Assembly (NCBI RefSeq): GCF_000009705.1
Contig: NC_003272.1
Span: forward strand, 450,001-482,000
Origin: Nostoc sp. PCC 7120 = FACHB-418
GTDB lineage: Bacteria > Cyanobacteriota > Cyanobacteriia > Cyanobacteriales > Nostocaceae
Reading direction: 5' to 3'
Length of the DNA: 32,000 nucleotides
Both the position numbers and the translations under genes were made by a program. Positions 1 through 32,000 of this stretch are shown here, one piece after another. The number at the start of each line of letters is the position of its first letter. The first letter of the stretch is position 1. The notes beneath the pieces were generated by a model. It did not search any database. It was not told where the DNA came from and saw nothing but the letters and a program-made list of their open reading frames with translations.

Positions 1-206
1 GCCCGTAATTCCGGATTGGGGTCAGAGGGTAGCCATTTACGTGGTTTGAGGCGGGGGGCAAAGAAAATGGCGTGTTCACCTGTACCACTGGCAATTTCTA
101 GAATAGTGCCACTGGCAGGCAACACTTGTAAAAGCACTTCTAAGATGGGTTCGCGGTTGCGTTGTGTTGCTGGTGCATATTTGCGGGGGTCTTGTGGTGT
201 GTTCAT
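1..206 (-). CDS. DUF938-type class I SAM-dependent methyltransferase, N-terminal part; the gene runs off the left edge
   Basis: The reverse complement from ATG at 206-204 reads MNTPQDPRKYAPATQRNREPILEVLLQVLPASGTILEIASGTGEHAIFFAPRLKPRKWLPSDPNPELR. LEIASGTGEH fits SAM-binding motif I. It is absent from the ORF track because no stop lies in the window. Track ORF 16..234(+) is its antisense shadow. Confidence 0.6.
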   Translation of the reverse strand, partial: MNTPQDPRKYAPATQRNREPILEVLLQVLPASGTILEIASGTGEHAIFFAPRLKPRKWLPSDPNPELR

Positions 207-364
207 CTGGCTGTGTAGAGTAATTCATTATTAAACTAGCAGCGATGGGCTACCCTCCACCATAATCGTTGGTGTTCCGCCCAGCCTAGCTGACCGCCTG
301 CTTTTAAAAGTGGCAAAATCAATTAGGCTATTCTGCTTTTAAGTTGCATAATTCATCGTGAAGA

Positions 365-402
365 CTGTTGACAGTTGACCGTTAACAGTTAACAGTCAAC
401 AG
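365..402. repeat. STRR-like heptamer/palindromic repeat (CTGTTGAC ... GTCAACAG with internal GTTAACAGTTAACAG)
   Basis: Read directly: ctgttgacagttgaccgttaacagttaacagtcaacag, with 8-bp terminal inverted arms. It is related to the AGTTGAC heptamer array at 23202-23236. Confidence 0.7.
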
Positions 403-416
403 CCCTTATTAGTAGT

Positions 417-555
417 TAACGCCGTGTGCAACTTTCTCTCAAACCTAACCCCCAACCCCTTCCCTGCGAGGGAAGGGGAGCAAGATTCAAAGCCTCTCTC
501 CGCTTCGGGGAGAGGTTTGGAGAGGGGTTTCAAAAATAAGTTGCACATCGCGTTA
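417..555 (+). mobile_element. MITE-like element, about 139 bp, with ~18-bp terminal inverted repeats and two internal GC-rich hairpins
   Basis: The TIR taacgccgtgtgcaactt (417-434) pairs with aagttgcacatcgcgtta (538-555), 16/18 complementary. Internal hairpins are ccccttccct-gcga-gggaagggg and cctctctcc-gcttcg-gggagagg. A second, inverted copy of the core lies at 7834-7976. Confidence 0.65.
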
Positions 556-620
556 GTTATGCAATTTAGACCCGCATTAGCTTAGGCATTCATTTTGGAT
601 AATATAGTCGGGAGTATCAC

Positions 621-2033
621 TTGCCGAAATTAATCAACTCTACCCAACCACCCCTAAAATTTATCCCCCATAGTTTTAACCCCCTCATCCTCAGGTTAAT
701 GCAGTGGTTACTACCCCTGGTGTTGCGCTTTCGTACGCGCCCTTGGCTCCCGGCTGGTATCGTCAAAATTGAAGCAGAAAATTCCGAGATATTAGCAGAA
801 CTTTATCAACAATTCCAAAGTGGGAAAATTCGCTTTTTAATGGCATTTCGCCACCCAGAGGTAGAAGACCCTCTGTGTATGTTGTACTTAATTTCTCGCA
901 TTGTTCCACAGGTGGCGCGTCAAAAAGGTATTAAGTTGCAATACCCAGTTCACAGTCATTTTGTCTATGACAGAGGAATGACTATATGGGCTGGAAATTG
1001 GTTGGGTTGGTTGTTTTCTCAGTTGGGAGGTGTGCCAATTCGGCGCGGAAGACGGTTAGATAGGCAAGCTATTCAAACAGCAAGGGATTTATTCGCTAAC
1101 GCTCCATTCCCCATTGCTGTTGCCCCTGAAGGCGGGAATAATGGTCACAGTGGCATAGTCAGCCCTCTGGAACCCGGTGTTTCCCAATTGGGGTTTTGGT
1201 GTGTGGAAGACTTGAAAAAAGCTAACCGGACTGAAACTGTGGTGATTGTGCCGGTATCTATCCAATATCATTATGTTACGCCGCCTTGGTCTAAATTGGA
1301 TGAGTTGTTGAGTAAGTTAGAAGTTGATAGCGGTTTACCAGTGCAATCAGTTGGGGAGTCTGCAATCAATCAACCAGAAATTTATGCTCAACGCATCTGC
1401 CGCCTGGGTGAATATTTAATTACAGAGATGGAAGAGTTTTATCGCCGCTTCTATCATCAAGATATCCCCAACACCGTAGCCACAGAAGAATCTACCACGC
1501 CCAATCAGGTGTTAATTGCCAGACTGCATCATTTATTAGATAAAGCGTTACAAGTTTCCGAGCAGTATTTTGGTATTCCAGCCCAAGGTAATTTTATAGA
1601 CCGTTGTCGCCGTTTAGAAGAAGCCAGTTGGAATCGCATATATAGAGAAGATTTACCAGATATGGATAATTTACCTTCCTTCAAACGGGGACTCGCCGAC
1701 TGGGTAGCCCAAGAAGCAGACTTACGAATACAGCATATGCGTCTGGTAGAAAGTTTTGTGGCTGTGAATGCTACCTATATACAGGAAAAATATAGTGCAG
1801 ACAGATTTGCCGAGACGGCTTTACTAATGTTTGATATGCTTTCTCGCATACAAGAATCCACTCTACCAGGACGACCAAGGTTAGGTTTACGGGAGGCGGT
1901 AATTAAGGTAGGTGAGCCAATTTCTGTCACGGAACGCTGGGAAAAGGTGCATGATAACCGCCAAGCGGCTAAAAGGGCTGTGAATAATTTAACTCAAGAT
2001 TTACAGGTGGCTTTAGAAAATTTGATTGATTAG
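621..2033 (+). CDS. PlsC-family (glycerolipid/lysophospholipid) acyltransferase with a long C-terminal extension
   Basis: 470-aa ORF with a TTG start and GGGAG 6 nt upstream. It carries the HX4D acyltransferase motif (FRHPEVEDP) and a downstream VAPEGG motif. About 250 aa of extra helical C-terminal sequence has no recognisable family. Confidence 0.7.
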   Translation: MPKLINSTQPPLKFIPHSFNPLILRLMQWLLPLVLRFRTRPWLPAGIVKIEAENSEILAELYQQFQSGKIRFLMAFRHPEVEDPLCMLYLISRIVPQVARQKGIKLQYPVHSHFVYDRGMTIWAGNWLGWLFSQLGGVPIRRGRRLDRQAIQTARDLFANAPFPIAVAPEGGNNGHSGIVSPLEPGVSQLGFWCVEDLKKANRTETVVIVPVSIQYHYVTPPWSKLDELLSKLEVDSGLPVQSVGESAINQPEIYAQRICRLGEYLITEMEEFYRRFYHQDIPNTVATEESTTPNQVLIARLHHLLDKALQVSEQYFGIPAQGNFIDRCRRLEEASWNRIYREDLPDMDNLPSFKRGLADWVAQEADLRIQHMRLVESFVAVNATYIQEKYSADRFAETALLMFDMLSRIQESTLPGRPRLGLREAVIKVGEPISVTERWEKVHDNRQAAKRAVNNLTQDLQVALENLID

Positions 2034-2057
2034 GGACTGGGGATTGGGTGAAGAAGA

Positions 2058-2077
2058 AGACGCGATGAATCGCGTCT
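2058..2077. terminator. Hairpin repeat (AGACGCGA-tgaa-TCGCGTCT) in the convergent gap between the acyltransferase and fhuB; possible terminator
   Basis: An 8-bp perfect stem read directly, with a T-rich tract (tttatttt) about 14 nt downstream. It lies between two convergent stop codons. It also belongs to a common Nostocales repeat type, so terminator function is only inferred. Confidence 0.35.
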
Positions 2078-2144
2078 CTACAGCAGGTGGTTTATTTTGA
2101 ATTTTGTTGGCGCAGCCTTCCCGCAGGGTATTTTGAATTGTTAA

Positions 2145-4085
2145 TTAATGCTTTTGGTTTCCTCCTAGTAACCAGAGGAAATAAGGTGTACCGATAAGGG
2201 CGGTGACTAACCCAGAGGGAATTTCTTTGGGAGCTAAAACAACGCGCCCGATGGTATCAGCTAAAGTGACTAAAATAGCACCGAAAATTGCCGCGATTGG
2301 TACTAGTTGGCGGTGTCGAGAACCGACTAATAAACGTGCAGCATGGGGAGCAATTAACCCGACAAAGCTAATAGTTCCCACCGTAGAGACAGCAGCAGCA
2401 GCTAAAGCAACTGCGATCGCTAATATTACACCACGAGCTTGCTGTAAACGCATACCTAAAATGAATGGTAAGTCTTCCCCTAAGGCCATCACATCTAATT
2501 TACGGGCAAATAACCAGCCCAAAGGCAATAAAATTAAGGGAAAAGCCAACAATTGCCATACTTCATCCCACTGGCGAGCGTAGGTACTCCCAGCTAACCA
2601 CACCAAGGCCTGAGCTACTTGTAATTTTGACTTAACTACCAACAAGTTAATTCCCGCCGCACAAAACGCAGACACAGCTATTCCTACCAAAGCTAGCCTC
2701 CCTGGTGCTACGCCGTTTTGCCAAGCTGCTAGGTAAACTACACCAAAGGCGACAACTGCACCAATAAACGCGGCAATCGGTATAAATGTTACGGGTGCAT
2801 TAGGTATCAATACTAATACCAATAAAGCCCCAAAACCTGCACCTGAAGTAATCCCCATAATTTCCGGGCCAGCTAGGGGATTGCGGACTACTCCCTGTAA
2901 CAATAAGCCACTGATGGCTAAGGCTGCTCCTGCTAATAATGCTACTAGTAACCGGGGTAGGCGTAAGTATAAGACTATTCTTTCGGTGAGTGCGTCACTA
3001 TTACCACTAATGACTTGAGTTAGTTGATGAATATCTAAATGAATATTGCCCAGGGATAATCCCAATAAAAGCACTAGTAATAAGCAACATAACCCCAACA
3101 GAAGTAAAGCAGGATACTGGAGGCGGGATTTTATTTGTATTGGTAAAGCATTATTCCCCTCTGTCTTACTCAACAGACGCGGCGATGAACGCACCAACCA
3201 GACTAAAAACGGTGCGCCTAATAAAGCTGTGATACCACCCGCAGGTAATTCACTAGATATCTGTTGTGCTACTAAGTCAGCCCCTAATAATATGACTGCG
3301 CCCCAAATCGCTGCTGATGGTAATAAAATTTGGTGTTGACGACATCCCATCAATTTGCCTATGTGGGGTGCAACTAAACCTACAAAGCCAATCGGCCCGA
3401 CTACACTCACCGCAACGGATGCTAAAAATATACCTAGTAGGGTGCTAGATAAACGTGTCCACTGGACTTTTGAACCGAGGGAACGGGCGACATCTTCACC
3501 CATGAGGAGGACATCTAGGGGTTTGGCAATGGTGAAAACTGCGATCGCGCCTAATAATACTCTAGGTGCAGCGTAAATACTTCCCTGCCAATTGGTTTGT
3601 AATAAAGAACCCGCACCCCAAAAAAATAAATCACGGGTTTGGTTTTCGTAGAGTAGTTGTAGGGCGGAAGTGAAGGCGGCTAAGGCGAGGGAAACAGCCA
3701 TTCCTGAAAGGGTGAGGCGGATGGGGGTAATTTCTTTCCCGGCGATGGCGTATACCAATAAGGCTGCTAATAAACCACCTGTGAATGCTACCAATAAAGG
3801 CGACCAAGCAAATATCTCTGGTGCAAAGATGGTTGTGGCGGTGACGGCTAAATATGCACCTGCGTTTACTCCTAATGTGGCGGGTGAGGCTAGGGGATTA
3901 CGGGTGACCGTTTGGAATAATGCGCCGGCGATTCCTAGAGATGCGCCTGCTAATATCCCGATGGTTGTGCGGGGTAGTTTGATGTAGCGGAGGATGTCTT
4001 CTGGGGCGGTGAAAAGGTGGCTGTGGAGGAGAAGAAGGGGGAGGAGGAGGAGGATTCCGGCGAGCAGGGGGCGGGGTTTGAGCAT
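2145..4085 (-). CDS. fhuB: Ferric-hydroxamate ABC transporter permease, fused double FecCD domain
   Basis: 646-aa polytopic ORF with two tandem FecCD-type halves (RNPLASP.. and RNPLAGPE.. motifs, each followed by about 9 TM segments). It is the last gene of the fhuC-fhuD-fhuB set. Confidence 0.9.
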   Translation of the reverse strand: MLKPRPLLAGILLLLPLLLLHSHLFTAPEDILRYIKLPRTTIGILAGASLGIAGALFQTVTRNPLASPATLGVNAGAYLAVTATTIFAPEIFAWSPLLVAFTGGLLAALLVYAIAGKEITPIRLTLSGMAVSLALAAFTSALQLLYENQTRDLFFWGAGSLLQTNWQGSIYAAPRVLLGAIAVFTIAKPLDVLLMGEDVARSLGSKVQWTRLSSTLLGIFLASVAVSVVGPIGFVGLVAPHIGKLMGCRQHQILLPSAAIWGAVILLGADLVAQQISSELPAGGITALLGAPFLVWLVRSSPRLLSKTEGNNALPIQIKSRLQYPALLLLGLCCLLLVLLLGLSLGNIHLDIHQLTQVISGNSDALTERIVLYLRLPRLLVALLAGAALAISGLLLQGVVRNPLAGPEIMGITSGAGFGALLVLVLIPNAPVTFIPIAAFIGAVVAFGVVYLAAWQNGVAPGRLALVGIAVSAFCAAGINLLVVKSKLQVAQALVWLAGSTYARQWDEVWQLLAFPLILLPLGWLFARKLDVMALGEDLPFILGMRLQQARGVILAIAVALAAAAVSTVGTISFVGLIAPHAARLLVGSRHRQLVPIAAIFGAILVTLADTIGRVVLAPKEIPSGLVTALIGTPYFLWLLGGNQKH

Positions 4086-4142
4086 GAGGATTTTAAACGC
4101 GGAGGGGCGCAGAGGTTAACGCGGAGGTTGCGCGGAGGGGTA

Positions 4143-5045
4143 TTATGTGAGGGTATCGATGACTTTTTGTAGTAGAACTTGGGCTGATAGGGGGCCGCCG
4201 AATAGCCAGGTGTCTGGGGCGATCGCATACAATCTTTTTTGCTGGACGAATTGTAGTCTTTGCCAGACGGGGTTAGTTTCTAGTTGTTGTTTGTAGGGGC
4301 TATTGGGGGCGGAAATATAGATGAAGTTGGCGGTTTCTACTGTTGGTAGTGCTTCTATCCACACTGTATTGAATCCAAAACGGTCAAATTCTCCTTTCCA
4401 GGCGTTTTTCAAACCGATGGCTGTAAGGATTTGTGTAGCCATTGAGTTATCGGTGAAAAGGCGGATTTGGGGGGCGTTGTCGCTAAATTGTCCGAGGACG
4501 AAATCGGGTTTTTGAGTATTTTTGATGCGGGTGGCTGCTGTTTGAAATTGGGTTTGCATTTGCTGAAGAACTTTTTCCCCTACATCTTGACGGTTGACGC
4601 GTTCCGCAATTTTGCGGAATGTTTGCTGCATCTCATCAAGTTGATTTGAGTTTTCCGCAGAGGGATAGGGGTTAAATATGAGGGTGGGGGCGATCGCAGA
4701 TAAGGTATCGTAAATAGTCTTATGTCTTAACTCTACACCTAAAATTAAATCAGGTTTTAATTGGGCGATCGCTTCTAAATTCGGTTCTTGGCGTGTCCCT
4801 ACATCAACTACACTCTCAGTTAAAGATGGTTGCACATTCACATATTGTTTATAGCCTTGGATATCTGCAACCCCCACAGGTTGGATTCCCAAAGCTAAAA
4901 GATTTTCCGCATACACCCATTCCAGGGCGATTACTCTCGTTGCAGTTTGATTAGAAGTTTGTGGTTGTTCTCTCTGTCCACAAGCCACAGTTAAGGCGGA
5001 AGCAGTCGCTGTAGTTAAAAAAGCGCGTCTAGTGAATTTGCTCAT
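4143..5045 (-). CDS. fhuD: Periplasmic ferric-siderophore (hydroxamate) binding lipoprotein
   Basis: The preferred start is ATG at 5045 (MSKFTRRAFLTTATASALTVACGQ...), giving a twin-Arg-like signal with a lipobox Cys. This ATG overlaps the fhuC stop as ATGA. The track ORF start at 5090 would add 15 aa lying inside fhuC. The body has a class III (PBP8-type) solute-binding fold. Confidence 0.85.
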   Translation of the reverse strand: MSKFTRRAFLTTATASALTVACGQREQPQTSNQTATRVIALEWVYAENLLALGIQPVGVADIQGYKQYVNVQPSLTESVVDVGTRQEPNLEAIAQLKPDLILGVELRHKTIYDTLSAIAPTLIFNPYPSAENSNQLDEMQQTFRKIAERVNRQDVGEKVLQQMQTQFQTAATRIKNTQKPDFVLGQFSDNAPQIRLFTDNSMATQILTAIGLKNAWKGEFDRFGFNTVWIEALPTVETANFIYISAPNSPYKQQLETNPVWQRLQFVQQKRLYAIAPDTWLFGGPLSAQVLLQKVIDTLT

Positions 5046-5872
5046 CTGCTTAACTCTCCTTGTGGAATACCTAGATGGCAAGGTAAACAAGTAGGATAGC
5101 CATTGATGGGGTGGGGAATCACGGTCATTTCTACGCCGAACACCTGCTGAATATTACTGGCTGTCATTACTTCTTGGGGAGTACCTACGGTGACTATTTT
5201 TCCTTGTTGGAGCATGATCAGGCGATCGCTATAGGCTGCGGCTTGATTCAAGTCATGTAACACCCAACCGACGGTAATTCCGTGTTCTTGGTTGAGTCGT
5301 CGTACTAAGGCTAAAACTTCTATTTGATGGCGGATATCTAAAAACGTTGTGGGTTCATCGAGTAATAACACTTGGGTTTGCTGTGCTAAGGCCATTGCAA
5401 TCCAAGCCCTTTGGCGTTCCCCACCGGAGAGGGTATCGACTATTCTGTTTGCTAGAGGTTCTAAGCCAGTCACAGCCAACGCCCATTCCATCGCAGCGAT
5501 ATCTTTTTGAGAAAAACCCCCTAATAAATTCTGATGGGGATAGCGTCCATAACCAATCAATTCCCACACAGTTACACCTGGAGGTGCTTCTGAAGATTGG
5601 GGTAATATCGTCAGTTGTTTGGCTAACTCTTTTGTGGGTATGTGGCTAATATCACGCCCATGCAGATAGATAGTACCCTTGCTTGGTTGCATAAGTCTGG
5701 CAAGGGTGCGGAGAACGGTACTTTTGCCAGAACCATTCGGCCCTAGTAAGGCGGTGATTTCTCCCAGAGAAAACGCGACTGAGAGGTCAGGAACGATAAT
5801 TTTGCCATCATAGGCAATTTGCAGATTTTGAGATGCGATCACCGTAGGTGGGGCGTAGTCCATCGCTGGCAA
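5042..5872 (-). CDS. fhuC: Ferric-siderophore ABC transporter ATP-binding protein
   Basis: Walker A GPNGSGKST, ABC signature LSGGERQR and Walker B LLLDEP. TTG start at 5872 with GGAGG (5880-5884) 7 nt upstream. An alternative ATG is at 5863. Confidence 0.9.
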   Translation of the reverse strand: MPAMDYAPPTVIASQNLQIAYDGKIIVPDLSVAFSLGEITALLGPNGSGKSTVLRTLARLMQPSKGTIYLHGRDISHIPTKELAKQLTILPQSSEAPPGVTVWELIGYGRYPHQNLLGGFSQKDIAAMEWALAVTGLEPLANRIVDTLSGGERQRAWIAMALAQQTQVLLLDEPTTFLDIRHQIEVLALVRRLNQEHGITVGWVLHDLNQAAAYSDRLIMLQQGKIVTVGTPQEVMTASNIQQVFGVEMTVIPHPINGYPTCLPCHLGIPQGELSR

Positions 5873-5895
5873 TTCCTGACCTCCTGATAGTTAAT

Positions 5896-5921
5896 GGCAG
5901 TAATAGTTAACTATTACTGCC
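5896..5921. promoter_or_regulatory. Perfect 26-bp palindrome GGCAGTAATAGTTAACTATTACTGCC just upstream of the fhuC ribosome-binding site; candidate operator or intercistronic hairpin
   Basis: Read directly: arms 5896-5908 and 5909-5921 are exact reverse complements. The AT-rich core TAATAGTTAACTATTA has Fur-box-like composition. It lies 11 nt from the fhuC SD. Confidence 0.45.
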
Positions 5922-5999
5922 CTTGAAGATTGCTTTCTGTTGCCTATAACAACTATATAGCTAACCTAATTATGAGTATCTTTGTCAAGTGTTTTCCTC

Positions 6000-6013
6000 A
6001 ATATTGAGAATTA
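6000..6013. promoter_or_regulatory. AATATTGAGAATTA motif (overlaps the 12-bp palindrome CTCAATATTGAG, 5997-6008); candidate iron box shared with 16202-16216
   Basis: The same 14/15-nt string, differing by one T indel, recurs in the same orientation upstream of the biosynthesis operon. It resembles the Fur half-site TGATAATCATT. Confidence 0.35.
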
Positions 6014-7822
6014 TTAGCGCTCCATTGGCATTAATTGGGCTACTGTATACAAAGCATTATTCACTTTACCGAAGGCGGCCGCATGGGGGCGATCGCCATC
6101 ATCGGCGTAACCGTAAGTAATCAGGCGATTGCGATTCAAGCACAGCTTGGTAAATTGGGGTGCTAGCAAGTTGAATAACTCAAATCTGTCTTGCATTTCG
6201 GGGAAACGACTTTGATAGCTTAAAATCGTCTCTCTGACTTTTGTCCAGAAGGTCTGTTCTGGGTAGTTGTGGTAGTCTGCCAATAAATCAGACAGATAAC
6301 GATGGTGACAGATAAACAAGCCAGCAAAGATAAATTGACATAATCCTTCTGGTGGTTCAGTCAACAAAACGGCTTTGAGTTGTGGTGTTAAAGTCTCTAA
6401 TTCCGGTAGGGGATGACGACTGATATTTACATCATCGACAAAATCTTTCATCGCTAACCGATGGGGGGCAAAATCCTTCAGCACCAAAATTGTGTTTTCA
6501 CCGTGGGGGGAGAAAACCACGCCGTAGCGGTAGAGGTAATGTAGTAATGGCGGTAAAATCGTGTTGAATAGTCGAGATAACCATTCATCTAAACTGAGTC
6601 CAGAACGTTCTACCAGTTGAGAAATAAAGGGTTGACCGTTACCATCGATATGTAATAAAGACGCTAAAGTAATTGGACGTTCATCGGCTTTGGTGTAAGC
6701 TAAAACACTCTCGCGCCATAGACAACCCAACATTTCCTTATATTGGTAAGGTGCGCCTGAAAGCTGGCTGTAGTATGGATGATCGTAGTTGATGCTGGCA
6801 ATTTCCCCAGGAAGAATTAAGCGACACTCATCTTTGAGGAAAGGGTCATGATCACAAATCGATTTTACATATTCTGTAACCAGTGGGGCAACCTGTGTGC
6901 GATCGCCTGGTAAACCACGGTAAACGAGAGTATTTAAAATGCTCAGGGGTAATTTAACGTACCGTTTCTGCGGATAGCTGATATTAGCAAAGGTGCGAAT
7001 CGATTGTTGGGGTAAATATTTATCTTGGCTGTAGCCGAGGGGAATAATTCCACCTGTGGCTATTTCTTCCACAAACAAAAGGGTGATGATATTTTTCCAT
7101 TGCCAATCATGGACGGGAAGAAAATAATAATCTGCGGGGCTGAAATGACGTTGTTCTAAAATAGCCGTAAATTCCGCAAGACTTTCTGCGCCTAATTCTT
7201 CTTGAATGAGGGTGACATAATCTAGTCCTGGGATGGCGTTAAATTGGGCGCGTTCACTGCTAACAGCAATCCAAAAGAGGGAAACTGGCTGTTTACTTTC
7301 GGGTGCGTGGGCTAGGTAATCGTCATAGCCAAAACCAATGCGTCCTTTATTGAAGGTTATCCAGGGGTGTCCTTCCATTTCCCCTTCTAATGAGGGGTAA
7401 TCTAAATTGAGTAAGTCTATATCTTGGGTTTCTTTTTTGGTTTGAATATGTGCGTCGGCTAGTAGGGTGTTGCTGAGTTCTTTGATTAAATGAGCTGTGG
7501 TTTCAGCCGTCATTCCTACAAATGTGTGAATATCGAGGACGAATTGCAGGGGGTTGAATGCTGGGGAAAATTCTCCCGCTTCTCGTCGTTGGATAGATGC
7601 GGGGATGACGCGGTAGCTGTCGAATAGGCGTTTTTTGGCTTGGAAGTTGTAGGCGATGCCTTCGGGGAGGGCGAGGTGGTAGAGGGTATATTCTGCTGTT
7701 TGTTCTATTGTCTCCGGTTTGATGATTTCTTCATACATGAATTCGGAGAGCATTTTGGCTAGGAGTTTTTGGCTAACTGTTTGCCAGCGTGGGTATTGGA
7801 GGATTTTGGTTAGGTTTTGCAT
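6014..7822 (-). CDS. IucA/IucC-family NRPS-independent siderophore synthetase (RhbF/IucC-like, last condensation step)
   Basis: 602 aa. It has IucA/IucC hallmarks (..HPWITFNKGRIGFGYDDY.., SIRTFANIS, FSPHGENTILVL) and a C-terminal FhuF-like region. Confidence 0.9.
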   Translation of the reverse strand: MQNLTKILQYPRWQTVSQKLLAKMLSEFMYEEIIKPETIEQTAEYTLYHLALPEGIAYNFQAKKRLFDSYRVIPASIQRREAGEFSPAFNPLQFVLDIHTFVGMTAETTAHLIKELSNTLLADAHIQTKKETQDIDLLNLDYPSLEGEMEGHPWITFNKGRIGFGYDDYLAHAPESKQPVSLFWIAVSSERAQFNAIPGLDYVTLIQEELGAESLAEFTAILEQRHFSPADYYFLPVHDWQWKNIITLLFVEEIATGGIIPLGYSQDKYLPQQSIRTFANISYPQKRYVKLPLSILNTLVYRGLPGDRTQVAPLVTEYVKSICDHDPFLKDECRLILPGEIASINYDHPYYSQLSGAPYQYKEMLGCLWRESVLAYTKADERPITLASLLHIDGNGQPFISQLVERSGLSLDEWLSRLFNTILPPLLHYLYRYGVVFSPHGENTILVLKDFAPHRLAMKDFVDDVNISRHPLPELETLTPQLKAVLLTEPPEGLCQFIFAGLFICHHRYLSDLLADYHNYPEQTFWTKVRETILSYQSRFPEMQDRFELFNLLAPQFTKLCLNRNRLITYGYADDGDRPHAAAFGKVNNALYTVAQLMPMER

Positions 7823-7833
7823 ATTTTTGTTTG

Positions 7834-7976
7834 GGAATTTTCACGGGTTCTGGATAACCCCTCTCCAAACCTCTCCCCGACACGGAGAGAGGCTTTGAAT
7901 TTTCCCCCTTCCCTACTAGGGAAGGGGGTTAGGGGGTTAGGTTAAGCGTAGATTTTTCCACATAACGTGAAAAATC
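7834..7976 (-). mobile_element. Second, inverted copy of the double-hairpin MITE-like core, with different outer inverted repeats (GAATTTTCACG / CGTGAAAAATC)
   Basis: Its reverse complement aligns to 440-530 (ctaaccccc..ccttccct-NNNN-agggaagggg..caaagcctctctcc-NNNNNN-ggggagaggtttggagagggg). The loops differ while the stems are kept. It sits in the gap between the MFS stop and the synthetase start. Confidence 0.65.
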
Positions 7977-7995
7977 AGATTTAAGAGAAACAGAG

Positions 7996-9192
7996 TTAAA
8001 ATCCTTCTGCCGCCTGCCGCCTGCCGCCTGCCTTCGGAACATAGCGAAAGAATAGGAGGTTTAGACAGCAAATTATGGTGGCGGCGATGAATGGGGAGGC
8101 TAGGCTGTGGGTGTTGACTAGCCAGGAGGCTAAAAGGGGTGCGCCTAAGTGTCCGATGTTGGCGAAGGAGGTGGCAAGGCTGTAGTTGAAGTGGAGGTGT
8201 TTGGCTGTGCTTTTGTTGAATATTTGCAGTTCTAAGGCGGCTTGGGTGACTGCTAGGAAGAAGCCGTAAACTATCCTCGCTAGGATGAGTAAGGGTAGGT
8301 TGGATGATAATCCTTGTATGCCTAAGCTGACGATGAGTAGGCTTAAACTTCCTAAGTAGATGGTATGGAGGCGTTCGGGACGACAGGCTTGACGAATATA
8401 GGGTAAGGCAGCGATCGCCATTACACTGGGTATCAGAAATAACAAGCTACTTGTGAGCAGGTCAACTTTTAGTGGTTCGGCGGTAACATAGGCTGTGAAG
8501 TAGGGACGGACTAAGTTATTGGCTAGTTGGAAGGTGAGAATTACTACCCCGATAGCGATGATGTAACCCAGTTGGTTTGGTGCTACTGGCTGATTTTCTC
8601 CCCTGCCCCCTGCTCCCTGCCCCCCTGCGGTAGATACACCCCGCAACATATAAGCACAGATGGCAAGTTGTAAAAGATCGGCTGCGGCAATCCCGTAAAA
8701 AATAATTAAGGGTGTGTCAATATTGACCATAAATGCGCCGACGATGGTAGCGATGATAATTGCACCATGAAATACAGCTTGGTATGTGCCGGCGATCGCA
8801 GCTCGTTTTTCTTCACCTCCTAGTTGGATAATGAGGGGATACACTAGCAAATAACTGCTTTTGCACAGTAACAGCAAAATTGTGTACATCAGAAATTGCT
8901 CTACACTGCTGCTTGTACCCATCAAGGCTGTCATGAAGGCTGCACCCAATTGTCCAACAAAGAGTAGGTGTTTGACTTCAAAGCGGCGTGACAACACTCC
9001 CCACACAGGCGCACACAGCACCACGGTTAACCGACACACAAAGATGTAGTAACCGGTGTAGGCTAAATCTGTCACGCCAAAGACTTTACGGAAAAACTGG
9101 GGATAAAAGGGTGACAGTAAAACCTCGTTGAAAATACTCAAGAACACACATAAAAATAATGCACCTGAGATGAGGGGTAGCCGATGCTTCAT
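7996..9192 (-). CDS. MFS transporter embedded in the siderophore operon (probable siderophore exporter)
   Basis: About 12 TM segments. The preferred start is ATG at 9192 (MKHRLPLISGALFLCVF...), which overlaps the monooxygenase stop as ATGA. The longer track ORF (start at 9288) overlaps the upstream gene by 100 nt. Heptamer arrays at 8007-8032 and 8601-8628 encode Gly/Ala/Arg/Gln-rich segments. Confidence 0.8.
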   Translation of the reverse strand: MKHRLPLISGALFLCVFLSIFNEVLLSPFYPQFFRKVFGVTDLAYTGYYIFVCRLTVVLCAPVWGVLSRRFEVKHLLFVGQLGAAFMTALMGTSSSVEQFLMYTILLLLCKSSYLLVYPLIIQLGGEEKRAAIAGTYQAVFHGAIIIATIVGAFMVNIDTPLIIFYGIAAADLLQLAICAYMLRGVSTAGGQGAGGRGENQPVAPNQLGYIIAIGVVILTFQLANNLVRPYFTAYVTAEPLKVDLLTSSLLFLIPSVMAIAALPYIRQACRPERLHTIYLGSLSLLIVSLGIQGLSSNLPLLILARIVYGFFLAVTQAALELQIFNKSTAKHLHFNYSLATSFANIGHLGAPLLASWLVNTHSLASPFIAATIICCLNLLFFRYVPKAGGRRQAAEGF

Positions 9193-10472
9193 GGGACTAG
9201 ACCAAATTGCTGAAAGACGTTGCGCTGTTGTACTGGGTACGTATTGCGTCCCGTTAAGGAGTTGATAATGACAGAATTGCGGTAACAACCTAAACCCAAA
9301 TCTGGCGCACCAATCCCGTGGGTATGTAACTCAGCGTTTTGGACAAAAATCCGGTTGGGGATGTCTTGAGTCAGGGAGAGATGATAGTCAAAATTTACCT
9401 TGTAACGCCCTTTTTCATCCCATTGCAGCAAATCGCGGATATCTGCCATAAAATTAGGGGTGGCGTGATGATAGCCTGTAGCTAAGATAATGCGATCGCT
9501 TTCATGAATAAATGGTTGATGCTGATGAGAATGGCGATAGGTGAGACGATAACCTTCAGCAGTGGGTTCTATGTCTTTAACTTCTACTCCAGAGAGTAAT
9601 TTAACATCAGGGTAATTATCAGCAACGGAACGCTCGTAAAGCAAATCATATATTTTGGCTATGGTGTTAAAGCTAATTCCCTTATACAGCAACCCTTGTT
9701 TAGTTAATAGTTCGTCTCGCTGTTCTGGTTGCAGATGGTAGAAATAATGGATGTAATCGGGTGAAAAATGTTCTAACCCCAATTTGGAATATTCCATTGG
9801 GAAAAAGCCGGAAGAACGAGTATGCCATTCTAGGTGATAATCATAGTTTTCTTGCTCTTGCAATAGTTCATAAAAAACCTCGGCTGCACTTTGTCCAGAA
9901 CCGATAACTGTGATTGATTTCGCTTGACGACAGCTTACTTTTTGATGGAGAAATTTGGACGAGTGAAAAACATTTTCTGATACTAAATCACGGAAACAAG
10001 GCGGTATGTAGGGAACAGTCCCAACGCCTAAAACCAAATTGCGACAACGGTAGATGAAATTAGTACCAGACACTATAAATTCCTGCGCTTTTTCATCCCA
10101 ATCAATACTTTTTACCTGTTCACCAAAGTAACAATTTGGTAATTGCTTTGCTACCCATTGACAGTAATCGTTATATTCTCGCCTGGGAATATGAAACTCT
10201 TCCCAGAAGTAAAAATTATAGAGACGAGACTTAGCTTTCAGGTAACTAAGAAAGCTGAATTTACTACTAGGTTCAGCCATTGTCACCAAGTCTGCCAAAA
10301 ATGGTACTTGAATTGTCGTCCCCTCAAGTAACAACCCTGGATGCCATTGAAATTGAGGCTTTTGTTCGAGGAATAAAGACTTAATCTCTGTTATTGGTTC
10401 TAACAGCGCCGCTAAACCTAAATTAAAAGGCCCAAGACCAATACCAATCAAGTCATAAACACAATTTACCAT
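9189..10472 (-). CDS. Flavin-dependent diamine N-hydroxylase (IucD/RhbE/SidA family)
   Basis: N-terminal FAD motif DLIGIGLGPFNLGLAALL and a second dinucleotide motif VIGSGQSAAE. The preferred ATG at 10472 (MVNCVYD...) overlaps the acetyltransferase stop (ATGGTAA). Confidence 0.9.
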   Translation of the reverse strand: MVNCVYDLIGIGLGPFNLGLAALLEPITEIKSLFLEQKPQFQWHPGLLLEGTTIQVPFLADLVTMAEPSSKFSFLSYLKAKSRLYNFYFWEEFHIPRREYNDYCQWVAKQLPNCYFGEQVKSIDWDEKAQEFIVSGTNFIYRCRNLVLGVGTVPYIPPCFRDLVSENVFHSSKFLHQKVSCRQAKSITVIGSGQSAAEVFYELLQEQENYDYHLEWHTRSSGFFPMEYSKLGLEHFSPDYIHYFYHLQPEQRDELLTKQGLLYKGISFNTIAKIYDLLYERSVADNYPDVKLLSGVEVKDIEPTAEGYRLTYRHSHQHQPFIHESDRIILATGYHHATPNFMADIRDLLQWDEKGRYKVNFDYHLSLTQDIPNRIFVQNAELHTHGIGAPDLGLGCYRNSVIINSLTGRNTYPVQQRNVFQQFGLVP

Positions 10473-11047
10473 GCTTTCCACCTCTGAAAAAATAGCTGGC
10501 GATCGCAAAACATCAACGCCCCAAATTTATCCGGTAATTCAATCTCTTTCTGAAACTCAAAACCACACTTTTCAAAAACATGAATCATCTTTTGATTGCG
10601 AATATCTGGTTCAGCAATAATCTTTTGAGTTGCTGTATTTTCAAATTGAAAAAATACCATTGCCCGTAACAGTGGCAAAGCATAACCTTTACCTAAAAAT
10701 TTGGTTTCCCCAATTAACAAATGAATACCTTGATCTGTCGCTTCTGCTGAATAATGTCGAGCCACAATATCATCAATTGTCCAGTATGACTCCCAATAAC
10801 TCATCGGTTCATCATCTAAACAACCAATATAAAGAGTTTGATGTTTATCTGCTAAAGTCCTTTGTAAATGCTCCCGCATCCGTTCCAAATCAAAGGCTAA
10901 ATTCCAAAAAGGAATTACATGAGGTTGATTCATCCAGTTATGAATCAGGTTTAAATCCTCCTCCAAAACCACCGGACGAAAAGCAATAGTTTTATTGATT
11001 GCAGCATCAAACCTTGCGTAACTGTAATTAATCATACTAACCGACAT
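10466..11047 (-). CDS. Siderophore N-acetyltransferase (IucB/RhbD-type GNAT)
   Basis: NWMNQPHVIPFWN.. is characteristic of the IucB/Acetyltransf_8 family. ATG at 11047 (MSVSMINY...) has GAGG upstream. The track ORF begins at an upstream TTG (11062). Confidence 0.85.
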   Translation of the reverse strand: MSVSMINYSYARFDAAINKTIAFRPVVLEEDLNLIHNWMNQPHVIPFWNLAFDLERMREHLQRTLADKHQTLYIGCLDDEPMSYWESYWTIDDIVARHYSAEATDQGIHLLIGETKFLGKGYALPLLRAMVFFQFENTATQKIIAEPDIRNQKMIHVFEKCGFEFQKEIELPDKFGALMFCDRQLFFQRWKAW

Positions 11048-11118
11048 AAACTTCAGCCTCAAATTCCTCTCATAAACTCTCTGCGTTACTTTGCGTAAAC
11101 CCCTGCGTCCCTCTGCGT

Positions 11119-12939
11119 TTACATCAAAGGATTATCAACAGCAACATAGACAGACTGTGTAGAAACTGGCCCCACCAGTTCATCCAGATTATGAAACCGG
11201 GTGAGAAGATTAGCCTTACAAAGTAACTGTGATTGAAAAAGTAAATTATTCACTAAAGAATGTTCAGAATATTTGCCTAAGATGTTTCGCAACTCCCCTA
11301 AGAGTAATTCCTCATCTACAAGTCCAGCTACACCAAAAGCATTAATTAACCCGAACAAATTATTAAAAAACAAGTAGTAAGTCAATCGTTCATCAATAAC
11401 CTCATCATCACATATTGTCTCACTCTTTTGACTAATCCCCGGCAAAATATTATCTAACAATTGATGACAAGAACGACGGTAATAATAACCTTGGTTGTCA
11501 CGATAAAAGAACTTCTCAGGATAGCCATTTTTTAACTGTACAACACTATTTTGCTGATGGGCTTCTAGTCCTATCCCGTAAGTGAAATATAACCAGAGAA
11601 TTGGCTCTAAGTAAATCTGTAAATAACGGTTGAACCAATCCAAACTCACCGCCTCAGTCGAACGGTTTTCTTGTTGTGCTAGTTCTTCAATAATCCGTGC
11701 TAATCGTGAACCGTTACCCAAAATAGAGTCTTGACATAAAGCTACTACACAAGTTGCATCCGTCTGGGGATTATTTAAAAACGGATTTTCTCGCAGAATT
11801 GTTGAGAAACCATCAACAGCAACACCATCAATTTTTAAGGTGATATAAGCAGGATCAGTGATGATTTGGAACTCAGGAAAACGCTGATAAAGTTGTTGCC
11901 CAATTTCACTTGTTAAAATTTGATGAACTTCTAAACTCCGTTCTAATTCTTTATATAAATTAGTGCGGACAGAGTTGGTAATTTTGATATTCAGCGACAA
12001 TTTTAACATAAATGCCGCATCTGGATGATAGACAGTGCGAATTGAAGATGTAGGTTGATATGCTCGACCGACTAAACCTAAATCTTGCAATATTTCTTGC
12101 TTAATTAATTGTTGAATTTGTGGCTGTTGCAGTAAATAATTAGCTTGCCAAGGGTGTATCGGTAATAAAGCATATTCATCTTCATTACAGTAAGTATTTT
12201 TGAATTGATTATCAACCTTTGGATCAGCCAATAATTCTGATTTAATCAGCGTTGTTGCTGTCTGTGATAGCTGCGAACCTTCCAGTACCATTGACTGATG
12301 AATGCGGAAGTAATGCAGAGGAAAACTACCTTTTAATTCTGGCGAATAAATTGACAATTCATGGTCAGCAAAACCTTGCCGACTTTTTGGGGTGGGGTGT
12401 AAATGGTGTCCAAAAACTAAAGCTTGTTCAGATGCGATGAAATTACTGTTAAAAGTATAGAGCTTTTCTATATCTTGTCGCCGTTTCTGAACGAAATATT
12501 CAATGTGATTGCAGCTTTGAATCACTCGCAAAATCAGTTCATCTTGATGGCTATTGCTACCACCAGCTAAGGATAATTCTTTAGTAATGAGCGTTGCTAA
12601 GGTGAGATAATCCAGTTCAAGTAAATTACCTTTATCTACTTGATAATAAAGGGGAAAAGCAAATAAATGTCTACCTGTGGGTGAGTAATATCTTAAACCG
12701 ATTAATAATCTCAGATTTTGTTGCTTTAACTCACAGCAGATGAGCGATTTTGTATTTGTGTTTTGGAAAACTTCTAAAATATCAGCGTCTTTTGTCGCGG
12801 TGGTGATGAGTTTACCCGTGTTGGTTTCGCGCAGATAGCAATTCAAAAAGCTGTGAATAGTTGCTTGTTCTGCAATTTGTTTATCAGTGCGATATTCCAC
12901 CAGCACCGAGGTTGGTTTGGCAATTGTGTATGGTGTCAT
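11119..12939 (-). CDS. IucA/IucC-family NRPS-independent siderophore synthetase (RhbC/IucA-like)
   Basis: 606 aa with HPTPKSR, IHPWQ, SSIRTV and LEAHQQNSVV motifs typical of NIS synthetases. Confidence 0.9.
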   Translation of the reverse strand: MTPYTIAKPTSVLVEYRTDKQIAEQATIHSFLNCYLRETNTGKLITTATKDADILEVFQNTNTKSLICCELKQQNLRLLIGLRYYSPTGRHLFAFPLYYQVDKGNLLELDYLTLATLITKELSLAGGSNSHQDELILRVIQSCNHIEYFVQKRRQDIEKLYTFNSNFIASEQALVFGHHLHPTPKSRQGFADHELSIYSPELKGSFPLHYFRIHQSMVLEGSQLSQTATTLIKSELLADPKVDNQFKNTYCNEDEYALLPIHPWQANYLLQQPQIQQLIKQEILQDLGLVGRAYQPTSSIRTVYHPDAAFMLKLSLNIKITNSVRTNLYKELERSLEVHQILTSEIGQQLYQRFPEFQIITDPAYITLKIDGVAVDGFSTILRENPFLNNPQTDATCVVALCQDSILGNGSRLARIIEELAQQENRSTEAVSLDWFNRYLQIYLEPILWLYFTYGIGLEAHQQNSVVQLKNGYPEKFFYRDNQGYYYRRSCHQLLDNILPGISQKSETICDDEVIDERLTYYLFFNNLFGLINAFGVAGLVDEELLLGELRNILGKYSEHSLVNNLLFQSQLLCKANLLTRFHNLDELVGPVSTQSVYVAVDNPLM

Positions 12940-13057
12940 GTCTAGTGTATTGTTTGGGTGAAAGTTATTTAATGTTGGGAGTGAGGAGAGTTGTTCGCTC
13001 TCCCTCTCTCCTATTTTTTGCTCACGCAGAGACGCGGAGAGAATGAGAGTGTCGAGC

Positions 13058-14674
13058 TTAGAGGCTTAACCCTTCTTTACTCTCTTGTGCGTGAAATAAA
13101 TACTTCTCACCTATCGTTGTGATAGAGTTGAGAACCTCTTGAATATCAGCGATCGCCGTCTGAGGATTCAGCAAGGTAAACTTTAGATAGGTAAGTTGAC
13201 CAATTTTGGTCTGTGCGATGACTGCGATACCTTGTTGCAGTAAACTCATGCGAATATGGCTATTGATTTGATTTGCCCAAGTTGTACTATCTATGTGTGC
13301 TGGTGTTTCACTAGGAAGATAGCGAAAAACAACAGCGTTAATGGTAGGATTGTTTGCCAACTCCAATGCAGGTTCAGCGTCAATTAAACTAGCGGTTTCC
13401 TTGGCTAGTTCAATTGTTGTATCAATCATCTGTGCAAATTGTTTCCTCCCCAGAGTGCGGAGAGAAACAAACAATTTGAGCGCGTCGAATCGCTTGGTGG
13501 TTTGTATGGACTTAGTTACTAAGTCGGGAATGCTGGCTACTTCGTTGGTTTCAGGGTTGAGATAATCAGCGTGTAGCTTTATTAAATCAAAGTTTTGACG
13601 CTGTTTAACTAAAAAAGCACCACAGCTAATTGGCTGGTAAAACAGTTTATGGAAATCGACTGTAATCGAGTCAGCCAAAGCAATACCATCTAGTTTATCT
13701 CGATGGCGATCGCTCATCACCAATGCACCACCAAAAGCCGCATCCACATGAAACCACAGGCCATATTTCTCAGCACAGGCGGCTAATTCTGGTAATTTGT
13801 CAATACTAGCAAAATCCGTAGTTCCCGCAGTTGCAACTAAAGCAATGGGTAATAAATTCTGTTGCTGCAATTCTTCTAACTTCTGTTCTACCGCCGCCGC
13901 ACAAAGCTGATAATCACTATCAGTCTCCACCGTTACCACAGCTTGCTGTCCCAAACCGAGTAAAGAAGCAGCTTGACTAATGGTGAAATGAGCAGCTTGA
14001 GAACAGAGAATCCGAAAACGTTGAGCTTCTGGTGGTAATCCTTGCTGCTGCACAGACCAGTTTAACTGATGACGTGCGTAAGCATCACGCGCTAGGAGCA
14101 ACCCCATAAAATTCGATTGCGTACCGCCACTGGTAAATATACCATCAGCATCAGCATCATAACCAAAACTTGCACACAGCCAATTTACCACCTGCTGTTC
14201 CAAAACAGTAGCAGCCGGACTTTGATCCCAAGAATCCAGAGATTGATTAGTCCCACTAATCAACACCTCAGCCGCCACAGCAGGTAATAACGGTGGACAA
14301 TGCAAATGAGCCATACAAGTAGGATGAGTTACCACCACCGAATGCTTGATGATATTCTCCCCCACCTCAGCCAAAACCTGACTCAAAGCCACCCCCTCAT
14401 CAGGACACACAGCGATATCTGCAATAGTCCTAGTTAAATCCTGGGGACTCCTACCACTATAGGGTTTTTCTTGAGTAGCAAAATAATCAATCAACACCTC
14501 TCCAGCAGCAGCGATCGCCTCCCGCAAACCCTCTCCTGCAACAAAAAACTCATCAAACTTCTTTCTTTGCGTGACGGACACTTTGCTCAAGTCGGGAGAC
14601 CCGCCCACGCAAGTGTCCTCCTTTGCGCCACCCTGCGGGAACGGCAAAGCCGAACTGCGCGAAATAATCACCAT
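13058..14674 (-). CDS. PLP-dependent group II decarboxylase (L-2,4-diaminobutyrate decarboxylase, RhbB-like)
   Basis: PLP-lysine motif SITVDFHKLFYQP and the group II decarboxylase fold. ATG at 14674 overlaps the aminotransferase stop (TGATG). The first ~35 codons are made of repeat DNA, so a GTG at 14581 is an alternative start. Confidence 0.85.
   Translation of the reverse strand: MVIISRSSALPFPQGGAKEDTCVGGSPDLSKVSVTQRKKFDEFFVAGEGLREAIAAAGEVLIDYFATQEKPYSGRSPQDLTRTIADIAVCPDEGVALSQVLAEVGENIIKHSVVVTHPTCMAHLHCPPLLPAVAAEVLISGTNQSLDSWDQSPAATVLEQQVVNWLCASFGYDADADGIFTSGGTQSNFMGLLLARDAYARHQLNWSVQQQGLPPEAQRFRILCSQAAHFTISQAASLLGLGQQAVVTVETDSDYQLCAAAVEQKLEELQQQNLLPIALVATAGTTDFASIDKLPELAACAEKYGLWFHVDAAFGGALVMSDRHRDKLDGIALADSITVDFHKLFYQPISCGAFLVKQRQNFDLIKLHADYLNPETNEVASIPDLVTKSIQTTKRFDALKLFVSLRTLGRKQFAQMIDTTIELAKETASLIDAEPALELANNPTINAVVFRYLPSETPAHIDSTTWANQINSHIRMSLLQQGIAVIAQTKIGQLTYLKFTLLNPQTAIADIQEVLNSITTIGEKYLFHAQESKEGLSL
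14576..14618 (-). repeat. Small dispersed hairpin repeat (8-bp stem GGACACTT/AAGTGTCC, 27-nt conserved loop) inside the 5' end of the decarboxylase ORF
   Basis: The loop reverse complement GCGTGGGCGGGTCTCCCGACTTGAGCA matches the loops at 23102-23130 and 25521-25549. A second repeat type (TTCCCGCAGGGT, also at 2118-2129) adjoins it at about 14622-14660. Confidence 0.75.
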
Positions 14675-16155
14675 CAAGAAACCTGCGAAAGAACCGATAA
14701 AACCTGCTTCTCCGCCGCCTGTACCGCCGACGAAAAAATCTCACTAATACTATCAATCTGCGCTGGAGTCACAATCAAAGGCGGCAAAAAGCGCACCACG
14801 CTACCAAATCTACCCCCTAATTCCACAATCAAACCCCGACGCAAACACTCAGCCTGAATACAACTAGCCAACTGCGGATGTACAGGATACTTCCCACGCC
14901 GATCAGCCGATGCTTGGGGATTAATAATCTCCACACCAACCATCAAACCGCGTCCCCGCACTTCTCCAATACAGTAAGTTTCCCCTTGAATTTGGTGCAG
15001 ATGTTTCAACAAGCGATCGCCCATCGCTGCCGCGTGTTCAGTCAAGGAATTTTCTAAAATATACTGTAGTGTCGCTGTTCCGGCTGCCATTGCCATTTGA
15101 TTACCCCGGAATGTCCCTGCGTGTGCGCCTGGACTCCATTTATCTAGTGCCTTGTTGTACAAAACCACCGATAAAGGTAAACTCCCACCAATAGCTTTGG
15201 AGAGTAACAACACATCTGGCACAATCCCTGAATGCTCAAAAGCGTAGAGTTTACCAGTCCGTCCTAAGCCTGTTTGAATCTCATCAACAATGAGGGGAAT
15301 ATGGCGATCGCGGGTAATCCGGCGCATCTCTCGCAACCAATCATCAGGTGCAGGAATCACCCCACCTTCCCCTTGCACAACTTCCAAAATCATCGCCGCC
15401 GGTGTGACAATCCCACTTTCAGGATCATCCAAAATCGATTCTATATAACGGCTGCTGGTAATTTGTCCAGCTTCTCCACCCAAACCAAAGGGACAACGAT
15501 AATGATAGGGATAAGGCAAAAAGTGGACATCTGGCATTAACCCTGTCACCGCTTGTTTAGGATTGAGATTGCCTGTTAAACTCAATGCTCCATGAGTCAT
15601 CCCATGATAACCACCATGAAATGACAACACACTGCGGTGGCCAGTAGCAGTTTTCACCAGTTTAATCGCCGCCTCTACAGCATCTGCTCCCGAAGGCCCA
15701 CAAAACTGAATCTTGGCATTCTGAGCAAATTCCGCAGGTAAACTAGCAAAAATTTCTTCGACAAACTGATCTTTAACTGGTGTAGTCAAATCTAGAGTAT
15801 GCAAAGGTAAACCCGTATCTAGCACCCGGCGCATCGCTTCTATTGCTACTGGGTGATTGTGTCCTAATGCTAAAGTACCTGCACCAGCCAAACAATCAAT
15901 ATATACATTGCCATCAGCATCTTTGAGATAAATACCCTGAGCCTCACTAATGGCAATCCGAATCCGCCGGGGATAGCTTCTAGCGTTGGACTCTCGTGCT
16001 TGCTGACGCTCTAAATAGTGGCTTGATGCCGCACCAGGTACAGAACGCACGCGATTACTGGGAAAATCAGACTCTACACTACTCTGCGATGGACATATCT
16101 GCGGCAGCACGAAAGAGTGGCCTTCAGAGTGTACGCCATTGTGATTGAGTTGCAT
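14674..16155 (-). CDS. Class III aminotransferase (diaminobutyrate--2-oxoglutarate transaminase, RhbA/EctB-like); first gene of the biosynthesis operon
   Basis: 493 aa with DEIQTGLGRTGKLYAFEH and the PLP-Lys region LLLSKAIGG. The ~60-aa N-terminal extension is typical of DABA transaminases in siderophore clusters. Confidence 0.9.
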   Translation of the reverse strand: MQLNHNGVHSEGHSFVLPQICPSQSSVESDFPSNRVRSVPGAASSHYLERQQARESNARSYPRRIRIAISEAQGIYLKDADGNVYIDCLAGAGTLALGHNHPVAIEAMRRVLDTGLPLHTLDLTTPVKDQFVEEIFASLPAEFAQNAKIQFCGPSGADAVEAAIKLVKTATGHRSVLSFHGGYHGMTHGALSLTGNLNPKQAVTGLMPDVHFLPYPYHYRCPFGLGGEAGQITSSRYIESILDDPESGIVTPAAMILEVVQGEGGVIPAPDDWLREMRRITRDRHIPLIVDEIQTGLGRTGKLYAFEHSGIVPDVLLLSKAIGGSLPLSVVLYNKALDKWSPGAHAGTFRGNQMAMAAGTATLQYILENSLTEHAAAMGDRLLKHLHQIQGETYCIGEVRGRGLMVGVEIINPQASADRRGKYPVHPQLASCIQAECLRRGLIVELGGRFGSVVRFLPPLIVTPAQIDSISEIFSSAVQAAEKQVLSVLSQVS

Positions 16156-16201
16156 TGTGAAAATCCTCTAGGCGTTGAGCCTTAATGGTAAGTGGGAACA
16201 G

Positions 16202-16216
16202 AATATTTGAGAATTA
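16202..16216. promoter_or_regulatory. AATATTTGAGAATTA motif ~50-60 nt upstream of the biosynthesis operon start; candidate FurA/iron box
   Basis: Near-identical to 6000-6013 and in the same orientation relative to minus-strand genes. It aligns 11/19 to the classical Fur box GATAATGATAATCATTATC. Confidence 0.35.
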
Positions 16217-16392
16217 CTTGCATTAATTTCCTACCTGCTAAACATCCTACATGAAGATTAATGAAAAAGTCTACTAATAACTTGACAAAAAGATAAGAAA
16301 TTTTTGATTCATTAATTCTTCTTATCTAAAGCTAGTTGCATCATCATACTAATGAAACTGATACCGAAAACACGCTTATAAAGGTATGTGTG

Positions 16393-16425
16393 CGTTATTA
16401 ATGATAATGTCAGCAAGAATAATTC
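16393..16425. promoter_or_regulatory. Fur-box-like AT-rich segment (TTATTAATGATAATGTCAGCAAGAATAATT) in the 469-bp divergent promoter region
   Basis: It contains TAATGATAAT, identical to the core of the classical Fur box. It lies between the divergent siderophore biosynthesis and receptor genes. No binding data are available here. Confidence 0.35.
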
Positions 16426-16678
16426 CTAACAGTAAATAGACAAAAAGCAAAATATCTAGAGACTATGTAGGAAGAGCTTTATCGGCTTTTATCATTGGTT
16501 TTTTCGTAGTTAATTCATACCTTTTTGAGATACTTCTTCAAGAAAATACTTGTATAAGTACTGAAATAGATATATTTTAATAAAATCAAAAACTATTGCT
16601 AATGCAAGTCAATAATAATAGGCGATGGATTGTGTCACTAGCCATAATCCAGTCGCAACTTTTAGGTGCGAAGTGAAA

Positions 16679-19228
16679 ATGAAACCCGGAAAAATCCTTT
16701 TTCTTCTCTTGCTCACAGGTTCTGTTTGGTCATTAATCAGCCATCCTGGCAAAACTCAGGAAGCCCCATCCCCAACACAACTAAATACACAATCACCAGC
16801 ACCTAACGCTCAGGAATTGACACAAGTAACTGGCGTGAGAGTTGTTCCTACAGTTCAAGGTCTAGAGGTGATATTAGATAGTACAGCCGCCGAAAAATTG
16901 CAGGTATCAACGCAAAATCAAGGCAATAGTTTGATTGCTGATATCACTAACGCTCAACTCAACTTGTCTGAGGGAAATACATTCAGCCAAAATAATCCAG
17001 CCACAGGTGTAACTAATGTGACTGTGGTTAATCACAATGACAATACAATCCGGGTGACTGTGACGGGAGAGAAAAGCCTTCCCAAATTTGAGCTATTCGA
17101 TAGTGATACAGGTTTGATTTTGGCATTCACGGCTACTGAAGTAGCTCAAGATTCCCCCGCAGAAGTAGATGAACCAATTGAACTGGTGGTGACAGCAACG
17201 CGTACCGAAACACCTATACAAAATGTTCCGCGTTCCATCACTGTCATTGACCGCGAACAAATCGCCGCACAAGCCAGCACTTCCCGCAACCTCATAGAAA
17301 TTCTGGGGAAAACAGTTCCCGGTTTAGCACCGCCAGCCCAAGGCGCTAGTAATTTTGGTCTAACTCTCAGGGGCAGGAATCCCCAAGTGTTGATTGATGG
17401 GGTTCCCCAATCGACAACCAGAAATGCGTCGCGGGATTTGCGAACAATTGACGCGGCGGCGATTGAACGAATTGAAGTAGTACGCGGCCCCAGTGCAATT
17501 TATGGTGATGGTGCAACAGGGGGTGTGATTAATATCATCACCAGGCGACCGACTGAAGAAAAATTAACTTCCCGGACAGAAGTTGGTGTAAGTGCAGCTT
17601 TAGGTAATTTGGAAGGGGACAGTTTTAGCACTAACCTACAGCATTTTATCTCCGCGAAACAAGGGAACTTTGATTTTACCTTTAACTTTGCAGTGGCTAA
17701 AAATGGCGGATTCTTTGATGCTCAAGGCGATCGCATTCCCTCTGATCCTAATGCCCAAGGTGGCTTTGCTGATGCTTCTAGTATTAACTTGTTTGGTAAG
17801 TTTGGTATTGATATAGACGCAAATCAACGTCTACAACTCACCTTTAATCGCTTCGACGAAAAACAAGATACAGATATCGCTAGTGACCCCAGGGTCAATA
17901 CTATCCCTGGAAGACAAAAGGCTCGTGCTTTAGAAGGGTTGAGTTTGGATGAAAGGCCAGGGAATGAGAACACATTCATCAACCTGCAATACACCCATGA
18001 CGATTTATTCAATAGCAAACTACAAGCCCAGTTATATTACCGGGATTACCTGACACGCTTCTTTCCCTTTGATGGTCGTAGCTTTGCTAGTTTGGGTAAC
18101 GAAATCTTTCAATCGCGGGTGGAGTCAGAAAAGTATGGCGGACGCTTGCAGATAGAAACACCTTTATTTAATCAAGGTGCGGCCAAACTACTTTGGGGTG
18201 TAGATTACTCCCAGGAAGATACCTCCCAACCTGTCTCTGTATTCGACCAAGCTGCCTTTGTCGCCAGTGGGGGGTTAGCATTTCGTAAAACAGGCGATCG
18301 CTCTTGGACTCCTCCTTTAGAATTAAGGAGTCTGGGATTATTCGCTCAGTTGAATTGGGAAATAAGCGATCGCTTCGTCTTCAATGGTGGTGTACGCTAC
18401 GAAAACGCTGATGTAAGTGTCAATGATTTCCGCACCTTAGCCAATCCCAACGTCACTATTGGCGGCGGTGATTTGAACTTTAACGCCACACTGTTTAATG
18501 TAGGAGCAGTATACGCCCTCAATCCCCAACTGAGTGTATTTGCTAACTATGCTCAAGGTTTCTCACTATCAGATATTGGTTTAGCACTCCGCAACGCCCC
18601 ACCAGGATTTTCTGTAGAATCTCTCAATCCCGAACCGCAAAAAGTAGATAACTATGAAATTGGCATTCGCGGACAATGGGATACTGTACAAGCATCACTC
18701 TCAGCTTTTTATAACGAGTCCGACTTGGGTACAACTTTCACCGCGCCGGGGACTGTCATCCGCGCCCCAGAGAGAATTTATGGTCTAGAAGCAGCCATTG
18801 ACGCACAACCTAGTTCTACATGGCAAGTTGGCGGGACATTCACTCTCATTGGTGGTGAAATTGACAGCAATAATGATGGCGATTACGAATCATTAGATGG
18901 GTTTAGGATTCCCCCGTTGAAACTTACAGCCTATGTAGAAAATGAGACTTTACCCGGTTGGCGAAATCGTCTACAAGCTTTGTACTCTGGTAATAGAGAA
19001 GTCTTTGGTAATAACAATACGGCCTTTGGTAGGAGACCTGTAGAAAGTTATTTAACAGTAGACTACATCAGTAGTATTAAACTCGGTGCCGGAACATTAC
19101 AACTGGGATTAGAAAACCTATTTAATAGTCAATATTTCCCCGTAGTTTCCCAATTGCAAGCAAATGATAGCGCCTATGCTGCTGCTAGAGGAAGGACTTT
19201 GAGTATTAAGTATTCTTTTGATTGGTAA
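16679..19228 (+). CDS. schT: TonB-dependent hydroxamate-siderophore outer-membrane receptor with an N-terminal AMIN-like domain
   Basis: Signal peptide from ATG at 16679 (MKPGKILFLLLLTGSVWSLIS); the track ORF starts at 16625. An AMIN-like segment follows (VTGVRVVPTVQGLEVILDS...TIRVTVTG). Then come a plug domain (IELVVTATRTETPIQNVPRSITVI, RIEVVRGPSAIYG) and a 22-strand barrel ending ...LSIKYSFDW. The symbol rests on remembered similarity to Anabaena alr0397. Confidence 0.85.
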   Translation: MKPGKILFLLLLTGSVWSLISHPGKTQEAPSPTQLNTQSPAPNAQELTQVTGVRVVPTVQGLEVILDSTAAEKLQVSTQNQGNSLIADITNAQLNLSEGNTFSQNNPATGVTNVTVVNHNDNTIRVTVTGEKSLPKFELFDSDTGLILAFTATEVAQDSPAEVDEPIELVVTATRTETPIQNVPRSITVIDREQIAAQASTSRNLIEILGKTVPGLAPPAQGASNFGLTLRGRNPQVLIDGVPQSTTRNASRDLRTIDAAAIERIEVVRGPSAIYGDGATGGVINIITRRPTEEKLTSRTEVGVSAALGNLEGDSFSTNLQHFISAKQGNFDFTFNFAVAKNGGFFDAQGDRIPSDPNAQGGFADASSINLFGKFGIDIDANQRLQLTFNRFDEKQDTDIASDPRVNTIPGRQKARALEGLSLDERPGNENTFINLQYTHDDLFNSKLQAQLYYRDYLTRFFPFDGRSFASLGNEIFQSRVESEKYGGRLQIETPLFNQGAAKLLWGVDYSQEDTSQPVSVFDQAAFVASGGLAFRKTGDRSWTPPLELRSLGLFAQLNWEISDRFVFNGGVRYENADVSVNDFRTLANPNVTIGGGDLNFNATLFNVGAVYALNPQLSVFANYAQGFSLSDIGLALRNAPPGFSVESLNPEPQKVDNYEIGIRGQWDTVQASLSAFYNESDLGTTFTAPGTVIRAPERIYGLEAAIDAQPSSTWQVGGTFTLIGGEIDSNNDGDYESLDGFRIPPLKLTAYVENETLPGWRNRLQALYSGNREVFGNNNTAFGRRPVESYLTVDYISSIKLGAGTLQLGLENLFNSQYFPVVSQLQANDSAYAAARGRTLSIKYSFDW

Positions 19229-19253
19229 ATTCTTTTCTTGATGAAGTAACTGA

Positions 19254-19285
19254 GGGAGGCGGAAAGCTTGATCATCCGCACTCCC
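19254..19285 (+). terminator. Possible terminator hairpin after the receptor gene
   Basis: GGGAGGCGGA-aagcttgatca-TCCGC(a)CTCCC lies 26 nt after the stop. No U-tract follows, so support is weak. Confidence 0.3.
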
Positions 19286-19419
19286 AAATGAATCAATTCA
19301 AAATTCAAAATACCAATATTCAAATCTCATACATTACAGTGCAACTTTGAAAATTTTCGCTCCTCATTACTGAGCGTCCCAAGCTATCAGTACGTTCTGT
19401 AAATGAAAAACGTTGACCA

Positions 19420-19683
19420 TCAAGCATTAGCTATTGACTGAGACTCAGCTAAAAGGTCTGATAAGGCTTGAACTGAGGTAGAATCGGCTTGTGGAGACCA
19501 CACAACTGCTTGGGTTGATGCAAGTTGCTTGAGAAGGTCTTGTTTGGTTGCTTCATCATCATTATTAAGCTCCAAGGTACACCCATCTTCTCTGGCTAGC
19601 TCAAGCAGAAGAAAATGAATCAAGCGTAATTTATCCTGATGAGACAGCTGATTAATGGTAGGTAAAATTTCTTGGAGTGACAT
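19420..19683 (-). CDS. Small acidic helical hypothetical protein (87 aa from MSLQEILPTINQLSHQDKLRLIHFLLLELAREDG...)
   Basis: An internal ATG at 19683 begins a sequence typical of small cyanobacterial antitoxin-like orphans. The 40 codons upstream in the track ORF (19684-19803) look like a separate decayed gene start. Confidence 0.4.
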   Translation of the reverse strand: MSLQEILPTINQLSHQDKLRLIHFLLLELAREDGCTLELNNDDEATKQDLLKQLASTQAVVWSPQADSTSVQALSDLLAESQSIANA

Positions 19684-19803
19684 ACCACAGAGTTTAAAAG
19701 GTATAGCCTCTATTTTATCCCAGTAACATTTTGCATAAACAGTATTTTTATGAGATTGTGAATAGCGATCGCCTCCACGGTCAGTGTCGCTAATGACAAT
19801 CAC
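19684..19803 (-). pseudogene. Possible remnant of a DUF3368 (PIN-like) toxin gene start
   Basis: The GTG start overlaps the UPF0175 stop (GTGA). It encodes (M)IVISDT, matching my recollection of the N-termini of DUF3368 partners of UPF0175. Similarity is lost immediately afterwards, at a HIP1 site (19766-19773). Confidence 0.3.
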
Positions 19804-20048
19804 AATCGCCCCAACTCCTGTAAGTTTTTCAAATCCAACTCAAAATCTTCAACATCATAGGAATACAGCGCAATTTTTCGCTGTTTCAGCAGTTGGCGAA
19901 ACGCATTGAGGGGCATATCTGCTAAACGGCTGGTATAGCCAAGGGTTAAACGACCACTTTGAAACAGATATATGGCAATTTCTTGGCGAAACTCACTTGG
20001 TGTCAGTTGTGAGGCTTGCAGGATTTCATCTGAGATGACAACGCTCAT
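19800..20048 (-). CDS. UPF0175-family antitoxin-like protein
   Basis: 82 aa: MSVVISDEILQASQLTPSEFRQEIAIYLFQSGRLTLGYTSRLADMPLNAFRQLLKQRKI... This is the typical UPF0175 helix-turn-helix pattern (..L..G..S.G.AA.LAG....F...L....I). Confidence 0.7.
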   Translation of the reverse strand: MSVVISDEILQASQLTPSEFRQEIAIYLFQSGRLTLGYTSRLADMPLNAFRQLLKQRKIALYSYDVEDFELDLKNLQELGRL

Positions 20049-20216
20049 AAGAAAACTAACTTAAAGATCACCCTTTCATTTTAATCTGGGCGATCAGCTA
20101 CGCTGGGCGGTTACGCCATCGCTTCCACAGTCAGAGTCTTAAATGCGATCGTACTTTTGCTCCGTGCTGGGTTTCTTGTCGTTAACCTAGCCTATTGCGA
20201 TAAGCGATCGCAATAA

Positions 20217-21059
20217 TTAGCCATTTCCAATATTAATTTCAATAGAAAATTTCACACTATTCGCTGCTATATTTATTACATCTTGTCTGCGGTCTCCAGC
20301 AAAACCAGCTACTAATATTTCTGAGAACCAATACCAAAGCGGCATACAATTAGGCAGAATGTCCTCTAATTTTGCATCTTTACTTTTGTTTATCTGAGCT
20401 TCTACAGCTAGGGCTGGCACAACTAAAACTCCACTGATAGAATCTATTTGACTATCTGATAGAAGTGGAAACCAGATTTCATCACATCCAAAGTGTCCCA
20501 TATCCCATATTGGAGACGAACACTCTTTCCCAGTATCAATAAATGCAGTAGGTATTAATGAATAATCAATATCAAGCAAGCACGAGGGAGTAAAAATAAA
20601 ATAGAATGAGCTAGGAGTAATATCAAGCATTAAACTGCTTTGAGTTTTCTTCTCCAAACCAACTTCATGATAAAAGTCATCTATTTGACCATTCACATCA
20701 ACTCTCTTGCATTGAATGAGGCAACTATATTCTATTTCCGACCGACTATTATTTTGATTTATCCGACGTTTAATGATTAGACCAATATCTGCTCCTGTTT
20801 TATTTTCTTTTGTAGACTTTCGGATATTAGTGTTTAGATAGATGTTCTGATCTCGTAACAACCCAATAACACTTCCCCAAACATTTTCTAATGATGAAGT
20901 ATCCAAGGCATCTACCAAATACTCTGTAAAGGCACGTTCATCTATATTTTGTTTTGAACCTTTGATCCGGTTGTTTAATCTTCTCGCTATTACAGATGAA
21001 ATAGTGAGACAAGGTTGGGAAAGCAACTGTTTGACCTCATCTGTTAACCAAGAATCCAT
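20217..21059 (-). CDS. Orphan hypothetical protein with a PD-(D/E)xK-like nuclease motif arrangement
   Basis: 280-aa ORF, clearly more AT-rich than its neighbours and without HIP1 sites. The motif order is ERAFTEYLVDAL (helix with E), TGADIGLII (strand with D), then CLIQCKR (QxK). I recognise no family for the C-terminal 150 aa. Confidence 0.5.
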   Translation of the reverse strand: MDSWLTDEVKQLLSQPCLTISSVIARRLNNRIKGSKQNIDERAFTEYLVDALDTSSLENVWGSVIGLLRDQNIYLNTNIRKSTKENKTGADIGLIIKRRINQNNSRSEIEYSCLIQCKRVDVNGQIDDFYHEVGLEKKTQSSLMLDITPSSFYFIFTPSCLLDIDYSLIPTAFIDTGKECSSPIWDMGHFGCDEIWFPLLSDSQIDSISGVLVVPALAVEAQINKSKDAKLEDILPNCMPLWYWFSEILVAGFAGDRRQDVINIAANSVKFSIEINIGNG

Positions 21060-21329
21060 AATTTTTTACAGGTAAATTGACTGAATTTTACAGTATAACA
21101 ACAGTCAGATTTATTTTAAGGAAACTAAACATAAGCTAAATATAATTACTTGTTTTTCTTTCAAAGTTTTCCCTATAGATAATCCTCACTTTTCCTTTCA
21201 ACTTCCTCTTCCGAAGTACAATGATTGTGAACACAATTGATTCGTTATGGTTGGCGATCGCTTAACTCATTGTTACATAAGTGTCATTCCACCTGATTTA
21301 TTGCCCAAGCAGAAACACATAGCGAAAAG

Positions 21330-21354
21330 TTGAGCGTGGGTTTCCTGCGCTCAA
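21330..21354 (-). terminator. Hairpin (TTGAGCG-11 nt-CGCTCAA) followed by CTTTTCGC on the minus strand, downstream of the 63-aa ORF
   Basis: Read directly: a 7-bp stem and a short T-run on the transcribed (minus) strand, about 37 nt after the stop at 21391. Confidence 0.4.
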
Positions 21355-21390
21355 GACTTTTCAAAACCGAGTTTTTCTTATTGGATGAAT

Positions 21391-21582
21391 TTAAAATAGC
21401 TTGAAGCCGAAGTTATTGAGAGTTTCACGCAAATTTTTGCAGCCTTTGAGATAGTCTAGGGTGGCGATTATCTCGGCGGAGTGTTCTGACCAATCACCAG
21501 CGACGTTCATGTTTTGTTCGGTGTAGAACTGTTTCATAATATCGTTGTAACGAGCGATGTCTGGCGACAAGCCGCTTCGCAT
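21391..21582 (-). CDS. Small hypothetical ORF (63 aa), possibly a gene fragment
   Basis: Open frame with ATG at 21582 (TTG at 21585) and a terminator-like hairpin downstream. No recognisable family and no clear SD. Confidence 0.3.
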   Translation of the reverse strand: MRSGLSPDIARYNDIMKQFYTEQNMNVAGDWSEHSAEIIATLDYLKGCKNLRETLNNFGFKLF

Positions 21583-21951
21583 CAACGCATCTTCTTGTTC
21601 TTCTCAAATAGGTTCTATAGAGTTAGAATCTAAGTTTAGAGTACAAAAGTACTGTATAAATTAAACATAAGCAAATATAGGGGTATAAATGTTTGAAACC
21701 CCTACACCCCTAAACCCGGTCTCAACAAAAAATCTGGGTGCGTAAGTCCTATAAATTTGGTTAAACAAAAATTCATATAAACAAATATAAAATTAATCAT
21801 AATTAAAGAATTTTTTGCTTAATCAAACTAATACATTTATCTTTGCATTTGTTAACACAAACCGTGGCTTTATATTGCAGTTTGTTACCATCTTGTATGG
21901 ACTTGAGGAATATTCCTTTAGACTGAATCTCAATGGCAAAAATTGGGATGA

Positions 21952-22284
21952 ATGCAGATGCACGGAGTTAATTTCTTGTGTCATGGGTTTGTAGTTGCTG
22001 TATCCTTTGTGGCTTGCATTGCTGGCTTGATGTTGCTGTGGGATAGCAAAGGTACAAAAGATGATGAACGGGAAGAAACCGAGAAAATTCTATTTAGAAT
22101 GAGCTTTAGTTATTGGCTAGTTTATTGTGTGGCATTTGGTTTGGAAAAGTTGGTTTTCCCTAACTATGAGCCAATGATCATGACATTGAAAATAACTACG
22201 GCTTTGTCATATTTTTTAACTTTTTCTTGTATATTGAGTCTGCCACTACATAGATTTGCAGTACGCCAAGAAGTTCAGGATTAG
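21952..22284 (+). CDS. Small hypothetical membrane protein (about 3 TM segments)
   Basis: 110 aa with hydrophobic stretches FVVAVSFVACIAGLMLLW, YWLVYCVAFGL and ALSYFLTFSCILSL. It sits in an AT-rich context and matches no family I recognise. Confidence 0.35.
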   Translation: MQMHGVNFLCHGFVVAVSFVACIAGLMLLWDSKGTKDDEREETEKILFRMSFSYWLVYCVAFGLEKLVFPNYEPMIMTLKITTALSYFLTFSCILSLPLHRFAVRQEVQD

Positions 22285-22325
22285 TCATTAGTCACTAGTC
22301 ATGTGGACTATTGACTATGGACTAT
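22282..22325. repeat. STRR heptamer arrays (TAGTCAT/TAGTCAC x3, then GGACTAT/TGACTAT x3)
   Basis: Read directly. The array begins at the stop codon of the 110-aa ORF. Confidence 0.8.
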
Positions 22326-22355
22326 GAAGGGAATTTACTTTTTGATGGCGATGGG

Positions 22356-22685
22356 CTACGCCCTACCGCAGGCGATCGCAATCATCGCTTCCAGTGTATC
22401 CTGAGCAAGAGGCGTTAAAATAAACACCTCTTGCACTGTTTTACCCTGTCGGGCAATAATTTTATAGCCACCACGAATAGGTACAGATATACGCAGTTGC
22501 ATTTTGGGGGAGTGGCCTTTAACTCTACCAATAACCCCTGGTGTGATGGTTTGAATGCCATCTTGTTGACACAGGCGTTCTAAAATAGGTATCAGGCCGG
22601 GAATGTGGGTAGAATGATTCCAAACTAATCTACCATCCTTTTTACGAGAGACAGGCTTTTGGTGGTCGGAGGAGGATTTACCCAT
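22356..22685 (-). CDS. Conserved small cyanobacterial hypothetical protein immediately downstream of clpS (possibly DUF2103-like)
   Basis: ATG at 22685 (MGKSSSDHQKPVSRKKDGRLVWNHSTHIPGL...) lies 5 nt after the clpS stop. The longer track ORF (to 22778) would overlap clpS by 88 nt. The family assignment is from memory only. Confidence 0.5.
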   Translation of the reverse strand: MGKSSSDHQKPVSRKKDGRLVWNHSTHIPGLIPILERLCQQDGIQTITPGVIGRVKGHSPKMQLRISVPIRGGYKIIARQGKTVQEVFILTPLAQDTLEAMIAIACGRA

Positions 22686-22690
22686 GATAG

Positions 22691-23017
22691 TTAAGCCGCC
22701 TCTAGGGGAGCCATTGTTAGCCCAGCCCGGCGCAATTGTTGGTGATACAATTCTGCGGGTTCTTGCGGCCCTACCCAAACGATCGCTTGTCCCTCATAAT
22801 GTACTTGATTAGTCAAATCCCAAGCTAAATCGCCAGTCATACCCGGAATATACTTCACCAAACACTCCGCAACGTGTTGAAAAGTATTAAAATCATCATT
22901 TAACACAATCACCTTGTAATTGGGATAAGTCTTGCGGACAGTTTGATTAGACCGTTCAGGAGTTACAGTTGGTGCTGTACTCATGGCGTAAACATCTATC
23001 GAAAGTTTTGTAACCAT
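22691..23017 (-). CDS. clpS: ATP-dependent Clp protease adaptor ClpS
   Basis: YKVIVLNDDFNTFQHVAECLVKYIPGMT...QVHYEGQAIVWVGPQEPAELYHQQL is the canonical ClpS core. An alternative start is ATG at 22984 (MSTAPTV...). Confidence 0.9.
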   Translation of the reverse strand: MVTKLSIDVYAMSTAPTVTPERSNQTVRKTYPNYKVIVLNDDFNTFQHVAECLVKYIPGMTGDLAWDLTNQVHYEGQAIVWVGPQEPAELYHQQLRRAGLTMAPLEAA

Positions 23018-23095
23018 AGAACAGTTAACCAGAGAAATTTTACAAAACTAAACTACAACTAAATAGTTTAGTCCATTGTTAGTGGTCAGTGGTGA

Positions 23096-23136
23096 GGCAG
23101 TGCGTTGGGAGGGTTCCCCGACTTGTAGCAACTGCC
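23096..23136 (+). repeat. Small dispersed hairpin repeat (stem GGCAGT/ACTGCC, loop GCGTTGGGAGGGTTCCCCGACTTGTAGCA)
   Basis: Same loop family as 14576-14618 and 25515-25555, with a different but still complementary stem. Confidence 0.75.
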
Positions 23137-23201
23137 TGTAGCGCAGCGTTAGCGTTCGCGCAGCGTCTCGTAGAGAGGAACGAGCGTCATCCGTAAGGGT
23201 T

Positions 23202-23236
23202 AGTTGTCGGTTGATAGTTGACAGTTGACAGTTGAC
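23202..23236. repeat. STRR heptamer array (AGTTGTC GGTTGAT AGTTGAC x3)
   Basis: Read directly, between the oxidoreductase stop and clpS. Confidence 0.8.
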
Positions 23237-23247
23237 GGGGTGGAATC

Positions 23248-25278
23248 TTACCGCCAATTCTCCCAATTTTGATTAAAAATGGAAGTATCTGGGAAAGCTG
23301 TGGGATTGCCGTTTTTTTCTAATAAACGTTTGAGGGCTTGCAGTTGAGGTTCTGATTTGGGTAAATCGTCTACTAATTGGTAAGGTGCAACTTCATTTTT
23401 TAAAGAGAAAGCGGCTACAGTTCCCGCCGCCGCACCAGCAGACCATTCAAAGGAATGTACTCGATAAGCTGCGGCTGCAATGTGGCTAGTGGCAATACTT
23501 TTACCCCCGACTATCAAATTATCGATTTTTTGAGGAATCATGGCTCTTAAGGCAATTTGGAAGGGATAGGCTTGTCCTGCACCCCGTCGTTCCCCCGGAC
23601 GTTCTCTATTTCCGGGTGCTTCTGGTGGACTTTTCTCCATACAGGGATGAAAATCAATGGCGTAGTGACCAATACCGACAGCATCAGGGAAAATGGTGGA
23701 ACGAGTCCGCCGCATCGCTTTATCGGGGGAAACTTGACCAGAAATCACTGAAGTTGCCTCTAACCCTGCTAATGTCGCTCTCAACTGGCGATACATATCG
23801 GCTGGCAAGGTTTTGCGGTAGTATTCATCGTTATAGTTACGGCGAGAAATATCAACTTCCCAAATAGTGAAACCTGTGGGTTGTCCCCAACTGGGGCGGC
23901 CGATGATGCGCCTTCCTTCCCGCATATAAGGATATTTCGATAAGCCATGTGCTGTCCCCATAGGGGAGTCTAACCCGGCTAAAAAGCGATTATTAGTTTG
24001 GGGACGCTTCACACCTTGACCTAATTGGGAATCTGTGGTTCCCGCTACTAACCAGTAATAGTAAGAAAAGGCTTTTTCTTCAGCTTTGCGGAGGCTTTCG
24101 GTTCGCAGTCCCCCCATCCAACCACCTGGTTTTAACTGTCCTGTTCCTTGTAGCTGTTGGCGGGTGTAAACTAGGTTATCTTTGGCAGTACCGGGGCGAT
24201 AGTCGTTACCCCAAGTCCAGTTCTGCATGGAGATATCCCCTGGTGTGGGGGCAGAAAATCTCACGCCGTTGAAATTTACAGGTTCTCCCTTCGTTGGACT
24301 CCAAATGCGGCGGTAGGTAAAAACTAAGCCAAAGTCAGCTAATCTTGGTAATTCGTAGCTGAAATAGGGCGAATATTGTAAATAATATGGCGGCATTTTC
24401 TGGGGTTGTGCTTCCTTGGTAGCCTCCATTGCAAAGGTGTAAGTAAAGCCTTGGGTACAATAGGGGTCATTTTTGGCGCTGGAGGAAGAAGGTTCCAGAA
24501 AGGAACGGGCATCAATACCTAAGCGGTAAGGGACATCAGCCAGGGCGATAATTTCCCCGGTTTCACTGGCATCTACGATGTACCATTTAGGACTATTTTC
24601 CTTAGTTTGTTGGGGAACTAGGCGAATAATATTTTTGGTAAACCGGGATGAGTTGCTATAACGATAGGCATCGTCAATGGTTTGTGATAGGGTAAAGGTG
24701 TTGAGAGGTGGTGAGCCTTTGACTGGTTGATGTTGAATAGCGATCGCGCTATTAATTAATTTACCCTGAGAAATTTCTAAATCTTTAATTACTGTGTTGG
24801 GGAACCACTCTAACTTACCCTTACCCCGCCTTTCTGCATCTTTGAGCAATTCCACCATCACCGTATGGGCATCACGGGGCAAAAAACAGGAATCACTCAC
24901 CCAGCAGTCTCCGGGATTGAGCTTACCGTATTTTTTCTGAATGCGATTACGCAATTCCAAATAGCCGCGAGAATAGAATTGACGTTGGCTTTGGGTAGGT
25001 CGTTCATCTAAAGCCGAGGTTCCTTGAGAGGAAATCTGTCCACCCAACCAATCAGTAATTTCTGTTAGGCAAACTCTTCTACCAGCCAATAAACCTTCAT
25101 AAGCTGTAGCAACCCCAGAAAGTCCGCCACCCACCACTAAAATGTCACAGTTGACAGTTTTATCTGGGTTTCTCGGTGGAGCAGCGACAATTGCAGAATT
25201 AGGTATCAGGTAGCCAGAGATTAAGCTGAGACTGATGAGTGATGTCTGGAGACAGGCTACTTTATGTCTGCGCTTCAT
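23248..25278 (-). CDS. Secreted FAD-dependent oxidoreductase (FAD_oxidored/PF12831-like)
   Basis: ATG at 25278 gives MKRRHKVACLQTSLISLSLISGYLIPNSAIVAAPP, a Sec-type signal. The dinucleotide motif is DILVVGGGLSGVATAYEGLLAGRRVCLTE..WLGGQ. Total length is about 676 aa. Confidence 0.7.
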   Translation of the reverse strand: MKRRHKVACLQTSLISLSLISGYLIPNSAIVAAPPRNPDKTVNCDILVVGGGLSGVATAYEGLLAGRRVCLTEITDWLGGQISSQGTSALDERPTQSQRQFYSRGYLELRNRIQKKYGKLNPGDCWVSDSCFLPRDAHTVMVELLKDAERRGKGKLEWFPNTVIKDLEISQGKLINSAIAIQHQPVKGSPPLNTFTLSQTIDDAYRYSNSSRFTKNIIRLVPQQTKENSPKWYIVDASETGEIIALADVPYRLGIDARSFLEPSSSSAKNDPYCTQGFTYTFAMEATKEAQPQKMPPYYLQYSPYFSYELPRLADFGLVFTYRRIWSPTKGEPVNFNGVRFSAPTPGDISMQNWTWGNDYRPGTAKDNLVYTRQQLQGTGQLKPGGWMGGLRTESLRKAEEKAFSYYYWLVAGTTDSQLGQGVKRPQTNNRFLAGLDSPMGTAHGLSKYPYMREGRRIIGRPSWGQPTGFTIWEVDISRRNYNDEYYRKTLPADMYRQLRATLAGLEATSVISGQVSPDKAMRRTRSTIFPDAVGIGHYAIDFHPCMEKSPPEAPGNRERPGERRGAGQAYPFQIALRAMIPQKIDNLIVGGKSIATSHIAAAAYRVHSFEWSAGAAAGTVAAFSLKNEVAPYQLVDDLPKSEPQLQALKRLLEKNGNPTAFPDTSIFNQNWENWR

Positions 25279-25514
25279 GATATGAGGACTCTTTCTACTC
25301 TTGTGCGAACTTGTAGACGTTACCATCTTCTAAAGGTTCTCTACAAGACGGGGTAGGGAGCAGAGAGCAGGGGGAGAAAGATTTTCAGCCTTCTTTACTT
25401 TCATTCACGCAGTTTGGTTTTATTACACTGACTTAAGTAGAACGACCTGAAAAAACCAAATATGTTAAATAATATACAGAACTTATACTTAATTCTTGGA
25501 ATACACGTAGGGGA

Positions 25515-25599
25515 GCCACTGCGTTGGACGGGTTTCCCGGCTTGGAGCAAGTGGCGTTGGGCATTGCCCACCGGCTCATGGTTTTGGTGGGCAATGCCC
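25515..25599 (+). repeat. Composite repeat: a small dispersed hairpin (GCCACT/AGTGGC stem, 25515-25555) plus a 15-bp perfect inverted repeat TGGGCATTGCCCACC / GGTGGGCAATGCCCA (25557-25599)
   Basis: Read directly. It lies about 40 nt downstream of the PEP-CTERM gene stop and could also act as its terminator. Confidence 0.75.
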
Positions 25600-25639
25600 A
25601 CTCTACAGATTTAGTTTGATTGTGACATTTGCATACACC

Positions 25640-26902
25640 CTATCTAATTTCTAGTACCTTTTTAAACTTTGACAATAGCAAACAGACAAAACCAACCACT
25701 ATTAATGACAATGAATAAGTCGGTTCCGGTACAGACTGAGGATTTGGTACAGGCTCATAAGGCGACTGATTTATAGGAATACTACTGAGTAAATTTACAA
25801 GCTGCTCAATATTACTGGACAAACTATTATTATCTGTACCATTATCTCTCGCAAGAATAAGTCGGTTAAATGTTTGGGTTTCTTCTATCTCCAAATTGCC
25901 TGTTAACCCAATGAAATCTTGACCTATTCTTCCCACCACAGAGTTAATTATATTATCAATTCCATCTCTAGTCCCTTGGACAAAAAAATCTGAATTTTCA
26001 AAATTATTACCAAAACCAATATTTGTATTATCGCTATCTATTAGCCAGTTACCATTACCAACAACTGTGTTATTATTGGTAAAAATCCAGTTGCCATTAC
26101 CAAGAATTGTATTGTTAGTACCGAAGTCCCAGTTACCATTACCAATGGTTGTATTATCAGTACCGAAATACCAGTTACCATTACCTAAAGTTGCGTTATT
26201 ATTTCCACTATCTAAATACCAGTTACCATTACCAATTGTTGTATTATCACTGCCATAATGCCAGTTACCATTACCTAAAGTTGCGTTATTATTTCCACTA
26301 TCTAAATACCAGTTACCATTGCCAATGGTTCTATTATCACTACCAAAGTGCCAATTACCATTACCTAAAGTTGCGTTATTACTGCCATCATCCCAGTACC
26401 AGTTGCCATTACCAATGGTAGTGTTACTACTCCCGAAAAGCCAGTTACCGTTACCAACAGTTGTATTATTAGTGTTAAAATTCCAGTTGCCGTTACCGAT
26501 AGTGGCGTTGTCACTACCAAAATCAGAATTAAAATTACCAATAGTTGCGTTACTATTACCAAAGTTTCTATTACCATTACCAATAGGTGAATCGCCAATT
26601 ACAAAAGGATTACTACCCCCTGTAAATGGATTATTAGATTCATCACCGAGAATTAATTGCAAGCGGTCAAAAATTAATTTTTGAAGCTCAATTCCGCCAT
26701 CACCAGCAAAGGGATTGATACCATTTCCGGGAAGGTTGCTATTACTATTTTGTGTATTTTGGCTGATAATTCTGAATAGGTATTGAAAGGGTGATGTAGT
26801 GGGATATTCCCTTGGAGTGGCTTCGCCAACGCTCGGAGATAATTGTTGAGATGAATTATCACTACTAGAGCTATCAACTAAGTTAAAAATAGAATCTTCC
26901 AT
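25640..26902 (-). CDS. GNGNW-repeat (14/16-residue, beta-solenoid-like) protein with a C-terminal PEP-CTERM sorting signal and no N-terminal signal peptide
   Basis: 420 aa. Residues ~107-307 form about 14 repeats of x-G-N-G-N-W-x-(F/L)-(G/D)-x-x-N-x-T, with 11 exact GNGNW. The C-terminus is VPEP-TYSLSLIVVGFVCLLLS-KFKK (PEP motif, TM helix, basic tail). The N-terminus is polar (MEDSIFNLVDSSSSDNSSQQ). Confidence 0.75.
   Translation of the reverse strand: MEDSIFNLVDSSSSDNSSQQLSPSVGEATPREYPTTSPFQYLFRIISQNTQNSNSNLPGNGINPFAGDGGIELQKLIFDRLQLILGDESNNPFTGGSNPFVIGDSPIGNGNRNFGNSNATIGNFNSDFGSDNATIGNGNWNFNTNNTTVGNGNWLFGSSNTTIGNGNWYWDDGSNNATLGNGNWHFGSDNRTIGNGNWYLDSGNNNATLGNGNWHYGSDNTTIGNGNWYLDSGNNNATLGNGNWYFGTDNTTIGNGNWDFGTNNTILGNGNWIFTNNNTVVGNGNWLIDSDNTNIGFGNNFENSDFFVQGTRDGIDNIINSVVGRIGQDFIGLTGNLEIEETQTFNRLILARDNGTDNNSLSSNIEQLVNLLSSIPINQSPYEPVPNPQSVPEPTYSLSLIVVGFVCLLLSKFKKVLEIR
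25982..26584. repeat. In-frame tandem repeat array (42/48-bp units; 90-bp super-repeat near-identical at 26171-26230 and 26261-26320)
   Basis: The string ccagttaccattacctaaagttgcgttattatttccactatctaaataccagttaccatt occurs twice exactly, 90 bp apart. Flanking units are more diverged. Confidence 0.85.
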
Positions 26903-27035
26903 TAGAAATATTCTCTTATTTTTAATTTCAACATTTACGGAAAAATACAGATGAACACAGATATCTTTTTGCTGTTATTCTGCGTCCATCTATAAAGTTT
27001 TTTTGGATAAGTTTAATAATTGCTACTACTAAAGA

Positions 27036-27803
27036 CTAGGCAAAGGGATTGCTACCGCCCGCGAAAGGATTTTCTCCACCTGCGAAAGGATTGCTACCGC
27101 CTGCAAAAGGATTGCTACCGCCCGCAAAAGGATTGCTACCGCCCGCAAAGGGATTGCTACCACCTGCAAAAGGATTGCTACCGCCTGCAAAAGGATTGCT
27201 ACCGCCTGCAAAAGGATTGCTACCGCCTGCGAAAGGATTGCTACCGCCTGCGAAAGGATTTTCTCCACCGCCTGCGAAGGGATTGCTACCGCCTGCAAAG
27301 GGATTACCACCACCGGTTAAGGGATTGCTACCGCCTGCGAAGGGATTTTCACCACCGCCTGCGAAAGGATTGCTACCGCCTGCAAAGGGATTGCTACCGC
27401 CTGCGAAAGGATTGCTACCGCCTGTTAAGGGGTCGCTACCACCTGCAAAAGGATTGCTACCGCCTGCAAAGGGATTACCACCACCGGTTAAGGGGTCACT
27501 GTTATTACCCTGATTGATAGCAGTCCAAGGGTTAACGCCACCAGTCAATGGACTAGCGGGAGCATTGGGATTGCCAAAGTTAGAGAAAGGATTACCGCCG
27601 GCTGGTGCGCCACCGCCAGTTGGTGCGCCACTACCACCGAATGGGTTGTTACCGCTACCACCAACAGCTCTACCAAAAGCCTGGATGATTGTTTCTTCGG
27701 TGACACCTGGGATATTTAATAAAGCACCAAAAGGTGATTGTCGAAGTAAACTACCGAGTTCGTTAGTAGAGGAATTACCACCACTATTATTTGAATCAGG
27801 CAT
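27036..27803 (-). CDS. Low-complexity protein with 22 tandem GGSNPFA-type heptads running to the C-terminus
   Basis: ATG at 27803 with GGAGG (27814-27818) 10 nt upstream. The ~100-aa non-repeat N-terminal region (MPDSNNSGGNSSTNELGSLLRQSPFGALLNIPGVTEETIIQAFGRAVGG...) has no signal peptide or TM segment. It is followed by heptads GG(S/G/E)(N/D)P(F/L)(A/T). Confidence 0.7.
   Translation of the reverse strand: MPDSNNSGGNSSTNELGSLLRQSPFGALLNIPGVTEETIIQAFGRAVGGSGNNPFGGSGAPTGGGAPAGGNPFSNFGNPNAPASPLTGGVNPWTAINQGNNSDPLTGGGNPFAGGSNPFAGGSDPLTGGSNPFAGGSNPFAGGSNPFAGGGENPFAGGSNPLTGGGNPFAGGSNPFAGGGENPFAGGSNPFAGGSNPFAGGSNPFAGGSNPFAGGSNPFAGGSNPFAGGSNPFAGGSNPFAGGENPFAGGSNPFA
27039..27497. repeat. 21-bp tandem repeat array (about 22 units, some 24 bp), in frame with the CDS
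   Basis: Units such as ggattgctaccgcctgcaaaa are repeated nearly perfectly. Four of the six reading frames stay open across the array (see the ORF track). Confidence 0.9.
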
Positions 27804-28300
27804 GAGAAAACATCCTCCTAGAGTTCGGATCAAAGTTTTGTGAGTTATGAAAATTTAGTAGGCAAAATCCAACTAATACCAATTCGCAATTCGCAATTGA
27901 GAAATCCTGACTTGACAAGGGTTTTTGGATTTGAATCTGTTTCAAGATTTTCGTGAATTGGTATAAGTTACAGACTCATCTTGTGTTTTTTCTTGCCAAA
28001 GCTTGATACTGTCCTATTAGGTTTATTAAGTTTTGACAGCTATATTTATTAGCTTGATAATCAATAACTTTTGCCTAATTAATCAAGCTCTTCAATGATT
28101 AACCATTATTAATGTATGTATTTTTCTTGAATTAAGCAATGAATAATATTTAGTTTTATTACTTTATGAATATCCTATTTTTAGGGAATTAAAAATGATT
28201 ATCTATGTACATGAATTAGCGCATAATTGTTCAGTATAAATCATGCGCTGATATGTCCCTCTATCCTTTTGAGGTTCAAAATTAATTGATTAACTTACCG

Positions 28301-29365
28301 CTAAATAACACTAGCTAAAACAGGTTGAGGCCAGCGTCCAACTACTTTACCAATGACTGACATTTCTTGAGCTAATCGGTCAAATCTCTCGAAAGTTAAA
28401 GATTGGGGACCATCAGATAAAGCTCTGGCAGGATTGGGATGAACTTCTATCATTAAAGCATCTGTACCGGCTGCGATCGCAGCTGCTGCCATTGGTGGCA
28501 CATATTCAGATTTACCTGTACCATGACTAGGGTCTATCATAATGGGTAAATGAGTGAGCGATCGCAATACGGGAATCACAGATAAATCCAAGGTATTCCG
28601 CGCATATTTACTATCAAAAGTTCTAATTCCCCGTTCACACAAAATCACGTTAGAATTGCCCGAAGCCATGATATATTCAGCAGCCATTAACCACTCGTCA
28701 ATAGTTGCAGCCATCCCCCGCTTGAGTAGCACTGGTTTATCTTGAGCGCCGACTTTTTTCAACAAGGCGAAGTTCTGCATATTCCGCGCACCGACTTGAA
28801 TCACATCGGCTACCCTTGCCACGGCTGCTAAGTCGGCAGTATCCATAACTTCAGTGATGATACCTAAACCTGTCGCCTCACGCGCCGCCGCTAACAAACC
28901 TAATGCACTTTCGCCATGTCCTTGGAAAGCATAGGGAGAAGTCCGGGGTTTATAGGCTCCACCTCTGAGAAACTTAGCGCCAGCTGCTTTTACACACTTG
29001 GCTGTCTCCACAATCATTTCCTCATTCTCCACGGAACAAGGCCCAGCCACTACAACTATTGGATGATGTTCACCAAAGTAAACACGCTCGTTTGGTGTAT
29101 TGACAATTACCTCGCTGGCTTCTCCATAACGAAATTCTCGACTCACCCGCTTGAAAGGTTTCTGCACTCGCATGACTTGTTGAATCCAAGGGCTGAACTC
29201 TTGAATCTGCAATGTGTCGATAGTGGCGGTGTCACCGATGATTCCCAGAATCACTTTATGTTTGCCGATGCTCTTTTCTACTTTGACTTCCCAAACTTCA
29301 CTTAGACCTTCGCTGATGCGAGTAATTTCTTCAGCAGGTGTACCATTTTTAAGTATGACAATCAT
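28301..29365 (-). CDS. aroG: 3-deoxy-7-phosphoheptulonate (DAHP) synthase, type I-beta, with an N-terminal ferredoxin-like regulatory domain
   Basis: ATG at 29365 (MIVILKNGTPAEEI...). Catalytic core motifs are VVAGPCSVENEE, GGAYKPRTSPYAFQGHG and IDPSHGTG. Track ORF 29407 adds 14 aa that overlap trpD. Confidence 0.85.
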   Translation of the reverse strand: MIVILKNGTPAEEITRISEGLSEVWEVKVEKSIGKHKVILGIIGDTATIDTLQIQEFSPWIQQVMRVQKPFKRVSREFRYGEASEVIVNTPNERVYFGEHHPIVVVAGPCSVENEEMIVETAKCVKAAGAKFLRGGAYKPRTSPYAFQGHGESALGLLAAAREATGLGIITEVMDTADLAAVARVADVIQVGARNMQNFALLKKVGAQDKPVLLKRGMAATIDEWLMAAEYIMASGNSNVILCERGIRTFDSKYARNTLDLSVIPVLRSLTHLPIMIDPSHGTGKSEYVPPMAAAAIAAGTDALMIEVHPNPARALSDGPQSLTFERFDRLAQEMSVIGKVVGRWPQPVLASVI

Positions 29366-29387
29366 TGTTGTTACCTTGTATATGTGT

Positions 29388-30482
29388 TTAGCGTAGAAAT
29401 TCAGCAAGTTGTTCTAACTTTGTCCAAGCCGCGCCACTTTGCAGCACTTCTCTGGCAATAGCTATACCTTTGACACAACCTTCTACAATATCTGTCGTGG
29501 TAATCGCCTCACCAACTTGCAATGCTAAGGCTGTATTTAAAGCGACTACATCTTGTTGGGCTTGAGTCCCTTTACCTTGGAGGATTGCCTTCAAAATTTC
29601 GGCATTTTCCGCCACATCTCCACCGCGTAATACTTCAGTTGGGGCGTGATTTAAGCCTAGTTCTTGAGGATTAAGTGCAAGACAACTGACTTTTCCATCT
29701 TGGAGTATGGCTAAATCGGTCACATCTGCTAGTCCAGCCTCATCTAAGCGTTCCCTTCCGTGGAGAGCGATCGCTTTTCGACATCCCAAATGAGATAATG
29801 CTAGGGCGATCTCTTCGATTAATAAAGGGTCATTTACACCAATAATCTGTCCAGTGGGACGCAGGGGATTAACTAAAGGCCCCAACAAATTAAAAATAGT
29901 CCGCACCTTCAGAGTTTTGCGTAAAGTCGCCACTGTCTTCAGTGCTGGATGCCAACCAGGGGCGAATAAAAAGGTAATTCCCACCTCACTTACTGCGGCT
30001 TGTACCTTATCTGCATTGGCATTGAGATTAATTCCCAAAGCTTCCAACACATCAGCCGAACCAGTCTTGCTAGAAGCAGAACGATTCCCATGTTTGGCAA
30101 CTTTTACCCCGGCTGCCGCAGCCACAAAAGCCACAGCAGTGGAGATATTGAAAGTAGATGCACCATCACCACCAGTTCCGCAAGTATCAATAAGGGGAGT
30201 GGGGAATGGGGAATGAGGAGGGGAGTAAGAGGACTGGGATTGCAGAACCCTGGCCATGCCCACTAACTCTTCAGATGATACGCCTTTAGCTTGGATTGCG
30301 GCTAAGATTGCGCCTGAGAGGACTGGGGGAATGGTATCTGTGAGCCAGCCTTGCATTAAATCTGTCGCTTGGGCAACTGTTAAGGATTGGCGTTTGAGCA
30401 ATTGTTGGAGTATGGCTGACCAGTCGTTGGAGTCGGGAGTAACTGAGATGTTATCAAGTGGAGTTTGAGTTACAGCTACCAT
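29388..30482 (-). CDS. trpD: Anthranilate phosphoribosyltransferase
   Basis: [39 protein letters not shown] and the other canonical TrpD motifs. Confidence 0.92.
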
Positions 30483-30494
30483 ATTAGTTAATGG

Positions 30495-31724
30495 TTAATA
30501 ATTAAGGACTTTGGCGACGGTTTGCACATCTTTATCACCTCTGCCAGAACAGTTGATGACAATGCGAGGGCTACCATTGAGTTGGGGACAGAGAGTTTCT
30601 AGGTAAGCGATCGCATGAGATGTTTCTAATGCGGGTATAATCCCTTCTAGTCGGGAGAGTTGTTGAAATCCATCTAAAGCTTGTTTATCAGTCACGCTGT
30701 AATATTCAGCGCGTCTTATATCTTTCAAATAACTATGCTCAGGCCCTACACCCGGATAGTCTAGTCCAGCACTAATTGAGTGAGCTTCAATGACTTGACC
30801 ATCCTCATCTTGCAATAAGTAACTCATTGCACCATGCAAAACTCCAACTCTACCTAGTGTCAAGGTGGCAGCGTGTTTATCTGTGTCTACACCTTCGCCG
30901 GCGGCTTCCACACCAATCAGACGGATGGAAGGCTCATCTATAAACTCGTGGAACAAGCCAATGGCATTGGAACCACCACCCACACAAGCCAGTAGAATAT
31001 CTGGGAGTCCTCCCCATTTTTCTTGACACTGGACGCGGGTTTCTTTACCGATAATGGCGTGGAAGTCGCGGACAATCATCGGGTAGGGATGGGGGCCAGC
31101 CACAGAACCAAGGATGTAATGTGTGGTTTCTACATTTGTTACCCAATCTCGAATTGCTTCTGATGTTGCATCTTTGAGGGTTCCTGTACCCGCTTCCACT
31201 GGGCGAACTTCCGCCCCCATCAACTTCATGCGGAAAACATTTAGGGCTTGTCGTTCCATATCGTGGATGCCCATGTAAATCACACAATCCAACCCAAAAC
31301 GCGCACATACAGTTGCAGTTGCTACACCGTGTTGACCTGCCCCTGTTTCGGCAATGACACGCTGTTTACCTATGCGTTTGGCGAGTAATACTTGAGCCAA
31401 AGCGTTATTAATTTTGTGTGCGCCTGTATGATTTAAATCTTCACGCTTTAAGTAAATTTGCGCACCAGTTCCGTCTGGTCTGGCGTAATATTCTGTTAGG
31501 CGTTCAGCAAAGTACAATGGGCTAGGTCTGCCTACATAATCACGCAGTAAGTTTTGTAATTCGGTTTGATAGCTGGCATCGTCACGGTATTTTTGATAAG
31601 CGGTTTCTAATTCGCCTAAAGCTGGCATCAGGGTTTCAGGTACATACTTACCGCCGAATTTACCGAATCTGCCTAGTGCATCTGGGCGTGCAAGTTGGTT
31701 TTTAATTTCTGGAGTGCTTACCAC
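30495..31724 (-). CDS. trpB: Tryptophan synthase beta subunit
   Basis: [15 protein letters not shown] (PLP lysine), GGGSNAIG and the overall TrpB pattern. There is a 12-nt gap to trpD. Confidence 0.95.
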
Positions 31725-31777
31725 TGGTTAAAGTCCTTTTACATGATGATGATTTTTCACGCAGAGATGGGGAGAGT

Positions 31778-32000
31778 CTAAACTCTAGCCTCTACACGGG
31801 TAATAGCTGTCTTGAGTTCTTGGCAGAGTTTTTCTACCGCTTGTAATCCTTGGCTTGGGCTACCTTCTGCGAGGCGTTTGACAAAAGCACTACCAACGAT
31901 GACCGCATCTGCACCCCATTCTTTAACTTGACGGGCTTGTTCTGGTGCGGAGATACCAAAGCCTACGCCGATGGGTTTATCTGTGACGTGGCGTAAGTCG
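31778..32000 (-). CDS. trpA: Tryptophan synthase alpha subunit, C-terminal 74 codons (the gene continues beyond the right edge)
   Basis: The reverse complement reads ..[78 protein letters not shown]...VIVGSA is the TrpA C-terminal signature. It is absent from the ORF track because the start is outside the window. Confidence 0.8.

Follow-up and report, generated by a model that had tools for sequence, protein, structure and literature searches.

[quoted passage not shown]

Introduction

The PEP-CTERM sorting model presupposes Sec export, and about 97% of PEP-CTERM proteins carry an N-terminal signal peptide after start-site correction (PMC1569441). The gene all0406 of Nostoc/Anabaena sp. PCC 7120 encodes a tandem-repeat protein that combines a tail of this type with a polar N-terminus, raising the questions of what such a protein does and on which side of the membrane it resides. 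We examined all0406 within a 32,000-nt window (the whole stretch of DNA analysed, to which all coordinates refer) together with its orthologues and their gene neighbourhoods.

Layout of all0406

The locus tag was inferred from the identity of ClpS as all0404 and from the signal peptide on All0405; the exact protein is also recorded in GCA_014697155.1. The gene and its parts are the following:

25640..26902, minus strand: all0406 coding sequence (ORF list), 420 aa, with GNGNW repeats and a PEP-CTERM-type tail but no leader
26591..26902, minus strand: polar N-terminal region, aa 1-104 (hydropathy, AlphaFold2 model, orthologue alignment)
25985..26590, minus strand: repeat domain, aa 105-306, predicted beta-solenoid (14 units, each 14 or 16 residues long)
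26129..26471, minus strand: array of 90-bp (30-aa) super-repeats, 3.8 copies, 85% identity (Tandem Repeats Finder)
25778..25984, minus strand: conserved C-terminal helical module, aa 307-375 (family alignment)
25643..25732, minus strand: PEP-CTERM-type tail, aa 391-420 (VPEP, 17-residue hydrophobic helix, KFKK)
25558..25600, no strand assigned: perfect 15-nt inverted repeat with a 13-nt loop, 40 nt 3' of the all0406 stop codon

Since the inverted repeat lacks a T-run, it is a possible, unproven 3' end element. The transcript of all0406 has been detected by microarray, and its level drops by 1.16 log2 when sigC is mutated. The protein is rich in N, G, S and T (N 18.6%, G 13.1%) and contains a single Cys and 14 K+R in total, a composition that fits the PEP-CTERM cohort of PMC1569441.

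The missing signal peptide is a family trait

The initial annotation had reported neither a signal peptide nor an upstream in-frame start, and both observations are borne out. An in-frame stop precedes the annotated start by 24 codons without any intervening ATG, GTG or TTG, and the Kyte-Doolittle hydropathy, computed in a 12-residue window, peaks at 0.44 in the N-terminal 70 aa versus 3.03 in the C-terminal helix. The region comprising aa 1-104 is devoid of hydrophobic segments; it contains NPF motifs and is predicted to form two amphipathic helices, at aa 40-48 and aa 68-85.

All 80 best genomic orthologues start with ME[A/E]SAVNP, the fuller consensus being M-E-[A/E]-S-A-[V/I]-N-[P/S]-[I/L]-N-G-G, and none of the 80 has a hydrophobic N-terminus. 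The in-frame stop is usually located no more than 8 codons upstream of these genes, with a few cases at 11-35 codons and a greater distance in two truncated gene calls. Among 75 full-length homologues, the maximum N-terminal hydropathy averages 0.68 and nowhere exceeds 1.30, compared to 2.73 for the tail. The lack of a leader thus characterizes the family across the 80 Nostocales orthologues, and the combination of a leaderless start with a tail is ancestral to the family rather than a product of decay in PCC 7120. When the LLxQSPFGxL motif near the N-terminus was used as a profile, it matched just two short proteins and thus gave no clue to what might read this motif. The possibility that 'MEASAVNPINGG' is a double-glycine leader was rejected: this stretch is 12 residues long, has Pro at position -5 and is missing from All0406.

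The C-terminal tail and the exosortase

The tail of All0406, VPEP-TYSLSLIVVGFVCLLLS-KFKK, spans aa 391-415 of 420 and contains the motif, the membrane helix and the basic cluster. The layout, VPE[P/S] followed by a membrane helix and KFKK, is conserved among the orthologues; V391, P392 and E393 are each conserved in at least 90% of 77 homologues. The motif itself reads PEP in 46 orthologues, PES in 17 and other variants in 16, with no recognizable motif in two. The PES variant also occurs in PEP-CTERM exoproteins of N. punctiforme, for instance, Npun_F0296, the level of which is diminished in a crtB mutant. Profile scores are less clear-cut. TIGR02595 scored 16.4 bits (cut-off 16) against the isolated 35-aa tail and 15.0 bits against a 57-aa fragment, and had no match when searched against the whole protein, whereas Pfam PF07589 reached 13.5 against a cut-off of 20.7; among 24 homologues, the PEP-CTERM profile matched two or three by E-value alone (E <= 0.01). 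Some orthologues carry the NCBI name 'PEP-CTERM sorting domain-containing protein'. Hence, 'textbook' is an overstatement for this tail, which is clear in its anatomy and in the comparison of orthologues but borderline in profile score.

No exosortase was found within the window. The genome encodes one elsewhere, as the proposed surface sorting would demand: all0497, a single cyanoexosortase B (PMC1569441, Table 1; PMC10957091). In N. punctiforme, scytonemin production needs CrtB, and ScyD, ScyE and ScyF have been modelled as CrtB substrates.

Repeats and predicted fold

The repeat domain of All0406 consists of 14 units with the pattern N-[AT]-T-[ILV]-G-N-G-N-W-x-F-[GD]-x-x, at successive spacings of 14, 14, 14, 14, 16, 14, 16, 14, 16, 14, 14, 14 and 14 residues. 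A 14-residue unit and a 16-residue unit together make up the 30-aa super-repeat, which occurs three times. Tandem Repeats Finder detected a 90-bp period, at 3.8 copies with 85% matches and a score of 476, along with a second one of 42 bp (13.3 copies); the repeat architecture originally described from the sequence holds. Across 77 family members, 618 units yield the logo N89-[A/T]-T66-[I/L/V]-G100-N99-G100-N100-W89-x-F65-[G/D]-x-x, with the spacing being 14 in 375 cases and 16 in 118. The copy number varies; a 390-aa variant equals All0406 minus exactly one 30-aa unit. Profile searches revealed no Pfam or NCBIfam family covering the GNGNW repeat, consistent with the initial view that it lacks an annotated family.

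The suggestion that the repeats form a beta-solenoid has gained confident support from an AlphaFold2 model built with the 77-sequence alignment, in which the region is not disordered (pLDDT of 92-94 over aa 110-160, with values of 74-87 in most other repeats) and each 14 or 16 residues contribute one strand pair. The single-sequence model was poor (pLDDT 44.6). The centre of All0406 is thus predicted to be a two-sheet beta-solenoid in which each repeat forms one coil of 14 or 16 residues. Every coil conserves Asn, Ala/Thr-Thr-Ile, Gly-Asn-Gly-Asn and Trp-x-Phe, and, judging from the conservation pattern, the Trp may face inward. The module that follows, IDNLINSLVGRIGQDF..LTG......QTFNRLIL, is modelled as helices 304-334, 339-351 and 359-373 at low to medium confidence. 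Foldseek searches returned only beta-helix matches, none of them significant, with the single-sequence model, and no significant match (best E 0.24) with the alignment-based model. The repeated N-x-T tripeptides had also been considered as potential glycosylation sites, an idea that receives no support: All0406 contains 17 N-x-S/T sites versus 12.7 +/- 3.0 in shuffled sequence, so there is no enrichment beyond composition.

The all0407-all0406 pair and the scytonemin gene cluster

Directly upstream of all0406, two further features define its context:

27036..27803, minus strand: all0407, 255 aa, leaderless, first gene of a conserved pair and upstream paralogue of all0406
28301..31724, minus strand: aroG (DAHP synthase), trpD and trpB, directly upstream of the pair (Pfam)

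All0407 contains about 20 GGSNPFA heptads and has no tail in PCC 7120; its orthologue in Synechocystis PCC 7509 ends in a PVPEP tail. The pair is conserved at about 70 of 80 loci. Apart from All0407, many family members, of the Scytonema, Rivularia and Calothrix types, also lack a tail or any hydrophobic segment. An N-terminus of the phage T4 gp19 tail-tube protein fused to GNGNW repeats (P0111), which would hint at contractile injection systems, was set aside as a probable assembly chimera because it lies on a 2.8-kb contig with 1.95x coverage and no supporting context.

The aroG, trpD and trpB genes are redundant aromatic amino-acid genes that constitute the 3' part of the scytonemin cluster (Soule 2009, PMC2726228). 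In PCC 7120, the gene order is eboD-eboE-eboF-trpE-trpC-ADH-trpA-trpB-trpD-aroG-all0407-all0406, and trpB-trpD-aroG directly precede the pair at 17 of the 80 Nostocales loci. Family members come after aroG or trpD in Scytonema UIC 10036 and on contig L089 as well. A different arrangement is found in PCC 7509 and a JGI contig, which carry scyA-F, the pair and eboA-F, with the pair located between scyF and eboA. Overall, several lineages have the pair inside the scy/ebo/trp cluster or at its end, oriented in the same way and occupying one of two different sites depending on the lineage; all0406 and its partner belong to the scytonemin gene cluster found in heterocystous and related cyanobacteria. 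In PCC 7509, scyD, scyE, scyF, a 191-aa gene and P0181 are consecutive, and all five products end in PVPEP[T/S]S..LG, with signal peptides being confined to those of scyD, scyE and scyF. Across the 80 loci, we detected no conserved neighbouring transporter, exosortase or glycosyltransferase, and All0405, an FAD oxidoreductase encoded downstream of all0406, is not syntenic elsewhere.

[quoted passage not shown] We found no discussion of all0406, all0407 or their orthologues in the scytonemin literature; the pair may have been overlooked because it is missing from the scytonemin cluster of this model strain. Taken together, the cluster location, the paired paralogue and the family-wide leaderless state change the most likely function of All0406.

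Proposed role and alternative explanations

We tentatively favour, with somewhat less than even confidence, the view that All0406 is an accessory protein of the scytonemin system that is exported non-classically and sorted by exosortase to the envelope or sheath. All0406 would reach the outer face of the cytoplasmic membrane without an N-terminal Sec signal peptide and would be retained there by its C-terminal helix, with KFKK in the cytoplasm; cyanoexosortase B All0497 would then cut at VPEP and sort the protein to the envelope or sheath. The rigid solenoid could serve as a structural or binding accessory in scytonemin deposition, holding the pigment or sheath polysaccharide, although such binding is pure inference. 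In PCC 7120, all0406 is intact and transcribed, and its scytonemin role may no longer be served. A more far-reaching version of this proposal, which we consider unlikely, is that All0406 and All0407 represent both a signal-peptide-free route into the exosortase pathway and the missing accessories carrying scytonemin in the extracellular sheath or retaining it there, with the conserved polar N-terminus (ME[A/E]SAVNP.., LLxQSPFGxL) replacing the Sec signal. Expression of the N. punctiforme scy cluster in E. coli (scyA-E, or all 18 genes) reportedly gives no pigment, and the N. punctiforme ebo genes lie apart from the cluster so expressed. If the proposal is correct, the absence of All0406/All0407 accessories could help explain this pigment-less outcome.

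The main competing explanation, less probable in our estimate yet deserving serious attention, is that All0406 is a tail-anchored protein facing the cytoplasm, with its helix inserted post-translationally and its solenoid held against the plasma or thylakoid membrane from the inside, where it might, for instance, scaffold ScyA-C and the Ebo machinery; paralogues without a tail would then be its soluble partners in the cytoplasm. Such a topology dispenses with an unknown export route, and we know of no mechanism that carries a 390-aa domain across a membrane without a signal peptide. It also accords with the universal leaderless state of the family and with the many paralogues that have no membrane segment at all; export can therefore not rely on the tail, and the whole family may just reside in the cytoplasm. 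Moreover, neither All0406 nor All0407 was found in the Anabaena exoproteome tables examined, and the protein went unseen in two exoproteome data sets, an absence qualified by the fact that trypsin would release peptides of 79 and 121 aa from the All0406 repeats, and Soule 2009 predicted cytoplasmic-side membrane proteins within the scytonemin cluster (PMC2726228). However, the conserved V-P-E-[P/S] before the helix, which matches the tails of ScyD/E/F, would be superfluous in a plain anchor; the basic cluster past the helix favours a C-terminus inside and hence a protein body outside; and the N/G/S/T-rich, K/R-poor, one-Cys composition is typical of exported PEP-CTERM proteins. Decay in a non-producing strain is improbable as an explanation. 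Anabaena PCC 7120 makes no scytonemin and its cluster has been called relic information (PMC2726228), so that all0406 and all0407 could be leftovers with unselected odd features there, as the unstable repeat number (the 390-aa form beside the 420-aa form) might indicate. Yet the ORF is intact and its transcript detectable, All0406 is 86% identical to its A. subtropica orthologue, the architecture is conserved in 80 species, and the leaderless-plus-tail layout predates PCC 7120.

The initial annotation had pointed to ice-binding proteins and adhesins, in which case a flat Thr/Asn face of the solenoid would bind ice or a surface, in a role unrelated to scytonemin. The weak compositional similarity to the Lolium protein 3ULT (the best PDB match by sequence, at E 0.0034 with phmmer) and to heads of the YadA type (E 0.27), the Foldseek probability of 0.77 for 3s6l_B, with 3ult also among the matches, and the 23.2 bits of All0407 on PF21300 all point in this direction. 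However, the scores fall below family thresholds, the Foldseek E-values are 0.24 or worse, and the resemblance stems from an N/G/S/T-rich 7- and 14-residue periodicity; in addition, no autotransporter anchor is present, and the genomic context is repeatedly that of scytonemin rather than of cold or adhesion genes, leaving this role very improbable. We give hardly any credence to a ribosomally synthesized precursor, in which the conserved N-terminal motif would be a leader and the Trp units modified or excised core peptides, next to tryptophan genes. The lack of a Sec signal, the conserved N-terminal motifs, the many near-identical Trp-containing units and the natural-product cluster context would suit it, but AlphaFold2 confidently predicts a folded solenoid, no protease, cyclase or recognition-element genes were seen beside the pair, and such precursors carry no C-terminal membrane anchor.

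Implications

The conservation of the leaderless state in about 80 cyanobacteria calls the standard export model into question, and this tail-bearing family offers, in some 80 species, a clean test case for the model in which Sec export precedes exosortase action. The contrast is sharpened by the neighbouring ScyD/E/F, which possess both a signal peptide and a tail. This leaves two options, namely, a second route of entry or a further use of PEP-CTERM-like tails as cytoplasmic tail anchors. The location of all0406 in the scytonemin cluster further suggests an overlooked part of the pathway; scytonemin transport, final assembly and sheath retention are the steps to which the cluster-resident pair may relate.

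Comparison with known systems

Bacterial tail-anchored proteins, such as ElaB and YqjD of E. coli, have no signal peptide and end in a single C-terminal helix followed by a few basic residues, a configuration shared by All0406 with its lone membrane helix. By contrast, ElaB and YqjD are small and helical, have no link to exosortases and lack a conserved PEP motif before the helix, which All0406 does possess. Mycobacterial PPE-MPTR proteins, built of N-x-G-x-G-N-x-G repeats, are secreted without a Sec signal peptide. All0406 resembles them in its short Asn/Gly-rich tandem repeats and in the absence of such a peptide but has neither a PPE domain nor a Pfam Pentapeptide_2 match; to our knowledge, type VII secretion is absent from cyanobacteria. 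In UniRef, one of the All0406 homologues bears the label 'PPE family protein'.

The left-handed parallel beta-roll of YadA-like heads (Hep_Hag) shares with All0406 the 14-residue coil and the ..N-x-[small]-x-[I/V]-G.. signature, and the 3s6l head aligns to the model with a Foldseek E of 0.7 and a TM-score of 0.40 on the target. Pfam Hep_Hag gave no match in All0406 at E <= 1. Unlike trimeric autotransporter adhesins, All0406 has no neck, stalk or autotransporter membrane anchor, and its invariant G-N-G-N-W turn and Trp-x-Phe strand are not seen in YadA heads. The ice-binding beta-roll of Lolium perenne (3ULT, PF21300) likewise consists of two 7-residue half-repeats per 14-15-residue coil with Asn/Thr ladders. 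PF21300 (cut-off 30 bits) had no match in All0406, and the score of All0407 is below this cut-off. All0406 further differs from the Lolium protein in its Trp- and Phe-containing coils, its mesophilic cyanobacterial host and its pigment-biosynthesis gene context.

Also close are ScyD/E/F, the PEP-CTERM proteins paired with cyanoexosortase B. These carry normal signal peptides, in contrast to every All0406 orthologue examined, and are beta-propellers rather than tandem-repeat solenoids; in addition, many All0406 paralogues are tail-less and the profile score of the All0406 tail is borderline. Nevertheless, All0406 shares with ScyD/E/F the V-P-E-P motif, membrane helix and basic cluster, the same gene cluster, an N/G/S/T-rich and K/R-poor composition and one cyanoexosortase B in the genome, and, like PEP-CTERM substrates, it is homologous to characterized proteins solely in its tail.

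The leaderless All0406 family

All0406 belongs to a family of PEP-CTERM proteins which carry a new repeat and, unusually, lack a signal peptide, and the key genomic context of the gene is scytonemin biosynthesis. Given that the ClpS gene of the window is all0404 (PMC8147232), the adjacent FAD oxidoreductase gene is all0405, the gene of interest is all0406 (described as 'unknown protein' in a gene listing) and the repeat gene upstream of it is all0407.

Features of the window
2145-19228: fhuBDC-type transporter, schizokinen-type NIS siderophore genes (two IucA/IucC, monooxygenase, acetyltransferase, decarboxylase, aminotransferase and MFS exporter) and TonB-dependent receptor with an AMIN domain
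22356-23017 (-): DUF2103 protein and ClpS, mechanical ORFs overlapping by ~90 bases; a later start in the public DUF2103 call (109 aa) abolishes the overlap
23248..25326 (-): all0405, FAD-dependent oxidoreductase with a signal peptide; exoprotein, in the Anabaena exoproteome table (PMC10957091 supplement, row 5); adjoins all0406 in PCC 7120-like genomes only
25558-25600: inverted repeat with perfectly matched 15-nt arms (TGGGCATTGCCCACC / GGTGGGCAATGCCCA) and a 13-nt loop, 40 nt beyond the all0406 stop; each arm is nearly palindromic and no T-run follows
25640..26902 (-): all0406, ORF of 420 aa
27036..27803 (-): all0407, 255 aa, leaderless, ~20 tandem GGSNPFA heptads
27040-27476 (-): all0407 repeat array, 21-bp period, 20.5 copies

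Residues 105-306 of All0406 comprise 14 repeat units, with spacings of 14, 14, 14, 14, 16, 14, 16, 14, 16, 14, 14, 14 and 14 residues, and a 14- and a 16-residue spacing together make up a 30-aa unit present in three near-identical copies. Tandem Repeats Finder detects the corresponding 90-bp period (3.8 copies, 85% identity, score 476), in agreement with the initial annotation, and a second period of 42 bp (13.3 copies). In 77 family members, 618 units yield the logo N-[A/T]-T-[I/L/V]-G-N-G-N-W-x-F-[G/D]-x-x, in which G-N-G-N is practically unchanging. The most variable position is the residue separating Trp from Phe, suggesting that the two aromatic residues lie on one face of the strand, which is probably the solenoid core. 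The number of GNGNW units per orthologue varies from 6 to 10, and P0002, a homologue from the 90% cluster of All0406, is a 390-aa variant with exactly one 30-aa super-repeat fewer; either the copy number is unstable or repeats have been collapsed in assemblies. The N-x-T tripeptides, initially regarded as potential glycosylation sequons, do not support such a role: the 17 N-x-S/T sequons of All0406, versus 12.7 +/- 3.0 in shuffled sequence, stem from composition and the repeat rather than from sequon selection.

Scanning 185,579 species genomes for all0406 yielded 193 confirmed loci, and the best 80 of these all come from Nostocales, except for one MAG labelled Chroococcales. Searched exhaustively with HMMER, 1.84 billion representatives contained only 103 relatives at E <= 1e-3. 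In the source records, family members are named 'hypothetical protein' or, in a few cases, 'PEP-CTERM sorting domain-containing protein'. As anticipated, the repeat falls outside well-annotated families: neither Pfam nor NCBIfam has a model that matches All0406 or 24 homologues, the sole exception being PEP-CTERM itself, which two or three of the homologues match. In one homologue, P0111 (349-1035 of the extracted contig L087), GNGNW repeats continue in frame from a phage T4 gp19-like tail-tube N-terminus (PF06841). This fusion, from a 2.8-kb metagenome contig with 1.95x coverage, is probably an assembly chimera; less probably, it reflects a connection with contractile injection systems.

The N-terminus of All0406 is polar and acidic, and the initial claim that no upstream start would add a signal peptide holds for all0406 and for the best 80 orthologues alike. 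The in-frame upstream stop of all0406 lies at 24 codons, and the interval contains no ATG, GTG or TTG; in the orthologues, it usually lies within 8 codons (11-35 in a few, more in two truncated gene calls). Every one of the best 80 of 193 loci encodes the start M-E-[A/E]-S-A-[V/I]-N-[P/S]. Among 75 full-length homologues, the top 12-residue hydropathy window of the N-terminal 70 aa has a mean of 0.68 and reaches at most 1.30, compared with a mean of 2.73 for the tail. The leaderless N-terminus is not an annotation accident. Npun_F4801, which displays the strongest CrtB dependence among the PEP-CTERM proteins of the Nostoc punctiforme exoproteome (PMC12188702, supplementary Fig. S3), has the printed start MSRADAASMTFSVTG... 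with no evident signal peptide, and could be a further leaderless example, unless its start was mis-called.

Association with the scytonemin cluster

In ~70 of the best 80 of 193 loci, the all0406-like gene is immediately preceded by an all0407-like gene, and All0407 and All0406 share NPF motifs and an SPF-containing N-terminal motif. All0407 lacks a PEP-CTERM tail, which its orthologue in Synechocystis sp. PCC 7509 bears. All0407 also weakly matches the grass antifreeze beta-roll model (23 bits, below the cut-off).

In the window, aroG, trpD and trpB are located directly upstream of the pair, and the extended locus of an identical genome reads eboD-eboE-eboF-trpE-trpC-ADH-trpA-trpB-trpD-aroG-all0407-all0406, which corresponds to the 3' half of the Anabaena scytonemin cluster (Soule et al., 2009; PMC2726228). 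Immediately upstream trpB-trpD-aroG recurs in 17 of the best 80 (Nostocales) loci. PCC 7509 shares with one JGI metagenome contig the order scyA-B-C-D-E-F, the pair, eboA-F and trpE. In Scytonema sp. UIC 10036, as in a further long contig, aroG or trpD is followed by three or four family members. Retention of the pair within the cluster at differing positions is good evidence of functional linkage. In these clusters of the Scytonema and L089 type (L093, 7292-11674; L089, 3522-11650), the genes past aroG/trpD encode a run of three or four low-complexity proteins, all leaderless and tailless and one with (GGFGGGQ)n repeats.

The products of five consecutive genes of PCC 7509 terminate in PVPEP[T/S]S..LG followed by a membrane helix and then a K/R cluster. 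Of these proteins, ScyD, ScyE and ScyF possess ordinary N-terminal signal peptides, whereas the two family members start MADNTTTGSNTQDLNELLRQSPFG... and MATNESSISNFFVGNG... The pair is not mentioned in the scytonemin literature covered, including PMC2726228, possibly because in the N. punctiforme-like clade it resides elsewhere, beside unrelated genes. PCC 7120 does not produce scytonemin (PMC2726228), so all0406 may be idle in this strain; the gene is nevertheless intact, and its measured transcript level is 1.16 log2 lower in a sigC mutant.

Sorting and topology

The C-terminus of All0406 consists of VPEP, a 17-residue hydrophobic helix and KFKK. The 'textbook' PEP-CTERM signal initially described stands as to anatomy and conservation but not as to profile score: the isolated tail reaches 16.4 bits against the TIGR02595 cut-off of 16, longer fragments score lower, and the PF07589 score is below the cut-off. 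V391, P392 and E393 are each conserved at >=90%, and 81 orthologous tails carry PEP (46), PES (17), other variants (16) or no recognizable motif (2). PES also occurs in PEP-CTERM exoproteins of N. punctiforme, such as Npun_F0296, the level of which is diminished in a crtB mutant. Judged by anatomy and conservation, the tail is convincing, if borderline by score. The exosortase expected from the initial annotation is present: PCC 7120 encodes a single one, cyanoexosortase B (all0497), and 42 PEP-CTERM proteins (PMC1569441 Table 1; PMC10957091). In N. punctiforme, scytonemin production requires CrtB, which processes ScyD/E/F in the working model (PMC12188702).

We infer that the All0406 tail is read by cyanoexosortase B, which would place the body outside the cytoplasmic membrane and hence imply a route of export in which no Sec signal peptide is used. 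The conserved N-terminus and the SPF motif would be candidate recognition features; a search for the SPF-containing motif elsewhere failed to reveal what reads it. The main competing topology, that of a tail-anchored protein which faces the cytoplasm, requires no new export route. The absence of the tail from many paralogues fits this topology, as does the failure to find All0406 in two exoproteome data sets, although its tryptic repeat peptides would be 79 and 121 aa long. Evidence against it comes from the conservation of the PEP motif, the presence of basic residues past the helix and a composition like that of exported proteins. If exported, All0406 could be a rigid accessory aiding the deposition or retention of scytonemin or sheath polysaccharide, a role we propose from the genomic context and the predicted aromatic-rich solenoid.

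Fold and comparison with known beta-rolls

AlphaFold2 without an alignment produced a poor model of All0406. With 77 homologues, it predicted a regular strand pair per repeat (pLDDT 92-94 for residues 110-160 and 74-87 for most other repeats), consistent with the solenoid, rather than disorder, proposed initially; the N-terminal 100 residues and the stretch between the repeats and the tail are of low confidence. The initial structural and sorting reading was largely right, whereas the functional suggestions (ice binding, adhesion and glycans) are unsupported. For the first two, the matches are weak. Among PDB sequences, the Lolium ice-binding beta-roll 3ULT (E 0.0034) and the YadA-like head 3s6l (E 0.27) match best. 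Foldseek ranks left-handed beta-helix enzymes, YadA-like heads (3s6l_B, probability 0.77) and 3ULT, all with E >= 0.24. All0406 fails the membership tests of each 14-residue beta-roll family compared (3ULT type and YadA-like head). All0406 resembles both in the 14-residue period and the N-x-small-x-I-G signature, whereas two elements, a G-N-G-N-W turn and a Trp-x-Phe strand, are peculiar to All0406.

Follow-up and report, generated by a model that had tools for sequence, protein, structure and literature searches.

The analysed window, a stretch of 32,000 nucleotides, contains on its reverse strand an open reading frame (27036–27803, stop codon at 27036–27038) whose translation is a 255-residue protein with Gly/Asn/Pro/Phe repeats. 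Judged by its position, this frame is probably all0407 of Nostoc/Anabaena sp. PCC 7120; its neighbours were identified as all0405 and BAB72364 (= all0406), and all0404 is ClpS (PMC8147232). The start assigned in an earlier reading of the DNA alone (hereafter the sequence-only reading) is directly visible: the ribosome-binding site GGAGG (27818–27814, reverse strand) is followed by a 10-nt spacer and the ATG codon at 27803–27801. Upstream, on the same strand, lie aroG (28301–29407), trpD (29388–30482) and trpB (30495–31724), assigned through the Pfam domain DAHP_synth_1, the genes called in locus L001 and the published description (PMC2726228). Together they close, at its distal end, the operon for aromatic amino acids that is associated with scytonemin; in L001, genes for an eboF-type phosphodiesterase, trpE, trpC and trpA are found further upstream.

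In PCC 7120, aroG and all0407 are separated by a gap of 497 nt with conserved palindromes, which suggests that all0407 may be transcribed from its own promoter. One palindrome, GCTTGAT-N23-ATCAAGC (28052–28088), is situated just ahead of a TATAGC box and is a candidate operator or RNA hairpin (−11.7 kcal/mol, compared with a shuffle mean of −4.4). It is unique in the window, gave 0 matches in shuffled sequences and is conserved in a five-species alignment, being confined to loci of close Nostocaceae. The second element, the alignment-conserved inverted repeat GCGCATGAT...AT(T/C)ATG(C/T)GC (28219–28248), lies about 55 nt past the aroG stop codon and may form a terminator-like hairpin (−12.7 kcal/mol, shuffle mean −4.8) or serve as an operator. 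A further block in the 5'UTR of all0407, TCTAGGAGGATGTTTTCT, is conserved in five Nostocaceae. A scan for promoter and terminator consensus sequences yielded background level only, and Rfam returned no match.

The repeat array of all0407 (27039–27506, reverse strand; residues 100–255) was delimited with Tandem Repeats Finder and a unit table. It comprises 22 units with the consensus GGSNPFA, encoded by a 21-bp DNA unit, and the last unit ends in NPFA with the stop codon directly behind it. Tandem Repeats Finder reports the interval 27040–27476 (period 21, 20.5 copies, 83% matches, score 545). Fourteen units read GGSNPFA, two GGGNPFA and two GGGENPFA, while GGENPFA, GGSDPLT, GGSNPLT and a degenerate first unit, NNSDPLT, occur once each. 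The sequence-only reading, which had described 22 heptads running to the stop codon, was right about the number and the back-to-back arrangement, but only 20 units are 7 residues long, two are octads and the first is degenerate. Similarly, the run of near-identical DNA units, given there as nine, consists of eight (units 13–20), which differ solely at third codon positions. Its expectation of length polymorphism holds between species, as the number of NPF-type motifs ranges from 11 to 26 among orthologues of Nostocaceae. Within the PCC 7120 lineage no such polymorphism was seen in a look-up that is able to detect identical copies only and found the protein on 17 contigs.

These 17 contigs, taken from NCBI, JGI and ENA assemblies, all carry the same 255-residue product, and the array is therefore no assembly artefact. 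Within the 19 seven-residue GG units, all seven third codon positions are variable, compared with four out of 14 first and second positions. Pairwise comparison of the same units gives 298 synonymous and 136 non-synonymous codon differences in the frame of all0407, as opposed to ratios of 47:420 and 28:439 when the two remaining frames are read. Moreover, the orthologues share both the reading frame and the N-terminus. all0407 is a real gene.

The protein contains 67 Gly, 35 Asn, 33 Pro, 28 Ala, 27 Ser and 24 Phe, compared with two Arg and no Lys, and residues 46–255 contain neither Lys nor Arg, so that tryptic sites are lacking past residue 45. The N-terminal part, previously described as about 100 residues of unique sequence, is indeed non-repetitive but holds a small conserved helical domain, termed module A (residues 13–47, ELGSLLRQSPFGALLNIPGVTEETIIQAFGRAV; 27663–27767, reverse strand). 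AlphaFold2 predicts helices at residues 13–22, 26–30 and 36–47 with a pLDDT of about 82 for the block. Module A is followed by module B, an aromatic NPF/NPW motif, whose variant in all0407 was delineated in two alignments, A1 and A2 (residues 70–97, GNPFSNFGNPNAPASPLTGGVNPWTAIN; 27513–27596, reverse strand); the other subgroup has NPFAGDNFWNIFAGGVNP in its place. A check of disorder had been proposed, and the tail of about 155 residues is predicted as non-folded coil (residues 100–255, pLDDT 45–50), based on an alignment of just 16 sequences; strands are absent from the entire model. In the model, all0407 is accordingly composed of a three-helix head (module A), module B and an uncharged tail of about 22 units.

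Alignments show that module A is conserved throughout the family; other members contain it at an internal position or in duplicate. In other genera, GGFGGG or GGNQFGGG repeats stand in place of the heptads, so that the family is characterised by the helical domain rather more than by the heptads. An exhaustive profile search among 1.84 billion representatives retrieved 94 clusters at E ≤ 0.001, all of them from cyanobacteria; a word-indexed search with module A alone matched just seven short Scytonema proteins. The members include minimal proteins of about 90 residues as well as long ones, and ten of the latter are devoid of Pfam domains and therefore offer no functional clue from fusions. Using stretches of module B as search patterns, 37 orthologous Nostocales loci with intact orthologues were recovered. 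The genome scan was based on a four-sequence alignment of the subgroup represented in the window and sampled that subgroup only. The earlier statement that no characterised family is recognisable was confirmed: for all0407 and all0406, neither Pfam nor NCBIfam yielded more than a sub-threshold match to LbR_Ice_bind, a profile search found no relative of the N-terminal region in the PDB, and all homologues are named 'hypothetical'. By its sequence relationships, all0407 thus belongs to a small, so far undescribed family restricted to cyanobacteria. Across the family series, sequence and number of the repeats drift while the composition stays conserved.

The sequence-only reading had considered all0407 in isolation. 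However, the adjoining gene on the same strand (25640–26902), all0406, shares its NPF(A/T)GG motifs and has a PEP-CTERM tail. The 420-residue product consists of a disordered N-terminal region with NPFAGD and NPFTGGSNPF motifs, a predicted GNGNW β-solenoid, C-terminal helices and a PEP-CTERM-type tail (VPEP, a hydrophobic helix predicted at residues 398–419, and KFKK; 25643–25732, reverse strand). The solenoid (residues about 110–290; 26033–26575, reverse strand) is built from turns of 14–16 residues, GNGNW(x)FGxxNTTIG, with ladders of Trp and Asn, and was modelled with regular short strands at a pLDDT of 70–80; in its DNA, Tandem Repeats Finder detected repeats with periods of 42, 48 and 90. 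A Foldseek search with the model gave as best PDB matches the YadA-like adhesin heads of CbpF (9gh4, E = 7.5e-5), BpaC (7o23) and BoaA (3s6l). All0406 has 256 homologues, none of which has been characterised, and the gene has been reported to respond to the sigma factor SigC in nitrogen step-down (PMC4390870). In most loci an all0407-type gene is followed by an all0406-type gene, and in Halotia both are found together even though the pair is located outside the scy cluster. Moreover, P0025, from a single genome, represents a natural fusion of β-roll, module A and G/F repeats. Gene order and fusion indicate that the all0407- and all0406-type proteins form a two-gene module.

This module is tied to scytonemin clusters, as judged from gene neighbourhoods in four different layouts. 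In Nostocales, the order ...trpD-aroG-[all0407-like]-[all0406-like] is found in 32 of the 37 loci, including rearranged convergent cases, although these loci do not represent independent events; the upstream part of this layout, eboF-trpE...aroG, can be seen in a Brasilonema locus and in L001. In Chroococcus and a related genome (L045, L047), the family member and its β-roll partner are inserted between the scy genes and eboA (scyABCDEF-[member]-[β-roll partner]-eboA), with same-strand gaps of 107–135 bp in L045. In L048, genes for a β-roll protein, a family member and a 121-residue NPF protein are located directly upstream of scyA, and in L052 the gene for the fusion protein precedes scyA by 39 bp, in the same orientation. 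The spacing in L045 and L052 is the one hint at a possible co-transcription with the scy genes. Furthermore, five all0407/all0406-type genes follow trpE-trpD in L051, and the member of L050 is likewise situated behind the trp operon. The neighbouring Scy proteins exceed the cut-offs of the curated models for ScyA, ScyB, ScyC, ScyD/E and ScyF. Altogether, genuine scy/ebo/trp clusters contain or adjoin seven out of 11 sampled family members; the other four, from Halotia, Nostoc edaphicum, Chroococcidiopsis and Scytonema hofmannii, are distant from any scy gene. An NHL protein beside a minimal Scytonema member scored 32 bits against the ScyD/E cut-off of 80 and was therefore not counted as a link.

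PCC 7120 itself has been reported not to produce scytonemin and its cluster has been called a relic (PMC2726228), yet all0407 is intact. In the scytonemin producer N. punctiforme, the cluster ends with NpR1259, a gene for a protein with two transmembrane segments and without an Anabaena homologue, which rules out that NpR1259 and all0407 are the same gene (PMC2726228). Proteins of N. punctiforme were absent from the matches of the homologue and orthologue searches for all0407 and all0406. Because NpR1259, the last gene of the N. punctiforme cluster, is unrelated, the module is probably dispensable for scytonemin synthesis.

all0407 has no membrane segment. A hydropathy scan detected no hydrophobic N-terminus in it, and its C-terminus (…GGENPFAGGSNPFA) did not match the PEP-CTERM models TIGR02595 and PF07589 at E ≤ 10, in line with the sequence-only reading, which had noted the lack of signal peptide, transmembrane segment and PEP-CTERM signal. 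Sec or Tat signal peptides are absent from every family member, whereas one is clearly present in ScyF from these loci. Expressed as the maximum of a 10-residue window across the first 45 residues, mean hydropathy amounts to 0.96 for all0407-like and 0.59 for all0406-like proteins, compared with 1.7–2.5 for ScyF/ScyE-like proteins and all0405; the N-termini of all0407 and all0406 read MPDSNNSGG… and MEDSIFNLVD…. At the C-terminus, PEP-CTERM tails were found on several family members (P0057, P0008) and on partners. With TIGR02595 (cut-off 16 bits), all0406 scores 16.0, P0057 24.3 and the Halotia partner 20.3 bits; PF07589 gives 14.6 bits for all0406, below its cut-off of 20.7. Orthologues of all0406 carry an NCBI annotation as PEP-CTERM proteins, and the tail of P0057 also matches the tail of the ScyF model. 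An exosortase gene was not found within the window.

Regarding expression, all0407 is not named in the main texts of the literature searched. It is also absent from the FurC exoproteome supplement, where only all0405 is listed; a 2026 exoproteome preprint does not mention it in its main text, nor does an antisense-transcriptome supplement. However, absence from proteomes is uninformative here, since Lys and Arg are missing from residues 46–255.

Among the sunscreens of cyanobacteria, scytonemin is the most widespread. The cytoplasmic steps catalysed by ScyABC, Ebo-dependent export to the periplasm and the need for cyanoexosortase B are already known, and production in foreign hosts has so far yielded only scytonemin monomers. 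ScyD, ScyE and ScyF belong to the PEP-CTERM proteins, scytonemin strictly requires cyanoexosortase B, and the exopolysaccharide is where the pigment is finally deposited (PMC12188702). Scytonemin is lipid-soluble and its exit from the periplasm is undefined (PMC6282210, PMC4870267). For one matrix protein, WspA, an interaction with scytonemin has been proposed before (cited in PMC7997468).

Against this background, the reading we favour, at a probability of roughly 0.45, is that the all0407/all0406-type module represents an accessory envelope or sheath matrix component of the scytonemin supercluster (scy-ebo-trp/aro). For location, pigment binding and export route of these proteins, we infer the following arrangement. 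Both types would act in the cell envelope or sheath, where cyanoexosortase would sort the β-roll partner, which would then be attached to the outer membrane or to exopolysaccharide. The Gly/Phe tail may be a sticky polymer of the 'sticker-and-spacer' type, with the helical head (module A) as docking piece. Such a tail could provide a hydrophobic, aromatic niche within the hydrophilic sheath for the lipid-soluble pigment or for monomers in transit; as another option, it could tether the periplasmic Scy enzymes. The lack of a signal peptide throughout the family and of a PEP-CTERM tail in all0407 itself count against a location in the envelope. Being conserved, so far unannotated and situated inside these clusters, the module is a concrete candidate for the missing step, crossing of the outer membrane or retention of a lipid-soluble pigment in a polysaccharide sheath, and is relevant to heterologous scytonemin production. 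PEP-CTERM proteins that lack a signal peptide do not fit the current exosortase model.

A more specific version, which appears quite unlikely, takes the tail as an extracellular or periplasmic FG-like phase, made of sticky Phe residues in Gly/Asn spacers, that is held at the cell surface by the β-roll/PEP-CTERM partner, dissolves and retains scytonemin in the otherwise hydrophilic sheath and is exported without Sec. If true, it would constitute a bacterial counterpart of the FG gels of nucleoporins, serving as pigment host, and would imply an export route independent of a Sec signal peptide even for PEP-CTERM proteins.

Alternatively, the gene pair might be a general matrix module for sheath, exopolysaccharide or adhesion, found near scy and trp genes through shared stress induction (UV, desiccation) or inherited gene order. 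This account is possible but somewhat unlikely. Consistent with it, paralogous pairs or single members occur away from scy genes in the four genomes named above, PCC 7120 has retained all0407 as a non-producer (PMC2726228), and all0406 responds to SigC under nitrogen step-down (PMC4390870). In addition, PEP-CTERM proteins in general are linked to exopolysaccharide functions (PMC12188702) and the partner has the fold of adhesin heads. However, seven out of 11 sampled members fall into a supercluster that covers well under 1% of the genome, and across different cyanobacterial orders the module takes four positions relative to the scy genes. These positions, for which inherited gene order is insufficient as an explanation, include that between scyF and eboA and that 39 bp before scyA.

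It is decidedly unlikely that all0407 resides in the cytoplasm or at the inner membrane face, where the tail would scaffold ScyA/B/C and the extra trp/aro enzymes or hold the monomer before Ebo export. The genes adjoin those for cytoplasmic steps (trp/aro, scyA), no family member has a signal peptide, all0407 lacks a membrane segment and it is unreported in the PCC 7120 exoproteome sources checked. Yet the latter point carries no information, given the lack of tryptic sites beyond residue 45, and several members as well as most partners end in PEP-CTERM, a signal known only from proteins that cross the inner membrane. The surface adhesin head fold of the partner argues in the same direction.

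A decaying or functionless frame, kept open because slippage of 21 bp cannot shift it and forming part of a relic cluster, is very improbable. The scytonemin cluster of PCC 7120 has indeed been described as a relic (PMC2726228), whole-unit slippage preserves the frame even without selection, and all0407 is absent from the exoproteome and transcriptome sources checked. However, the changes between units are strongly biased towards synonymous ones in the frame of all0407 only, different species share the N-terminal domain, the ribosome-binding site and non-coding blocks upstream as conserved elements, and intact orthologues are present in 37 genomes.

A multi-core ribosomal peptide precursor, in which module A would be a leader with a terminal Gly-Gly and every heptad a core, would account for the many identical short units behind a conserved N-terminal region, for an 'AVGG' at residues 46–49 that loosely resembles a double-glycine site and for the minimal members of about 90 residues, but is hardly tenable, as already suspected in the sequence-only reading from the lack of protease or cyclase genes nearby: neither the window nor any locus contains a C39-peptidase transporter, protease, cyclase or peptide-modifying enzyme, the unit varies between orthologues and genera (NPFAGG, GGFGGG, GGNQFGGG, GGGDMGGGGNPF), flanking cleavage motifs are absent, module A is internal or in tandem in P0008, P0025 and a 281-residue protein of L051, and some members carry a PEP-CTERM tail or are fused to the β-roll. 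By inspection, a double-glycine leader was also rejected at the residue level: position −4 is polar or small instead of hydrophobic in 'EDIFGNVGG' and 'IIQAFGRAVGG', and in the minimal members positions −12 and −15 are polar too.

Returning to the envelope or sheath reading, a close parallel is provided by the system of ScyD/E/F and cyanoexosortase B (CrtB) (PMC12188702). Like its substrates, all0406, P0057 and P0008 end with Pro-Glu-Pro, a hydrophobic helix and a basic cluster, and the PEP-CTERM-bearing all0406-type proteins and family members share clusters with ScyD/E/F. As is typical of PEP-CTERM proteins, all0406, P0057 and P0008 are of low complexity and without homology to known families. 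In contrast, all0407 itself lacks the tail, and neither all0407 nor all0406 nor the PEP-CTERM-bearing members possess a Sec signal at the N-terminus, the defining trait of exosortase substrates. Furthermore, ScyD/E/F are NHL β-propellers, unlike the all0407- and all0406-type proteins.

The sequence-only reading had likened the tail to cohesive disordered repeats of the FG type. As a hypothesis, this analogy is reasonable because an uncharged Gly/Asn/Pro spacer alternates with one Phe per seven residues. As in FG nucleoporins of the GLFG type and other sticker-and-spacer disordered proteins, Phe recurs at a regular short interval between uncharged Gly/Asn/Ser-rich spacers, the tail is predicted to lack a fixed structure, and sequence and number of the repeats drift fast while Gly and Phe are kept. 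However, in the absence of sequence homology the resemblance is one of analogy only, and all0407 comes from a bacterium and has two conserved parts, the helical head and the PFA at its C-terminus.

A precedent for a pigment-associated extracellular matrix protein of the sheath is WspA, the water-stress protein of Nostoc commune (cited in PMC7997468), although a sequence relationship was not seen and WspA is not known to be encoded in the scytonemin cluster. With substrates of type I secretion systems such as RTX proteins, all0407 shares the missing N-terminal signal, an acidic character with nearly no Lys or Arg, and Gly-rich repeats that extend to the C-terminus with its conserved terminal PFA motif. 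It was nevertheless rejected as such a substrate: GGxGxDxUx nonapeptides and a match to the RTX Pfam model (HemolysinCabind) are lacking, no ABC transporter or membrane-fusion gene adjoins all0407, the only ABC genes in the window being those of a ferric-siderophore fhu-type importer (2145–5872), and the PEP-CTERM tails of its relatives would not fit this route.

Assignment of all0407 itself to the ice-binding β-roll family PF21300 (LbR_Ice_bind) was dismissed, as its 23.2 bits fall below the cut-off of 30 and the AlphaFold2 model is strandless. The likeness to β-rolls is that of all0406, whose predicted solenoid with 14–16 residues per turn resembles both the YadA-like heads of CbpF, BpaC and BoaA and the ice-binding β-roll of Lolium (PF21300), whereas the model of all0407 is without β-structure. 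In contrast to trimeric autotransporter adhesins, all0406 lacks an autotransporter anchor and has a PEP-CTERM tail instead. Some of its homologues have a precomputed match to PF21300.

The open reading frame of all0407 comprises 255 residues and occupies 27036..27803 on the minus strand. Its start, as proposed by the sequence-only reading, is borne out by an ATG at 27803 with GGAGG ten bases upstream (27818-27814). Tandem Repeats Finder delineates a 21-bp array at 27040-27476 (20.5 copies, 83% matches), and parsing of the protein yields 22 repeat units from residue 100 to the end: 14 GGSNPFA, two GGGNPFA, two eight-residue GGGENPFA, one each of GGENPFA, GGSDPLT and GGSNPLT, and a degenerate first unit. 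The original description as 22 heptads thus holds for the number of contiguous units running to the last residue, but not for the two octads and the degenerate first unit. Differences among units 13-20 are confined to third codon positions. Comparison of units with one another gives 298 synonymous and 136 non-synonymous codon differences in the coding frame, as opposed to 47:420 and 28:439 in the other two frames of the array; this synonymous excess, restricted to the coding frame, indicates that the amino-acid sequence is under selection. The long opposite-strand frames (27020..27517 and 27049..27513) merely result from the repetitive sequence. As assemblies from NCBI, JGI and ENA contain this same protein on 17 contigs, an assembly artefact, a concern raised with the first description of the array, is excluded, and that observation is confirmed.

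Two elements precede the repeats in the aligned homologues. Module A, a small helical N-terminal domain, is common to them (…LLRQSPFGxLLDIPGV…(I/F)FG…) and is followed by module B, an aromatic motif which reads NFGNPNAPxSPLTGGVNPW in the subgroup of all0407 and LPYGGNPFAGDNFWNIFAGGVNP in the other subgroup. From a family alignment of 16 sequences, AlphaFold2 predicts three short helices between residues 13 and 47 (block pLDDT about 82) and models residues 100-255 as unstructured coil (pLDDT 45-50). No relatives were found in Pfam, NCBIfam or the PDB, which, together with the coil model, supports the view of an uncharacterised disordered repeat protein. The reported absence of a signal peptide and PEP-CTERM is corroborated as well: a hydrophobic N-terminus is missing and the tail matches no PEP-CTERM model. 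The protein contains 0 Lys, 2 Arg (R21, R45), 9 acidic residues, 67 Gly, 35 Asn, 33 Pro and 24 Phe, and residues 46-255 are invisible to trypsin-based proteomics; neither transcript nor peptide was found in the PCC 7120 exoproteome and transcriptome literature searched.

An exhaustive profile search with the family retrieved 94 clusters at E<=0.001 among 1.84 billion representative proteins, and all named homologues among the matches found are cyanobacterial. They are termed 'hypothetical', 'PEP-CTERM sorting domain-containing' or, wrongly, 'PPE'. The names of three homologues (P0015, P0115 and P0155: 'PPE-repeat protein', 'PPE family protein' and 'Hemolysin-type calcium-binding') look like mis-annotations set off by Gly/Asn repeats; ten long family members contain no Pfam domain, and NCBIfam release 20 holds no model matching all0407 or all0406. 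Judged from the sequences, the repeat region evolves quickly. Nostocaceae orthologues carry 11-26 NPF-type motifs, Scytonema, Brasilonema and Tolypothrix have GGFGGG or GGNQFGGG, Nodularia and Umezakia display GGFGGGM-type units, and minimal forms of ~90 residues possess hardly any tail. Gly-richness and regularly spaced Phe residues are retained in the tails, and 25 of 55 family sequences end in …PFA, also in genera with GGFGGG or GGNQFGGG units. This conserved extreme C-terminus, (N/I/F)PFA, which lies at 27039-27047 (-) in all0407 and recurs in the orthologues of loci L008-L031, may be a recognition or export motif. The definition of the family by a head and a variable Gly/Phe tail is new. 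In Scytonema hofmannii PCC 7110 (L049, 10001-12531), a minimal 88-aa member is convergent to a 680-aa NHL-type beta-propeller, which reaches 32 bits against the ScyD/E family model (cut-off 80), and is adjoined by a VKOR gene.

Downstream of the all0407-type gene in most orthologous loci lies an all0406-type gene, in PCC 7120 at 25640-26902 (-). The N-terminal region of all0406 is disordered and contains NPFAGD and NPFTGGSNPF motifs. For residues about 110-290 AlphaFold2 predicts a beta-solenoid with GNGNW-containing turns (pLDDT 70-80), followed by helices and a C-terminal transmembrane helix. The closest solved folds are YadA-like trimeric autotransporter adhesin heads (CbpF, E 7.5e-5, then BpaC and BoaA). 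In the DNA, the beta-roll (26007-26586) consists of nested repeats with periods of 42, 48 and 90 bp (the last with 85% matches), which give rise to several spurious plus-strand frames. The tail of all0406 (VPEP, helix, KFKK; 25643-25732 (-)) scores 16.0 bits against TIGR02595, equal to the cut-off, compared with 24.3 bits for the tail of P0057, a member of the all0407 family, and 20.3 for that of the Halotia partner. In Halotia the two genes are kept together though located elsewhere in the genome, and P0025 (L052, 10001-11323) combines GNGNW beta-roll, module A and G/F repeats in one polypeptide. The partnership is obligate-looking and likewise new. Expression of all0406 was reported to be mildly down-regulated in a mutant of the group 2 sigma factor gene sigC (mutant/wild-type value -1.16; PMC4390870).

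The position of the pair in PCC 7120 follows from its neighbours. The products of the two genes downstream of all0407 match exactly all0405 (BAB72363) and BAB72364, and all0404 encodes ClpS (PMC8147232); by position, the gene under study is therefore all0407 and its 420-aa neighbour all0406. Directly upstream are aroG, trpD and trpB and, farther away on the same contig, trpA, an alcohol dehydrogenase gene, trpC, trpE and an eboF-type phosphodiesterase gene. This duplicated aromatic amino-acid operon makes up the distal section of the gene cluster for scytonemin; such a cluster is present in Anabaena PCC 7120 although the pigment is not made (Soule et al. 2009, PMC2726228).

Scanning one genome per species yielded 37 orthologous loci, without exception in Nostocales. 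At 32 of these loci aroG is found no more than 8 kb away, in most cases together with trpD; five of these 32 show an altered orientation with adjacency to aroG retained. Outside Nostocales other layouts are found. In a Chroococcus and a related genome the module is situated between scyF and eboA, and in L048 a beta-roll protein, a member and a 121-aa NPF protein are encoded directly upstream of scyA. The P0025 fusion gene, 39 bp upstream of scyA, probably opens the L052 scy operon, and in an 8.3-Mb genome (L051, 8780-15384) five consecutive genes of both families follow trpE-trpD; one of their products contains module A twice and has GGGDMGGGGNPF repeats. Products of the neighbouring genes reach the thresholds that NCBI curates for ScyA, ScyB, ScyC, the ScyD/E family and ScyF. 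Altogether, 7 of 11 members with retrieved context, the window counted, reside in a scytonemin supercluster and four do not. Inherited gene order alone hardly accounts for four different arrangements spread over different cyanobacterial orders, and we consider the association of the module with scytonemin clusters probable (about 0.8). It was not found in the literature searched; the recurrent placement of the pair in these clusters is new.

ScyD, ScyE and ScyF belong to the PEP-CTERM proteins, and scytonemin depends on cyanoexosortase B; the pigment, whose passage through the outer membrane is undefined, associates with exopolysaccharide (PMC12188702). Scytonemin is lipid-soluble (PMC6282210, PMC4870267), and an interaction with it has been suggested for WspA, a matrix protein (PMC7997468). 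Against this background we interpret the pair as a putative accessory of the pathway in the envelope or sheath, in which the beta-roll partner would be anchored by its exosortase tail, module A would serve as docking element, and the Gly/Phe tail would offer a cohesive and uncharged aromatic milieu for binding or carrying the pigment or for tethering Scy enzymes. For an extracytoplasmic location of the pair the odds appear even, and direct pigment binding is unlikely.

The proteins of both families, including those with PEP-CTERM tails (25643-25732 (-) in the window; L045, Chroococcus, 10001-11555; L047, the related genome, 10001-12331), lack a signal peptide, which is obvious in ScyF of the same loci. 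PEP-CTERM tails without signal peptide contradict the accepted Sec-then-exosortase model. Type I secretion substrates resemble all0407 in being acidic, Gly-rich and signal-less with a conserved C-terminal end; unlike them, all0407 has neither RTX repeats nor a transporter nearby. An essential role in synthesis is unlikely, since PCC 7120 retains all0407 though not making scytonemin, and N. punctiforme makes it, apparently without the module (PMC2726228). Module A also occurs internally and in tandem, which rules it out as a cleavable leader, and the reading of all0407 as a peptide precursor is rejected.

Between aroG and all0407 extends a 497-nt spacer with blocks conserved in five Nostocaceae: an inverted repeat (28219-28248), the palindrome GCTTGAT-N23-ATCAAGC (28052-28088) followed by a TATAGC box, and a 5'UTR with ribosome-binding site. 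The palindrome occurs once in the window and never in shuffles, and the folding energies of both elements lie about 4 SD below those of shuffled sequences; both are stable as hairpins. There was no match to any Rfam family. The palindromes could represent an operator or terminator, and conservation of these elements suggests that in this genus all0407 is transcribed from a separate, regulated promoter.

Further downstream, all0405 (23248-25326 (-)) codes for an FAD-dependent oxidoreductase of 692 aa (PF12831) that carries a Sec-type signal. Its position beside the pair is not conserved in other genomes, and an exoproteome supplement for PCC 7120 shows its abundance as strongly changed (log2 fold change about -4.6). 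A hydroxamate-siderophore cluster of schizokinen/aerobactin type occupies the left side of the window (621-19228), comprising two IucA/IucC synthetases, a lysine/ornithine N-monooxygenase, an acetyltransferase, a decarboxylase and an aminotransferase as well as an MFS exporter, an fhu-type ABC importer and an AMIN-domain TonB-dependent receptor. Three frames of 127, 280 and 110 aa at 19420-21059 and 21952-22284 have no Pfam match; the 127-aa frame lies downstream of a UPF0175 gene on the same contig, with which it may form a toxin-antitoxin-like pair.
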